Source: a virus. From it: 45,465 bases of DNA. This document shows, in pieces, positions 1 to 45,465 of the stretch. The notes beneath the pieces were generated by a model, which was not told the DNA's origin, ran no database searches, and worked only from the letters and a program-made list of their open reading frames with translations. The stretch lies in IMG/VR virus record IMGVR_UViG_3300027674_000002, one strand, 5' to 3'. Position 1 is the first letter of the stretch, and each line of letters opens with the position of its first letter. Made by a program: the position numbers and the translations under genes.

Positions 1-99
1 TTTGATAGACTGAATGCGGGGAACCCTAGGCCCCGTGTGTTGTTTTCGTTACGCGACGCGGCTTCCCGGCCGTGGCAGTTTGTGTGGCAGTTGGCTTTG
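1..99. repeat. 99-bp terminal direct repeat, copy 1 (identical to 45367..45465). Circular-assembly overlap or a true direct terminal repeat.
   Basis: First 99 nt and last 99 nt of the window are the same string (tttgatagactgaatgcgg...gcagttggctttg). Confidence 0.9.
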
Positions 100-103
100 A
101 GGG

Positions 104-334
104 TTATTTTCCCGCGTGGTTGGGGCAGTAGTCGCGATCTTCCCCGACTGGTCGCGCGCAGTCGGCGCACATTGCCTCGTCGCAGGTCGCGCCGGGGGCG
201 GTGCTGAAATCGCAAAGGCGCGTCGCGAAATTCGCGCGGCCTGGCGGGCAGAACTTGCAGCGCTTTCGCCGCGGAGCCTGGTAGCGGATGTGGGCCACAC
301 CGCCCCCAGGAAGTCGGATCCATGCGCCGGGCAT
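104..334 (-). CDS. Cys-rich small protein (76 aa), putative zinc-binding
   Basis: ORF track. 7 Cys in CxxC-like spacing (CKFCPPG..CD..CDEAMCADC..YCPNH). ATGA overlap with the upstream ORF at 334. Last gene of the int operon. Confidence 0.55.
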   Translation of the reverse strand: MPGAWIRLPGGGVAHIRYQAPRRKRCKFCPPGRANFATRLCDFSTAPGATCDEAMCADCARPVGEDRDYCPNHAGK

Positions 335-486
335 CAGCCGGGCTTCGCGTCGCGGCGGATCCTGTCATCCACGAGCAGAAGCAGGATCACGTAGATCAAA
401 TCTAAAGCGGCGTCCGCGGGGTGACCGGTCGCGGCGTCGAGCACGGCGAGGAGGAAAAAGAGCAGGGAGAAGAGCAGCACAAACAT
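334..486 (-). CDS. small hydrophobic membrane protein (50 aa)
   Basis: Hand-translated (below the 60-aa track cutoff): MFVLLFSLLFFLLAVLDAATGHPADAALDLIYVILLLLVDDRIRRDAKPG. Two hydrophobic stretches. Its stop overlaps the next start (ATGA). Confidence 0.4.
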   Translation of the reverse strand: MFVLLFSLLFFLLAVLDAATGHPADAALDLIYVILLLLVDDRIRRDAKPG

Positions 487-490
487 GGCG

Positions 491-760
491 TCAGCCTGTG
501 GATCCTCCTGGAGGATTCACAGGCTTCGGCTTGCCGAGGTTGCGGCCGGAGCGTTCGACGGCGCGCATGGAGGCCTGGATTTTTTCCTGGAGGCAGGCCC
601 GCACCGTCGTCGCGATCGGCTTGCCCCGCGGTCCGCGTTTGTTGATCGCGAAATCATGGTCGTCGACGTAGACGAGCGCCAGCAGCCAGCCGATCTCCAC
701 CGCGTTCAGGTTCAGGACGTGATTTTCTGGCAGCCAATAGCCCTTTCGCTTTCTGCTCAT
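491..760 (-). CDS. hypothetical protein (89 aa)
   Basis: Internal ATG of track ORF 491..811. Preceded by AGATCGGAGACTGACG (GGAG Shine-Dalgarno). Confidence 0.5.
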   Translation of the reverse strand: MSRKRKGYWLPENHVLNLNAVEIGWLLALVYVDDHDFAINKRGPRGKPIATTVRACLQEKIQASMRAVERSGRNLGKPKPVNPPGGSTG

Positions 761-798
761 CGTCAGTCTCCGATCTCGATCGCGCGCAGGTCCGAATG

Positions 799-1053
799 TC
801 AAATGTCCCAATCCGGCAGCGGCGTGCGACGGCCTCGCTGCGCGTTGCGAAGCTCCACCAGCTCCTTCAACGCCTGGATGGAGTGCGGCCGATTGCGAAT
901 CTTTTGCATGGCGTTCTTGTAAATCATGAACGCCGTCTTCCTGCCAGCTTCGCCCTCGAGGCCGAGGGCGCGGCCGATTTCCTCCCAGGTCATGTCCGCT
1001 TCTCCGCGCTCGACTCGCGTAGTCTTTTGCGGTTCCCGGCCGTAGCGCGTCAT
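799..1053 (-). CDS. stand-alone sigma-70 region-4-like / LuxR-type HTH protein (84 aa)
   Basis: C-terminal part of track ORF 799..1473. MTWEEIGRALGLEGEAGRKTAFMIYKNAMQKIRNRP resembles a sigma region 4.2 HTH. GGAG Shine-Dalgarno 8 nt upstream of ATG 1053. Confidence 0.55.
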   Translation of the reverse strand: MTRYGREPQKTTRVERGEADMTWEEIGRALGLEGEAGRKTAFMIYKNAMQKIRNRPHSIQALKELVELRNAQRGRRTPLPDWDI

Positions 1054-1067
1054 CCTCAGTCTCCGAT

Positions 1068-1877
1068 CTAGTGCGTCATCGTCAGCAGATACGTCGCGCC
1101 ATTGCCAGATATGATTCCCGCGAACTTTCCCTGGAGGTCGAGCAGCCCGTTCGCGATGAACTTCGTGGCGTTCGCGTCCGTCATGGTGAATTGCCAGGTC
1201 TTCCCGCTGAGGATGTCCTGGTCGGAGGCGGCGACGCCGACGGTCCCGCTGGAAAATGCCGCCAGCGCCGTGACCTGGTAGGTGCCGGTCACGTTGCCGG
1301 TGAGGTCGCTCTGCGTCAGCGAAGCCGTCAACGCGCCGCCCGGCGCGCCCGTCGGCGTGCAGATGCCCGTCTGCTGGTCGAGCGTGCAGGGCGCCAGCGT
1401 TCCGGTCCAGCTGCCGGACGCCGTCGGGATCTCCGCGCCGGCGAACGTGCCCGAGGAAAGCAGCCCCGAGCATGGCGGCATGTTTGCGTACGAGCCGGTG
1501 AACGATTTGCCGTCGGCCGCCAGCGTGACGTTGAATGAAAACGTTGCGAAGCCGGTGATGTTCACGTCCCCGGTGAAATTATTGACGTTCAGCACCTGGC
1601 CGTTCGCGAGCGTGGCGCTGAACGGCACGCAGGCGAAGGGAGCCGGGTTGCCGCTGGCCGTGAAGCTGTTGGATGTAACGACCGAGCCCGTCTGCGCGAA
1701 GAGCGACGCGAAGGCGGCCGAGGCCGCGCCGCTATCGCTCGCGGTCATGGACCAGTTGCCCGATGGATCGATCGCCGCCGGCGGGGGCGGCGGCGGCGCC
1801 GCCGATGGTCCTCCGCCACAACCCGCCGCGAATGCGAACCCCAACAAAGTGATGTGTACTGCTTGAAGCATTTTCAT
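1068..1877 (-). CDS. lipoprotein (269 aa), Ser/Thr/Gly/Ala-rich, likely lysogenic-conversion or exclusion moron
   Basis: Signal peptide with lipobox MKMLQAVHITLLGFAFAAG-C, then a Pro-rich linker. Start preceded by GGAAAGGGAAAGGAAACG. The longer track ORF (to 2336) has an implausible N-terminus. Confidence 0.75.
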   Translation of the reverse strand: MKMLQAVHITLLGFAFAAGCGGGPSAAPPPPPPAAIDPSGNWSMTASDSGAASAAFASLFAQTGSVVTSNSFTASGNPAPFACVPFSATLANGQVLNVNNFTGDVNITGFATFSFNVTLAADGKSFTGSYANMPPCSGLLSSGTFAGAEIPTASGSWTGTLAPCTLDQQTGICTPTGAPGGALTASLTQSDLTGNVTGTYQVTALAAFSSGTVGVAASDQDILSGKTWQFTMTDANATKFIANGLLDLQGKFAGIISGNGATYLLTMTH

Positions 1878-1924
1878 TTTCGTTTCCTTTCCCTTTCCAA
1901 GTCTTCGATTCACTGCAAAGGTCG

Positions 1925-2080
1925 TCATCGTCTGCTCGCGATTCTCAGCCGGCGGTGTTCGCGCAGCCGCGCCATGTCTTCCTTGAGCTCCGGCGCGAGG
2001 CAGACGCGCACGATCAGAAAAACGAAATAGATGGCCGCGCAGACGCCGGCGATTCCGAAAATGTAAACAATCGTTGTCAT
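1925..2080 (-). CDS. small single-pass membrane protein (51 aa)
   Basis: MTTIVYIFGIAGVCAAIYFVFLIVRVCL... ATGA overlap with the upstream ORF stop at 2077. Confidence 0.4.
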   Translation of the reverse strand: MTTIVYIFGIAGVCAAIYFVFLIVRVCLAPELKEDMARLREHRRLRIASRR

Positions 2081-2373
2081 GGCGTCGCGGCTTTCGCGCG
2101 GGGCGCGGCATAGGGGAAGACGATGGCGCAGAGTTCCGCGAGCGGAACGACGGCGATGCAATCGAGGTTCGAGCAGAGCGTGTGCGTTTCGTCGAGCCAG
2201 CTGCAGGGCACCCCGATGGCACCGGGGATATCGTCCGGGTGAACGAGCAGGCAAGGCGTCTGCTCCGTGCATCCGCAGTCGTCGTCGCACTCGCAGTCTT
2301 CGAGGAGCCGCCCGCATTCGGGGCAGCACTCTTCATCGTTCTCTTCGTCGTACGGATCCAGATCGCATCTCAC
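2077..2373 (-). CDS. acidic, very Cys-rich protein (98 aa, 13 Cys)
   Basis: GTG start forms a GTGA overlap with the stop of 2370..2549. Sequence DPYDEENDEECCPECGRLLEDCECDDDCGCTEQTPC... Confidence 0.45.
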   Translation of the reverse strand: MRCDLDPYDEENDEECCPECGRLLEDCECDDDCGCTEQTPCLLVHPDDIPGAIGVPCSWLDETHTLCSNLDCIAVVPLAELCAIVFPYAAPRAKAATP

Positions 2374-2549
2374 GGTTTTGCCTTTCGAAGCGCGTTGCGG
2401 CTGGTGACGGTGCGGAAGCCGTCGGCGAATTCGATCATGCAGCTGTTCATCTTCCCGCGCGCGAGCACCTTGCAGGCCTGGCCCTTGCGATCGAGGACGC
2501 GCATCGCCGTGCGCTTCCACGTGTAGACGTAAGGCAGTCTGGCGCTCAT
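2370..2549 (-). CDS. hypothetical protein (59 aa)
   Basis: MSARLPYVYTWKRTAMRVLDRKGQACKVLARGKMNSCMIEFADGF... ATGA overlap at both ends. Confidence 0.45.
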   Translation of the reverse strand: MSARLPYVYTWKRTAMRVLDRKGQACKVLARGKMNSCMIEFADGFRTVTSRNALRKAKP

Positions 2550-2740
2550 GAACTTTTCATTTCCCCATCTCTCGCTTTCTGTCTTGGTTCGGTTACCCAA
2601 ACAGTTTGCTGCCCGCACTTCGGGCACGGCCTGTCCCATAATCCGTGGGCCTGCGGAAAATGTTCGGCTGGAGTAAATCCTGCTAGCCCGCAGTTCATGC
2701 AAGCCATTGTCTGCTCCATCGTTTCTGGAGATACCTTCAC
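2546..2740 (-). CDS. zinc-ribbon protein (64 aa)
   Basis: CMNCG...CPKCG pair. GTG start with GAGGA 5 nt upstream. GTGA overlap with the upstream stop. Confidence 0.5.
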   Translation of the reverse strand: MKVSPETMEQTMACMNCGLAGFTPAEHFPQAHGLWDRPCPKCGQQTVWVTEPRQKARDGEMKSS

Positions 2741-2988
2741 GCGATCCTCAGGGCCCTGCGCTTATTCGGCATGGCCTTTTTTTCTTCCTTGAGATAGCGC
2801 TTTCGCAGCGCGCGATATCGTTTCACCTTGCCGCTCCAGTCATCTCTGTTTTCGCGGTCCAAGCGCGTATCGTCGGCTCTTCTCGGCGGGAGAGTGGAAT
2901 CGATCATGGATTCCAGACTTTCGATTGCCTCGGCGAACGCGTCGATCAGGTCGGCGCGCTCGCCGTTCGTCAAAGTGTTTTGGTTCAT
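2737..2988 (-). CDS. hypothetical charged protein (83 aa)
   Basis: MNQNTLTNGERADLIDAFAEAIESLESMID... ATGA overlap with the integrase stop. Confidence 0.5.
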   Translation of the reverse strand: MNQNTLTNGERADLIDAFAEAIESLESMIDSTLPPRRADDTRLDRENRDDWSGKVKRYRALRKRYLKEEKKAMPNKRRALRIA

Positions 2989-4088
2989 GCGATCCTCGCG
3001 ATCTTCCCGCGCCGCGGTGCAGGCGCGGCCGGCGCTACCAGTTTCTCGATCGCGGCCTTGCCGTGTTCGGGCGAAAGATGCGCGTAGCGCATCGTGGTGA
3101 CGATCGAAGCGTGTCCGAGGAATTGCTGCACGGTGCGCAGGTCCACCCCGGCCATCACCAATCGGGATGCGAAGGTGTGCCGCAGGTCGTGCCAGCGGAA
3201 ATGGATCACTCCGGCCTTCGCAAGGATTTTCTGAAAGCGATCGTTGCGCCGGTCGAACGAGGATTCCGAGCGGCGGCAGACGTAGCGCGAGCCGCGGGAT
3301 TGCTCGTAAAGTTTTTCGAGCGCCAGTCGCGCCGCCGAATTGATGGGGATGAAGCGCCGCCCGGTCTTCCCTTCCCTCGGCACGGTCAGGATGCCGCGCT
3401 CGAGGTCGATCAAATCCCAGGTCAGGTGGAACTGCTCGCCGAGGCGCAGGCCGGTGTGGAGCGCCAGGTCCATCTCCGCTTCTAGCTCGGGATTCCAACC
3501 ACGCATTTTTTCGCGGATGGCGGATTCTTCATCGGCCGCGAGGTAGCGGATGATCCCGGGATGCGGGGCGAAGGCCTGGGTGGCGGCAACGGGATTTCTC
3601 GCGACGAAGCCGTTCTTGATGCCGTGGTCGAAGATGCTGTTCATCGTCCAGCGGTAGGCGTTCATGGCCGAATCGCCGAGCTCGCCGGTGACGGTCTTGC
3701 GCCCGGTGTTTTTCCTGGGGCGCGGCGAAGGCGTGCGCAGCGCGCGCAGCGCTTCATTGATCTTCGCCGTGCCGATCGCCGCCGCCGGCAGCGCGCCGAT
3801 GAGCGGCAGGACGCGGCGGAGCCGGGAACGTATGCCGCCGAGCGTTCGCTTCCGCAGATGCCCTTCCTTGTCGGCCAGCATTTTTTCCGCGAGCTCCGCG
3901 AAGGTCACGCGCCGCTCGCGCTGCGGCGCAACGTAGCGGCCTTCGCGCACTTCGCGCTTTTTGTTGACGTAGGCTTCGATGGCGACCGCGCGCCGCCCGA
4001 CGTGTTCCCGGTGGCGGCGGCCGTCGGCGTCGGCGTAGCAGATGAACCAGTCGTTCGAGCCTTTGACCTTTTCGAACACACCCCTCAT
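2985..4088 (-). CDS. int: tyrosine recombinase / phage integrase (367 aa)
   Basis: Catalytic signature ..TGLRLGE.., WHDLRHTFASRLV, LGHASIVTTMRYAHL (R..HxxR..Y). N-terminal SAM-like arm domain. Leader GGGAAAGGAAACGAT before the ATG. Confidence 0.95.
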   Translation of the reverse strand: MRGVFEKVKGSNDWFICYADADGRRHREHVGRRAVAIEAYVNKKREVREGRYVAPQRERRVTFAELAEKMLADKEGHLRKRTLGGIRSRLRRVLPLIGALPAAAIGTAKINEALRALRTPSPRPRKNTGRKTVTGELGDSAMNAYRWTMNSIFDHGIKNGFVARNPVAATQAFAPHPGIIRYLAADEESAIREKMRGWNPELEAEMDLALHTGLRLGEQFHLTWDLIDLERGILTVPREGKTGRRFIPINSAARLALEKLYEQSRGSRYVCRRSESSFDRRNDRFQKILAKAGVIHFRWHDLRHTFASRLVMAGVDLRTVQQFLGHASIVTTMRYAHLSPEHGKAAIEKLVAPAAPAPRRGKIARIA

Positions 4089-4121
4089 ATCGTTTCCTTT
4101 CCCGTTCAGAAATTGGTTGCT

Positions 4122-4361
4122 TTAACGGACGTGGAGGACGTGGCGGCTTGCGATCTCCGCTGAGAGAACCCCGGCCTGGCACTTCGCGCCGCGCTCGAGC
4201 GCCGTGCGAATCTGCTCGCGGAGTTTCGCGCGCGCGCGCTTGAGCTGGCGGATCTGTTCGGCGAGGTCGCGTTCCTGCAGCAGGAGCCGCTGCGTGATTC
4301 TCTGGGCCTGTTTTGGAGAATGCTTAACGACGCTGAGCTGACTGCTCGACTCGGGAGCCAT
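4122..4361 (-). CDS. coiled-coil protein (79 aa)
   Basis: ORF track. Heptad-like QRLLLQERDLAEQIRQLKRARAKLREQIRTALE. GGAGGA Shine-Dalgarno upstream. Confidence 0.5.
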   Translation of the reverse strand: MAPESSSQLSVVKHSPKQAQRITQRLLLQERDLAEQIRQLKRARAKLREQIRTALERGAKCQAGVLSAEIASRHVLHVR

Positions 4362-4408
4362 GGGTCCTCCAAGGGACGGAAAATATCGAGAGCTGGGACA
4401 GGGCGCGA

Positions 4409-4437
4409 AGCATACGCCTCAGAGTGACGTATCGCAA
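4409..4437 (-). promoter_or_regulatory. candidate sigma70-type promoter (TTGCGA-17-TATGCT) upstream of 4122..4361 and int
   Basis: Minus-strand TTGCGA (4437..4432), 17-nt spacer, TATGCT (4414..4409), in a 126-nt AT-richer intergenic gap. Confidence 0.3.
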
Positions 4438-4487
4438 TCGTAAAATTTTCCGCTGGTTGGAATCCCGAGCAGACTGTGGAAAAGCTG

Positions 4488-4820
4488 TTATCTGCTTTTT
4501 CTCTGGCGGGCGCGCTCGCGATAAACCTGGCGCTCTTCCTTGAGGGTCTTCTCGATGATCTGGTCCGACAGGGCCATGGAGCGAAGCCGACCCAGGCGGG
4601 CGCCGACCTCGTCGTATTGATCAAGGCCCCAGAGGAAAACCTTGCGCACGAAATCGGCCACGGGAAGCTCTTCCTGCTCGGCGGCCGCTTCGATGCGGTC
4701 CCCCAGGGCATCCTCGACCTTGAAGGATACCTGCCTCGACTTCTTCGCCTTCGTAATGGCCATTTCGTTAAAGGGTTGGGTTTCTGCATTGGATGTTCCC
4801 ACGCCTGCAAATGGTTTCAT
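4488..4820 (-). CDS. ribbon-helix-helix (CopG/Arc-like) DNA-binding protein (110 aa), candidate lysogeny regulator
   Basis: KSRQVSFKVEDALGDRIEAAAEQEELPVADFVRKVFLWGL has a beta-strand/helix/helix pattern. GGAG 6 nt before ATG 4820. Divergent from a second RHH gene. Confidence 0.7.
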   Translation of the reverse strand: MKPFAGVGTSNAETQPFNEMAITKAKKSRQVSFKVEDALGDRIEAAAEQEELPVADFVRKVFLWGLDQYDEVGARLGRLRSMALSDQIIEKTLKEERQVYRERARQRKSR

Positions 4821-4889
4821 AAAACTCCATTGACTGCAAGTGGATTCGTATGGTATGTAGGACTCCCAAGGAGTTAAAGGAGCCTGAGA
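4821..4889. promoter_or_regulatory. divergent promoter/operator region between two RHH genes
   Basis: Plus-strand TTGACT (4830..4835), 18 nt, TATGTA (4854..4859). Three ACTCC/GGAGT half-sites at 4824, 4862 and 4870. Confidence 0.4.
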
Positions 4890-5069
4890 ATGCCCGAAGC
4901 AAAAAAGAAAGCCGCCCGCGAAACAAAATCCCACCAGGTATCGATCCGGCTGAGCGCCGAGGCTTACCGGAAGCTCAGGGAGCTGGCCGAGAAGGAAGAT
5001 CGCAAGCCCGCGTATATCCTCCGCCGCGCTGTGCTCGGCGGCCTGGGGCTCGATTCGAAAGCGGCCTAG
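4890..5069 (+). CDS. ribbon-helix-helix protein (59 aa), Cro-like position
   Basis: Hand-translated: MPEAKKKAARETKSHQVSIRLSAEAYRKLRELAEKEDRKPAYILRRAVLGGLGLDSKAA. AAAGGAG Shine-Dalgarno at 4876..4882. Confidence 0.7.
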   Translation: MPEAKKKAARETKSHQVSIRLSAEAYRKLRELAEKEDRKPAYILRRAVLGGLGLDSKAA

Positions 5070-5070
5070 T

Positions 5071-5322
5071 ATGGACTCCCCGAAAATTCTCTACGTCCGC
5101 GTGGAGCGAAGGGCCCTCTTCCCGCCGCAGTTCCAGGTCTCGGACAAGCTTGAGGATTTCAAGCAGTCCGGGCCGGTGGCGACCTACCGCCTGGAACGCG
5201 TCAACCATCTGAGCGTCGAGCGAAATTTATCGAAGGCAGCGATCGGCGAGCCGGGTGCAGCGAGCCCCGCGCCTTCGAACTCACCGGCGGCGGCGAAGCG
5301 GCCGACGAAAAAGGGGAGATGA
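5071..5322 (+). CDS. hypothetical protein (83 aa)
   Basis: ORF track. Starts 1 nt after the previous stop. Confidence 0.5.
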   Translation: MDSPKILYVRVERRALFPPQFQVSDKLEDFKQSGPVATYRLERVNHLSVERNLSKAAIGEPGAASPAPSNSPAAAKRPTKKGR

Positions 5323-5323
5323 G

Positions 5324-5536
5324 ATGGACCGCCTGCTCTATTCCCGCGCGGAAGCCGCCGCACGTCTTTCGCTCTCCATCCGGGCCGTCGACAACCTGAT
5401 CTCGCGCAACCTGCTGGCCTCGCGCAGGATCGGCGCCAAGCGCCTGATCCCCCACGCCGCGCTGGTGGCCTTCGCGCAAAAAAATCACCCGTCGCCCAAC
5501 CTCCCGAAGAAGAAGACCGCGCTCGAGGCCTCGTGA
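5324..5536 (+). CDS. excisionase-family / MerR-like HTH DNA-binding protein (70 aa)
   Basis: MDRLLYSRAEAAARLSLSIRAVDNLISRNLLASRRIGAKRLIPHAALVAF matches the HTH_17/Xis-type pattern. GGGGAG Shine-Dalgarno. Confidence 0.7.
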   Translation: MDRLLYSRAEAAARLSLSIRAVDNLISRNLLASRRIGAKRLIPHAALVAFAQKNHPSPNLPKKKTALEAS

Positions 5537-6144
5537 TGAACGCACAGCAATTGCATCGATTCTTGAAATCCCTCGGCGCATGCGCCGAAGCGGTCGAATG
5601 GTCGAAGGATAAATCCCTGGCCGAAGCATGGTCGAGCTGCGAGCGCGCGGACTGGATGCTCTGGCTGCTCGGGAAGCGGATCGGGGAAAAAGGCTGGCCC
5701 GATCGCAAGCAAATCGTCCTGCTGGCATGTTTGTGCGCGGAGACCGCGCTGAAATTCGTTCCCGCCGGCGAGGACCGTCCGCGCAAAGCAATTGAAACCG
5801 CGCGCGCATGGTGCGAAGGCAAAGCCACGCTCGCGGAAGTGCGCTCCGCCGCCGCCTACGCCGCCGCCGACGCCGCCGCCTACGCCGCCGCCGACGCCGC
5901 CGCCTACGCCGCCGCCGCCTACGCCGCCGCCTACGCCGCCGCCGCCTACGCCGCCGCCGACGCCGCCGCCTACGCCGCCGCCTACGCCGCCGCCGACGCC
6001 GCCGCCTACGCCGCCGCCTACGCCGCCGCCTACGCCGCCGCCGCCGCTCGGCGAGGCGCTCTTAAGGACATGGCCGAAATCATTCGCCAGGCGATTCCGT
6101 CGCTTTCACTGGCGACCGCGAAGCGGTCGACCGAGGCCTCGTGA
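5536..6144 (+). CDS. protein with a helical N-domain and a long Ala-Tyr/Ala-Asp repeat tract (202 aa)
   Basis: ORF track (ATG at 5536 overlaps the previous TGA). About 65 residues of AAAY/AAAD/AAY units. Confidence 0.65.
   Translation: MNAQQLHRFLKSLGACAEAVEWSKDKSLAEAWSSCERADWMLWLLGKRIGEKGWPDRKQIVLLACLCAETALKFVPAGEDRPRKAIETARAWCEGKATLAEVRSAAAYAAADAAAYAAADAAAYAAAAYAAAYAAAAYAAADAAAYAAAYAAADAAAYAAAYAAAYAAAAARRGALKDMAEIIRQAIPSLSLATAKRSTEAS
5848..6048 (+). repeat. about 200-bp coding microsatellite-like tract (GCCGCCGCCTAC / GCCGCCGCCGAC / GCCGCCTAC units)
   Basis: Direct reading of 5848..6048. All three plus-strand frames stay open across it. Confidence 0.9.
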
Positions 6145-6359
6145 TGGATGGCATGAGCGAGGTTCAACGGTTCGTCTTCCATGGCGATCAGAAAATTCCC
6201 GTCGTCGTGCATCCCTCCCTGGAGCCGTGGCAGTGGAAGTACATCAACGGAAACCTTTTCGTCGGCAAGGGAATGGACATCGATCAGTTGCTTTTCAAGC
6301 TGAACTGCACGCCGTATGACTCCTGGTTTCTGCGGTCGATCAAGGTGGAGGCGCCGTGA
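6144..6359 (+). CDS. hypothetical protein (71 aa)
   Basis: ORF track. GTGATG junction with the previous stop. Confidence 0.5.
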   Translation: MDGMSEVQRFVFHGDQKIPVVVHPSLEPWQWKYINGNLFVGKGMDIDQLLFKLNCTPYDSWFLRSIKVEAP

Positions 6360-6826
6360 TGAAATTCCTGCACGAAGACGAAGCGACGTGGATCACCTTC
6401 ACGAAAATCAGGGCCAAGAAGAACGCCGACGACAAGCGCATCGCGAAGATGGAGTTTGCCCTGCAGCTCGACGGCGTCAACACGAAGAAGATGCCGGCAT
6501 TCGTCGCGGACGCCTGGGCGTCGATGCGCAACGTGAACAGCGCGATCGTGCTCGAAAAAATCGACCGCGCCATCGAAAGCCAGAACCTCTTTTTCCACGC
6601 CCATCCGGACGACAAAGCGGTGCGGCATGAGATGGAAGAAGTCGACCTGTTCGACCTGCGGCTGGAGAAAGACAGGGACAAAAAAATCTGGCTCTTCTTC
6701 CACGTCGTGCAGTACGTCGATGTCGAGCTGTGGAAATGGATCGGCGCGCATTTCGGGCGAGAGATCGCCGCGCGCTTCGAGGAATGCCAGGGCGAGCTGA
6801 AGCTGGCGAAAGCCGCGGGTGACTGA
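6359..6826 (+). CDS. hypothetical protein (155 aa), balanced globular composition
   Basis: ORF track. GTGATG junction. No motif recognised. Confidence 0.65.
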   Translation: MKFLHEDEATWITFTKIRAKKNADDKRIAKMEFALQLDGVNTKKMPAFVADAWASMRNVNSAIVLEKIDRAIESQNLFFHAHPDDKAVRHEMEEVDLFDLRLEKDRDKKIWLFFHVVQYVDVELWKWIGAHFGREIAARFEECQGELKLAKAAGD

Positions 6827-7026
6827 TGCCGCCACCGCTCAAAACCGTGTCCGTCGTCGCGCATGCTTTCGATTGTCTGCCCGGACACATCCAGATCAGC
6901 GGCCGCGGCGAAGGCAAGCAGCTGCGGAGCGCAATGTTCCGTGCCGTCTCCCAGGTCCTCCGCGATCCCCGGCTTCGCTGGAAACATGTGAACGACTTCA
7001 AGATGCAAATCGTCGTGATGCGGTGA
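6826..7026 (+). CDS. hypothetical protein (66 aa)
   Basis: ORF track. TGATG junction. Confidence 0.45.
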   Translation: MPPPLKTVSVVAHAFDCLPGHIQISGRGEGKQLRSAMFRAVSQVLRDPRLRWKHVNDFKMQIVVMR

Positions 7027-7046
7027 TCGTCTTCCTTAAGGTCGAG

Positions 7047-7181
7047 ATGGAGGCGCGGTGCACGGGATGCGGCGCGATCGGGCCCGTGGAGCTCTCGCGC
7101 CTGCTGTGCGCCTGGTGCTTCGCCCAATGGATCGAATACTGCAAGTGGCTCCGGAGAAGGCAATGCGTCCCCGCGATCTAG
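7047..7181 (+). CDS. possible small Cys-rich protein (44 aa)
   Basis: MEARCTGCGAIGPVELSRLLCAWCFAQWIEYCKWL... Internal ATG of track ORF 6819..7181. Overlaps the next gene by 19 nt. Confidence 0.3.
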   Translation: MEARCTGCGAIGPVELSRLLCAWCFAQWIEYCKWLRRRQCVPAI

Positions 7182-7702
7182 CTCCCATCGAAGTTCTCGC
7201 CGAGCGGAAACCCCACGGCACGCGCCTGCGCTATCTCGGCGGATGCAAATGCGTTCCCTGCCGCGCTGCCGCTTCGCGTTATGAAACCGGCCGCGCCAAA
7301 CTGCGCAAGATGGGATTGTGGAATGGAATCGTCGATGCGACGCGCGCGCGCCGCAGATTGTTTTGGTTATCGAGGCGCGGCATCGGCCGCTATTCCATAG
7401 CGCGAGCCACCGGGATCTCCGCGACGGTGATCTGCAAAATCCGGAGCGGCGAACGCCGTCAATGTCGAGCGATGACGGAGAAAGCGATTTTGGAGCTCGG
7501 CGGCAATTCACCGCCGCAAAGCATGCTCGTTCCCGCCGGCAGGACCTGGGCGCGGATCCGCTGGCTGCTCGCGCAGGGATTCACGAAGGGGGGAATCGCG
7601 CAGCGCCTGGGGTCGAGGACGCCGGCGTTGCAGCTCCGCAAGGACTTCGTGATTCTCCGGACCGCGAAAAAAGTCGAAGCGCTCTGGCGGTCATTCCAAT
7701 GA
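7163..7702 (+). CDS. phage DNA-binding protein with an HGT..Y..GC.C..C motif and HTH (179 aa)
   Basis: HGTRLRYLGGCKCVPCRAA, then IGRYSIARATGISATVICKIRSG. GGAGAAGG Shine-Dalgarno before ATG 7163. Confidence 0.65.
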   Translation: MRPRDLAPIEVLAERKPHGTRLRYLGGCKCVPCRAAASRYETGRAKLRKMGLWNGIVDATRARRRLFWLSRRGIGRYSIARATGISATVICKIRSGERRQCRAMTEKAILELGGNSPPQSMLVPAGRTWARIRWLLAQGFTKGGIAQRLGSRTPALQLRKDFVILRTAKKVEALWRSFQ

Positions 7703-7750
7703 TTTTCCACATTTCCTCCGCTCTTGTTGTTGTTGCTCTTAAGTTTTTCC

Positions 7751-7803
7751 GGAAAGAGAGGAGAGAAGAGGGGGGAATCTTAAGGGGGGAGAGGAGGGGA
7801 GAG
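7751..7803 (+). repeat. polypurine tract (27 + 22 nt, interrupted by TCTT), imperfect mirror repeat
   Basis: ggaaagagaggagagaagaggggggaa tctt aaggggggagaggaggggagag, read directly. Confidence 0.85.
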
Positions 7804-7860
7804 TCAAGTGGAATCGAGCAGCGGCCTGTGCATCCGTTCGGTTTTCGCGCGATTTCCCGC

Positions 7861-7901
7861 TCGCCCGGTGCTTTGCGGTGCGTCGCGGTGCAGCCGGGTG
7901 C
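7861..7901 (+). repeat. four direct repeats with exact 10-bp phasing (..SCGGTGC)
   Basis: GGTGC begins at 7867, 7877, 7887 and 7897. Confidence 0.7.
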
Positions 7902-7947
7902 GCTCGAAACAAAGAATCCACAGGCGGGCCTGTGAATCGCTTTGCAA

Positions 7948-7990
7948 AACCGCGCGAAGGCTCCCGGCAAGGGGCGCTTGGCGCGAATGG
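7948..7990 (+). repeat. structured hairpin repeat, copy E (the only plus-strand copy)
   Basis: AACCGCGCGAAGGCTCCCGGCAAGGGGCGCTTGGCGCGAATGG. Same architecture as the four minus-strand copies. Confidence 0.8.
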
Positions 7991-7996
7991 TGGGAA

Positions 7997-8263
7997 ATGA
8001 ACGGAAGCGGAGTCAGCAACAGAGAACGGATCAGCAGCGCGGTGCGCGGCGAACTAAAGCCCTGCGCGCGGTGCGGGAACCCGCGATGGTTCCATCTGCT
8101 ATCGCCATTCGCGCGGCGCGCGGAAGACTGGCGGGATGACGGCCACTCCTTCGATGCCGGCGGCCGCGCGCCGCGGGCGCAGCTGAAACTGGTTTTTATT
8201 CGGAAAGATGGAAGGGAGAAAGACAATGTCGATTCGAATCATGCGAAGGCCGCCCACCGATGA
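7997..8263 (+). CDS. hypothetical protein (88 aa)
   Basis: Internal ATG of track ORF 7808..8263. High GC3 in the first 60 codons. Sits 11 nt after hairpin copy E, as for copies A and C. Confidence 0.4.
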   Translation: MNGSGVSNRERISSAVRGELKPCARCGNPRWFHLLSPFARRAEDWRDDGHSFDAGGRAPRAQLKLVFIRKDGREKDNVDSNHAKAAHR

Positions 8264-8462
8264 TGAGCTGACAGCCTGGAGAGGATTGCATCAAGGCGGC
8301 CGCGGAGCGACGCGAACGCTTTTCGGGAAACACGCGCTGAAGCGCGTGCACGTGCACCTGGGGATAGAGGCGTTTCTCGCGAAGCTGCGCAGGGACAAGG
8401 AATGGGAGTCCGCCTGCGAGCTGGCGCGGGCGACGATCAAGAGGCTTCCGCCGGCGGCGTGA
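8226..8462 (+). CDS. hypothetical protein (78 aa)
   Basis: MSIRIMRRPPTDDELTAW... GGGAGAAAG Shine-Dalgarno. Overlaps the previous call by 38 nt in another frame. Confidence 0.45.
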   Translation: MSIRIMRRPPTDDELTAWRGLHQGGRGATRTLFGKHALKRVHVHLGIEAFLAKLRRDKEWESACELARATIKRLPPAA

Positions 8463-8688
8463 CGCGGGTCTTCTTTTCTCGCTCGCGCCTGTCGACTCCT
8501 TCCCTGATCCGCGCTAGCCGGCGCCTGGCATGATCCAATTCCTCCGACAGGCGCTTCAGGTATGTTTTCGGAACGATGTGCGCGGAGTGTTCGAGCGCTT
8601 CGATGTAGTGCGGCGTGCAGACGCGCAATCCGAGGAGCTCGTGCGGCGCCGCGGCTTCGCAGCCCGGAACGTAACAACTAATTTTCAC
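8437..8688 (-). CDS. hypothetical Cys/His-containing protein (83 aa), last gene of the long minus-strand operon
   Basis: ORF track. YVPGCEAAAPHELLGLRVCTPHY. Convergent with the plus-strand operon. Confidence 0.5.
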   Translation of the reverse strand: MKISCYVPGCEAAAPHELLGLRVCTPHYIEALEHSAHIVPKTYLKRLSEELDHARRRLARIREGVDRREREKKTRVTPPAEAS

Positions 8689-9391
8689 GTTCGGTCAGGG
8701 AGAGCCGGCGCTTCGCCGCTTCGAGCGCGTGGAAGCGCGGCGCGGGAAGTTTGTCGTACAACTTGCTGGCGCGCAGGACCATCAGCGCAAGAAAATCGCG
8801 GTCCTCGGGTTTCGATGGCAGATTATGCTCGAGGCGCACGACAATCTCCTCGAACCTGCCGAGGTCCAGACCGACGGCGCCGGCGAACGCGCGCACGCCC
8901 ATGTCCGTGTCCTCGTAAGCCGGGAAAGTGACCGGGCTGACGTCCATCAGGTCCACGTCGATGAGGTCGCGAATCGTTTCGCCGTCCTGCATGTGCCAGT
9001 TGTCGGTGACGGTGCGGAAGCGGAAGCTGCCCTGGCTGATGTCGCCGCGGTCGATGGAGGTCATCAGGTCGCGCGCCGCCTGGGTATCCGGCGCGTCGAT
9101 CTCCATGCGCAGGCCGGTGGAATCTTCCTTCAGACGGAGCGTGCCGGCTTTGTTGCGGCCGAGCACGATGTCGGGGTTGTGATTGAGGAGCGCGCGGACG
9201 TCCGCGCCCTCGGCGAGCGTGCGCTTGAACGCGCCCGGCATGATCTGCTCTCGCATGCCCCACATGCGCCGCGACAATTTGTTGAACTTCGCGGGGTAGC
9301 CCACGATCATCGTGGGTTTGCCGTCGCGCTTCTCCACGCGAAACTCCGCCGTGAAATCCTTCGCGTTCAAAAACCTCTGTTCGACTTCCAT
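8678..9391 (-). CDS. HK97-family prohead serine protease (237 aa)
   Basis: GYPAKFNKLS..EQIMPGAFKRTL..LLNHNPDIVLGR..LRLKEDSTGL..DTQAARDL..IDRGDISQGSFRF matches the S78/U35 pattern. AGGAG Shine-Dalgarno. Confidence 0.9.
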   Translation of the reverse strand: MEVEQRFLNAKDFTAEFRVEKRDGKPTMIVGYPAKFNKLSRRMWGMREQIMPGAFKRTLAEGADVRALLNHNPDIVLGRNKAGTLRLKEDSTGLRMEIDAPDTQAARDLMTSIDRGDISQGSFRFRTVTDNWHMQDGETIRDLIDVDLMDVSPVTFPAYEDTDMGVRAFAGAVGLDLGRFEEIVVRLEHNLPSKPEDRDFLALMVLRASKLYDKLPAPRFHALEAAKRRLSLTEREN

Positions 9392-9524
9392 GTCAGCTCC
9401 TGTCTGCTAGGTTTTGCTTTCAAAGTCGCCGTGATGTTCCAGTGGACGATGCAGAGCCGGAACAGCACGCCTTCGAATTCGATCTCCCGGTGCATCTTCC
9501 GGGGGCACAAATCGCAGCCGCGCT

Positions 9525-9956
9525 TTACTTCTCGGGCCACACGATTCCGGTGATCGCCAGGATCCGGTCCGCTTCGCCCGATGCCGGCGGCCCGCAGTTC
9601 AACATCTGTTCCTGCACGTTGAAGGGCTGAAAATCGCCATTCGCTGCTTTTTTTAGCATGGGCGTGACTTCGAGAAACGGAAGGCAATGGATCAGCTCGC
9701 CGGTGGTCAGGACGCGGGATCCGCTCTTCGATTGCACGCCGATCGCGACATGGATCGTCGGCAGGAAAATGGCGATGCGCTCTCCCGTAGGCAAGGTGAG
9801 CAGGTCCTGAAAGAGGAACTGCTGCGGCCGACCATTCGCGCCAAGCTGCCCTTGCCGGGACACGTTGGCGCGTTCATCCGGCGGCGCCGGAAGCGCGGCC
9901 AGCACCAAAGCTCCCAGGAACAGCATCGCGAATAAAATGCTCCAGCGCTTAAGCAT
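9525..9956 (-). CDS. predicted secreted protein (143 aa) with hairpin repeat copy B embedded in frame
   Basis: Signal-like MLKRWSILFAMLFLGALVLAALPAPP. Internal ATG of track ORF 9525..10250. Confidence 0.45.
   Translation of the reverse strand: MLKRWSILFAMLFLGALVLAALPAPPDERANVSRQGQLGANGRPQQFLFQDLLTLPTGERIAIFLPTIHVAIGVQSKSGSRVLTTGELIHCLPFLEVTPMLKKAANGDFQPFNVQEQMLNCGPPASGEADRILAITGIVWPEK
9833..9874 (-). repeat. structured hairpin repeat, copy B
   Basis: Sense strand AACGCGCCAACGTGTCCCGGCAAGGGCAGCTTGGCGCGAATG. Confidence 0.85.
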
Positions 9957-9969
9957 GGTCCACCGCTCC

Positions 9970-10011
9970 CATTCGCGCGAAGCTGCCCTTGCCGGGACAC
10001 GTTCGCGCGTT
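9970..10011 (-). repeat. structured hairpin repeat, copy A
   Basis: Sense strand AACGCGCGAACGTGTCCCGGCAAGGGCAGCTTCGCGCGAATG. Starts at the portal stop codon. Confidence 0.85.
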
Positions 10012-11950
10012 AAACATTGTCGACCGCGACAATTTGGCATTCGCAGCGCGCGCCTCTCGGGGGATGGTTGGCCGCCGCGGCGGGTTCGATGAACCGCGTG
10101 GCGATCGACATGCACTCGCTGCTGCAGCCGGTTTCGGGAACGATCCAGGCCAGCGTCTTCGCGCCGGCGGCTTTGTAGAGATGCAGCGCGAAAGCGTTCG
10201 AGGCGCGCATGGCTTCCTCGTGCGCGCGGTCGGTGACGCCGTTGGCCCACACGGCCATTTTGCCGATGTGGTTGACCAGCGCCTCTTTCACGTAGCGGTG
10301 CGCGAAATTGTCCGCGTAGCTCGCGATGAATTTGTCGCGGTCGGCGATCGCGGCGGTGCGGCCTTCCATGCGGAGGAGGGTCGAGACGGATTCCTCGATG
10401 CAGGTGAGCACCGGCAGGACGGCGTCGCGCACGTAGGCGTCGTGGTCGCGGAAGAAATTGTCGGCGTCGGCGCCCTCGCGCGCGAGCGCGGCAATCTCTT
10501 TCCTGGCCAAGCGTTCCCCGACGCTGCCCAGCAGTGGGATGAAGGCGCGGGTAACCTGCCGGCGGCGCTCGGCGAGCTCCTGGGCATGCCTCTTTTTGGC
10601 CTTGGGGTCTCCCGTGGCGGGCGGAGGATTCTTTGGCGTCCCAGATGGCGAAGGACTCCCATCCGGGCCCATATTGGCCGCCGGCGCGGGCGCCGGGGGG
10701 TTTATGGCCCTGTCGATGGGTTGCTGGGTGACTGGGATGAAATAGACCTTGCCCTGGCCGTCCGGCAGGGGGTTCTGGTTGCGCCGCTTGCGGATCTCGT
10801 CGGTGTTCGTCCAGCCGTCCATCCAGGCGATATTCTCGGCTTCGTTCTGGCTCTTCAGGTCGCCCAGTTTTTGGGCCGTGAAATCGTGCTCGGCGAAATA
10901 AGTTTTCTGATCTTCCGGGTTCAGCAGTTTGCGATGGACTTCCGCCTCGATGCCGTCGCCCCAGGGCTCCACGGCGTCGCGGACGAATTCGATCGATTGG
11001 TGCTCGATGTTGGAGAATGTCCCGTGCGTGAGCTCCGCCAGCTTGTGCAGCGGGACGTTGAACATCCGCGCGATCTCGGATAGCTGGAAGACGCGCGTCA
11101 GCAGGTATTGCGCATCCTCGTTCGACATCCCGATCTTTTCGATCTTCATGCCCTCTTCGAGCACGGCGACGCGGTGCGCCTGGTCGCCTCCGCGGTGCGA
11201 CTCTTCCCAGGATTCCTTGAGGCGCTTCGCCGATTCGGCTTTCATTTTGGCGGGATGGGTGAGCACGATCCCGGGCGTCGCATCGTTGCCGAAGAAGCGC
11301 GCGCCGTAATCCGTCGCCGCCATCGAAAGCCCCATGCTCTCGCGGTGCAGCGCGACGGGAGAAAGTCCGCGCAGCCCATCGTAGCTATAGCCCATCACAT
11401 GCAGGACCTCGTAGGGCTGCAGGATGACTTCAGGGCCGGCGCTCGAGCGCGCCACGTAAATCAGTTTCCCGGTTCCTTTTCCATCCGGGCCGATCATGCG
11501 GCGGGGAAAGGTGCGGTCCGGGCGGAGCGGCCAGAGCGCCACGACCTGGCCGCCATTGTCGCGCTCGATCTCCGCGTATCCGTTGCCCCACAGCAGCAAA
11601 TGCCCCATGAAGGTTTCCCAAAAAGTTTTCTTGGTCATCTCCGGGTTCGGCGGCCAGCGCAGCAGCGGATAGAGCGGATGGTCGGTCGCTTCGCGGGTTT
11701 CGCCGTTCGTCTGCGTTTGAAACAGACGAAATGGCGAGGTGGAGATCGCGCGGGAGATCAGATTGACGGCGGCCCACACGGCGGAGAGCTGCATCGCCGT
11801 GCGCTCCGTCATGGTCTGGCCGGAAGCGGTCGGATGCCCGCCGGCATATTCCACCAGCCAGCGATCGGGCTCGGAGAGATTCGAGCGCAGCTCGAGGCGG
11901 AACGGGTTCAGCTCCGCGCGAAGTCCGAATCTTCCGGCCGTCAGAATCAT
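10010..11950 (-). CDS. HK97-family portal protein with a MuF/SPP1 gp7-like C-terminal extension (646 aa)
   Basis: The N-terminal ~410 aa are portal-like (MQLSAVWAAVNLISRAIST.., GYSYDGLRGLSPV). The C-terminal ~230 aa end in ETGCSSECMS...NHPPRGARCECQIV, resembling the MuF C..C...PP.H..CRC signature. Confidence 0.88.
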   Translation of the reverse strand: MILTAGRFGLRAELNPFRLELRSNLSEPDRWLVEYAGGHPTASGQTMTERTAMQLSAVWAAVNLISRAISTSPFRLFQTQTNGETREATDHPLYPLLRWPPNPEMTKKTFWETFMGHLLLWGNGYAEIERDNGGQVVALWPLRPDRTFPRRMIGPDGKGTGKLIYVARSSAGPEVILQPYEVLHVMGYSYDGLRGLSPVALHRESMGLSMAATDYGARFFGNDATPGIVLTHPAKMKAESAKRLKESWEESHRGGDQAHRVAVLEEGMKIEKIGMSNEDAQYLLTRVFQLSEIARMFNVPLHKLAELTHGTFSNIEHQSIEFVRDAVEPWGDGIEAEVHRKLLNPEDQKTYFAEHDFTAQKLGDLKSQNEAENIAWMDGWTNTDEIRKRRNQNPLPDGQGKVYFIPVTQQPIDRAINPPAPAPAANMGPDGSPSPSGTPKNPPPATGDPKAKKRHAQELAERRRQVTRAFIPLLGSVGERLARKEIAALAREGADADNFFRDHDAYVRDAVLPVLTCIEESVSTLLRMEGRTAAIADRDKFIASYADNFAHRYVKEALVNHIGKMAVWANGVTDRAHEEAMRASNAFALHLYKAAGAKTLAWIVPETGCSSECMSIATRFIEPAAAANHPPRGARCECQIVAVDNV

Positions 11951-12237
11951 AGAAGTCCTTTGGGCACCGCCGCGAAGAACATCCTGATCAGCACCGCCGC
12001 GGTGGCGATGCCCGCGCCGAGCATGTAGAAGCCAAAGTCGCGCAGGTTTTCCATGAACGTCTGGCCCTCGACGACCGAATCAAAAATAAATTCCTTCAGC
12101 GATGCGAAAACGAAAATCGCCGTCAGCCCGATCCATCCGTGGCCGGGCCACAACGCTTCCATGCCGAAGACGGACGTCGCACCGGCCAGCGCGTGCGCGA
12201 ATTGCGCGATCAGGTCCGGACTCGGCAGCCACTTCAT
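11947..12237 (-). CDS. membrane protein (96 aa) between TerL and portal
   Basis: ORF track. Hydrophobic segments GWIGLTAIFVFASL and FGFYMLGAGIATAAVLIRMFF. ATGA overlaps at both ends. Confidence 0.55.
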   Translation of the reverse strand: MKWLPSPDLIAQFAHALAGATSVFGMEALWPGHGWIGLTAIFVFASLKEFIFDSVVEGQTFMENLRDFGFYMLGAGIATAAVLIRMFFAAVPKGLL

Positions 12238-13883
12238 ATCGTGATCACTCCGCGCGAATCGTAAACCGAAGCGCCGCTATCAAGCTGCACGCTGGCGCGG
12301 CCGAGCGCCATGATCAGCGCCACGATGCCGTCGATGCGCTTGCGGCTGGCGGCCTTGTCGGGCTTCCAGTTTCCCGCTGGGTCTGTTTTCACCGTCACGT
12401 TCGAAGCCATCCAATCGAGCACCGGGTTAGCGCCGTGGTGCAGCGTGCCCTTCAGCGCCGTGTCCATCAGCTGCTTGGTGGGGCCCATCATCGAAGCGAA
12501 CCCCTGGCCGAAAGGCACCATCGTGAAACCTTCGCCGGTCAGCTGCGTGATGATCTGCGCCGCGTTCCAGCGGTCCACGGCAATCTCTTTGATCTCGTAC
12601 CGCTCGCCGTCTCGCGCGATCGTCCGGCGGATGACGTCGTAGTCGATGTAGTCGCCTTCGGTGAGAGTGATGAATCCCTGCTCGGCCCAGAGCTCGTAAG
12701 GGACGCCATCTAGCTCCTGCTTCTTCCTCAGGTTCTCGCGCGGCAGCCAGAGCCGCAGGTGCGCGAAAAAATGAAACTCGCCCGTCGCTTCATCCAGCAC
12801 CGGCCAAACCTTCGCGAACGCCGCGAGGTCCTGCACCGTCGCGAGATCGAGGCCTCCGAAACAAATCTGGCCGTCGAGCGGCTTGAGCGGGAAGGGCGCG
12901 CGGCACGCGTCCCAGACTTCCTTCGGCATCCACAATTCCATCTGACGCGTCCAGATGTTCAGGTGCAGCCGCTTAAAAGTGTTCTGGTACGCCGGCGTCT
13001 TCTTCGCGATCTCGCATTCGGCGCGGAGATATTCAACCTTCACGCTGATGCCGAAATTCGGATTGGCCTTCCGCATCGTCTCTTCGGAAGTCCAATCGTC
13101 TTTCTTCTCGTCGGCCTCGAAAATCACCGCGAGCAGCGTCGGCACGTCGATGGTTCCGTCGCGCACTCTCCTGGCCAGCTCGTGCAGCTCGAAGCAGATG
13201 GTCAACTCGTCGTAGCCGGCCGTCGTGGACGCCCAGGTCATCGGCTGGCGCCGCGCGACCGTGGAAGTTTTCGTGATGTCCCATAATTTGCGATCGGCCT
13301 GTTCGTGGACCTCGTCCCAGATCAGGCCGCTGGCGTTCAGCCCCGATTTTTTCGGATGTCCGGATAGCACGCGCCAAATCGCCCCGGCTTTCTCGACGTA
13401 GATCGAATTCTTGAAGACTTCGCAGCGGCTCGAGAGGTCCAGCGAGGCCTTCACCATCGCAGCGGCGATGTTGAAAATGATTCCCGCCTGCTCTTTCTCC
13501 GTCGCCGCGGAGAAGACTTTCGCGCCGGGCTCCTGGTCCGCGAAGGTCAGATAGAGGCCGACGCCGGCGCCGAGCGTCGATTTGCCGTTCTTGCGCGGCA
13601 CGGCCACCCACACCAGGCGGTATTTGCGCGAACCGTCCGAGATGTTTTTCCAGCCGAAGGCGTCGCGCAGCGTCTGATATTGCCACTGCTCCGGGATCAG
13701 CGGCTTCCCGGCCCATTCGCCCTCGACATGCGTGCAATAGAGCTTGAAAAAATCGAGCACGCGCGTCGCCGCGTCCGGATCGAACCAATAAAGCTTCGCG
13801 TCGTAGCGGGAGAGGTCCTCTTCGGGAAGAAACCACGCGTCGATGAGCGCGTGCGGGTGACCGCGATAGTCTCGCCGCTTCAT
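12234..13883 (-). CDS. terL: terminase large subunit (549 aa)
   Basis: Terminase_1-type N-terminus (..YCTHVEGEWAGKPL..WQ...), Walker A-like VAVPRKNGKST, nuclease half with IAVDRWNA. Confidence 0.95.
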   Translation of the reverse strand: MKRRDYRGHPHALIDAWFLPEEDLSRYDAKLYWFDPDAATRVLDFFKLYCTHVEGEWAGKPLIPEQWQYQTLRDAFGWKNISDGSRKYRLVWVAVPRKNGKSTLGAGVGLYLTFADQEPGAKVFSAATEKEQAGIIFNIAAAMVKASLDLSSRCEVFKNSIYVEKAGAIWRVLSGHPKKSGLNASGLIWDEVHEQADRKLWDITKTSTVARRQPMTWASTTAGYDELTICFELHELARRVRDGTIDVPTLLAVIFEADEKKDDWTSEETMRKANPNFGISVKVEYLRAECEIAKKTPAYQNTFKRLHLNIWTRQMELWMPKEVWDACRAPFPLKPLDGQICFGGLDLATVQDLAAFAKVWPVLDEATGEFHFFAHLRLWLPRENLRKKQELDGVPYELWAEQGFITLTEGDYIDYDVIRRTIARDGERYEIKEIAVDRWNAAQIITQLTGEGFTMVPFGQGFASMMGPTKQLMDTALKGTLHHGANPVLDWMASNVTVKTDPAGNWKPDKAASRKRIDGIVALIMALGRASVQLDSGASVYDSRGVITI

Positions 13884-14077
13884 GCAGCACGGGTGAGTCT
13901 CCGCAGCCGCGCTTTCCGCGCGCGCTTGCGCTCGGCCGCGCGGACCACCTTCATCTGGATGTGCAGCGCGAAAGCCTCATCGAATCGATTGGGATCGCCG
14001 ATGCACCCGCCGGTGCGCTTCTTCTGCATGCGCGCGAGCTGCTTCGTGATCCATTTGAGAATTTCGGGCGTCATCAT
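13880..14077 (-). CDS. small basic protein (65 aa)
   Basis: MMTPEILKWITKQLARMQKK... ATGA overlaps on both sides. Confidence 0.45.
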   Translation of the reverse strand: MMTPEILKWITKQLARMQKKRTGGCIGDPNRFDEAFALHIQMKVVRAAERKRARKARLRRLTRAA

Positions 14078-14319
14078 TCGACCCGCCCGCACCACTGGCA
14101 GCCGTAATATGCGCAATGGTCATCTGGCAGCCCCGACGTTCGGTAGTAACCGGTGAACCTCGTCATAGCCGCGCCACAGCAGAAGATGTTCTCCGGCCAT
14201 CGGATCAGTCTTAAAAACCAATTCGTGATGTCAGCGGTGCCCTCGCGGAAAGAATGTCTGGCGTAGCGCTGGCTCAGCAGACAGATCAGGTTTTGAACTG
14301 AATGCTTGGGCGCGTTCAT
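14074..14319 (-). CDS. hypothetical Cys-containing protein (81 aa)
   Basis: ORF track. ATGA overlaps. Confidence 0.45.
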   Translation of the reverse strand: MNAPKHSVQNLICLLSQRYARHSFREGTADITNWFLRLIRWPENIFCCGAAMTRFTGYYRTSGLPDDHCAYYGCQWCGRVE

Positions 14320-14663
14320 CGCGGCAACCGGATGGGGAATTTGCGTTTATAGTTCGCGTTGCGCTTGCAGTAGAGCCGCGGGCTTTTCGGCCGCTTGCGC
14401 TCGCCGATCTCGGCGATGGTCTTCAGCGCGTTTGTTTTTCCGACGGCGTCGACCAGGAAGTCAAAGAATTCCTCTTTCCAGTTCGGCCGGTCCTCCGCTT
14501 TGCCGAGCTCGAGGAGATAGGGCCCGAGCTCCGGGCAACGCGCGCCGGCGCGCAGGGCGGCGAGGATCTCCGCCTGCTTTTCTTCGAGCCATTTGTCGAG
14601 AAGGTTTTTCAGCGCGCGATATTTCGCGTAGCGCGTGACGAGCTGTTGCGAGAGCGGCTTCAC
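14316..14663 (-). CDS. hypothetical protein (115 aa)
   Basis: GTG start forms a GTGA overlap with the upstream stop. The track ORF extends to 14684. Confidence 0.5.
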   Translation of the reverse strand: MKPLSQQLVTRYAKYRALKNLLDKWLEEKQAEILAALRAGARCPELGPYLLELGKAEDRPNWKEEFFDFLVDAVGKTNALKTIAEIGERKRPKSPRLYCKRNANYKRKFPIRLPR

Positions 14664-15052
14664 GGATAAATTTCGTCGTACCACTGGCCCGCTTGCGAGA
14701 CGCCCAACCCGAGGAATGCGAAGAACGACCAGAACACGGGGTGCATTCCGATCGAGACCGCGCCGAGGCCGGCGGCGATGAGTCCCGTGCCGGCGAGCAG
14801 GTGGGGCAGGCCGAACAGGCCAGGCTTGTGAATCACGGAAAAGACAAATGCCACGAGGCCGATCGCGACGCCCACGACCGAAACGATGTGCGCTACGGAG
14901 AACCAGAAGCCTTTGCCGGCGAGCGCGGCAGCGAGCAAGCCGCCCACCGCGAGCCAGGCTCCGACGAATTGGGCCCAGGGAAGCAGCTTGACCATGGACA
15001 GAAATTTTTGCTCGGCCTTGAAGAACGCGCTCACTTGCGCTTGGTTGCTCAT
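14660..15052 (-). CDS. multi-pass membrane protein (130 aa, about 4 TM)
   Basis: Internal ATG of track ORF 14660..15118. Long hydrophobic runs. Confidence 0.6.
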   Translation of the reverse strand: MSNQAQVSAFFKAEQKFLSMVKLLPWAQFVGAWLAVGGLLAAALAGKGFWFSVAHIVSVVGVAIGLVAFVFSVIHKPGLFGLPHLLAGTGLIAAGLGAVSIGMHPVFWSFFAFLGLGVSQAGQWYDEIYP

Positions 15053-15324
15053 CAGGCGCTCGCTGCGACTTCCGGAACTTCGGCGTTGATTGGCACGCAT
15101 TCCTTCAGCGTGACGCAATCGGGATATGCCACCGCCATCGCCGGATACCAGGGCGATTCCGCGCTGAATTTCCGCGCGAGCGCCAGCACGCCGCCGTTGC
15201 AGGTTTCCGTACCGGGATTAATCGAGATCAGGATCCCGAGCGTCCGCGTGGTCCCCGCATACGGCGGGATCACATGAACCAGGTCGCCCACTTTCGCCGG
15301 CGAGCCGTCTTTGTAATGTGGCAT
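15052..15324 (-). CDS. hypothetical protein (90 aa)
   Basis: ORF track. GGAGGAAAAAAG Shine-Dalgarno. Confidence 0.5.
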   Translation of the reverse strand: MPHYKDGSPAKVGDLVHVIPPYAGTTRTLGILISINPGTETCNGGVLALARKFSAESPWYPAMAVAYPDCVTLKECVPINAEVPEVAASA

Positions 15325-15447
15325 CTTTTTTCCTCCAGGTTGGAATCGACGCGAGTGGAATTCCGTTCTTCGTTCGTGGCGGCGGGTAGATCCATTCGCC
15401 CTCCACCGCCGGAAGAGAGAGGGCGAGCGAAAGCTGCTTACTGCAAA

Positions 15448-15741
15448 TCAAGGACGCGTGTTCACCGTAAGCGCGGCGGATCCGGCTATTCCCACCGCCC
15501 AAACGCTGTTCGAGACCGGAAAATCCAGCTCGTAAATCATGCCGAGCGGCGGCACAGCCGGGGTGACAAACAAAACCGTTCCCTGCGCGGCGGCAGGGTC
15601 ATCGTAGAATGTGGTCGATGCAGTGCCCGCCGCGGTCACCACAATCCTGCGCAGACGTCCCGGGCCGTTCAGAAGCGCTACGCCAGATATGCCGGCGGCG
15701 ATCGCCTGCGTGGAATCCTCTTGCGGTGAGCCTAGCGACAT
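15448..15741 (-). CDS. hypothetical protein (97 aa)
   Basis: ORF track. AAGAGGAAAAA Shine-Dalgarno. Confidence 0.5.
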   Translation of the reverse strand: MSLGSPQEDSTQAIAAGISGVALLNGPGRLRRIVVTAAGTASTTFYDDPAAAQGTVLFVTPAVPPLGMIYELDFPVSNSVWAVGIAGSAALTVNTRP

Positions 15742-15750
15742 TTTTTCCTC

Positions 15751-16245
15751 TTAGCCGAACATGCGGTCGGCGGCGCGATCGGCCGGATTCTTTTCCGGCT
15801 CGACGTGGATGCGCGTGCGCGCCGCGGGCGAGAGTCCGAGCTCGCCGGCCAGCTTGCACATCATCAGCAAACATTTCTGCGCGATGGCCACTTGTGGCCA
15901 TTGCTGAATGAATTTGATTTTTCCCTGCTCGCCTTTTTTCGTTGCGGGCTCGCGCATGACGAACGTCAGGCCGTGCGCTTCGAGGAACTCCTCGGCGTCG
16001 CGCCAGCGCGTGAAGCTCGAGCAGTAGGCCGCGAACAGGTCAACGTCCGCGACGGAAAGCCAGGGGAGGTCCGGACGCAGGCGCTTCCAGACCTCCTTGG
16101 CTTTGTCGGTCAACCAGGCGGGAGGGGGCAACACGGCGGCCGCTTTGGGTGGAAGCGGTTCGCCTGGGTGCAGTTTTAATTTTCCGGGATTCCCTTGCAG
16201 GATCCGGAGGGCGGTAGGTTTTGGAGAAGGGCCGCGTTGTCCCAC
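15751..16245 (-). CDS. terS: terminase small subunit, P27 family
   Basis: PKPTALRILQGNPGK..WLTDKAKEVWKRL..DVDLFAAYCSSFTRWRDAEE..LAGELGLSPAARTRI matches the P27 small-terminase pattern. Start uncertain: GTG 16245 chosen, and the track ORF starts at TTG 16281. Confidence 0.85.
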   Translation of the reverse strand: MGQRGPSPKPTALRILQGNPGKLKLHPGEPLPPKAAAVLPPPAWLTDKAKEVWKRLRPDLPWLSVADVDLFAAYCSSFTRWRDAEEFLEAHGLTFVMREPATKKGEQGKIKFIQQWPQVAIAQKCLLMMCKLAGELGLSPAARTRIHVEPEKNPADRAADRMFG

Positions 16246-16320
16246 GCAGTCGAGTAGGCGAAAAAGCGCCGCACGGAGCAATAGAACGCCGTGCCAGTGT
16301 TCTAAGGGATGTGTCGCAAG

Positions 16321-16629
16321 TCAAACATCCGGCTTCTTCTCCGCGCATACTTCTGGAGGCCAATTCGTGCACCTCTGGTTCATGGCCTTCGGCTCCCCGT
16401 CGGCGAATCGTTCGCCGGCGGCCAGGCTGTCCGCTTCGGTGAAGAGATACTCCGGATATTTTTTCTTCATCTCGAGGAGGAACGGCCGCATCAGCGGATA
16501 GTTTTCATGGTCCGCCCGCAATGCCACTTCCGCCAGGCTGCGAAGGAAATCGCCGGGCCTCACCGGTTTGTTGTTTGCGATGCCGAGGAGCCAATCGAGC
16601 AGCTCCGTGTCTTCGTGCGCGATAATCAT
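16321..16629 (-). CDS. hypothetical protein (102 aa)
   Basis: MIIAHEDTELLDWLLGIANNKPVRPGDFLRS... ATGA overlap upstream. Confidence 0.5.
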   Translation of the reverse strand: MIIAHEDTELLDWLLGIANNKPVRPGDFLRSLAEVALRADHENYPLMRPFLLEMKKKYPEYLFTEADSLAAGERFADGEPKAMNQRCTNWPPEVCAEKKPDV

Positions 16630-17105
16630 TTGCTCTTCTCCGCGAATTCCATTCTCTTGCACTTTTTCAGCAGGACCGCGGCATCCTCGGCCGTCAGCTC
16701 CTGCAGAGTGGTCGGCGGCATGCCGACGCCCATCTTTGCGACCGTGTCCTGGCGCAGATAATAGGATTTTCCGGCTTCGAGCGTGAGCTTCAGATGCGTC
16801 GCGTTGTCGCCGGACTTCGAACAGAAATCGTGTTCGCCGGGATCGAGCGCCGCGACGAAGTAGCTCTTGTATTGGTTCACGCCGATCCACACGCGGTCGG
16901 CGGAAACCTTCATCTGCAGGTAGCCGCCTTCATAGGTGGGAGCGAGAACGTAGACGACCGCTTTGCCCGCCGGCGGATTCGTTTCGAGCGGCGACTTGCC
17001 TTCGACCTTCTTCGTCGAGTGCTTCACGTCCGGGCCACAGATCTGCGCCCGCGCCGGCGCGGTTGCGAGCAAAAGACCTGCGATGATTGGCGTCACGATT
17101 TTCAT
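16626..17105 (-). CDS. secreted DUF2846-like protein (159 aa)
   Basis: Signal peptide MKIVTPIIAGLLLATAPARA. VVYVLAP..VSADRVWIGVNQYKSYFVAALDPGEHDF..LTLEAGKSYYL pattern. Confidence 0.6.
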   Translation of the reverse strand: MKIVTPIIAGLLLATAPARAQICGPDVKHSTKKVEGKSPLETNPPAGKAVVYVLAPTYEGGYLQMKVSADRVWIGVNQYKSYFVAALDPGEHDFCSKSGDNATHLKLTLEAGKSYYLRQDTVAKMGVGMPPTTLQELTAEDAAVLLKKCKRMEFAEKSK

Positions 17106-17410
17106 GACAGCTCCTTTACTCTCCGCACCATTTCTTTATGACCGGCCTCCGCTTCCTTCCAGGTGCTATAGCGGACCTGTTCTTCATCCAGCTCCCCGCC
17201 GAACACCATGGTTTCGAACAGCATCGGCCCGCCGTCCCTGCCGAAGTTATGGTCCAATCCCAAAAACACCGTGCTCACTTGAACTCCCGGAATCGGATCA
17301 TCCTGCGCAACGATCCGCTCGGGTCCGCTGGTTTCGAACCATCGTCCCCATTCGCGGGCGTCCTCTACTGGAACCGGTTCATGCCCCTTCAGCCTATAGT
17401 GTCCGTTCAT
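17102..17410 (-). CDS. hypothetical protein (102 aa)
   Basis: MNGHYRLKGHEPVPVEDAREW..LFETMVFGG. ATGA overlaps. Confidence 0.55.
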   Translation of the reverse strand: MNGHYRLKGHEPVPVEDAREWGRWFETSGPERIVAQDDPIPGVQVSTVFLGLDHNFGRDGGPMLFETMVFGGELDEEQVRYSTWKEAEAGHKEMVRRVKELS

Positions 17411-18120
17411 GCGGGGTACTCCTTCCATTCGCGGCCGTCGAGAAGGCAGCCCATCTCCGTCCGCGGTGCGGAGATTTGCTTGAAGAAAAACGCGGTGCCG
17501 GCGCCCTGCGCTTTGTCGCGCAGCTCGCGCGCCCATTCCGTTTTCATGGGCCGAAAGCCCGGACCGCTTTCGCCGCCGACGATGAGCCATTCGATGTGCG
17601 AGAGGTCCAGGCCGGGAAGCCCCGCGAGCAGCGGCTCGGCCGAGATGAAGTGCACGCGCGCGGGAATCTTGCGCAGCTCGTCGACGCGCCAGAGATACTT
17701 TTCATTTTCCACCGAAACGCCAAGCTGGACGTTAGACCAGGGCCACCGCCGATGCCATTCGGATGGCAAATTCTGCGCGATGCGTTCCGGCCGCTTCGTC
17801 AGAATCTGAAACTGGAGATTCGGGCATCGCCAGATGACGTCCCAAGCGCGATAGCGCCAGGCGTCCGCGTCCTTGTGGAAGAAATCCGACCAGCTGCAGG
17901 TGAAGACGCGTTCGATCCTGCCGGCGGCCGCGGCCTCGCGCTGCCAGCGCAGCGGATCGTTCCAGGTCGTTTTCGATTGCTGCACAACGAAAGGATTCCC
18001 GCCGTAGCGTTCCTGCTGCGTATACATGTAGCAATGCGCGCAGCCGGGCGAAATCTTCGTGCAGCCTCGCCAGGGATTCCAGGTGTGCTCCGTCCAGCTA
18101 ATTTTTGTCGTTTCGCCCAT
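17407..18120 (-). CDS. phage Gp37/Gp68 (DUF5131) family protein (237 aa)
   Basis: ISWTEHTWNPWRGCTKISPGCAHCY..FTCSWSDFF..ILTKRPERI..ISAEPLL are signature blocks. Leader AAGAAAGGGAAGGGAATCGA before the ATG. Confidence 0.85.
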   Translation of the reverse strand: MGETTKISWTEHTWNPWRGCTKISPGCAHCYMYTQQERYGGNPFVVQQSKTTWNDPLRWQREAAAAGRIERVFTCSWSDFFHKDADAWRYRAWDVIWRCPNLQFQILTKRPERIAQNLPSEWHRRWPWSNVQLGVSVENEKYLWRVDELRKIPARVHFISAEPLLAGLPGLDLSHIEWLIVGGESGPGFRPMKTEWARELRDKAQGAGTAFFFKQISAPRTEMGCLLDGREWKEYPA

Positions 18121-18700
18121 TCGATTCCCTTCCCTTTCTTGGTTCACAGATCAAACCGTAGTAACTGACGTTTTCGAGAGAAACCTTCCAGCCCTTCATG
18201 ATCCCGCCGCGGCCGAGGAGCAGATAGCGCGCCGCGAAGAGCGCGAGATCCCGTTTCATCGGAACGTCCCATGATTCCGGGATTCCCATCGCCTCGCGCG
18301 CGAATGTGGAGATATTCGCTCCGCCCGGGCTCGAGACGGCGCCGTGCGTGAGGAAGACGGCCGTCTTCTGCTTGAGCCGCTCAAGGATGTGCCGCCAGGG
18401 CTTCCAGGGCTCGCCGTAGGTGTCGATATCGATGACCGTGAAGCGCCCGAGGTCAAAAGCGGACAGAAAGCGTTCGTCCGTCGCATCGCCGAGAATCGTC
18501 CCGGGAAGCCGCGGCGCGATGTCCACCGGGATGTAGTCCGCGAGTTTGACGTGTTCGCGCATGGTGCGCCAGACCTGGCCCTCGCCGGCGCAGAGGTCCA
18601 GCACCCGGAGCTCGCCGAGCGCGGCATGCTCGAGCGTTTTGCGGCGGATCTGGATTTTCAGGTCCAGCCGCCGGTTGTCGGTTTTGATTTGCTGAGTCAT
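18098..18700 (-). CDS. SAM-dependent methyltransferase (200 aa), substrate unknown
   Basis: Motif I VLDLCAGEGQ. Motif IV-like VIDIDTYGEPW. Internal ATG of track ORF 18098..19066. Confidence 0.7.
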   Translation of the reverse strand: MTQQIKTDNRRLDLKIQIRRKTLEHAALGELRVLDLCAGEGQVWRTMREHVKLADYIPVDIAPRLPGTILGDATDERFLSAFDLGRFTVIDIDTYGEPWKPWRHILERLKQKTAVFLTHGAVSSPGGANISTFAREAMGIPESWDVPMKRDLALFAARYLLLGRGGIMKGWKVSLENVSYYGLICEPRKGRESNGRNDKN

Positions 18701-18939
18701 GCCGCTTTCTTCGGACGGCCGCCCATGCGGCCCCACCGCCTGAAATCCTTCCGTTTGAGAGTCTTGTTCCGAGCCTTGATGCCCTTCGCGCCTTCCCGCG
18801 CATGATCCACCGCGAGGAGCGGACTTTCGAGCGCCGCGATCGCGAGGATGATGGCTTGGGCGAACTTTGGCCCGAAAAGCTGTTTCAATCGTTTGGGCCT
18901 CTCCTCTCGCAAAAATGCCGCTGCCTGCCTGTTCGTCAT
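18697..18939 (-). CDS. small basic protein (80 aa), possible DNA-binding
   Basis: ORF track. C-terminal RRWGRMGGRPKK. ATGA overlaps. Confidence 0.5.
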   Translation of the reverse strand: MTNRQAAAFLREERPKRLKQLFGPKFAQAIILAIAALESPLLAVDHAREGAKGIKARNKTLKRKDFRRWGRMGGRPKKAA

Positions 18940-19796
18940 CGAGCTCTCCTGAATTGCCGCCGGATGTTAGCGGTCCGCGTGGCGACCGCTTTCTCCGCGC
19001 GCGCCTGGTAGATCGTTTTCGGTTTTCCGCCGCACGCCGGGCAAGTCGAGCGCCAGGGTAGCGCACATTCGCCTTCGTTGTGGGCCCAGGCCTTCCCGCA
19101 GGCCTCGCAGTTGTGCGAGTGCCGGTTCTCTGTCGAGACTGGCGCCGGCGCCGGGATCCCGCGGCGATCGCCGGTGAGGAGCTCGACTTCGAGCCGATGC
19201 AGCGCGTCGCGCACGTTTGAGCCGGACTGCTCGAGCATTTCGGTCAGTGACTCCGGGTAGAGAAAACCCTCGGCGCGCGAGATCCTTCCGAGATAGCGAG
19301 GCAGGCCCGCCGCGGTGCTCGAAGCGTCGAAGGTGAGCAAGTGGCAGCGAGAAAGAAAACGCGGCTCGAGGAGCCGGGTGTCGTTCGCCGTGAAAATGAA
19401 GATCGTCGCCGGCGGAGCGGCCGTGGCATCCGTCTTCGAAAGAAAGAGAAGCTGGCCGGCCGGCGACATTTTGTCCGCTTCGTCCACGATCACGACGTGC
19501 CAGCCGCCACCGAGCGGAACGTAATGGCACATGCGAATGACTTCCTCGATCGTCTCCACCGTGCAGTTCCCGCTTGGGATGTGGTGGACTTCGGCTTTAA
19601 TCGCCTTGGCGATCGCCTGGGCCATCGAAGTCTTGCCCGTGCCAGTAGGCCCGAGGAAAAACCAGGAAGAGACGAAGGGCCGCGCGCAAAACGCGGCCAG
19701 CGCCTTTTTCGGTTTTTCGAGTCCGACGAACCCGGCGATCGTTCGCGGCCGGTATTTCTCGCTAAGCGACTGCCCGAATTCAATTTGAGCCTGCAT
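18936..19796 (-). CDS. AAA+ clamp-loader (RFC small subunit/DnaX-like) ATPase with a C-terminal zinc ribbon (286 aa)
   Basis: KYRPRTIAGFVG, Walker A GPTGTGKTS, Walker B VVIVDEADKM, SRC motif FLSRCHLL. C-terminal CEACG...CPACGG. Confidence 0.85.
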   Translation of the reverse strand: MQAQIEFGQSLSEKYRPRTIAGFVGLEKPKKALAAFCARPFVSSWFFLGPTGTGKTSMAQAIAKAIKAEVHHIPSGNCTVETIEEVIRMCHYVPLGGGWHVVIVDEADKMSPAGQLLFLSKTDATAAPPATIFIFTANDTRLLEPRFLSRCHLLTFDASSTAAGLPRYLGRISRAEGFLYPESLTEMLEQSGSNVRDALHRLEVELLTGDRRGIPAPAPVSTENRHSHNCEACGKAWAHNEGECALPWRSTCPACGGKPKTIYQARAEKAVATRTANIRRQFRRAR

Positions 19797-20115
19797 CGAC
19801 GTTTCCTTTCCCTTGCGTGGCCGAGCTCGCCCACACCAGCGCGATGATCCAGCCGAGAATCGTCCAGCCTAGAAATAAGTCGAGCACCCAGATCGCGGTG
19901 CGTTGATGGTGGTGCCGGCTCTGGCCGATCAGTCCAGGCAGGAAATACGCGCCCGCCGCTAAAGCCAGGACCAGAAACCCTCGCAGCATCGCGCCGGCGT
20001 GGTCCGGGTCGATGTTTATGTCGGTGAATCCGGCGATGAAGATCGAAGCGGCGCATACCACGACCACCCCGATCACCACCCCCGCGATGATTTTTCCCGC
20101 TTGTTGGTTCGTCAT
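19780..20115 (-). CDS. membrane protein with a superinfection-immunity (Imm-type) domain (111 aa)
   Basis: YFLPGLIGQSRHHHQRTAIWVLDLFLGWTILGWIIALVWA matches the Imm_superinfect motif. Confidence 0.65.
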   Translation of the reverse strand: MTNQQAGKIIAGVVIGVVVVCAASIFIAGFTDINIDPDHAGAMLRGFLVLALAAGAYFLPGLIGQSRHHHQRTAIWVLDLFLGWTILGWIIALVWASSATQGKGNVDAGSN

Positions 20116-20146
20116 TGTCGTTTCCTTTCCCTTTCCAGAGATCTCA

Positions 20147-20551
20147 CTAGAGGCTCGCCCTGTACGCTTCGATGAAACCTTGCTCCGCGATATTCCGATT
20201 CCACGTTCGCGCGAAGGATGCCTGGTCTTTTTGCTCGTTGAGGTTCACCCGTCTCTCGCCCTCGACCTCGGAATAGACTTCCTTGTCGATTCCCATGTAG
20301 TCGTTGCGGTAGGAGTACGGATACATCTGCACCTTTTCCCCGCAGGTGACTTCGAAACACATTTCCGGGTCACGCATCAGGTCGCCGTTTTGTTCGACGT
20401 AATGGCAAACGCTGATCGCGCGCAGGCCGTGCGGGCCGAGACCGATTTCCTCGATCGTGAGGGGCATCCAGGAGCCGTTCTCGATCTTGATGTGCTCCGT
20501 CGTCTTTCCAGCTTTTGTTGCGATTTCCAGAATCTTTAGGATGTTTCTCAT
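20147..20551 (-). CDS. hypothetical conserved protein (134 aa)
   Basis: MRNILKILEIATKAGKTTEHIKIENGSWMPL... Leader AAGGGAAAGGAAACGCCA before the ATG. First gene after a TTGACA promoter. Confidence 0.6.
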   Translation of the reverse strand: MRNILKILEIATKAGKTTEHIKIENGSWMPLTIEEIGLGPHGLRAISVCHYVEQNGDLMRDPEMCFEVTCGEKVQMYPYSYRNDYMGIDKEVYSEVEGERRVNLNEQKDQASFARTWNRNIAEQGFIEAYRASL

Positions 20552-20574
20552 TGGCGTTTCCTTTCCCTTACACA

Positions 20575-20610
20575 TATAGAATAAGGTAGCCGCCTACCTT
20601 ATGTCAAGGC
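20575..20610 (-). promoter_or_regulatory. candidate sigma70 promoter (TTGACA-18-TATTCT) with a palindromic operator in the spacer
   Basis: Minus strand TTGACA (20607..20602), TATTCT (20583..20578). The palindrome 20581..20602 fills the spacer. Confidence 0.45.
20581..20602. repeat. palindrome ATAAGGTAG-CCGC-CTACCTTAT, copy 1
   Basis: 9-bp arms, read directly. The 20-nt core is repeated at 21382..21401. Confidence 0.85.
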
Positions 20611-20703
20611 AATTCGGAAAGCAGGGCGCTTGAGGCACGGGTGGCGCCTTTGCCATCAGTTCCGGTACTCTGTGTCCGTTTTTGGAGGGGAAAGGCTAAA
20701 TGG

Positions 20704-21267
20704 CTAATCGCGATTCGATTGGACGGATATCGAGCTCAGCTCCTGGAGTGATGCCAGGGCGTCCCGCGCCTTGCCAAATTGCTCAAAAGGGATTCCGAGG
20801 AGCACCCACACGACTGAAGGCGGCGGCCGCAAATCGAGTTCCTCGCAGACTGCCGCCGTGTCGGCGGTGAGCTCCTCGATCTCCTGGGCGTTGTAGCCGG
20901 TGAGCTCCATCTCCGCGCCGGCGATCTTCAGCTCTTTGAGGAGAAACGAAAGCTTCGGAACGCTGACGGTGCCATATTCGGCATTCAGCGCCAGGTTGAG
21001 GAGCTTCGCTTCGGCGTCCGAGATGTCCAATCGCACGACTGGAATCGTTTTCAGGCTTTCGAGGATCGCTGCCTTCACCCGCTGGTGCCCTCCGATGATC
21101 TGATCGCCGGCACGGCGCACCTGCACGGGATCGATAAACCCGAATTTCACAATCGACCGGCGCAGCAGCTCCATCTTCTTCGCCGATATTGTCCTGGGAT
21201 TGTAGGCGGCAGGGTTCAGCCTGCGTGGATCCGCCTGCTCGATCTTCAGTTCCCGCACTTTTTTCAT
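20704..21267 (-). CDS. ParB-like nuclease domain protein (187 aa)
   Basis: LNPAAYNPRTISAKKMELLRRSIVKFGFIDPVQVRRAGDQIIGGHQRVKAA..IPVV matches the ParBc pattern. Confidence 0.8.
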   Translation of the reverse strand: MKKVRELKIEQADPRRLNPAAYNPRTISAKKMELLRRSIVKFGFIDPVQVRRAGDQIIGGHQRVKAAILESLKTIPVVRLDISDAEAKLLNLALNAEYGTVSVPKLSFLLKELKIAGAEMELTGYNAQEIEELTADTAAVCEELDLRPPPSVVWVLLGIPFEQFGKARDALASLQELSSISVQSNRD

Positions 21268-21381
21268 TCCCGCCTGCCTTGACCCCCCCCCTAGTGAAAG
21301 CTTCGGCCGCGCGCGCGCTCCTGCCGTGCCGGTATCCGTCGCAAAAGCTGGAGCTTTTTCGACCCCTATCCCTTCGTCGGC

Positions 21382-21401
21382 ATAAGGTAGCCGCCTACCT
21401 T
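21382..21401. repeat. palindrome ATAAGGTAGCCGCCTACCTT, copy 2 (overlaps the HNH gene 3' end)
   Basis: Identical 20-mer to 20581..20600. Confidence 0.85.
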
Positions 21402-21748
21402 CCGCCAAACGCTCGCCGTGATGCGGCCGTCCTTCGCGAGTGATGTGGCTTGCAGAGTCCGCGTCCGTTCTCCTCTGCGAGATTCGTGTTGTGCCCATCG
21501 ACGTGGTGCGCTTCGGTCGCGGCCGTGGTGCGCGGTGGTTTCTCCGCGAGACAATCCATGCACAGCGGATCGCGCGCCAGGATGTACGCGCGCCAGCGGC
21601 GATGTGATCTGCCGTAGCCGCGCCGCGATGGCGATGGCCGTGTCGCGATCGGTTCGTGCTCGGCCGGTTTGTGATCGGCGCAATATCTTTCGGCGGTGAG
21701 CTCCGGACATCCGGGCATGCTGCACGGTTTCTTCTGCTTCCATGGCAT
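21395..21748 (-). CDS. HNH endonuclease (117 aa)
   Basis: CSMPGCPELTAERYCADH..RRGYGRSHRRWRAYILARDPLCMDC..EAHHVDGHN matches the phage HNH pattern. Confidence 0.85.
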   Translation of the reverse strand: MPWKQKKPCSMPGCPELTAERYCADHKPAEHEPIATRPSPSRRGYGRSHRRWRAYILARDPLCMDCLAEKPPRTTAATEAHHVDGHNTNLAEENGRGLCKPHHSRRTAASRRAFGGR

Positions 21749-22110
21749 CAGCGCTCCGCACGCTTCACCGATCGCGCTTCAGGTCCGCGTTCCGTGTTCA
21801 CAATGCGAAACGTCACGCGCGCCCCTTTGAGCAAGCGCTCGAATCGGGGAATGCTGAATTCGCGCATCGCGGCGGGCTGCTGTTGCTCGGGCAGGAGAGA
21901 AAGCGCGCGAACGCATATGCCCTGATTGTGATAGCAGCTGCCTGTTCGGATGCAGTCGTATACGACGTGGGCGTGATTGAAGAAAACATCCATGCCGGCA
22001 TCGGTCGTAAGGAAACCGAAATTCTTCTCGATGCGATACCAGTTAACGCAGCCCGTGATCGTCGGGCCGATTTCGGAATCACTGGCTGGAGCTGGATTGG
22101 CGCCGTTCAT
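21748..22110 (-). CDS. cold-shock-domain (CSD) nucleic-acid-binding protein (120 aa)
   Basis: GCVNWYRIEKNFGFLTTDAGMDVFFNHAHV resembles the CspA RNP1/RNP2 region. ATGA overlap upstream. Confidence 0.65.
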   Translation of the reverse strand: MNGANPAPASDSEIGPTITGCVNWYRIEKNFGFLTTDAGMDVFFNHAHVVYDCIRTGSCYHNQGICVRALSLLPEQQQPAAMREFSIPRFERLLKGARVTFRIVNTERGPEARSVKRAER

Positions 22111-22376
22111 GACGGCGCGACCAGCTTCACGACAAATTTGCGATGCGCTTCGGTGAGCACCTGCCAGAACGTCCAATCCTGGTGCTCGACGGCGATCGCG
22201 CTCATATAGCCGAGAAGCAGCGCGGCGGTCGTCGTGTGCTTGAACATTTGCTGGCCGTTCAGGGTGACGGTGATCGGCTTGATCGTGTCGACCATCCAGT
22301 CGAGGTCGGCGCGTTGCTGCTCATTGATCAGTCTGGCGAAGCGTTGCGATCCGGTGGGAACGTCGGGGTTGGCCAT
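22107..22376 (-). CDS. hypothetical protein (89 aa)
   Basis: ORF track. Leader CAAGGGAAAGGAATCG upstream. Confidence 0.5.
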   Translation of the reverse strand: MANPDVPTGSQRFARLINEQQRADLDWMVDTIKPITVTLNGQQMFKHTTTAALLLGYMSAIAVEHQDWTFWQVLTEAHRKFVVKLVAPS

Positions 22377-22418
22377 CGAGGACGATTCCTTTCCCTTGCG
22401 TTTGCGGATAGGAAGAAA

Positions 22419-22454
22419 CCGGGCTCGCCCGCATCCGCAGGCAGTCGAGCCCGG
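22419..22454 (-). terminator. possible intrinsic terminator/attenuator (9-bp GC stem followed by UUUCUUCC)
   Basis: CCGGGCTCG-N18-CGAGCCCGG, then TTTCTTCC on the minus strand. A second stem (22403-09 / 22433-39) interleaves with it. Confidence 0.35.
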
Positions 22455-22482
22455 CGCCAGTTCTGAGAGGGCGAAGAGCTAT

Positions 22483-22803
22483 CTATGTTCCGCCGGCGGC
22501 TGCGGCCAGACGCGGCGGCAGATGCCAGGTCCCAGGAACGAGCACCGCATTTCCCCCCAGGGTGTGCGGCACTTCGTTGTAGGGAATGTCGTCGATCCAA
22601 AGCGTCCCGGTCCGCAGCAGGTCGGTGCGGACCTCGGCGTCAAGGCGCTCCGCATCATTAGGCCCATCGAAATGCAGCGTCCCATTGATGCTCCCGCCCA
22701 GGTCGATTCGCGTAACGATCAGCGGGCGAACTTCGCGATTTTTCAAAACAAACAAAACGGTGTCTCCCGGCTGCAGGAGTTTCATTGCGTCTGTCTTGTT
22801 CAT
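22483..22803 (-). CDS. hypothetical protein (106 aa)
   Basis: MNKTDAMKLLQPGDTVLFVLKN... GGAGAAAAGC Shine-Dalgarno. Confidence 0.5.
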   Translation of the reverse strand: MNKTDAMKLLQPGDTVLFVLKNREVRPLIVTRIDLGGSINGTLHFDGPNDAERLDAEVRTDLLRTGTLWIDDIPYNEVPHTLGGNAVLVPGTWHLPPRLAAAAGGT

Positions 22804-22948
22804 GCTTTTCTCCTTCGCGTGAAACATTTCGGCGAAACGATGCCTGCGGCCCGCGCGGACCGGCGCGTCTTTCGGGAGCGAAACCGCAGGGTCACGCCGA
22901 GCGAGCGAGCCGCACTGCCGCTGTTTGTAGCACCGGATATCTCGGGAG

Positions 22949-23209
22949 TCAATTACTTGCTGAGGAGTTGTTGGATATGGAGGGACTCTGGCGCTCCCAG
23001 GGGTCGGGAGCGCGCGGCCGCACGAACGCCTCTGGCACGATCTCGCGGAGGAGCGTGTCGCGCCAGTTGAAATAATAGAGGCACCGCGGGCAGTAGGCCT
23101 TCCCGCTCAGCCAGTGTTTGAAGAAACCGTGGATCAGGCCGGTCGAGTAGCCGAGAGCGAAGATGACGAAGATCCATCCGACGGTGGGAAGTGAATTCCA
23201 GTGGTCCAC
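22949..23209 (-). CDS. single-pass membrane protein (86 aa)
   Basis: ORF track (GTG start). TM segment LPTVGWIFVIFALGYSTGLIHGFF. Confidence 0.5.
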   Translation of the reverse strand: MDHWNSLPTVGWIFVIFALGYSTGLIHGFFKHWLSGKAYCPRCLYYFNWRDTLLREIVPEAFVRPRAPDPWERQSPSISNNSSASN

Positions 23210-23268
23210 GGCGCGAATCCTCCATTTCGAAGCGTCAGCCCGATTTTATTTTCAGGTCGAGTCCGTTT

Positions 23269-23430
23269 TCAACCGGATTTTTCAAACCACCGCCCCAAAA
23301 AGAAAGCCCCTGTCCCGACGACCAGGCAGGTCATGATCGCGGGATGGTGGAACGACGCCAGGATCGCGCCGATGAGAAGCACAACGCATCCGCCGGCCTC
23401 GAGCGTGACTCCGAATTGAGGCCGCGTCAT
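23269..23430 (-). CDS. small 2-TM membrane protein (53 aa)
   Basis: MTRPQFGVTLEAGGCVVLLIGAILASFHHPAIMTCLVVGTGAFFLGRWF. Confidence 0.4.
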   Translation of the reverse strand: MTRPQFGVTLEAGGCVVLLIGAILASFHHPAIMTCLVVGTGAFFLGRWFEKSG

Positions 23431-23438
23431 TTCGCGCC

Positions 23439-23642
23439 TCAGTAGTGCCTGGGCCGGCCGACGGGAACGCCCGAGAGATAGCTGAACAGCCCGAAAAGGC
23501 TCAGCAGCCAAACGACCACCGCGATGACCACGACCCAGTTCAGGATCAACTTGATCTTCGCATCCATCGGGACGAAGCGATTCACCAGGTACAGCAGCAC
23601 ACCGACAACGATCAGGATCAGCACAACGTGGAGAAGGTCCAT
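23439..23642 (-). CDS. Thivi_2564-like small membrane protein (67 aa)
   Basis: MDLLHVVLILIVVGVLLYLVNRFVPMDAKIKLILNWVVVIAVVVWLLSLFG matches a recurrent phage/bacterial small-membrane-protein family, recalled from memory. Confidence 0.6.
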   Translation of the reverse strand: MDLLHVVLILIVVGVLLYLVNRFVPMDAKIKLILNWVVVIAVVVWLLSLFGLFSYLSGVPVGRPRHY

Positions 23643-23691
23643 AACTTTTTCCTTTCTGTCGCGGCGAGCTGGCTCGCCGGAGATTGTAACC

Positions 23692-24375
23692 CTATTTGCA
23701 ATGACCGGAGATACAAACGGCAGCAGCCGTCGCGGCACCGGTGATGAGAATAGTCACCACCTTGCTCTTGAACCGCGACCAGAATGAGCCACCGCTCGCG
23801 GTATCCTTCCACTTGTCGCGCTCTTCCGTGCGGGTCTTCAGGTCGATGAGCCCGAGCCTCCTGCTGTCCTCTGAGTCGGATAGCTGCTTGGTGACGTTGG
23901 CGAGCTGGTCAGCCGTGCTCTTGAACCTTATCTCACAGTCCTCGCACTTCTTCTCGTAGGCCTGGAGCTCGGCTTTCGGCACCTCAAGGGTCGGGGCGGC
24001 TGCCGTTCCGCCAACCTTTGTCTCCCCGGACTTCAATGCCAGCAGGACGTCGGTCAGCGAGGCGGCCTGCGCGGGTGTCTGCGCGCGGGCGAACCTGGCA
24101 TCGTTCGCGGCCTGCTGCCGCGCCTGGTCCGCCTTGATCTGCTCGATCTGCGCGGCGAGCAGCTTCAACTGCAGGTCGTTCTGTTTGATCACCGTGTCGT
24201 TTTGCGCGATAACCTTCTCGTCCGCAGCCTGGGTGGCCTTCGCAGCGGCCATGTCCGCGCGGGAGGAGACATACGACCATAGAGCGACCGCCGCGGCGAT
24301 GGCCAGCGCGAGCTCGAGCGCGATGCGCCAGGTGACCTTGACGTGCGGCGGAGTAACAACTTGAACAGCGTCCAT
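23692..24375 (-). CDS. membrane-anchored coiled-coil protein (227 aa), spanin-like candidate
   Basis: N-terminal TM IALELALAIAAAVALWSYV, long coiled coil, hydrophobic Cys-containing C-tail VVTILITGAATAAAVCISGHCK. Confidence 0.5.
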   Translation of the reverse strand: MDAVQVVTPPHVKVTWRIALELALAIAAAVALWSYVSSRADMAAAKATQAADEKVIAQNDTVIKQNDLQLKLLAAQIEQIKADQARQQAANDARFARAQTPAQAASLTDVLLALKSGETKVGGTAAAPTLEVPKAELQAYEKKCEDCEIRFKSTADQLANVTKQLSDSEDSRRLGLIDLKTRTEERDKWKDTASGGSFWSRFKSKVVTILITGAATAAAVCISGHCK

Positions 24376-24548
24376 CAGATGTATCCCTTCCGTTTCAATT
24401 CGAAATAAAAAAACGCGTCGCCGACGAAATGCCCGGCGAAGCCGATGGCGAAGACGGCTCGCCCGGGCGATCCGGGGATGAATAGGCCGACGAGCCCGAC
24501 GATGAAGCCCGCGATCTGCGCGGCCAGGATCCTGTTTTCGATGGTCAT
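24375..24548 (-). CDS. small 2-TM protein (57 aa), holin/antiholin candidate
   Basis: MTIENRILAAQIAGFIVGLVGLFIPGSPGRAVFAIGFAGHFVGDAFFYF. Confidence 0.45.
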   Translation of the reverse strand: MTIENRILAAQIAGFIVGLVGLFIPGSPGRAVFAIGFAGHFVGDAFFYFELKRKGYI

Positions 24549-24754
24549 CAGTTTTTGCTCTTCAGTTTGTCGATGTTGGCGGCCACCATGTGCATCAGGT
24601 TGTACCAGAATATGTAGAAGCGGCCGCTCGAGGGCGTCGGCGAGGGGACGTACACGGTGACATAGGCGCTGAACGTCCAGCCGAGGAGCAGCGCCACGGC
24701 AATCTGGTGGGCGCAGATCAGCTTCCAGAGCCACAGGGCAACGTGGGCCGTCAC
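24548..24754 (-). CDS. small 2-TM protein (68 aa), holin candidate
   Basis: GTG start forms a GTGA overlap with the endolysin stop. VALWLWKLICAHQIAVALLLGWTF and FYIFWYNLMHMVAA. Confidence 0.5.
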   Translation of the reverse strand: MTAHVALWLWKLICAHQIAVALLLGWTFSAYVTVYVPSPTPSSGRFYIFWYNLMHMVAANIDKLKSKN

Positions 24755-25227
24755 GCGACCGCCCAATCGATGTATCCGCTCGCGTTGTGCGTGGCGCCTT
24801 CCTTGGCCTCGCGCGCCGCTGCGTCGCGGTTCCAGGAAATGTGGATGATTTCGCGAAGTTCACCTGATTCTGGGGCGCCGTGCTCGAGCGTCACGATGTG
24901 AAACGGCAATCCGGAGCTGAGCCGGATCCAATCGAAGACCGGCCGCATGTCGGGCTCGAACGACGCGATCTTCCAGTCCGCGGCGCAGTAGTCGGCCGTG
25001 GCGACGTGCTCGCTGTGCGCGTTGCCGTGGGCGTCGGCGTTGCCTTCCGGCGTGCGGTAGCCGGAAGTGATTTCCATCGCTTCTCCGAAATGCGCGCGGA
25101 TGGGCTCGAGGATGTTCTCCGCGAGAAACGCGAACGCCGCAACGCATTCCTCCGGCATCGGACCTTCGAGCTCGAACTCCTTGCGCGTGAAATTCTCGCT
25201 GAGCTGGTTTGCAGTTTCGTCTTGCAT
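24751..25227 (-). CDS. endolysin, zinc peptidase M15 family (158 aa)
   Basis: FTRKEFE...LEPIRAHFGEAMEITSGYRTPEGN...HSEH...AAD matches the Peptidase_M15_3 pattern. Strong TAAGGAG Shine-Dalgarno. Confidence 0.8.
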   Translation of the reverse strand: MQDETANQLSENFTRKEFELEGPMPEECVAAFAFLAENILEPIRAHFGEAMEITSGYRTPEGNADAHGNAHSEHVATADYCAADWKIASFEPDMRPVFDWIRLSSGLPFHIVTLEHGAPESGELREIIHISWNRDAAAREAKEGATHNASGYIDWAVA

Positions 25228-25245
25228 GTGATTTTCTCCTTAGTG

Positions 25246-25353
25246 TTACCAGTCTTGAACGATATCCACGAGCACCTTCGCGGCTAGCCAGACGACGAAA
25301 AGAACGGATCCCGAAAAGGCCGCGATCTGCCACAAGCGCCAGTCGACCTTCAA
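25246..25353 (-). CDS. possible tiny membrane protein (35 aa, TTG start)
   Basis: Hand-translated KVDWRLWQIAAFSGSVLFVVWLAAKVLVDIVQDW. The TTG overlaps the upstream TGA. No independent support. Confidence 0.25.
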   Translation of the reverse strand: MKVDWRLWQIAAFSGSVLFVVWLAAKVLVDIVQDW

Positions 25354-25862
25354 CGGGGTATGCGCCAAAAAATCGCGGCGACTGCGGTCAAGAACATCAA
25401 AATTGCGAACACTCGCTCAAAAGTCCACTGTGCTTGCATGCTCCCGGCTTCTCGTTCCTTCTGTTTCCCGTTGATAATTTCCGTCTTCAGGTCGTCGAAT
25501 TTTTCCGCCCACGCTCTGAACTCCCGCTCGCATTCGGTGCGCGGCATCATCAATTCCTGTTTCTTCAGGATGTCGTTATGGTTGGTGTTGTAGGCCGTCT
25601 GCGCGTTTTCGGATTTGGTGATGGCCTCTTTGCCTGCCGCGGACGTCGCATCGTTTTTTGCGTTGGCGGCGGCCAGAGCGGCCTCCAGGGCCGTCTTCTG
25701 CGAGTCCGACCGCTCTTTGTAGAGAGCGTGGCGCTCGTTCATCAGATCCCGGAGGCTTTCGACCTTTTCAAGCAGCCACAGTTTTACGCCGTCAAGTTCG
25801 GAGGTCAGCTCTCTGAGCGATGGTTCGTGCGTCCTCCCGTTTTGGTCTTTGTCGTTGTTCAT
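25350..25862 (-). CDS. coiled-coil protein with a C-terminal TM anchor (170 aa)
   Basis: ORF track. C-terminal VFAILMFLTAVAAIFW. Confidence 0.55.
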   Translation of the reverse strand: MNNDKDQNGRTHEPSLRELTSELDGVKLWLLEKVESLRDLMNERHALYKERSDSQKTALEAALAAANAKNDATSAAGKEAITKSENAQTAYNTNHNDILKKQELMMPRTECEREFRAWAEKFDDLKTEIINGKQKEREAGSMQAQWTFERVFAILMFLTAVAAIFWRIPR

Positions 25863-26173
25863 ACGATGGCCGCCTGGGGACCGCTCATGGCCACTTGCCA
25901 GGCGGCCGCGTCGGCGACCTTCTGGCGATATCCGTCAAGCTGCGCCTGGAGCGCGGCGGCGGTCGTCAGCTCGATCGGCCCCGTGCCATTCGCGCCGATC
26001 GCATGGCGCTCCGTATAGATATGCGGTGGCGTTCCGGGAATCGTCGCGGTGATCTCGTACACGATGGGATTCGAATCGACCTGCACCGTGTCGACCGCGA
26101 TGTTCACGCCCGGCAGGTTCACGGACGTGAGCGTCTTTGTCGCAAATGTTTTCGGCGTAACAGAAAGGCCCAT
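25859..26173 (-). CDS. hypothetical protein (104 aa) downstream of the host-specificity gene
   Basis: ORF track. The GGAG Shine-Dalgarno is formed by the 3' tail of hairpin copy C. Confidence 0.5.
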   Translation of the reverse strand: MGLSVTPKTFATKTLTSVNLPGVNIAVDTVQVDSNPIVYEITATIPGTPPHIYTERHAIGANGTGPIELTTAAALQAQLDGYRQKVADAAAWQVAMSGPQAAIV

Positions 26174-26181
26174 GAATTCTC

Positions 26182-26224
26182 CATTCGCGCCAAGCTGCCC
26201 TTACCGGGACACGTTGGCGCGGTT
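26182..26224 (-). repeat. structured hairpin repeat, copy C
   Basis: Sense strand AACCGCGCCAACGTGTCCCGGTAAGGGCAGCTTGGCGCGAATG. Confidence 0.85.
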
Positions 26225-26226
26225 CT

Positions 26227-29200
26227 TTACCTCAATCCGCCGCGCCCGCCCCCGGCGCCCGGAGGGTCTCCGCTCACGCCTCCTCCGCCGCCGGCCGTGG
26301 TGATCTTTCCGAAATAAATCCGCCCGTTGTTCGCGTAGACGTCCGATTCGGTGAGCGTGGCCACATAAGTCACCGCGCCGCCCGCATACGTCGGGTCATC
26401 CGCATAGACGAAATAGGTTCCGTAAGCGCCCGGAGTCACCGAGCCCGAGTTGTAGCCGACCTGGCCGTCGCCGTACTGCATCGTGGACGCCGCGACGTTG
26501 ATCGTGTGCGTCGTGCCGGATTGCGAGAGCGCGGCGCCGCCTGTGGAGTGTCCGCTCGTGTTGATGGGCGTCAGGTCGAACGCCGTGGCCTGGTAGACAA
26601 GCATCAGGTCGTCGAAGCGCAGGTCGGCGCAGCTGATGCCGCCGGATCCCGCAGGTGTGGAGACCGGAGAGCCCGAGGTATTCTGGATGAACCCGGCGCA
26701 TTGCACGCGAGCGTACGCGGCGGTCGCATCGGTGATGGTTACGGCCGCTTGTTGAACGCGAAAAGAGGCCGACTGGCTATTCACGAGATCCGCGACCAGC
26801 TCGTTGATCACCGTATCCGCCGCATTGAAAATAAGCAGGCCGACTCGTTGAATGATGGATATCCCGGCGGGAATTCCCGCGGCAAACGCCCATTTCGTGT
26901 ATCCGTGAATTCGAATGATGTCGCCCTGCCGAATCGGAATTTTTCTCGATTGCACGGCGGCCTTGTACTGCGGGCTGGTGGCTCCGATGGAAATGGAAGG
27001 GTTGACGCGCAGATTGATCCCTCCCGATCCAGTTCTCGCGTATCCTCCCGCGTCGTCGTAGATCACGCCCCAAAGGCCCGGCACGGTATTGTCTTTGTTC
27101 CTGACGGTCCAGCCGTCGCTCGCCGAGGCGCCAATCGCCAAATCGACGTCCACCGCGCTTCCGCCGGTGTTGAATTCGAAGCCCGGGTTTGGGCACATAT
27201 TTTTGCCGTTGCTGCCTGGGCGTCCATAGGTGATTCCATCGCCGATGCTATCGATCGTCACGGCCGTGCCCGTCGCGGTGACGCTGCCCGTGACGGCCGC
27301 GCTGTTCACGCCGGCATGGTTCTGCGCCCACATCTGGATGTCGTATTGAATCCCGTCGAGGACTGGGCCGATCTGCGCGACGGTGACGCCGCCCGCGAGT
27401 TTCCCGATGTCGGTCCACAGGGAATCCGTGTGCTTTTTGTACTGCACGATGATGTGCCCGCCCGCGATAACGAACTGGTCCGCCGGCGCGGTCCAGGCCA
27501 GAGCGATGAAATTCGTACGGATGCCGTCGGCGGTGCGAACGATCTCAGCCGCGCTCACCATCACGGACGTCGGCGGCTGGCAGACCAGGTTGCTCGGCAG
27601 GACCGTCGTCGGCGCCGCGTTGATGGCGACCTCGTCGGCCGTCGTCCAGTCGTAGATCGTGGAATCGGCTTCGCGCAGCGTCATGTCCACGCCGACGGCC
27701 ATCGCGCTCTGGCTGTCCGCGCCGTAAACCAGCGTGCACGCGGTGACCTCGAAAGTTTTATTCACCCACCCGAAGCGCGGATGCGAAAACTGGATGACGT
27801 CGAGCGCCTGCGCCTGGTAGGCGGTCAGCTTGAACTGCGCCTGCACGGTGATTTGGTGGCGCACGCGGCGCAGCGCGATCTTCGAAAGCCGCTGCGCGGT
27901 CGCGCCCGACGTCGTGAACGGCAATTCCACGTCCAGCCACAGCGGCTCATTGTTATCTTCGAGCAGATAAGCCGGCGACTGGAACGGCGGGTAATCGGAG
28001 ATCTGCCAGTTGTTCAGCGGCGAAATGTAGGTGCCCTTCACGCCGTTGTAGAGGTCGCGATGCGTCAGCCGCGTCTGCACGGTGAAGGCGGCGCGCAAAT
28101 CGGAATCGCTGAGGCTGATGGTCGGCGCGCGCCAGATCCCCGGGAAAATTCCCCACAGGCCCGCGACATAGAGCACCGAACCGGCCATGGCGGAATTCAT
28201 CCTGCCGACCACGGCCGCGGGCGCTTCGCTCGTGTCGAAGCTCCCGTTGATGGTGAAGCGCGGCTCGGTTCCTCCGGCGAGGATGTTCACGGCCTCGTCG
28301 GAAGTATTCGCCGCGGCGATGAGCTGCACGCTGTCCACGTCGCTCGAGTAAAACTCCAGCTCGTTGACGAACCCCGCCTCGGTGATCGTCGCGTCCGCTT
28401 TCACTCTCCAGTAGCGGTGCGCTCCGTTGGGCGCGAGCTCCACGTCGTTCCATCCGATGATGTCCGGCAGGAAAGCCGCCGAGGCCGTCGTCCAGGTGGA
28501 ATTGTTGTCGGAAAATTGAATGTCATAGGTCTGCACTTGCCCCGTGACGCTCAGAAACATCCGGCAGCGGCGGAATTCCGCGGCGATGCCGGCGCCGAGG
28601 TCGAGCGAAACGGTCGAGCCGCTGTTCGTGGTGTTGTTGCTCCATCCATTTGTCGTGGTGTCGCCGTCAATGAGCTGCGCGGCGTTGAAATTCGAAAACC
28701 CGGAATTCGTGAACATCCCCGCGGCCAGCGGATATTTCGTCTGCGCCACGAGCCCGAACGCCGCATTGTTCAGATAGTCCGCGATGCACAGCGCCGCGTT
28801 CGCGCTGTAGGCGATCGTTCCCGTGCGCGGGTCATAGACTTTGCGGCCCTGCACGTCGAAAGTGATGTTCGGCACGCCGTTCGGAAATTTGTTGACGTCC
28901 CAGGTGAGCGCCACGTAAGCGCCAGCGCATCCGCGCTGGCGGTGCGCCGCGGTCCAGAAGGCCGGCGCGGCCGCGATCAGGCCGGGGAAGCTGGCCTGCC
29001 CGCGCGTGCCGAGATTGAATTCCGCGTGCACGAAGCCCGCGAAATTTCCCGTGGCGTTGCCGCTGCCGTCGAGCGGCACGGCCACGCCGTCGAAATACAT
29101 CGTGTTGATGGCGAAGAATTCATGGCCGGAAAGAGAAATCACGATGTGGAGTTTTTCGTTGTTCGTTCCCGTGGTGTGCAGGAAGGTGATGATGCCGCCC

Positions 29201-29448
29201 AGGCGCCCCACGCCGTATTGCACGCGGCGCGGAGCGACAGCTTGCCGGGAAGTCACGGTGCGGCTCGCGAGCTGGCTGGTCAGCGAGGAGCTCGTCGGCT
29301 TGTTGCTGTTGGCGAACATCTTGCTGACTTCGCCGAGCAGCAGCGATGCGCCGACAGAGAGAAGCACCGGGGCGAGGAAGGCCGCAAACGCGGCGCTGGC
29401 GCCGAGGGCTTCGAGAACGAACACGATGGCTGCGATGACCGCCGGCAT
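26227..29448 (-). CDS. host-specificity / central tail fibre protein (gpJ- or RcGTA g15-like, 1073 aa)
   Basis: N-terminus VQYGVGRLGGIITFLHT..LHIVISLSGHE..GAYVALTW..FPNGVPNITFDVQGRKVYDPR (Phage-tail_3 pattern). Discoidin-like, FN3-like and CBM-like segments. Confidence 0.9.
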   Translation of the reverse strand: MPAVIAAIVFVLEALGASAAFAAFLAPVLLSVGASLLLGEVSKMFANSNKPTSSSLTSQLASRTVTSRQAVAPRRVQYGVGRLGGIITFLHTTGTNNEKLHIVISLSGHEFFAINTMYFDGVAVPLDGSGNATGNFAGFVHAEFNLGTRGQASFPGLIAAAPAFWTAAHRQRGCAGAYVALTWDVNKFPNGVPNITFDVQGRKVYDPRTGTIAYSANAALCIADYLNNAAFGLVAQTKYPLAAGMFTNSGFSNFNAAQLIDGDTTTNGWSNNTTNSGSTVSLDLGAGIAAEFRRCRMFLSVTGQVQTYDIQFSDNNSTWTTASAAFLPDIIGWNDVELAPNGAHRYWRVKADATITEAGFVNELEFYSSDVDSVQLIAAANTSDEAVNILAGGTEPRFTINGSFDTSEAPAAVVGRMNSAMAGSVLYVAGLWGIFPGIWRAPTISLSDSDLRAAFTVQTRLTHRDLYNGVKGTYISPLNNWQISDYPPFQSPAYLLEDNNEPLWLDVELPFTTSGATAQRLSKIALRRVRHQITVQAQFKLTAYQAQALDVIQFSHPRFGWVNKTFEVTACTLVYGADSQSAMAVGVDMTLREADSTIYDWTTADEVAINAAPTTVLPSNLVCQPPTSVMVSAAEIVRTADGIRTNFIALAWTAPADQFVIAGGHIIVQYKKHTDSLWTDIGKLAGGVTVAQIGPVLDGIQYDIQMWAQNHAGVNSAAVTGSVTATGTAVTIDSIGDGITYGRPGSNGKNMCPNPGFEFNTGGSAVDVDLAIGASASDGWTVRNKDNTVPGLWGVIYDDAGGYARTGSGGINLRVNPSISIGATSPQYKAAVQSRKIPIRQGDIIRIHGYTKWAFAAGIPAGISIIQRVGLLIFNAADTVINELVADLVNSQSASFRVQQAAVTITDATAAYARVQCAGFIQNTSGSPVSTPAGSGGISCADLRFDDLMLVYQATAFDLTPINTSGHSTGGAALSQSGTTHTINVAASTMQYGDGQVGYNSGSVTPGAYGTYFVYADDPTYAGGAVTYVATLTESDVYANNGRIYFGKITTAGGGGGVSGDPPGAGGGRGGLR

Positions 29449-29907
29449 TCAGATCCTCCACGCCCGCTCGCCTTCGCGGAGCGGAACTTCCGCGAGGCGC
29501 TCTTCCGCCGGTGCCCAGATGTCCACCCCATGCAAGGAAACAATGCCGAGCGATTCGCCGTGCTCGCGGTCAAGCAGCACGACGTCGCCGCGTTGCGCGA
29601 AAAGCGGCGGGATGCAGTGCAGGCCGAAGTCCGCGGCAATCATGTCGGCGAGCTCGCCGACCGTTTCCGCGCCGGCCTCCTGGAGCATTCGTTTCGCTTC
29701 GCGCGCGCTCGAATACCTGCCCCGGAAAGTTTCCGCCAGGTCCTCGCCCGTCATCGCCAGGACCGCGTCGCAGGCAAACAGGCAGCAATCGTTCACGCCC
29801 CATGCGAAAGGCATCTCGCGCCGCGATGCCACGAAGGCATCGAGAAGGGCCGGCCAGTTGTCATATCGCTTGACCATGTGTCGTTTGATTGCGCAAGGTG
29901 TGATCAT
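29449..29907 (-). CDS. NlpC/P60-like tail-associated cell-wall peptidase (gpK / RcGTA g14-like, 152 aa)
   Basis: PFAWGVNDCCLFACDAVLAMTGEDL ... AQRGDVVLL. ATGA overlap upstream. Confidence 0.75.
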   Translation of the reverse strand: MITPCAIKRHMVKRYDNWPALLDAFVASRREMPFAWGVNDCCLFACDAVLAMTGEDLAETFRGRYSSAREAKRMLQEAGAETVGELADMIAADFGLHCIPPLFAQRGDVVLLDREHGESLGIVSLHGVDIWAPAEERLAEVPLREGERAWRI

Positions 29908-30548
29908 CTCAGCCGCCCCGCGCCTCCGCCGGCGCCGCGTCCGCCGACGAATCCGCCGCCGCCGGGATGCACCGGCGCGGAGCTCGGCGTGGCCTTGCCC
30001 CACACAATCGAAAGTTCCTGCAGGCTCGCGACGTAATCGAATCCCAGGTCCGTCGGGTAATCGATCGCCTGGTCCTGCTTTTCATAGCGCCGCTCGCGCG
30101 AGCGGTTCAGGTCGAGCATGCGGCTCTCCGCGGTGATCGAAATCACCGCGGTGTCGCCGCCCTCGGCGATTTCGCAGGTGTCCATCCTTCCCTGCCAGGC
30201 ATTGTTGGGACTCACGACCACGCCACCCGCGGGAGTCAGAAATCCCTGGTAGATAATCACGGGGTTTCCCTGGCGCACTTCGCCGAGAGCGCTGGTGATG
30301 AGGCTCGCGGGAATTCCCGAAAGCGAAAGCTTGATGCCCACGGCCGTGACGTCCGCGGTTTCCGGAAGCGTGGAGACGCTGCCGAGGCTGCCGACGCCGG
30401 TCCAGGTCTGGCCGTTCCATGAAATGGGTCCCTGTCCGGACCAGACGTAGATGTACCCCGAAGTGAACAGCGCCTGAACGAACATCACCGGACGCAGGTT
30501 TTGCGCGGTGATTTCCGCGATCTGCGCTGCGGTGAGGTTCCTGGCCAT
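29904..30548 (-). CDS. minor tail protein (gpL-position tail-tip component, 214 aa)
   Basis: Position between the Dit-like and NlpC/P60 genes. VMFVQALFTSGYIYVWSGQGPISWNGQTWTGVGSLG pattern. Gly-rich C-tail. Confidence 0.55.
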   Translation of the reverse strand: MARNLTAAQIAEITAQNLRPVMFVQALFTSGYIYVWSGQGPISWNGQTWTGVGSLGSVSTLPETADVTAVGIKLSLSGIPASLITSALGEVRQGNPVIIYQGFLTPAGGVVVSPNNAWQGRMDTCEIAEGGDTAVISITAESRMLDLNRSRERRYEKQDQAIDYPTDLGFDYVASLQELSIVWGKATPSSAPVHPGGGGFVGGRGAGGGAGRLR

Positions 30549-30551
30549 TTT

Positions 30552-31640
30552 TTAGAAAGCCTCGCGCGCGCCAAACGAAATCGAATAGTGCCCCGCGGTG
30601 TCGACCGTCCATGGGCAAGCGTTCGAATCCAGGCGAAACTGTCCCTGCGGCTTTGCGAAAACCAAAAACCCGCTATAGCCGCTGGCGTAGAGGGGCGATT
30701 CGCGAAGCCTCGGAAAAATATCGAGAACGGCGGGAGTTCCGCTCTGGTCGCTCAGATTTAGATAGAGCCGGCGGATCGACGCTTGCGGCGCCGACGTCGT
30801 CGGAAAATAATCGAGGCCCACCCCCGAGCCGAGCTCCACCTGCGCGCCCCAGGCATCCACTTCGCCGCTGCCGGTCCAGCCGGTGTTGCCGTCGCCGATT
30901 CTTATATAAGGGCCCGGGCGTCCTGAAAGCGGGGGCCCCTGAATCGTGCAGGTCACGCTGAAGCGCTGCCAGCTCGTAGTCAGCGCGCAGGTGAACGCGT
31001 TCGACGGCTCATTGAATTGGATGGGCAGGCTCTTGGTTCCAGCGGGAACCTTCAGCCAGATCGAAAACGTATAGGTTTGGCCATTCGTGAGGTTCGCCAA
31101 ATCCTGCACGACCCATCCGGTGGTTGCCGTTGCGACTAGCGCCTCCGCCGTCGTCGTACCATCCGGAGCGACAATGGTGTCGGCCGTCGGGCGAGTGACG
31201 TTCGAATAAACCCAGGCAGCGTTTTCGAATGCTTGCGACCAGATGACGCGGTTTTCTCCCCCGATCTGAAAATAATCGCCGGCTTTCAAAACGCCGGTGA
31301 GGTTCGCAATCGTCAGCACTTTTCCGGTTTGTCCCGCGGAATTCACGGAGGGTGTTCCGCCGGCGCTCCCGAGCGGCGCGAGCACCGTGGGATCGCCGAA
31401 AAGAAAAGTCCCGCTGCGGCCGTTCAATGCGGCGAAAAATGCCAGCCAGGGCGCGGCCTGCGCGCGCGTCAGGAACGGCAGGTCCACTTTCGCCGTCCAC
31501 CAGGATCCCGGCTGCTCGTAGATTTGTCCCTGCCCGGTGAACGCGGAATCGTATTCGCCCACCATGAAATTCTGCGCGAGGGTGATCTGCTTCGGCCCGG
31601 GCGGCATCGCCGGCATCGCGATTGGGTACGCAATGCTCAC
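30552..31640 (-). CDS. distal tail protein-like minor tail protein with a carbohydrate-binding-module-like insertion (362 aa)
   Basis: Position directly after the tape measure. Central NAAWVYSNVT..APDGTTTAEAL..GQTYTFSIWLKV..SWQRFSVT..AWGAQVELG resembles CBM-type phage fibre domains. Confidence 0.6.
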   Translation of the reverse strand: MSIAYPIAMPAMPPGPKQITLAQNFMVGEYDSAFTGQGQIYEQPGSWWTAKVDLPFLTRAQAAPWLAFFAALNGRSGTFLFGDPTVLAPLGSAGGTPSVNSAGQTGKVLTIANLTGVLKAGDYFQIGGENRVIWSQAFENAAWVYSNVTRPTADTIVAPDGTTTAEALVATATTGWVVQDLANLTNGQTYTFSIWLKVPAGTKSLPIQFNEPSNAFTCALTTSWQRFSVTCTIQGPPLSGRPGPYIRIGDGNTGWTGSGEVDAWGAQVELGSGVGLDYFPTTSAPQASIRRLYLNLSDQSGTPAVLDIFPRLRESPLYASGYSGFLVFAKPQGQFRLDSNACPWTVDTAGHYSISFGAREAF

Positions 31641-33907
31641 GCGGTCCTCAGCTGCACTTCGCGGCCTGTCTGCAGGGCGCGCTGCACCGCGCGATTTTCA
31701 ACCAGCTGCAGCGAGCGCTGGAACTGCGCTTCGGTGATGGAGCTGCCGCGCGCGTCAATCTGGTAAATGATCGTGGGCGCTCCGCCGGAGCCGCCGCCGT
31801 TCGGGGTAATCGCCCCGGCCGTCGATGGCGTGAAGATTTCCGGGCCGTGTTCGCCGACGATGATGGGCATGCCCCCGGGAGTGGATCCGCCGGAAGCGAA
31901 CGCGGGAATCGTGCCATCGAGGAAAGCGTTCTCCGCCGCGGTGAATCCGCCGCCTCCGCCGCCGTGCAGCCCAGAGAAAATACTGCTGAGCCCGCCCATG
32001 AGGCCGCCGCCGGCTTTCGAATTTGCGCCGCCGAAGCCGAACAGCGCCCACTTCAAGAACATTTCCCCTAGCTGCTTGGTGATATCGGAGAGGACCTGCG
32101 TGAAACTCTTCCCCGAGAAAATCAGATCGGAGAGCGAGCGCTCCGCCACGGTGCCGAACTCTTTCCACGCGGCCGAGGATTGCGCCGCCGCTCCGGTCAT
32201 CTTCCGGAGCTGGTCCTGCTGGACGATCAGTGCGGCGGTCAGCTTTGCCGCGCCGACGCTCGAATCGAGCTGCGCCAGGTCATAGGCCGTGACCTGATCC
32301 GTGCTCATGCCGAACGTGGCGATGGAATGCTGGACCTCGTTGGTTTGTTGCGTGATGGCTTCGGTGAAGGCCTGCGTCTGCGTGATCGCGCCGATGTTCG
32401 ACGTCGGAGAAAATCCGGTGGTGTCGAGTTTCATTTCGAGATCGAGCTGGGTCTTGAGGGCGTCGATTTGCTCGAGCAAAGTCTTCAGTGCGGCTTGCTG
32501 CGTGAGAAGTTTGTTCTCGGCGATGGTCTGACTGTCGATCTGCGCGATCTGCTGCATGATCGTCAGCTTCGAATTGAGCTGCCGGTAGAGCGCGACCTCC
32601 GCTTCGGCCCACGCGCCCTGTCCAAGCGCCGCGGCGTCGGTTCTGATTTTGTATTCCTGGATGGCCTCGGCGCTCATGCCGAGCGTGGCGATCTGCGTCT
32701 TGAGCGACGTCAGGATCCCGCCGACGGATTTCTGCAGCGCGTCGAAGGCCTTCGCGGCTTTGTCTTTCACCGATGCGGAAAGCGCATCCATCGCCGCCTG
32801 GGTCGCGGCGGTGGCTTTCGTGCCCTCGCCCCACACGGCCGTCAGCCGCTGGTTGGCCTGGACGCCGATCGCCAGCTCGCGCGCGGCAGCGTCCTGCGCC
32901 GCAAGAGCGCCGAGCGCGATGTCGTCCTTCATCGCCTGCATTGCTTTGCCGGCCGCGCCGAAATGCCCGGTGGCCGCCATTTCGATCGCGCTGAATCCCT
33001 CGACGATGGCTTTTCCGTATAGGACGACCAGGTCGCCGAGCTCGTGCATGCCGCTGCCGAAGAGTTGGAGGACCTGGATCGTCACGACGGCCGCGCTGGC
33101 GAGCACCTGGAAGCCGGTCTTGAGGTCGTCGATGACGCCGCCGGTCTTCGGAGCTTCCATGCGCTCCTGCACCAGGATGTTCGTCAGCTCGTTCAGGTTC
33201 GGCAGCAGCGCCTTCTCGAGCTGGATCTGGAATCCCTGGAATGAGCCCTGCAGGATCTCGAGGTTCTGTTTGAAATGCAGCGCGCCTTCGGCGTCGTCCT
33301 TGCTGAAGACCAGGCCGAGCGAGCGCGCCAGGTCCAGATATTTTTGCAGCGCGACCGGGCCCTGGTTCAGAAACTCCAGCATCACCGCGCCGTTTTTGCT
33401 GAACGCCAGCATGGCCTCGCCGGTTTTCAGGATCCCGTCGGGCATCGCCGCGAAATGCGCGGAGAGCTGCATCAGCGCCTGGTCGCTCGTCTGGATCGAT
33501 GCGGGATCGATCCCCAGGAGGCTCATGTTCTGGCTGGCCTTGGCGTTGCCGAGCTGCGCGGCGATCAGCTGCTTGTCGAATTTCTCCATCGCGCTGGCGA
33601 TCTGGTCAACTTCCATGCCGAACATTTTCGCGACAAACGCCAGGCCGCTCATGCTCTCGACGCTCATGCCGGAGGCCTGCGCCAGGTGCAGGATGTGCGT
33701 TTCGAACTCCGTGGTGCGATCGGTCATCGCGACCATGGCGCCGGCAAACGTGCCGAGCATTCCGAGCGCGGCCGTGCCGATGAGCGAAAAGGAACGCTGG
33801 ATTTGCGTTGCGGTGTCGAAGGAAAGATTTTTGACGCGGTTCAGGTCCGTCACGAACGAAGCGGTGTTCGCGTTGAGATTGATGATCAGTTCGCCGATGG
33901 TTGCCAT
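31637..33907 (-). CDS. tape measure protein (756 aa)
   Basis: Long alpha-helical Ala/Gln/Leu-rich ORF after the G/GT chaperones. N-terminus IGELIINLNANTASFVTDLNRV is typical of tape measure proteins. Confidence 0.9.
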   Translation of the reverse strand: MATIGELIINLNANTASFVTDLNRVKNLSFDTATQIQRSFSLIGTAALGMLGTFAGAMVAMTDRTTEFETHILHLAQASGMSVESMSGLAFVAKMFGMEVDQIASAMEKFDKQLIAAQLGNAKASQNMSLLGIDPASIQTSDQALMQLSAHFAAMPDGILKTGEAMLAFSKNGAVMLEFLNQGPVALQKYLDLARSLGLVFSKDDAEGALHFKQNLEILQGSFQGFQIQLEKALLPNLNELTNILVQERMEAPKTGGVIDDLKTGFQVLASAAVVTIQVLQLFGSGMHELGDLVVLYGKAIVEGFSAIEMAATGHFGAAGKAMQAMKDDIALGALAAQDAAARELAIGVQANQRLTAVWGEGTKATAATQAAMDALSASVKDKAAKAFDALQKSVGGILTSLKTQIATLGMSAEAIQEYKIRTDAAALGQGAWAEAEVALYRQLNSKLTIMQQIAQIDSQTIAENKLLTQQAALKTLLEQIDALKTQLDLEMKLDTTGFSPTSNIGAITQTQAFTEAITQQTNEVQHSIATFGMSTDQVTAYDLAQLDSSVGAAKLTAALIVQQDQLRKMTGAAAQSSAAWKEFGTVAERSLSDLIFSGKSFTQVLSDITKQLGEMFLKWALFGFGGANSKAGGGLMGGLSSIFSGLHGGGGGGFTAAENAFLDGTIPAFASGGSTPGGMPIIVGEHGPEIFTPSTAGAITPNGGGSGGAPTIIYQIDARGSSITEAQFQRSLQLVENRAVQRALQTGREVQLRTA

Positions 33908-33949
33908 GATTTGTATCGGGCGCCGATTCTTGGAGCGCCAGTTAAAAAA

Positions 33950-34686
33950 TTACCCGCTCAGCGGGCGGTTGCGCTCGTGCACGATGCCGCCCATCTCCCG
34001 GGTGATCTGCTCCACGAGCGCGCGGTTCTGCTCCGGCGTCAGTGGCGTCTCGACTTTCTTTTCCGCGAGCCACGGGAAGACGTCCTGCGCCTGGATCGCG
34101 CCGTCTTCCTTCGTGCGGTGGACGTTCACGATCGCGCAAATGATCTGCGCCGTGCGCCAGTCTTCTCTCTTCACTCGCTCCCAGTGGGCTTCTTCGAGCG
34201 CCGCGAGCTGGCCGAACGATAGTTTTCCCAGCTCTTCTTCGCCGAGGCCGAGATCGATTCGTCCGTGGGCGAAAAACTTCAGCCGGCGGCGACGCTGCTC
34301 GCCGGCGCCGGGACGTTTGGGGCATCGCTCACGTCCTGCGCGTTCCACGCTTCGATGTAGGCTTTGATCACCGGCCCGAGGTCCACGGGATTCAGCATCG
34401 CGCCGACCTGGCGGACGGTGAGCGTTGGATCCTCATGGAGCAGCCCGGCCCACACGATCGCGCGCACGCGCTTGAACGACGGCACGGCCGGAACGAATAC
34501 CGGCTCCGGCGCGTCGCTCATGTGCGCGGGCGGCGGCGCCTCCATCTTTCCGGCGAGCTCCTCCCAGCCTTCTTTGGTCATCAGGTTCAGGTTGAGCTCT
34601 TCGCCGAGAGCGATGAGCGCGTTGACGTCGTAAAGCAGGCGGCGTTCCTTGTCGAGCTGGATCGCTACGCTCTTGATGCTTTGCAT
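33950..34686 (-). CDS. tail assembly chaperone GT fusion product (-1 frameshift at 34321..34315)
   Basis: Zero frame GCC CCA AAC contains C CCA AAC. The -1 frame (track ORF 33950..34348) continues PKRPGAGEQ...KFFAHGRIDLGLGEEELGKLSFGQLAALEEAHW. Confidence 0.7.
34279..34686 (-). CDS. tail assembly chaperone (gpG-like, 135 aa)
   Basis: Position between the tube and tape measure genes. MQSIKSVAIQLDKERRLLYDVNALIALGEEL. GGGGGAAA Shine-Dalgarno. Confidence 0.75.
   Translation of the reverse strand: MQSIKSVAIQLDKERRLLYDVNALIALGEELNLNLMTKEGWEELAGKMEAPPPAHMSDAPEPVFVPAVPSFKRVRAIVWAGLLHEDPTLTVRQVGAMLNPVDLGPVIKAYIEAWNAQDVSDAPNVPAPASSVAAG
34315..34321 (-). other. -1 programmed frameshift slippery heptamer CCCAAAC
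   Basis: X XXY YYZ in the correct zero frame, 36 nt before the gpG-like stop. Confidence 0.7.
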
Positions 34687-34728
34687 GTTCGTTTCCCCCA
34701 TTAAAATATTTCGAGCTTGAAATCGGCC

Positions 34729-34770
34729 CATTCGCGCCAAGCTGCCCTTACCGGGGCACGTTGGCGCGTT
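34729..34770 (-). repeat. structured hairpin repeat, copy D
   Basis: Sense strand AACGCGCCAACGTGCCCCGGTAAGGGCAGCTTGGCGCGAATG. Confidence 0.85.
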
Positions 34771-34773
34771 TTA

Positions 34774-35406
34774 CTACCAGAGCACCGGCTTCCCGGTGAT
34801 TCGGATCGTGCCGGTGACGGTGATGCGGTCGTCGACCGGGTAAGCCGGAGTCAGCGCGGTCACGTAGCCGCTGAACATCCAGATCCCGGTGCCGGCCGCG
34901 GGAAGCGCGATGCACCAGTTCGAAAGCACGCCGCCTTCGAAATCCGTGCGCGCATTCTGCTGCGACAGCGTCGCTTCCTTCGGGATGTAGTTCCCCTCGA
35001 AGGTGATATCGCCGCCCTCGCGGAGTCCCGCGATGAATTCCTTGTACGTGCTCGGCGACATCATGTTCGAAACTTCCTTCATGTCCGCCTTCATCCCCGG
35101 GCCGCCGAACTTGATGCTCTCGAGCAGCGGAACCATCAGCGCGATATTGATGGCCGTGCCATGGGTGACGTTGAAAATGGCGGTGAACGTCGAGCCGGTG
35201 ATGGCGCTGACCTCCACGAGTTCGGTAAGTGCGGCGTTGCCGGTATCGATCGCGAGGATCGTGCCGATGGCGATATTCGTCATCGCCGCCGGCGTGACGA
35301 CCTGCGGCGACGCGTTCAGCGTGATGGCCGCCGCGATGGTGGTGAGCGTCGCGGCGCGGCGCCCCAATACTGTTCCGTATCCGACCTGTGCTTGTGAGAC
35401 AGCCAT
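34774..35406 (-). CDS. major tail (tube) protein paralog with an insertion of about 75 aa (210 aa)
   Basis: N- and C-terminal parts align with 35484..35888 (MAVSQAQVGYGT.., GGPGMKADMKEVSNMMSPSTYKEFIAGLREGGDITFE.., RITGKPVLW). Confidence 0.8.
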   Translation of the reverse strand: MAVSQAQVGYGTVLGRRAATLTTIAAAITLNASPQVVTPAAMTNIAIGTILAIDTGNAALTELVEVSAITGSTFTAIFNVTHGTAINIALMVPLLESIKFGGPGMKADMKEVSNMMSPSTYKEFIAGLREGGDITFEGNYIPKEATLSQQNARTDFEGGVLSNWCIALPAAGTGIWMFSGYVTALTPAYPVDDRITVTGTIRITGKPVLW

Positions 35407-35450
35407 GGAATTTTCCTCTTCCTCTGCAGCCCCGAGCTCTTCGAGGCTGG

Positions 35451-35480
35451 TGCATCAAACTGCATGAAACTGCATAAGAG
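35451..35480. repeat. three 10-bp phased direct repeats (TGCATNAAAC-like) between the tube paralogs
   Basis: tgcatcaaac tgcatgaaac tgcataagag, read directly. Confidence 0.6.
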
Positions 35481-35483
35481 CGA

Positions 35484-35888
35484 CTAGCTCAGAACCGGTT
35501 TTCCGGTGATGCGCAGCGTTCCGCTGCACACGATGCGGTCGTCCACCGGGATCGCCGGCGTCAGCGCCGACACCATCGCGGTGAACGTCCAGGTGCCGAG
35601 CGCGCCGGGCAGCACGATCGTCCAGCTCGACTGCACACCGCCTTCGAAGTCCTGGCGCAGCGTGATCTGCGTGGCGTCCTTCGGGATGTAGTTCATCTCG
35701 AAGGTGACGTCGCCGCCTTCGCGAAGCCCCGCGACGAATTCCTTGTAGGTATTCGGCGAGAGCATGTTCGAAACTTCCTTCATGTCCGCCTTCATGCCCG
35801 GCCCGCCGACCTTCAGGACTTCGAGGACCGTGACGCCGGCGCGCTGCAAGAGCGTTCCGTATCCGACTTGTGCGAGTGAGACAGCCAT
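35484..35888 (-). CDS. major tail (tube) protein (134 aa)
   Basis: Position after the DUF3168 gene. phi13/TP901-like pattern GGPGMKADMKEVSNMLSPNTYKEFVAGLREGGDVTFEMNYIP.. AAAGGAG Shine-Dalgarno. Confidence 0.85.
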   Translation of the reverse strand: MAVSLAQVGYGTLLQRAGVTVLEVLKVGGPGMKADMKEVSNMLSPNTYKEFVAGLREGGDVTFEMNYIPKDATQITLRQDFEGGVQSSWTIVLPGALGTWTFTAMVSALTPAIPVDDRIVCSGTLRITGKPVLS

Positions 35889-35931
35889 TGTGTTGCTCCT
35901 TTGTCCCGGTCCTGACCGGGACTCAAAAAAA

Positions 35932-36342
35932 TCACGGTTCTCTGTGCCAGATTTGGAAATCCAGGTCACAGCGAAAAGTAAGTTCGATGGAATCGTAGAT
36001 GTCGCGCTCGGCCAGCAGCGACGTGTCCAGAATCACCGTCGAGCCGACCGTGCCCTGAAATTTGATCAGCGCCTGGCGCACCGCTTGGCTGAGCCTCTTG
36101 GCCGTCAGGTAATCGAGCGCCATGCACGCGAACTGATACCGGCCGTCGTTGAGTCCCGAAACGCCTTCCATCGAAGAAGGGCGGACTCCCGAGACCTGCG
36201 TGTAAACCACCGCCGGCAGATTGTTCGAGGTCGCCGATTTCTGCGGCAGGTTCTGCGGGTATACGGACGTCCCCACGATCCCGGAGATGCCCGCGTTGGC
36301 CTTCAAATATGCCGTCAGGTCTTCGATCGGGATCGTCGTCAT
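35932..36342 (-). CDS. DUF3168-family neck/tail-terminator protein (136 aa)
   Basis: LTAYLKANAGISGIVGTSVYPQNLPQ...LPAVVYTQVSG pattern and gene order. Confidence 0.7.
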   Translation of the reverse strand: MTTIPIEDLTAYLKANAGISGIVGTSVYPQNLPQKSATSNNLPAVVYTQVSGVRPSSMEGVSGLNDGRYQFACMALDYLTAKRLSQAVRQALIKFQGTVGSTVILDTSLLAERDIYDSIELTFRCDLDFQIWHREP

Positions 36343-36893
36343 TGCCGGTGCAGCTCCCGCGCCGCCGCTTCGATTCCGGATGCGAGCTTTGTCTCCACGA
36401 TTGCGAGCGCGCGATATTTTTCGCCATCGAACGCCGGCCGCATGAACGGCTGCGCCGCCACGGCCGTCGCCGCGTTCGCGGTGATCCAGCCGAACTCGAT
36501 GAAGCGCCCATAGAAAACGTTCGGATCGAGCGCGACTTTGCCGTGCACCCAGGAACCCGCCGTGCTGTGCGAGCCCGTGCGCATCTGCTTCTTGATTCCG
36601 TCGACCAGGTGCATCCCTTCTTTTTTCTGCGAATCGTAGGGCGCGAGCTCCTGGGCTCGCTGGCGAAATGCTTCCGTGGCCTCGGTCATCGCGTCGACCA
36701 GGCTTTTCTTCGCGAGCATGGGCGGCAGCTGCTCGAGCGCGGCTTCGAGCTCCGCAAGCCCCGTGACTTTCACGGTGAGCGTCACGCCGCCGCCGGCGTG
36801 GCTTCCGGCGATCAGCCGCTGCAGGTCGTGGTTCACGCCGAAGCCCGATAGCATGTGCGACAGCGAGCCGTTGATGTCCGCGAGTCCCGGCAT
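36339..36893 (-). CDS. HK97 gp10-family tail-completion protein (184 aa)
   Basis: ...YGRFIEFGWITANAATAVAAQPFMRPAF resembles the gp10-family signature. Confidence 0.8.
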   Translation of the reverse strand: MPGLADINGSLSHMLSGFGVNHDLQRLIAGSHAGGGVTLTVKVTGLAELEAALEQLPPMLAKKSLVDAMTEATEAFRQRAQELAPYDSQKKEGMHLVDGIKKQMRTGSHSTAGSWVHGKVALDPNVFYGRFIEFGWITANAATAVAAQPFMRPAFDGEKYRALAIVETKLASGIEAAARELHRQ

Positions 36894-36898
36894 GGTTT

Positions 36899-37267
36899 CT
36901 ATTGGCGCTCCTTGGCGATCAGCTCGAGCTCGAAATTCCGTTCGTCGCGGTTGTTCACCGCCTGGATGTCGAAGATGCGGCCGTTCGGATGAAGCGCGTC
37001 GGTGAAGAGCACCTGGTCCTTCGGGCTGAGCGTCGCGAGCCGCGAATCCCACCGCAGATGGATGCGTGTGTAATCCAGGCCGATCAATTGATTGCCGGAA
37101 AATTCCTCGCGGCCGGCGCGCGCGCTGCCGACGTAGGGCTCGATCCATCCCCAGGTCACCGCGAGCGTCGTCCACGTTCGCGTTTCCTGGCCGGCGGTGT
37201 CCGCCGTGCCCGTTGTTTGCCGCTGCACGGTGATCAGGTGCCGGAATTTTCCAGCGTTCAGCGCCAT
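36899..37267 (-). CDS. head-closure / head-tail joining protein (SPP1 gp16 / HK97 gp9-like, 122 aa)
   Basis: FRHLITVQRQT...TWGWIEPYVGSARAGREEF...IHLRW....IFDIQAVNNRDERNFELELIAKE pattern. Confidence 0.8.
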   Translation of the reverse strand: MALNAGKFRHLITVQRQTTGTADTAGQETRTWTTLAVTWGWIEPYVGSARAGREEFSGNQLIGLDYTRIHLRWDSRLATLSPKDQVLFTDALHPNGRIFDIQAVNNRDERNFELELIAKERQ

Positions 37268-37629
37268 CAGCCGGCCACCAGCCGCATGGACATTTCTTTG
37301 TAGTAATCGCCACGCGGCTCGCTGCCCGGCGCCGTGAAGGCCACCTGCAGCGTGTACATCCCTGGATTCGGCGCGAAGGTTTGTTCGACCAGGGCGCGAT
37401 AGATTCCGTTCGAAGCCGCGATGTATGCGAAAGAGATCCCGTCCAGTCCGGTGACGTGGGCTCCGGTGGAATCCACTAGCGTCGCGGTCCCCGTGAGATT
37501 GTTCAGATAGACCACCGGCACGGCAGTGCCGTCGCCGAGCGTGATCCCGGTAGTGCCGTCGACCATCGGGCCCCATTCGATGTACTCGTCGTTTTTCAAA
37601 TGGAAAGTGAGGCTGACCGGCATGGTCAT
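37267..37629 (-). CDS. hypothetical beta-rich protein (120 aa)
   Basis: MTMPVSLTFHLKNDEYIEWGPMVDG... ATGA overlap upstream. Confidence 0.55.
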   Translation of the reverse strand: MTMPVSLTFHLKNDEYIEWGPMVDGTTGITLGDGTAVPVVYLNNLTGTATLVDSTGAHVTGLDGISFAYIAASNGIYRALVEQTFAPNPGMYTLQVAFTAPGSEPRGDYYKEMSMRLVAG

Positions 37630-38984
37630 GAAGGCCTCACAATCGCGCCCTGGGAATGGATTGCCGGGCGCATGGCCGCGAACTGTGCATCGATCGCGGG
37701 CCGCACCGCCGCGCTGAGCGATTCCATCGAGGCGCGAACCGCCGCCGCTTGTGCATCGATCGCGGGCCGCACCGCCGCGCTGAGCGATTCCATCGAGGCG
37801 CGAACCGCCGCCGCCAGGGCGCCAATCGTCGGAGGTCCGCCGGCGACGGCCGGGATCTGCGGCGGAGCCGTGAGGATGTCGGCGGCCGCAAACCGTGGGG
37901 TTTGTCTGACCGCCGGCATATCTCGCAGCCAGGCAAGGTTGGGGGTCACAGCCTGGGCGAGAACTTTTTCCGGCGCCGTGCTGGCCGCGGGTTGCAGATG
38001 CGGAGAGGAAAGCGAAACCGCCGCCGCGTTCGGCATCCAATGATTCAGCGTGATGGCCGCGGGCGGAAGAGTTTTCGCGGGCGCCGTGAAAATGTCGCCG
38101 GCGGAGAAGGTGAAGCGCTTCGCGGGCGGCGCAACTTCCCCGAGCCAGGAGGGCAGCAAGACAACGGCCGGAACAGCGATTCCGAATTTTGGCGGCGCGG
38201 TGAACATGTCGCCCTGCGCGAAAACGTGGGCGACGGCTTTCGCGCCGTCCGTTCCAAACCAATTCGAAATCGTGATCGCCGCGGGCGGAAGAGTCTTCGC
38301 GGGCGCCGTGAAAATATCGCCGGCGGAGAATGTGAAGCGTTTCGCGGGCGAAGCTACTTCCCCGAGCCAGCTCGTGAGCGTAAATGGCGAAACGAATGGC
38401 GCGAACGTCGGAGGCCCGGTCCAGATGTCGCCGGCCAGGAAAACAAATCTCTTCGCGGGCCCGGCGACTTCCCCGAGCCAGTTCGTCAGGAAGGAATAGG
38501 GGAGGACTTTTTCCGGCGCGACAAATGAAGGCCCTTGCGCATGCGCAGGCGCAACGGCCGGCGCGGCGATCGTCGGCGTCCAATGGTTCAGCGTGATGGT
38601 CGCCGGCGGAAAAAGTTTCGGCGGCGCGGAGAATCCGTCAGGCAGCGAGTAGCGGAAAACTTTTCCGCTGACCGTGACTTCTCCGCGCCAGCCGGCGATG
38701 GTGGTCAGCGAAGCGGCGGCGACGGTCGCAGCCGGAGCGACGTAGCTGCTTTGCGCGTATTCCTGCGGCTGCGCAATTACGCCGGGCGTCGGAGTCCACA
38801 TCGCAATCGTGACGGCTGCAACGATCGCGGGAATCACTTTCGGCGGCGCGGTGAACGTGTCGCCTTGCGCGAAGCGCGGAGGCAGTGACCGGCCCGCCGG
38901 CGGCGCGACGTGGCGATCGCTGATGGGCACCGGAGCCGTCTGCGGCTTAAGGGGCGCGACGAAGGATTGATAAAAGCGCGGCAT
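37626..38984 (-). CDS. internally repetitive Pro/Ala-rich protein (452 aa), seven repeats of 35-45 aa
   Basis: Repeat core (K/P)RF.F..GD.FTAPPK...P....W(L)GEV. Two near-identical 38-aa units. C-terminal exact 22-aa duplication. Confidence 0.7.
   Translation of the reverse strand: MPRFYQSFVAPLKPQTAPVPISDRHVAPPAGRSLPPRFAQGDTFTAPPKVIPAIVAAVTIAMWTPTPGVIAQPQEYAQSSYVAPAATVAAASLTTIAGWRGEVTVSGKVFRYSLPDGFSAPPKLFPPATITLNHWTPTIAAPAVAPAHAQGPSFVAPEKVLPYSFLTNWLGEVAGPAKRFVFLAGDIWTGPPTFAPFVSPFTLTSWLGEVASPAKRFTFSAGDIFTAPAKTLPPAAITISNWFGTDGAKAVAHVFAQGDMFTAPPKFGIAVPAVVLLPSWLGEVAPPAKRFTFSAGDIFTAPAKTLPPAAITLNHWMPNAAAVSLSSPHLQPAASTAPEKVLAQAVTPNLAWLRDMPAVRQTPRFAAADILTAPPQIPAVAGGPPTIGALAAAVRASMESLSAAVRPAIDAQAAAVRASMESLSAAVRPAIDAQFAAMRPAIHSQGAIVRPS
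37684..37815. repeat. exact 66-bp tandem duplication (2 copies, 65/66 identical)
   Basis: 37684..37749 versus 37750..37815, compared base by base. Confidence 0.95.
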
Positions 38985-39691
38985 CAGTAGCTCACCGAAT
39001 TTCCAGAGGGAACTGCCTCGCCGCCAGCGCCGGGAACGAAATCAAGATTCGTGAGCAGACCGGCGCCGCTCGCGACCTTGAACGTGACGATGAGCATCAC
39101 CAGGACGTCCGTGGCGTTTCCGCCGCAGGTGGCCGTTTGTGTTCCGCCCGCCGTCGCGGCCTTGAACTCCGAAAAACACGACTCGTTATTGGTCACGGCG
39201 TCCCGCTGGAGTTCGGTCTGGCTATAGCCCGCTCCGACGGTGAGCGTGTCGGGTTGCGGGCTGTCGGAGAAAAATGCCAGCACCGCATCGCCGGTGAGCG
39301 ACGTCGAGCCGGCCGTGCTCACACTGCCGGTCGCGCTGTGTGCGTTTCCCGAATCGCGCACCGGCGAAGAAGTCACGCAGCCTGAAATCTCGTAGATGTG
39401 CAGGAACATGTCCGCGCCGCCGGCGTTCCCGTGCCCCGTGACGGTGGTCGCGCCGCTGTTTGCGCTGGCCACGTAATCGCAGCGGTTGTCCCCGTCCGTC
39501 GTGGCCACGCTGGCCGCCAGCGCGATCGTGTTGGAGTTGTTATCCGTGGCGGCCAGGATGGTGCCCGTCGGGAAATCCGAGCTCAGATAGGCGAGCAGGC
39601 TCCCGGCCGTGACGTTGCTGGAAAAGGCCAGCGCCACGCTGGTGACGTTGATTCCGGTGGTGGAACGATGTTGGACGACTGCCGCGCTCAT
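38984..39691 (-). CDS. hypothetical Ser/Thr/Gly-rich beta protein (235 aa)
   Basis: ORF track. 1-nt start/stop junctions. Confidence 0.6.
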   Translation of the reverse strand: MSAAVVQHRSTTGINVTSVALAFSSNVTAGSLLAYLSSDFPTGTILAATDNNSNTIALAASVATTDGDNRCDYVASANSGATTVTGHGNAGGADMFLHIYEISGCVTSSPVRDSGNAHSATGSVSTAGSTSLTGDAVLAFFSDSPQPDTLTVGAGYSQTELQRDAVTNNESCFSEFKAATAGGTQTATCGGNATDVLVMLIVTFKVASGAGLLTNLDFVPGAGGEAVPSGNSVSY

Positions 39692-39695
39692 GAGA

Positions 39696-40061
39696 TCAGG
39701 CCGACGTGACCGTGACCCCCGAGGTGATGGATTTGCTCAGCGTGAGCCGCACCTGGCATTTCGTATTCGCAAGCGGGCCGACGTCCACGGTCATCGACGG
39801 CTGGCCGGCCAGTCCCGTCTTCGGGCTTACCGCGCCGCCCTTCCAGGTGAAGCCGTGATCGAAGGTGAATAGTCCGGAACCGGGAGAAGTTTCGCGCCAC
39901 AGCTCGAAGGTCATGCTCGCGGCCGCGTCCGCCAGGTCCGCGGAGGAGATGGCGAACTGCGTCGTGACCGAATTGATCCCAGATGGGAACGTGAAGTTCG
40001 CGCTGGTGAACGCTCCCGCCGGAAGGACCGTGTTGCCCGGAAGTGTGAGGAGCGTCGCCAT
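39696..40061 (-). CDS. hypothetical beta-sandwich-like protein (121 aa)
   Basis: ORF track. Confidence 0.55.
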   Translation of the reverse strand: MATLLTLPGNTVLPAGAFTSANFTFPSGINSVTTQFAISSADLADAAASMTFELWRETSPGSGLFTFDHGFTWKGGAVSPKTGLAGQPSMTVDVGPLANTKCQVRLTLSKSITSGVTVTSA

Positions 40062-40078
40062 TTTTTATCGTGGAAAAA

Positions 40079-40474
40079 CTACTTGACGGTCACCGTGAGG
40101 TTCGTCGGGGGCGCCGGCGAAAGGGAACCGCCCGAGGTGTTTGAGTCGAGACTCTCCACCCCATTGATGACGAAGCTGACCGCGTAGCAGGAGTTTCCGA
40201 ACAGCGGAGCCACGTCCACGTAGGTTGTGGCGTTGCTCGCGACGGAAGCGTACTTCACGAGGTTCAGAGGGACGGCCGCGCAGGAAGTCGGCGCGCGGTA
40301 AATGCTCTGCGAGCAGACGCTCGGCGCGGTGCATGCCGCCGTGCTGTCATCGACGGAGGGCGTCCAGGTCGCCGTGCCGGTGTGAATGTTCGACTGCGCA
40401 TGCACCACGATTGCCGCGAGTGCCAACGCGAGCGCGATCAGCGGGATCCCGTATTTCCAGAGTTTCGTTTTCAT
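40079..40474 (-). CDS. secreted protein with an FN3/Ig-like domain (131 aa)
   Basis: Signal peptide MKTKLWKYGIPLIALALALAAIVVHA. TATWTPSVDD...APPTNLTVTVK. ATGA overlap upstream. Confidence 0.6.
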   Translation of the reverse strand: MKTKLWKYGIPLIALALALAAIVVHAQSNIHTGTATWTPSVDDSTAACTAPSVCSQSIYRAPTSCAAVPLNLVKYASVASNATTYVDVAPLFGNSCYAVSFVINGVESLDSNTSGGSLSPAPPTNLTVTVK

Positions 40475-40770
40475 ATTCCGTAGCTCCTTAGTGCGCGGTC
40501 GCGCGCTTCGATTTGCTCCATCTTCTTTTCCCACGGCGTGCAGGGTGCGCCCTTCGATTGCGCCAGCTGGCAGCGCTTGCACGTCAGACCGAAACAAATC
40601 ATGCAAAGTCCGCTGCCGTCGTTCTGGCGATGCGGGCCGTCGGCGCCGGGCACGACGTTCACGATCGCCTGGCAATGCGCGCAGGTGAATGTCTGGCACT
40701 CGATGATTTCGCCGTAGGGCATCGCCGTGATGGCGACGCCCTCGACGCGTTTCGCGTGCTGCTGCAGCAA
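40471..40770 (-). CDS. Cys-rich zinc-finger-like protein (99 aa, 8 Cys)
   Basis: ECQTFTCAHCQ...LCMICFGLTCKRCQ...PC. Confidence 0.55.
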   Translation of the reverse strand: MLQQHAKRVEGVAITAMPYGEIIECQTFTCAHCQAIVNVVPGADGPHRQNDGSGLCMICFGLTCKRCQLAQSKGAPCTPWEKKMEQIEARDRALRSYGI

Positions 40771-40773
40771 GGA

Positions 40774-41244
40774 TTACTCCTCGATGAAAGCCTGCGCGTT
40801 CGCGACGCCGGTATAAGCCGGCGCAACGGAGCTGAGGGCGCCGAAGAGGAGCAGGTTCGTCGCCGTCGCCGGCAACAGGATCTGCGCTCCCTCCGTCCAT
40901 GAGTTCCAGGTATAGGTCGCGCGCTGGTTGATGCCCTGGTCGAACACGGACGAGTTCGCCGTGATCGAGGCGGATTCGACTGTGGTCAGAGTGTGCGCGA
41001 TGGTGATGGCCACGCCCGGATCCGTCGGATCGATATTGCGCGGCGTCAAGGCCGTGGCGGTGGCCGCCGCCGTGGCGCGCTGCAGGACCCATTCAAGGAC
41101 GCCATCGGCCGCCGCGCCGAGAGTCGAGAGGATGAAGGAATAAACCTTCGGCCGGGTCAACGCCGTGCTGGTGAGGTCGAGCGGCGTCTTTAACGTGCTC
41201 GCGACCGCCGCGATGCTGCCGGGACATGAAAATCTGCGTGCCAT
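40774..41244 (-). CDS. hypothetical beta-rich protein (156 aa)
   Basis: ORF track. Confidence 0.55.
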   Translation of the reverse strand: MARRFSCPGSIAAVASTLKTPLDLTSTALTRPKVYSFILSTLGAAADGVLEWVLQRATAAATATALTPRNIDPTDPGVAITIAHTLTTVESASITANSSVFDQGINQRATYTWNSWTEGAQILLPATATNLLLFGALSSVAPAYTGVANAQAFIEE

Positions 41245-41288
41245 GCTGTTCTCCGTTTCTGATCAAAAAGAAATTTTGTGAAACCCGT

Positions 41289-41534
41289 CTACTTCGCGGT
41301 CGCTTGCTTCGCCGCGGCGTCCGTCGGATGCTCCTCGGTGTCGCCGCCCTCGGTGATGCTGATGTAGCCATCGCGAACGAAATGCCGGTAGTTCGGCGCC
41401 TGCTTCGGAGGAATGTTGCGCAGGAGATTTTGTTCGCCCATCGATTCGACGATCGCCGCGACCTCCTCCGGGCTGGCCTTCACCCATTTGCCGATCTGGC
41501 CTGCATCAACGATTGACTTCAGACTTGCGCTCAT
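41289..41534 (-). CDS. hypothetical protein (81 aa)
   Basis: MSASLKSIVDAGQIGKWVKASPEEVAAIVESMGEQ... GAGGAGG Shine-Dalgarno. Confidence 0.5.
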   Translation of the reverse strand: MSASLKSIVDAGQIGKWVKASPEEVAAIVESMGEQNLLRNIPPKQAPNYRHFVRDGYISITEGGDTEEHPTDAAAKQATAK

Positions 41535-41604
41535 GATTCGTTTCCTCCTCTTTTCTCTGCGCCTGTAAGTACAGGCGGCTAAGGAATTTCGTACACGCGC
41601 CCCG

Positions 41605-42279
41605 TTAGGGGATTTCATAAACTCGGTCGATCCATTCGAGAGCGTCGAGACCCGCAACAGGGAACGTCATCTTCTCGGAGATGGGTTCGCGGTTTTCATA
41701 GAACTGGCCGATGCGAAGCTTGATGGCATGCTTCGTAGTTTCCGGAACGTCCGAGGCTTTGCCGTATCCCGCGATGTAGAGAACCTGCACGGCCGATTGA
41801 ATTGCCTGCGTCACCGGCCAGGGCAGGTTGTTCGCCGGCGCGATGCGCGCGGGCTCGGAATCCGTGTCCACGATGTAGCCGGGCTGCCCGGGCGCGGGAT
41901 TTTGCGCCAGCGTTTGCAGCACGCCGTTGTTATCGAGGTATTTGATCGAGGTGACCGACTGGCATGGCGAGCGGAACAGCCGCAGCGGGCCGCTCATCAG
42001 CGAAATGGCGCGCGCCAGGTAGGATTCGACCGAATAAGTCGGAACGAAAAATTTCAGGGTGGCGTTCGGCAGGTCCGGGAAGCTATCGAGCTGCATGCGA
42101 AACGTCGTGGTGAGGAAAGCGCGGTTCTGGATCTTCTCTTCGAGCTGCCGCGCGGCGGTGATCAATCCGGCGATATAGGCGTCGTCGTCGGTTCCGGTGA
42201 CGCGGAGATGGAGTTTCGCTTCATCGAGGGTGACGGGCTCGGCCGTCGGAGGGGTCACGGTGACAAGCGATGCGGTCAT
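41605..42279 (-). CDS. head-tail connector (gp6-like / QLRG-family DNA-packaging protein, 224 aa)
   Basis: PVTLDEAKLHLRVTGTDDDAYIAGLITAARQLEEKIQNRAFLTTTF is the classic gp6-like N-terminus. Confidence 0.85.
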   Translation of the reverse strand: MTASLVTVTPPTAEPVTLDEAKLHLRVTGTDDDAYIAGLITAARQLEEKIQNRAFLTTTFRMQLDSFPDLPNATLKFFVPTYSVESYLARAISLMSGPLRLFRSPCQSVTSIKYLDNNGVLQTLAQNPAPGQPGYIVDTDSEPARIAPANNLPWPVTQAIQSAVQVLYIAGYGKASDVPETTKHAIKLRIGQFYENREPISEKMTFPVAGLDALEWIDRVYEIP

Positions 42280-42297
42280 CTGACTCCCCCTTTCAAA

Positions 42298-42627
42298 TTA
42301 TTCTTTGTCCGCTTCGGCTTTTTCGGCTTCCTCGATCGCCTTCAGCTTGGCCTTGGCTTCGGCCTTTTCCTTTGGAGACAATTCCCCTCCGAGGAGCTGT
42401 TCGATCAGAGATTGTTTGTCCGTGCCGGGTGTCACGGCCTTTGCGCCGTCATCGGCGGCCGCCACTTCCACTTCGGGCTTTTTCGCGCGAGGGTTCGGAA
42501 CTTCCTTTGCCGCGCGCGCGGCGATGAGCTCCTTGCCGAGCGCATTCTCGACCTCATAGGTCTGCTCGGAATGAAGCACATGCGGGAGCCGGGGCCCCGC
42601 GGCCGTCGAAATCATCTGGATCCACAT
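42298..42627 (-). CDS. hypothetical protein with a Lys/Glu/Ala-rich tail (109 aa)
   Basis: ORF track. GGAGGA Shine-Dalgarno. Confidence 0.5.
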   Translation of the reverse strand: MWIQMISTAAGPRLPHVLHSEQTYEVENALGKELIAARAAKEVPNPRAKKPEVEVAAADDGAKAVTPGTDKQSLIEQLLGGELSPKEKAEAKAKLKAIEEAEKAEADKE

Positions 42628-42666
42628 TGCGATGAATCCTCCAAAAAATTTAACTGCCGTGTCGCG

Positions 42667-43101
42667 TTACACGCCGACAAAGGCAGACAACTGGCTGACC
42701 GTGGCGTCGAGCGCCGCGGGCGGCAGCTTGTCGCCGCTGTATTGAATGGCGATGCCGAAATCGAGCACCGCGTTCGCCGTGGCGCGGTTCAGCACCGGGC
42801 GCACGTAGCGCCCGAGCGGCCGCACGACTTCAAGAATCAGGAGCCTGTTCGAATCGCCGTCGGCCATGGCCGGCGTGATGGCGCCGGTGATATCGGCCTG
42901 GTCGCCGTCACCGACCGCGTTGCCGTTCTGCGCCTTGAGCGCCGTGACCTGCCCGGCCGTCAGGGCGCCGACGCCGTAAATGAAAACGACGTTGTCCCAT
43001 CCCTGCATGTCGACATGCACTCCCGTAAGGACGGTCGTGCCGGCCGCGGCCGCGTTCGCCACGCGCACGACGTTGAAATTCTTTGAAAGGTTGACTCCCA
43101 T
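42667..43101 (-). CDS. hypothetical head-associated protein (144 aa), decoration-protein position
   Basis: ORF track. Directly downstream of the capsid gene. AAGGAG Shine-Dalgarno. Confidence 0.55.
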   Translation of the reverse strand: MGVNLSKNFNVVRVANAAAAGTTVLTGVHVDMQGWDNVVFIYGVGALTAGQVTALKAQNGNAVGDGDQADITGAITPAMADGDSNRLLILEVVRPLGRYVRPVLNRATANAVLDFGIAIQYSGDKLPPAALDATVSQLSAFVGV

Positions 43102-43160
43102 TTCGTTAGCTCCTTCGCGGTTTCCCGCGAGTCAAGAATAAAATTCCGAATGCCGTCCGC

Positions 43161-44489
43161 TTACGAGTTGATGATGCGAACGAACGCCTCTTCGAGAATC
43201 GGAGCGCCGTCGATTTCGGCGCGCGCGATGTACCCGGTCTGGTTCGTCACGGCGTAGAGCTCCACCAGGCGCTGCAGCTGCATGGAGAGAGCGTCCACGA
43301 TCCAGTAGAAAGAGAAGTCGCCGAGCACGCCGGTATAGAGGCCGGTCGTGAACGTCGAGGGCATGTATTCGGAAACGAAGTAAGGCAGGCCGAGGATCAG
43401 ATCGCCGACGCCGACTTCGAGAGAAGCCTGTCCGATGCCGGAAGGGTTCCAGAGGTACTGGCCGTTGGTGTCCTTCAGCTGGCGGATGCGCTGGATCCCG
43501 AAGCGGTGGAATCCCCATCGCGCGTTCGCCCAATATCCCGGCTTCAAAAAGTATTTCGCGTTGATCAGGCCGTCGGCCGTGTAGTTCGTGGCCGAGCCGG
43601 TGACGATGTCGCGGGCGGTGGAGATCCCCGAGCCGTTGGTCGTCGGGGTCATCACGCCGAGGGGTTGCTGCGCTCCGCTGCCGAGCAGGAAAGCTTTTTC
43701 CTGGGTGACGCCGAATTTGTAGGCCAGACGGTCGCGCACGATGCTTTCGGCATCGAGGGCGCCCGCGCGCAAGAGTTTGTTGCTGATCTTGATGCGCTTG
43801 GCCAGCGGATGGGGCTGCAGCTCGCGCTTGCCGAAAACCAGCGCGCTGTCCTCGTTGCCGGTCGCGAGTTCCGAAGTCCAGTCGGAATCCGCGATGTCCA
43901 CGTCGCGGGTGGGCACGCCCAGGGTCGTGGCGCTGGTGAGCGTCATTACCGTGGCGAGCTGACGGATGTAGACCGCGTTGTCGATGATGGCGATCAGCTC
44001 GGCCGCATATTGCTGCGGGACGACCAGGAAGCCGCCGGCGGTGTCGAGGTCCATCTGCAGGTTACGCAGCTCGTCTCTCTGCGAGCCGTTCGCGATGAAC
44101 TGACGAAATGCCGTGCGCGTTTCCGCGGAATTCATTTTCTTCGCGGGGTCCAGCTTGATCTCTCGCATGCTGTGGGCACTGCGCTTCGGGAATTTGAAAA
44201 TCCCGGCCTTGTCGCCGGCGTTGGGGTCCGGATCCGCGTGCTCGATCTGACGGCCGGGGCGGGCGCGAAGTTCGTTCTCCGCGTCGTTCAGGCGCTTGGT
44301 GCGCGCCTCGCCTTCCTTGAGCTTGTCGATCTCGGCCTTCACCAGGTCCGAGTCGTTCATGGCCTTGTTGAAATTTTCGATTTCTGTCGGCGTTAACTCG
44401 CGCTTTTCTTTTTCGGCGAGGTCGTTAATCGCGCGGCCTTGCGTGACGATGGTGTTCCGCTTTGTTTGCAGTTCGAGAAGGGTGGGCAT
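43161..44489 (-). CDS. major capsid protein, HK97 fold, with an N-terminal coiled-coil delta domain (442 aa)
   Basis: Delta-domain-like first ~110 aa, then ..DTAGGFLVVPQQYAAELI..., ..LAKRIKISNKLL.., ..GLPYFVSEYMP.. typical of HK97-family capsid proteins. Confidence 0.95.
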   Translation of the reverse strand: MPTLLELQTKRNTIVTQGRAINDLAEKEKRELTPTEIENFNKAMNDSDLVKAEIDKLKEGEARTKRLNDAENELRARPGRQIEHADPDPNAGDKAGIFKFPKRSAHSMREIKLDPAKKMNSAETRTAFRQFIANGSQRDELRNLQMDLDTAGGFLVVPQQYAAELIAIIDNAVYIRQLATVMTLTSATTLGVPTRDVDIADSDWTSELATGNEDSALVFGKRELQPHPLAKRIKISNKLLRAGALDAESIVRDRLAYKFGVTQEKAFLLGSGAQQPLGVMTPTTNGSGISTARDIVTGSATNYTADGLINAKYFLKPGYWANARWGFHRFGIQRIRQLKDTNGQYLWNPSGIGQASLEVGVGDLILGLPYFVSEYMPSTFTTGLYTGVLGDFSFYWIVDALSMQLQRLVELYAVTNQTGYIARAEIDGAPILEEAFVRIINS

Positions 44490-44543
44490 GTGCGCTCCAG
44501 AATCTTTTTCACGGGCGCCCGCGGTGGCGGGCGACGTTGGGCC

Positions 44544-44580
44544 AAAAAAAAATGGCCGCTGGCTTAAGTCGCCAGCGACC
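44544..44580 (-). terminator. rho-independent terminator
   Basis: Minus strand GGTCGCTGGC-GACTTAA-GCCAGCGGCC followed by T9. Confidence 0.75.
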
Positions 44581-44732
44581 GCATCGGCGTTCGCTACGAA
44601 TTTGCTTTTCGCCGGCTGGTCAGCATCGGCTCCGCCCCCGTTGGGGGCCGGACGAAAAGCGAATCGAATATCTCAGATGCGAGAGTGGAGTTTTCGTTCT
44701 GGCGTGTCTATAGAACTTCGGGCCAGTGTTTC

Positions 44733-45086
44733 CTAAGCCGGGGGTCGCTCGAGGAAGCCGATTGCAAGGTCCCACTGTGTTTCGCTCACATTGGGCTGAA
44801 ACAAAAAGTTACGGAGAGGTCCGGCCGGCGACAAAATTATCCCGTCTGGAGTGCGCGGTTGCCACCCAACAGGGCCGATAGCCCGGCCAGTCTGTTGCAG
44901 GACCTTGCTCCCATTACCGCGAACAATTTCCACACTCACATACAAGTCCAGGGATGCGATGCCCTTCGATTTGGCCACGCTCGCTCGAATGATCTCCTGC
45001 AATCGTGCCAGCCACTCGGCAGGCGTTCGCCCTTCCGCGAGATATTCCCGGAGCCTTCCGGCCGCCTCTTCGTCGGTTATCTTCAT
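44733..45086 (-). CDS. hypothetical protein (117 aa), isolated transcription unit
   Basis: Internal ATG of track ORF 44733..45266. Lower local GC. Followed by a terminator. Confidence 0.5.
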   Translation of the reverse strand: MKITDEEAAGRLREYLAEGRTPAEWLARLQEIIRASVAKSKGIASLDLYVSVEIVRGNGSKVLQQTGRAIGPVGWQPRTPDGIILSPAGPLRNFLFQPNVSETQWDLAIGFLERPPA

Positions 45087-45186
45087 GCGGGCCTCATGTC
45101 GGGATGCCGGGCGCGATTCCGTCGGTGCATGGAGCGCCCGGCGGCTTGTGTGTTCGATCGAGTTTGACCGGGAGAATAGCAGATTC

Positions 45187-45465
45187 GTGGCAGGTGTTTG
45201 CTGCATTTTTGTGGGTGCCGGTGGAATGAAGTGGCAGTTTGAGTGGCAGTTGCGGTTCGCTGCCATGCGCTGCGGTGCGCTCCCTTGCAGTCTGCGTTCG
45301 TTGAAGAGAAAAGGTTTAGGTGCCCGGTGCGCTGCCCTGCGCTGCCCTGCGCTGGTAGTGTTGCATTTTGATAGACTGAATGCGGGGAACCCTAGGCCCC
45401 GTGTGTTGTTTTCGTTACGCGACGCGGCTTCCCGGCCGTGGCAGTTTGTGTGGCAGTTGGCTTTG
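45187..45465. repeat. iteron-rich non-coding region (continues into 1..103)
   Basis: GTGGCAG at 45187, 45231, 45243, 45439 and 45451, all in the same orientation. TGCGCTGCCC x2 plus related units at 45266..45356. Confidence 0.7.
45367..45465. repeat. 99-bp terminal direct repeat, copy 2
   Basis: Identical to 1..99. Confidence 0.9.

Follow-up and report, generated by a model that had tools for sequence, protein, structure and literature searches.

Small palindromic repeats such as REP, MITE, RPE and MIRU are familiar in bacterial chromosomes; they have seldom been described in phages, and seldom as shared among unrelated phages. Transcribed hairpins of the REP/SMAG type (Stenotrophomonas) can stabilise the upstream mRNA (PMC3184786). 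The hairpin repeat analysed here was found in the window, which is the whole stretch of viral DNA that was studied (45,465 nt, 62% GC), and in a collinear relative. It resembled REP, BIME and SMAG elements: these are GC-rich imperfect palindromes of 21-65 nt that form hairpins when transcribed and that occur alone or in small groups, between cistrons or at 3' positions. It differed from them in copy number (5-13 per phage genome in the window and the relative, against hundreds of REP per bacterial chromosome), in the absence of the conserved 5' GTAG-type tetranucleotide of REP and, from the window ORFs scanned, of its RAYT transposase, and in its occurrence also inside genes.

Two further chromosomal classes were close in organisation. 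RPE are palindromes of ~100-150 bp inserted in frame into unrelated coding genes, with the gene kept intact (PMC10969869). The present unit likewise formed in-frame palindromic inserts that added a short peptide without destroying the gene, with orthologues that had no insert. Size and description set the two apart: RPE are chromosomal and belong to an obligate intracellular bacterium, whereas the present unit was 43-62 nt, mostly intergenic and phage-borne. MIRU are intra-operon units of 40-100 bp, co-transcribed with the flanking genes, whose ends overlap stop and start codons (PMC3184786). Both MIRU and the present unit overlapped stop and start codons at their ends, had filled as well as empty sites and occurred in tandem. 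In MIRU, which number 40-50 copies in the chromosome, filled sites carry tetranucleotide direct repeats and the tandem arrays vary, whereas only dimers and no consistent direct repeats were found here.

Among phage elements, the SAS/ESAS of Cluster K mycobacteriophages consist of an inverted repeat 5' of a Shine-Dalgarno-containing repeat, in one orientation and 3-7 bp from start codons, and were proposed to promote translation initiation of the next gene (PMC3203893). The likeness extended to phage carriage, biased orientation, an inverted repeat with a Shine-Dalgarno-like tail near an ATG, and absence or rarity in the host genome. ESAS sites are conserved according to gene family and are confined to non-structural genes, whereas the present copies had non-orthologous positions, lay in structural operons and inside genes, and occurred in unrelated phages. 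The PeSL of T4-type phages are ~100 bp long and combine a strong sigma-70 early promoter with a working terminator (PMC2839356). They too are repeated intergenic stem-loop cassettes of phages, tied to insertion, deletion and replacement between close relatives; in contrast to them, no promoter-like site was found with the present unit, and its sense strand had no U tract.

MITEs (Correia, ERIC, Chunjie) are non-autonomous elements with terminal inverted repeats, a variable interior, filled and empty sites and some intragenic in-frame cases (PMC10969869). Lack of autonomy, terminal inverted repeats, a variable interior, filled and empty sites and in-frame intragenic copies were also features of the present unit. 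MITEs are usually 100-400 bp long, their target-site duplications are well defined and their parent insertion sequence can be recognised, whereas the present unit was ~45 nt, had inconsistent target duplication and had no known parent element. The unit is of a known kind, small palindromic insertion repeats of which some lie in frame, and is new in being very short, mainly phage-borne, present in unrelated soil phages and strongly strand-biased.

Genome context

The opening 99 nt of the window recurred exactly at its far end, which indicates that the genome is complete at 45,366 nt and either circular or with terminal redundancy. Judged by its PHROG and Pfam matches (Table 1), the window is a complete temperate HK97-like siphovirus. 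Nearly all of its genes were carried by the minus strand. The sole plus-strand block was a regulatory block (4890..8462) which encoded an RHH protein, an HTH_17 protein, the phrog_1590 protein, the 88-aa ORF starting at 7997 and a conserved ORF ending at 8462; a ParB-like protein was also encoded in the window. A megablast with bases 1-25000 as the query gave no closely related GenBank phage. There was no tRNA or tmRNA in the window, and no transposase, HUH/RAYT (Y1) or HNH/homing endonuclease domain in the ~50 window ORFs scanned. Rfam gave zero matches at the gathering threshold for the whole window, and only chance-level ones (E > 2) around the copy at 7948 (copy E). The host of these phages probably belongs to the Acidobacteriota/Terriglobales.

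Table 1. Repeat copies and annotated features of the window
Feature	Coordinates	Strand	Basis or position
Integrase	2985..4088	-	PHROG/Pfam match
Upstream phrog_1590 gene	7058..7702	+	PHROG match, 1.4e-15
Separate hairpin directly 5' of copy E	7915..7938	-	Terminator-like on the minus strand, tail CTTTGTTT
Hairpin-repeat copy E	7948..7990	+	Sequence AACCGCGCGAAGGCTCCCGGCAAGGGGCGCTTGGCGCGAATGG; covariance-model match
88-aa ORF	7997..8263	+	Conserved in the relative (ELKPCA.CG.P.WFH...DWRDDGH.F)
ORF	8295..8453	+	Stop-free frame conserved against the relative
S78 prohead protease	8678..9391	-	PHROG/Pfam match
Copy 9832	9832..9874	-	In frame within a conserved 143-aa gene, 9525..9956(-), reading RANVSRQGQLGANG
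Copy 9969	9969..10011	-	Begins on the portal TAA stop, then GGGAG and ATG 9956
Portal	10010..11950	-	PHROG/Pfam match
Large terminase	12234..13883	-	PHROG/Pfam match
Small terminase	15751..16281	-	PHROG/Pfam match
Copy 26181	26181..26223	-	3 nt past the TAA stop of the 1073-aa tail-fibre gene
Tail fibre, 1073 aa	26227..29448	-	PHROG/Pfam match
Distal tail protein	30552..31640	-	PHROG/Pfam match
Tape measure	31637..33907	-	PHROG/Pfam match
Copy 34728	34728..34770	-	Directly after the TAGTAA stop of the major tail gene
Major tail	34774..35406	-	PHROG/Pfam match
Major capsid	43161..44489	-	PHROG/Pfam match

Repeat copies in the window

A covariance-model search of the window returned exactly five copies of the repeat (Table 1). 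In copy E the outer stem was formed by CGCGCGAA (7951-7958) with TTGGCGCG (7978-7985) and contained a single G.G mismatch (G7956 opposite G7980). The inner stem, GCTCC (7960-7964) with GGGGC (7971-7975), included one U.G wobble, the loop was CGGCAA (7965-7970) and the tail was AATGG (7986-7990). For the 35-mer, 0 matches were expected (100 shuffles). Against the family covariance model, whose 24 training sequences included E, this copy scored 61.4 bits (E-value 5.6e-15), the lowest of the five, the other four scoring 71-76.5 bits. It kept 12 of the 13 pairs, and G7956.G7980 was the sole non-standard pair among the 311 cells of the 24 copies. Its folding energy (-23.1 kcal/mol; z = -1.17) was not decisive, as in this GC-rich genome folding energy alone did not set E apart.

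Copy E occupied the end of a 294-nt non-coding gap (7703-7996) between the phrog_1590 gene and the 88-aa ORF, and no sigma-70-like promoter was found in that gap. Its stem ended 11 nt before ATG 7997, which was 6 nt past the AATGG tail. The 88-aa ORF was 54.7% identical over 53 aa to its counterpart in the relative and was stop-free in the plus frame only, the minus frames being interrupted; it had no protein family match. The hairpin immediately 5' of E (7915..7938) was not part of the repeat family.

The remaining four copies were reverse complements, located among the minus-strand portal, tail-fibre and major-tail genes. Their inner stem was TGTCC/GGGCA, or TGCCC/GGGCA in copy 34728. Copy 9832 lay in a gene whose 143-aa product was of secreted type. 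Copy 9969 had a compensated change at outer stem position 6 (G:C), and its stem was 17 nt from ATG 9956. In copy 26181 the GAATGG tail merged into GGAG, the Shine-Dalgarno sequence of the downstream gene, whose start (ATG 26173) was 12 nt from the stem. With copy 34728, the next start (ATG 34686) was more distant, 41 nt past the GAATGG tail and 47 nt past the stem.

The preliminary description had presented E as an inverted, plus-strand copy inside the only plus-strand operon, the other four as minus-sense copies within minus-strand operons, and all five as sense to their local genes. The sequence, the model match, the extent of the plus-strand block and the assignment of gene strands across the window agreed with this account. 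Alignment of the copies also bore out the exchange of two inner pairs in E relative to the other copies with pairing retained, and the one outer mismatch and the three spacings to an ATG (11, 12 and 17 nt) were as given. ATG 7997 had been proposed as a real start, and the conservation of the plus-frame gene in the relative supports it.

Spread and subtypes of the repeat

Altogether 41 distinct copies were collected in 12 contig groups, which comprised the window, the collinear relative, other soil phage contigs and one Terriglobales chromosome. The unit was a GC-rich imperfect palindrome of 43-47 nt (64-72% GC) that enclosed a 36-nt hairpin, with a long variant of up to ~62 nt. When IMG/VR was scanned with the pattern, a single relative came up, IMGVR_UViG_3300031753_000301 (= Ga0307477_10000374), which was collinear with the window at 70-82% nucleotide identity and carried 13 copies; its portal region was obtained via protein look-ups. 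A metagenome scan yielded 16 loci on ~11 soil contigs; several of these contigs bore phage genes (transglycosylase/endolysin, DnaB-like helicase, methyltransferase, phrog_2045) and had little or no similarity to the window. The covariance model located one copy each in L003 and L019. More distant relatives with the same portal, small-gene and protease order (L025, L027) had no copies, and a portal-based search of IMG/VR returned only a distant 4.3-kb contig, which had none.

In a scan of one genome per species (185,579 genomes) that demanded an exact pattern match, there was a single match, in a Terriglobales genome assembled from metagenome, with the true host possibly outside the sampled genomes. 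This chromosomal copy was of the E subtype, 97.5% identical to E, and intergenic, between ABC-permease and aminotransferase genes. A high-copy REP repeat of the host was rejected, for the genomes sampled, on this single chromosomal match. A CRISPR spacer or repeat origin of the Terriglobales copy was rejected as well, no repeats being found next to it.

The termini of the unit were conserved (AACGCGCCAACGTGT ... GCAGCTTGGCGCGAATGG) and its apex was variable. Type 1 copies had the inner stem TGTCC, the loop CGGYAA and GGGCA. Type 2 copies, E among them, had GCTCC ... GGGGC and a 5' side shorter by 1 base. The long type retained AACGCGCCAACGTGT ... GCAGCTTGGCGCGAATGG and had the apex exchanged for CCCGCCCTTYTWTAAGGGAACGACA. 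Terminal inverted repeats (CGCGCCAA / TTGGCGCG) were kept in both short and long variants. Integron attC sites have the R-box consensus RYYYAAC / GTTRRRY, which did not fit the termini of the unit, and an attC-like site was set aside as an unlikely candidate.

The 5' flank read R-R-A-A or T-R-A, with GTAG in one copy only. The flanks of different copies were unrelated, with no larger composite element found, so that the donor is untraceable. Copies occupied tight gene junctions, often from the upstream stop codon to the downstream Shine-Dalgarno sequence. In many copies an ATG followed 6-13 nt past GAATGG, with a GGAG-type continuation; other copies were 41 nt from the next start, intragenic or antisense.

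Base pairing and conservation

In 24 aligned copies 99.7% of the cells were paired and 6 of the 13 pairs had changed on both sides, which was equalled by 0 of 500 shuffles, and no slid register came close to the real pairing. With 38 distinct copies, in an alignment fitted to the covariance model, 98.5% of the cells were paired and both-side changes were found at 8 of the 13 pairs. Outer position 6 occurred as C:G, G:C, A:U, G.U and U.G, and a triple-compensated stem (CGCATGAA/TTCATGCG) was present in L021 and L024. All wobbles were G.U or U.G on the sense strand (U.G at column 18-29 in 22 of 24 copies) and would be A.C mismatches on the opposite strand. As the wobbles are valid on the sense strand only, it is that strand for which folding is preserved, either as RNA or as single-stranded DNA. 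On the pattern of substitutions, it is the base pairing of the strand written as sense that selection keeps.

The loop CGGYAA and the tail GAATGG were conserved beyond the need of a neutral palindrome, in part owing to the search pattern: the pattern used for the metagenome copies prescribed much of loop, 3' stem and tail, so that invariance there was partly built in. The unpaired loop and tail were conserved also in copies found by the model and not by the pattern. This conservation hints at specific recognition or function of CGGYAA and GAATGG.

Filled, empty and altered sites

All 13 sites that held a copy in the relative were empty in the window, and the relative had no intact copy at any of the five window sites. 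Its 26181 site was empty and read TGA|GGAGAAATCATG, which places the window unit exactly between the stop and the Shine-Dalgarno sequence. At the 34728 site the relative had an unrelated palindrome (GCTAGCTTGCTAGC...). The 9969 site was empty both in the relative and in L024, where the portal stop overlapped the next start (ATGCGTAACCGCGCC); in the window this site held the hairpin plus a ~15-nt target duplication, with the portal stop preserved and a new start created. The target had already held AACCGCGCC, which is the element's own 5' end. At the E site the relative had no copy 5' of its orthologue of the 88-aa ORF and had one at the 3' end of that gene instead.

Intragenic insertions were in frame, 39-42 nt long and situated in conserved genes. 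The 9832 insert was absent from four homologues of the 143-aa gene (P0002-P0005). Its site was full in the window, retained the 5' half only in the relative (a 30-nt in-frame deletion) and held nothing in L024. In the relative, one small conserved ORF had an in-frame insert of +42 nt (+14 codons), and the integrase had three inserts, one internal and two in the C-terminal tail, none of which was present in the window integrase. Every intragenic copy examined read through in frame, so that translational bypassing, of the kind known from T4 gene 60 and the yeast mitochondrial byp elements, is unnecessary. Freedom from stops in all six frames was rejected as an adaptation to coding insertion, as 14-25% of shuffles were likewise stop-free.

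Tandem dimers with an identical junction (GCGCGAC|AGAAC) were found in two unrelated contigs, L014 and L006. At least one copy had a position common to the relative and L028, which indicates that not all copies are recent. A target-site duplication could be read at 9969 only (~15 nt), and none at the 26181, L001 307, small-ORF and integrase sites. In the window and the other loci analysed, no related autonomous insertion sequence shared the termini of the unit. Comparison of collinear genomes showed a unit that was gained, lost, half-deleted and dimerised.

Strand bias

Over the 41 distinct copies, 35 were sense and 6 antisense to the local genes (one-sided binomial, 2.4e-6, with copies of the same contig not fully independent). 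Gene strands outside the window were taken from ORF calls by third-codon-position GC, and from family matches where available, and were uncertain for L004 and L013. The relative had three intact antisense copies (L001 307, 3752 and 10299), in short gaps of its minus-strand tail operon; one further antisense copy was found in L013 and probably two in L004. The bias is real, and the inversion of E in the sole plus-strand block therefore belongs to a genuine trend. Sense orientation was a strong bias and not an absolute rule. The earlier claim that orientation tracks transcription hence stood for the five window copies and for the majority of all copies, and failed as a general statement on the antisense copies of the relative, L013 and L004. 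The fixed, sense-acting signal in front of particular genes that it implied was not supported by the positions, as the sites were not conserved in the relative and copy 9832 was intragenic and not a leader.

Antisense RNA folded at -20 to -27 kcal/mol and sense RNA at -23 to -26 kcal/mol. Since the antisense strand folds almost equally well, hairpin stability cannot account for the bias, and a weaker antisense fold was rejected as its source. The strands differed in the 8 nt past the stem, where the sense strand had a mean of 1.3 T and the antisense strand one of 4.0. Within the antisense-strand counts, the six antisense-placed copies had 3.2 and the sense-placed copies 4.2. Although the numbers are small, this asymmetry would fit selection against orientations that terminate the operon's own transcript.

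Probable origin and possible function of the repeat

The conserved termini with a variable apex, the filled and empty sites, the in-frame inserts, the deletion footprint, the dimers and the spread favour a small-repeat reading over a fixed regulatory signal. We consider, with a probability of about 0.6, that the family of E consists of mobile or rapidly turning-over intercistronic palindromes of the REP/MITE/RPE type, carried mainly by temperate soil phages. Given this combination of features, E itself is read as one insertion of a mobile or rapidly gained and lost palindrome. Once transcribed, the unit would fold between cistrons into a hairpin of 13 bp. Where it is placed in sense, with no U tract, transcription would be expected to pass. 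From its position, and by analogy with REP and SMAG elements, the hairpin could protect the 3' end of the upstream mRNA, and the GAATGG(AG) tail may abut or supply the downstream ribosome-binding site. When reversed, the hairpin with its T-richer tail might cause partial termination, and selection against antisense insertion could then produce the bias. Candidate routes of insertion are a trans-acting enzyme that acts on single-stranded DNA hairpins and recombination at CGCGCC microhomology.

A dedicated cis-regulatory RNA, in which the hairpin and GAAUGG are bound by an RNA-binding protein or an RNase or aid translation initiation of the next gene, is unlikely, and is the least unlikely of the alternatives. 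It would account for the excess of sense copies (35 against 6), for the usual place between an upstream stop and a downstream Shine-Dalgarno sequence and ATG, for covariation with wobbles valid on the sense strand only, and for a loop and tail conserved even in model-found copies; SAS/ESAS are a precedent (PMC3203893). There was, however, no positional orthology between the collinear genomes, whereas ESAS sites follow gene families. Copies within coding sequences, three of them in one integrase gene, and three intact antisense copies in the tail operon of the relative also argue against it, as do the replacement of the whole apical loop in the long variant, the presence of the unit in unrelated phages and a chromosome, and the lack of an Rfam family match.

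It is rather doubtful that the palindromes are a self-propagating, phage-borne intercistronic cassette, that is, a single-stranded DNA hairpin of ~45 nt moved by a phage or host enzyme and hopping among the unrelated phages of one host lineage. Such a cassette might be harmless at junctions through its 5' T-R-A stop, its open frames and a 3' GAATGG(AG) that seeds a ribosome-binding site. Its hopping would remodel operon junctions and protein termini, and the strand bias would depend on which strand becomes exposed or folded in transcription or replication.

The repeat could instead be a recombination substrate comparable to PeSL, with 45-nt patches of homology at gene junctions at which co-infecting phages swap modules and the repeat spreads along. 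In agreement with this, several copies lay on or close to points where nucleotide homology of the window with the relative broke off: L001 307 coincided with the 274/1079 break, L002 1194 and 2049 bordered aligned segments, and E fell within the non-homologous stretch 7120-8049. The 88-nt insert at L001 273-363 held ~40 nt of extra non-repeat sequence, the unit was common to unrelated phages, and PeSL provide a precedent (PMC2839356). Breakpoints are, however, expected near any intergenic insert. In-frame inserts made up of the unit only, with well-aligned flanks on both sides, are unlike module exchange, no promoter component was found, and the flanks of different copies shared nothing. We regard this as improbable.

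That the unit is a duplex DNA site (an operator, a stoperator-like or a partition site) bound at CGCGCCAA...TTGGCGCG by a dimeric RHH, HTH_17 or ParB-like protein is very improbable. The perfect 8-bp inverted termini, the high sequence conservation, the occurrence of both orientations in the relative and the presence of RHH, HTH_17 and ParB-like genes in the window are compatible with such a site, but compensatory changes to several different Watson-Crick pairs, together with G.U wobbles specific to one strand, point to folding of a single strand and not to recognition of half-sites. A symmetric operator would not be expected to show a strong sense bias, the unit was present in phages without these proteins, and in-frame coding insertions would not be explained. 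Neither a conventional intrinsic terminator nor a GC-rich palindrome that arose by chance is credible: a GC-rich hairpin after stop codons and the unremarkable folding z-score of E would suit either, but the sense stem was followed by AAUGGNN without a U tract, a scan of 7300-10200 for terminators flagged none of the three copies in that range, and 41 near-identical copies with covariation over independent contigs rule out chance.

Significance

The finding on copy E was correct, modest when taken alone, and of value mainly as a lead to the evidence of mobility and to an orientation that is a bias and not a law. Two collinear genomes showed the element entering tight junctions and coding sequence without breakage, as exemplified by the in-frame inserts of the integrase, the duplicated stop/start junction after the portal gene and the half-deleted footprint. 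They offer a tractable natural system for the remodelling of gene junctions and protein termini, for the mobilisation of non-coding mini-palindromes and for the reason behind the strand bias. In annotation, the units yielded spurious long ORFs and odd gene starts, and masking or modelling them is advised for this phage group.

Gap upstream of copy E and the adjoining gene

The 88-aa protein encoded beside hairpin-repeat copy E (7997..8263 in the window; 7201-7500 of L002, part of the collinear relative IMGVR_UViG_3300031753_000301) had a conserved C-x2-C ... H ... H pattern, which is possibly a zinc-binding site. Its gene adjoined a hairpin-repeat copy in both genomes, the window's copy being at its 5' side and the relative's at its 3' side. 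A 10-bp hairpin (7915-7938) lay directly 5' of E and, in the minus-strand reading, resembled a terminator with the tail CTTTGTTT; it would either block antisense transcription into the plus-strand gene block or form part of the ORF 7997 leader. Also upstream of E, the non-coding gap of 294 nt contained a long polypurine tract (GGAAAGAGAGGAGAGAAGAGGGGGGAATCTTAAGGGGGGAGAGGAGGGGAGAG; 7745-7812, plus strand). This tract was absent from the relative, where the orthologue of ORF 7997 directly followed the preceding gene.

Variants and neighbours of the hairpin repeat

A long variant retained the termini of the hairpin repeat and carried a 25-nt CCCGCCCTT...AAGGGAACGACA hairpin in place of the apical stem-loop (Table); its copies were in fetched loci, with none in the window. 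In L003, a Terriglobales metagenome-assembled genome, another palindrome, GTTTGTACTT(G/A)CAAAC, occurred on both flanks of the chromosomal hairpin copy, and this intergenic region may gather several repeat types. Five genes of the window had in common the motif AAGGGAAAGGAAACG, placed 3-5 nt upstream of ATG. This motif is not part of the hairpin repeat; it is either a start-associated sequence or an extended Shine-Dalgarno sequence.

Table. Coordinates of repeated elements (L-numbers, fetched loci outside the window; D13, a repeat family within it)
Feature	Locus	Position	Sense	Family
Long variant	L002	5224-5285		
Long variant	L005	226-287		
Long variant	L004	758-819		
Long variant	L006	4611-4667 and 6580-6644		
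Long variant	L013	5195-5257		
Palindrome	L003	2100-2122 and 2320-2350		
Motif AAGGGAAAGGAAACG	window	1869, 19788, 20107, 20543, 22371	minus	D13

Repeated and duplicated genes

ORF 5533..6144 (plus strand) contained a tandem array of about 25 units of 12 nt, sometimes 15 nt (GCCGCCGCCTAC / GCCGCCGCCGAC; 5796-6095), the product of which was an alanine-rich AAAY/AAAD repeat protein with a weak match to phrog_21347. Direct repeats within ORF 37626..38984 (minus strand; 37857-38873, 63-92% identity) were spaced about 108-321 nt from start to start, mostly in multiples of about 111, and its 452-aa protein, which had no family match, therefore has repeated domains. The neighbouring minus-strand genes 34774..35406 and 35484..35969 were paralogues, both resembling the major tail protein, with 72-85% identity across stretches of more than 100 nt (repeat families D6, D10 and D20).

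Genome ends and module order

An exact 99-nt direct repeat was present once at each end (1-99 and 45367-45465), and the genome is therefore a complete circle of 45,366 nt or terminally redundant. Prohead protease and major capsid genes are normally adjacent in HK97-like phages. Here, an integrase and regulatory (lysogeny) module of about 9.5 kb lay between them (8678..9391 and 43161..44489, respectively) across the circular junction. The relative (L021) had the same order on the protease side, as far as the integrase.

Follow-up and report, generated by a model that had tools for sequence, protein, structure and literature searches.

REP and REPIN sequences are chromosomal palindromes of bacteria, and RAYT enzymes, which are tyrosine HUH transposases, mobilise them (PMC3733652, PMC2817692, PMC3337134). 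One end of a REP bears GTAG or CGTC as an unpaired tag (PMC3733652), and REPs reach high chromosomal copy numbers, often in BIME or REPIN arrays (PMC2817692); their transcribed copies act as RNA hairpins (PMC3733652, PMC2817692, PMC3337134). Classical MITEs such as Correia, ERIC, Chunjie and others are non-autonomous, hairpin-folding and polymorphic; they are tolerated in operons and can affect mRNA (PMC10969869). As for Rickettsia palindromic elements (RPE), they insert in frame into unrelated coding genes without inactivating them (PMC10969869). Finally, the ends of IS200/IS605 elements are single-stranded DNA hairpins handled by the HUH transposase TnpA (PMC6006769).

Covariation of a repeated hairpin does not by itself make a regulatory RNA; mobile palindromes likewise keep their pairing. 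Among intercistronic repeats, the RNase III processing hairpins of T7 are multiple and possess an internal loop within a phage polycistronic transcript; their positions are conserved, their orientation is sense throughout and none is known to lie within a gene. Mycobacterial MIRUs and the Start-Associated Sequences (SAS) of Cluster K mycobacteriophages are short repeats oriented with transcription that overlap stop codons, Shine-Dalgarno sequences or start codons. MIRUs occur in tandem on chromosomes; SAS motifs measure 13 bp and are not palindromic. Mycobacteriophages are also known to have intergenic sites that are present in several copies with an orientation bias.

The window, i.e. the whole stretch of viral DNA analysed here, comprises 45,465 nucleotides (IMG/VR record IMGVR_UViG_3300027674_000002). 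An initial annotation, made from the letters of this DNA, had described five hairpins as a candidate novel intercistronic RNA motif. The five hairpins of about 43 nt are present at the positions and on the strands that it gave. They are probably copies of a non-autonomous REP/MITE-like miniature palindromic mobile DNA element of soil phages. All five match the covariance model with 61-76 bits (E 1e-16 to 1e-20); the 11-mer core CCCGGYAAGGG taken alone is not significant (5 occurrences in the window versus 1.9 expected). Copies A (9970-10011; 72.5 bits), B (9833-9874; 76.3 bits, the top score of the five), C (26182-26224; 71.8 bits) and D (34729-34770; 72.5 bits) are of type 1 and lie on the minus strand. 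Copy B has the type 1 consensus, copy A the outer stem CGCGCGAA/TTCGCGCG and copy C the loop CGGTAA, and in copy D the inner T.G is converted to C-G. Copy E (7948-7990, plus strand; 61.1 bits) is a type-2 variant whose 5' arm is one base shorter, with an inner stem GCTCC/GGGGC and one G/G mismatch. Weak model matches at 8103-8127, 15390-15430 and 25984-26053 (E 0.06-0.7) were judged to be due to chance.

The unit begins with AA, continues as an imperfect palindrome of 36 nt and ends in the tail AAYGG. Each copy yielded the fold proposed in the initial annotation: an outer stem of 8 bp leads through a 2x2 internal loop to an inner stem of 5 bp, which is capped by a CGGYAA loop. Predicted energies in the window are -22.6 to -25.9 kcal/mol; the fold of copy E deviates a little (-23.1 kcal/mol, with a z of just -1.2). 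With its 36 nt, 13 bp and -22 to -26 kcal/mol, the palindrome has the stem-loop form and the size (20-40 bp) of REPs. The stem covariation noticed in the five copies is strengthened by those of relatives. In an alignment of 27 copies, 99.1% of the cells are paired and both-sided changes occur at 5 pairs. With 41 distinct copies from the window and its relatives, 98.6% of the stem cells are paired and double, compensatory changes affect 7 of the 13 pairs, in an alignment that was fitted to the covariance model and is therefore biased towards the structure; none of 500 shuffles matched it in any measure, and slid controls were 22-52% paired.

The CGGYAA loop and the AAYGG tail are nearly invariant across copies, and the two arms are non-identical owing to conserved C.C/G.G and T.G mismatches. 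We infer that the hairpin itself is what selection acts on, either in single-stranded DNA while the element is being mobilised or later in RNA, because the mirrored changes have been kept, which would not be expected of a protein-binding pair of terminal repeats. The T.G wobble was dropped as proof of RNA-strand function: it is poor evidence because both strands fold almost equally well as RNA (-23.2 versus -21.8 kcal/mol), and it is unchanged in antisense copies. We also dropped the idea of a special adaptation in the consensus being stop-free in all six frames, a property shared by 14% of shuffles. A 'long' variant of about 63 nt shares its termini with the 43-nt unit and carries a different apical insert, the centre being wholly replaced. 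Most copies are single units; one tandem pair was found, on contig L014 (4610/4667).

The placement given in the initial annotation is essentially right, except that copy D was said to begin 5 nt after a stop codon and does so 3 nt past it. The label 'intercistronic' suits most copies, in the order stop codon, hairpin, Shine-Dalgarno/ATG, but not copy B, which is inside an ORF. Copy A overlaps the TAA stop of the portal gene (10012-10010), and its tail AATGGGAG provides the GGGAG Shine-Dalgarno sequence for the ATG at 9956. The 18-19 nt that join the portal stop to the next ATG are duplicated and occur on both sides of this copy. The upstream stretch, GCGGTCGACAATGTTTAA (10010-10027, minus strand), is the end of the portal gene, and the downstream one, GCGGTGGACCATGCTTAAG (9948-9966, minus strand), includes the start codon of a 143-aa ORF; both align to the single junction of relatives, GCGGTGGACAATGCGTAA. 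The relatives L032, L039 and L040 have no copy A at the orthologous junction and show an overlapping ATGnnTRR stop/start there instead. The duplication around copy A speaks against simple cut- or copy-and-paste transposition, which does not leave such a repeat.

Copy B is read through in frame within the 143-aa ORF (9956-9525, minus strand), a conserved gene with no assigned function between those of the portal and the prohead protease. This frame has a high GC3 and is called in ENA/NCBI records, and its differences from an orthologue amount to 16/14/33 by codon position. The copy encodes (E)RANVSRQGQLGANG and adds approximately 14 residues between a signal-peptide-like N-terminus and the conserved body of the protein. 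Among homologues, P0003-P0005 are empty at that site and P0002 has the left arm only; the relative L031 lacks the gene altogether, and its portal gene abuts that of the protease. Copy B and the half-copy match the consensus exactly despite flanks that have diverged by around 25%, which calls for purifying selection or gene conversion rather than neutral decay of selfish DNA.

Copy C starts shortly 3' of the stop codon of a 1073-aa tail protein and is followed by the GGAG Shine-Dalgarno sequence and ATG of the next gene. Copy D follows the tandem TAG TAA stops of a tail-tube paralogue (34774-35406), the TAG being the stop from which its distance is counted. Copy E ends 6 nt 5' of the ATG at 7997, which starts a conserved ORF of 88 aa (7997-8263, plus strand); this ORF has a CxxC motif and is absent from public gene calls.

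We found no described motif at these sites, as the initial annotation had anticipated. Rfam gave no match at the gathering threshold over the whole window and only noise (E ~4-6) in the A/B region at a permissive E-value, and a literature search for the core sequence returned unrelated papers only. It was also correct that the hairpin is no classical terminator: the tail reads GAAUGG with no U-tract, and a terminator scan of 7600-10300 is empty at the copies. A sigma-70 promoter scan around copies A, B and E found nothing at the copies, and tRNA/tmRNA scans detected none. The cold-shock-domain protein suggested as a binding partner (21748-22110) has only a 'faint' Pfam match. Among the Pfam-annotated gene calls covering the window, there is no member of the transposase families, including RAYT (Y1/HUH), and a phage tyrosine integrase is the sole transposase-like gene. 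A boxB/nut-like reading of the GGCAA loop was dropped since covariation backs the hexaloop register and 5-16 copies dispersed in late operons are unlike nut sites. We also set aside CRISPR-repeat mimicry and integron attC sites, there being no array, no R'/R'' core sites and no genome matches.

A TerL-based search for the locus was successful; a portal-based one yielded only a 37%-identical portal. A syntenic relative, Ga0307477_10000374 (IMGVR_UViG_3300031753_000301), is 70-90% identical to the window at the amino acid level. The number of copies in syntenic relatives ranges from none to at least 16, and their sites are hardly ever orthologous: there are at least 16 in Ga0307477_10000374, none in 17 kb of L031 or in 13.9 kb of L040, and two in L039, at other sites. 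Ga0307477_10000374 is filled where the window is empty at the window junctions 30548/30552 and 33907/33950, at which genes of the window abut. Conversely, it lacks copy A, its sequence at the copy C site is empty, TGA|GGAGAAATCATG, and it has a different intergenic sequence with no copy at the position of D. Its copy nearest to E is at the other, 3' end of the orthologue of the 88-aa ORF; the two copies flank this small ORF on either side, and their sites are hence not orthologous. As judged by these alignments, copies have been gained and lost at different sites, and related genomes thus display the insertion polymorphism, filled versus empty sites, typical of MITEs. We use the word 'mobile' solely in the sense of this comparative presence or absence. 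Many copies of Ga0307477_10000374 cluster around its integrase and lysogeny region. A degenerate copy within the integrase itself forms a 13-aa in-frame insert, VDAPTCPGGSLAG, and another lies in frame in a C-terminal extension of the same protein. Together with copy B, these represent RPE-like in-frame insertion into conserved genes.

Neither a target-site duplication of fixed length nor extended shared flanks were consistently found at the copies. The flanks are unrelated, and the moving unit is the hairpin alone. At two clean empty sites, a native (T)GGAG adjoins the 3' end, a hint, from n=2 only, of insertion 5' of GG. Relative to the surrounding operon, 35 of 42 sites are in the sense orientation, 6 are antisense and 1 is ambiguous, with gene orientation at several metagenomic loci taken from a crude in-house gene caller; two of the antisense copies lie in a tail operon syntenic with the window, and their orientation was verified by synteny. 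We detected no consistent strand rule for orientation between syntenic phages. Typically, a copy fills the short gap from a stop codon to the next Shine-Dalgarno/ATG, with the ATG within 5-13 nt. In many sense copies, the TGG of the tail falls within the Shine-Dalgarno region of the gene downstream.

The element is not confined to syntenic phages. Five contigs (L012, L014, L016, L021 and L024) with no significant tblastx match to the window carry near-identical copies at gene boundaries. On element-bearing contigs other than the window, Pfam and PHROG scans of the proteins mostly gave no family, and the phage nature of these contigs is presumed. A pattern that tolerates stem variation matched a single contig in 185,579 species genomes, so the element is not a high-copy host repeat. 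That contig, from the chromosome of a Terriglobales MAG, has a solo intergenic copy among housekeeping genes for an M61 peptidase, MacB/FtsX, an S58 peptidase and GcvT. Exact and relaxed pattern scans of IMG/VR retrieved one true relative; eight other single matches were chance hairpins. The cultured-phage collection gave distant terminase matches only, and no relative.

Could the hairpin nevertheless be a dedicated cis-acting RNA element of polycistronic phage mRNAs, which sets the relative expression of neighbouring cistrons and has spread because it is useful? It might be an RNase III/E processing site, a barrier to 3' exonucleases or a site for a phage or host RNA-binding protein. The predicted hairpin is stable and strongly covarying, its nearly invariant loop and tail together with the sense orientation of most sites fit recognition at the RNA level, and the usual order of stop codon, hairpin and Shine-Dalgarno/ATG is what one would expect of such a device, as is a copy B kept at the exact consensus between diverged flanks. 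However, of the traits of an RNA motif, only covariation was found: both constant orientation and positional conservation by orthologous genes failed. Antisense copies occur within operons, others are in frame inside genes, positions vary among syntenic relatives, some of which have none in the regions compared, several element-bearing contigs share no detectable protein with the window, and one copy sits in a bacterial chromosome. The proposal of a dedicated intercistronic RNA motif is therefore not supported, and we regard the RNA-element explanation as unlikely. The initial annotation had itself named a REP/MITE family of passive DNA repeats as the finding that would speak against it. The element is of that kind, but the family is not a described one.

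Under any reading, a copying mechanism is required because a 43-nt sequence this conserved cannot recur by convergence. Recombination between phages of one host, with identical 43-bp boundary sequences serving as linkers, might spread the element with no need for transposition. The same sequence does lie at gene boundaries of otherwise dissimilar contigs, copy A is at the edge of a gene that L031 lacks, and the duplication around it is what unequal exchange between two nearby copies should leave. Nevertheless, recombination alone cannot seed a new site with unrelated flanks, it accounts for neither the intragenic copies nor the chromosomal one, and no mosaic joint was seen to coincide with a copy, which renders this explanation highly improbable. 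We give even less credence to double-stranded DNA sites for a protein, be it a 'stoperator'-like, elongation-blocking repressor or a tyrosine recombinase using the palindrome as a core site: the sequence can be read as two 15-bp arms around the invariant asymmetric 6-bp spacer CGGYAA, many copies surround the integrase and lysogeny region of the relative, and mycobacteriophages offer a precedent, but arm-complementing changes are unexpected for half-sites read by two monomers, the mismatches keep the arms non-identical, directly repeated recombination sites would delete essential operons, the long variant replaces the centre entirely and one copy is at a chromosomal locus without phage similarity.

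Copies of the element insert mainly between a stop codon and the next Shine-Dalgarno/ATG, and at times in frame within genes. Because the hairpin itself appears to be selected, REP/RAYT or IS200/IS605 offer the closest mechanistic analogy, in which an enzyme supplied in trans would handle the single-stranded DNA hairpin. By this analogy, an HUH-like route of mobilisation is possible but doubtful; template switching or recombination between copies might operate instead. The excess of sense copies is best explained by the survival of sense insertions, because the tail ...GAATGG(AG) would leave or create a Shine-Dalgarno sequence 5-13 nt before the next ATG. Once transcribed, either orientation would yield a hairpin of approximately -22 kcal/mol in the polycistronic mRNA, and REP-like effects on mRNA decay or translation are thus plausible as a secondary consequence.

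It is tempting to speculate further that a phage-borne, transposase-less hairpin spreads between unrelated phages of one host community by a route not described before, through an HUH-like enzyme of the host or a phage or through hairpin-primed template switching, and is retained both as an intercistronic cassette and as a 43-bp linker. The cassette would bring a stable hairpin and a Shine-Dalgarno-forming tail, portable between cistrons, and the linker would provide 43 bp of homology promoting modular exchange. We hold this extended scenario to be unlikely; if true, the element would be smaller than any other self-propagating unit so far described from phage genomes, and it can also be written in frame into proteins.

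Compared with known systems, the element shares with REPs a GC-rich, imperfectly palindromic sequence of only 20-40 bp, one end of which carries a conserved unpaired tag (PMC3733652, PMC2817692, PMC3337134). Like them, it is interspersed, mostly just 3' of ORFs in operons and occasionally intragenic, with no target-site duplication. It differs in its unpaired end, GAAYGG (CCRTTC on the other strand), as terminal GTAG or CGTC is absent from the alignments, in its number of copies (5-16 in a phage genome, against hundreds in a chromosome), and in being carried by phage genomes, the window having no RAYT gene among its Pfam-annotated calls; unlike REPINs, it occurs mostly as single units and not as inverted pairs. 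Its in-frame inserts (copy B, the integrase insert and the integrase tail) recall RPE, which are nevertheless longer (~100-150 bp, versus 43 nt adding 13-14 residues) and belong to bacterial chromosomes, whereas the element is found in phages and is mostly intergenic. It shares with classical MITEs a non-autonomous hairpin, presence/absence polymorphism and insertion into operons without breaking them. In contrast to MITEs, which are two to ten times as long, its whole unit is the inverted repeat, and terminal repeats do not enclose a separate internal region; it lacks a consistent target-site duplication, and its compensatory covariation points to recognition of a hairpin rather than of duplex terminal repeats. 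With IS200/IS605 ends it has in common an imperfect hairpin in which mismatches are conserved, a flank that is unpaired and likewise conserved, and the lack of a target-site duplication (PMC6006769); however, one hairpin stands in place of separate left and right ends, the annotated genes of the window include no tnpA, and no fixed target tetranucleotide was evident in the flanks. MIRUs and SAS, unlike the element, are not strong palindromic hairpins, and the T7 sites, which are also multiple intercistronic hairpins with an internal loop, differ from it by the element's antisense, intragenic and position-variable copies. Among described families, we found none that is mainly phage-borne, crosses dissimilar phages, comes without a transposase linked to it and has copies tolerated within an integrase and within a gene of the structural module. 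REPs, MITEs and RPE are known mainly from bacterial chromosomes; the present element, if mobile, would offer a tractable case for studying how minimal hairpins are copied, whether they affect operon expression in phages and whether they seed the mosaic recombination of temperate phages.

The five hairpin copies of the window lie where the initial annotation had placed them, A at 10011-9970, B at 9874-9833, C at 26224-26182 and D at 34770-34729 on the minus strand, and E, a ‘type-2’ variant whose 5' arm is one base shorter, at 7948-7990 on the plus strand. The fold drawn for them also stands: each is a hairpin (-22.6 to -25.9 kcal/mol) whose 8-bp outer stem is separated by a 2x2 C.C/G.G internal loop from a 5-bp inner stem, which contains a T.G wobble and is capped by a CGGYAA loop. 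A covariance model trained on 27 copies gives them 61-76 bits (E 1e-16 to 1e-20), and no Rfam family was found in the window. The two strands fold near-equally both as RNA (-23.2 vs -21.8 kcal/mol) and as DNA (-13.8 vs -13.3 kcal/mol), and the consensus T.G position is unchanged in antisense copies too; the wobble therefore belongs to the element and is no sign of RNA-level tuning.

Pattern scans identified a single IMG/VR relative (IMGVR_UViG_3300031753_000301, the same phage as metagenome contig Ga0307477_10000374, hereafter ‘the relative’), about 10 further metagenome contigs with the element and one match among 185,579 species genomes, in a Terriglobales MAG. With the covariance model, 41 distinct copies were found at E < 1e-5; one weaker tandem copy brings the sites to 42. 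In the 41-copy alignment, which was itself fitted to the model, 98.6% of the stem cells are paired and 7 of the 13 stem pairs have changes on both sides, as in CGCGCAAA/TTTGCGCG, CGCACCAA/TTGGTGCG and CGCATGAAG/CTTCATGCG, or in the inner stems TCTCC/GGGGA and AGCCC/GGGCT. All 500 shuffles fell short on every measure, and slid alignments were only 22-52% paired; the stem covariation first noticed among the window copies is thus borne out. A ‘long’ variant has unchanged termini (AACGCGCCAACGTGTCCCG ... CAGCTTGGCGCGAATGG) and a different apical hairpin. The sole tandem (BIME-like) arrangement seen is on contig L014 (4610-4712), where a long-variant copy adjoins, on its downstream side, a type-2 copy with a heavily compensated outer stem (ACACGAAAAG/CTTTTCGTG) and a GGTA loop. 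Two hairpins with stems unrelated to the element and no GAATGG tail (L001 12205, GGCCCGGCAAGGGCC; L017 829-872, TCTCCGGCAAGGGGAG) share its apical CC-GGCAA-GG motif, and could be unrelated or very diverged relatives.

The window is a complete phage-like genome (GC 62%) with genes for TerS, TerL, portal, S78 protease, HK97-type capsid, tail proteins and a tyrosine integrase. Judging from an exact 99-nt direct repeat at its termini (1-99 and 45367-45465), the genome is complete and either circular or terminally redundant, unless the repeat is an assembly overlap. The phage integrase is the sole recombinase, no transposase family is present among the annotated genes, and the window has no tRNA. 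The prohead protease gene (8678-9391) and the major capsid gene (43161-44489, reached across the circular junction) are separated by the integrase, HTH genes and a plus-strand gene block (2985-8462). As the capsid gene directly follows the protease in the syntenic relative L031, this lysogeny/accessory module appears to be inserted within the head-gene cluster. Other repeats are also present. The 15-nt motif AAGGGAAAGGAAWCG occurs seven times on the minus strand (1881-1895, 4091-4105, 18122-18136, 19800-19814, 20119-20133, 20555-20569 and 22383-22397; 0.14 expected by chance). It lies a few bases 5' of an ATG in the four copies fully read (20119, 20555, 1881 and 19800) and resembles an extended ribosome-binding or ‘start-associated’ sequence; the relative has comparable AGGGAAAGGAATCG..ATG strings (L019 ~3935, L032 ~675). 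A long tandem array with a 12/15-nt period (5796-6095, plus strand; GCCGCCGCCTAC/GAC...) would make the product of the plus-strand ORF in which it lies (5656-6144) an Ala-rich (AAAY/AAAD)n repeat protein. Internal repeats spaced by multiples of ~111 nt (108-321 nt) at 37857-38873 (minus strand), within a 452-aa ORF (37626-38984), suggest that the encoded protein, from the head/tail region and with no assigned function, contains a repeated domain. Two paralogous tail-tube genes (PF16461; 34774-35406 and 35484-35888, minus strand) lie side by side with DNA segments 72-85% identical, and copy D directly follows the downstream one, 34774-35406.

The window and the relative are syntenic, with amino acid identities of 90% for TerL, 84% for the protease, 80% for a tail protein, 77% for the tape measure and 69% for the integrase. 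The relative has at least 16 copies, essentially none of them orthologous to a window copy. It is filled at two junctions where window genes directly abut (30548/30552 and 33907/33950) and empty at those of copies C and D; at the copy C site it reads TGA followed by GGAGAAATCATG, and the window has ~44 nt inserted before GGAG. Copy A is missing in three relatives (L032, L039 and L040), all of which have a portal-stop/next-start overlap, ATGnnTRR, at this site. In the window, this junction is duplicated on either side of the hairpin (10027-10010 and 9966-9948), and the 18-19-nt duplication fits unequal exchange or a non-standard insertion. Copy E lies 5' of a conserved 88-aa ORF (7997-8263, plus strand), at whose 3' end the relative has its nearest copy. 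This ORF, found in the relative from L019 3633, has a CxxC motif (ELKPCARCGNPRWFH...DWRDDGH) and is absent from public gene calls. Among the syntenic relatives, L031 (17 kb) and L040 (13.9 kb) have no copies, and L039 has two, at sites different again.

The intercistronic placement initially proposed describes many sense copies located before the next ATG, but not those lying in frame inside genes. Copy B is in the high-third-position-GC frame of a 143-aa ORF (from ATG 9956) called in public records and conserved, with third-position-biased differences from an orthologue (16/14/33 by codon position). Three homologues (P0003-P0005) show no trace of the element, and that of the relative (P0002) has the left arm only (DERANVS), a 30-nt in-frame difference. 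Copy B and this half-copy match the consensus exactly despite ~25% flank divergence. In the relative's integrase, 13 extra aa (VDAPTCPGGSLAG) that the window's integrase does not have come from a degenerate element copy (L023 3351-3395), and two more copies are read through in the C-terminal tail of the relative's enzyme. The consensus has no stop codon in six frames; since 14% of shuffles are likewise stop-free, this is not taken as an adaptation.

Flanks are mutually unrelated at the 40 sites compared, with no regular target-site duplication, which leaves the hairpin by itself as the unit. Five contigs (L012, L014, L016, L021 and L024) that have no significant tblastx match to the window, and whose proteins are mostly without a Pfam or PHROG match, carry near-identical copies, some with exactly the same 42-nt core. 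The Terriglobales copy stands alone on a chromosomal contig, among M61 peptidase, MacB/FtsX, S58 peptidase and GcvT genes, and is all that this contig has in common with the phages. It is flanked (L026 ~8230-8255 and ~8450-8480) by another palindromic repeat, unrelated to the element (GGGGCTTGTACTTGCAAACCCC / GGGTTTGTACTTACAAACCC); hairpin repeats seem to accumulate in this intergenic region. ENA soil metagenomes and an NCBI MAG with a Chthoniobacterales label contain contigs identical or nearly identical to the window; among cultured phages, none closely related to it was found. As the two MAG labels differ, the host is uncertain.

Using our own codon-usage gene caller and public gene calls, we scored 35 of the 42 sites as sense to the flanking genes, 6 as antisense and 1 as ambiguous. 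Three antisense sites are in the tail/structural region of the relative, among genes orthologous to minus-strand genes of the window, and direct junction alignment also confirmed two of these. Most sense intergenic copies are followed by the next ATG 5-13 nt past the tail, and in about half of them the tail TGG continues into GGAG, GGGAG or GGTGGGA. Two clean empty sites have (T)GGAG as the native sequence beside the insertion. We infer that a sense insertion has the better chance of survival, as it leaves a Shine-Dalgarno sequence intact or provides one.

Given the non-orthologous gain and loss, the in-frame and antisense copies, the unrelated flanks and the dissimilar replicons, the element shows the comparative pattern of a mobile interspersed repeat. 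As mirrored changes keep the arms complementary, selection would act on the hairpin itself, as single-stranded DNA or RNA, rather than on two duplex protein-binding repeats. The closest mechanistic analogy is therefore the single-stranded DNA chemistry of REP/RAYT or IS200/IS605 type (PMC3733652, PMC2817692, PMC6006769), by which the element might be copied, although no such enzyme was found; template switching or recombination is a possible alternative route. The copies seem to be more than junk, given the exact consensus of copy B and the half-copy, the near-invariant loop and tail, and the sense bias, and they could plausibly affect mRNA or translation as REPs do. The dedicated RNA motif initially proposed keeps some probability, but a positionally fixed regulatory RNA would not give gain and loss at non-orthologous sites, or antisense and intragenic copies.

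The literature searched contains neither the core sequence nor a description of a REP-like family in phage genomes. The element falls outside the REP, MITE and RPE (Rickettsia palindromic element) families: it lacks the GTAG/CGTC tag and the high-copy chromosomal population of REPs, with no RAYT in the window; it lacks the target-site duplication of MITEs; and in size it fits neither MITEs nor RPEs. Its main interest lies in how so minimal an element is copied and in its effect on phage operons and mosaicism. In its behaviour, it nevertheless resembles REPs and MITEs and, when intragenic, the Rickettsia palindromic element (PMC10969869).
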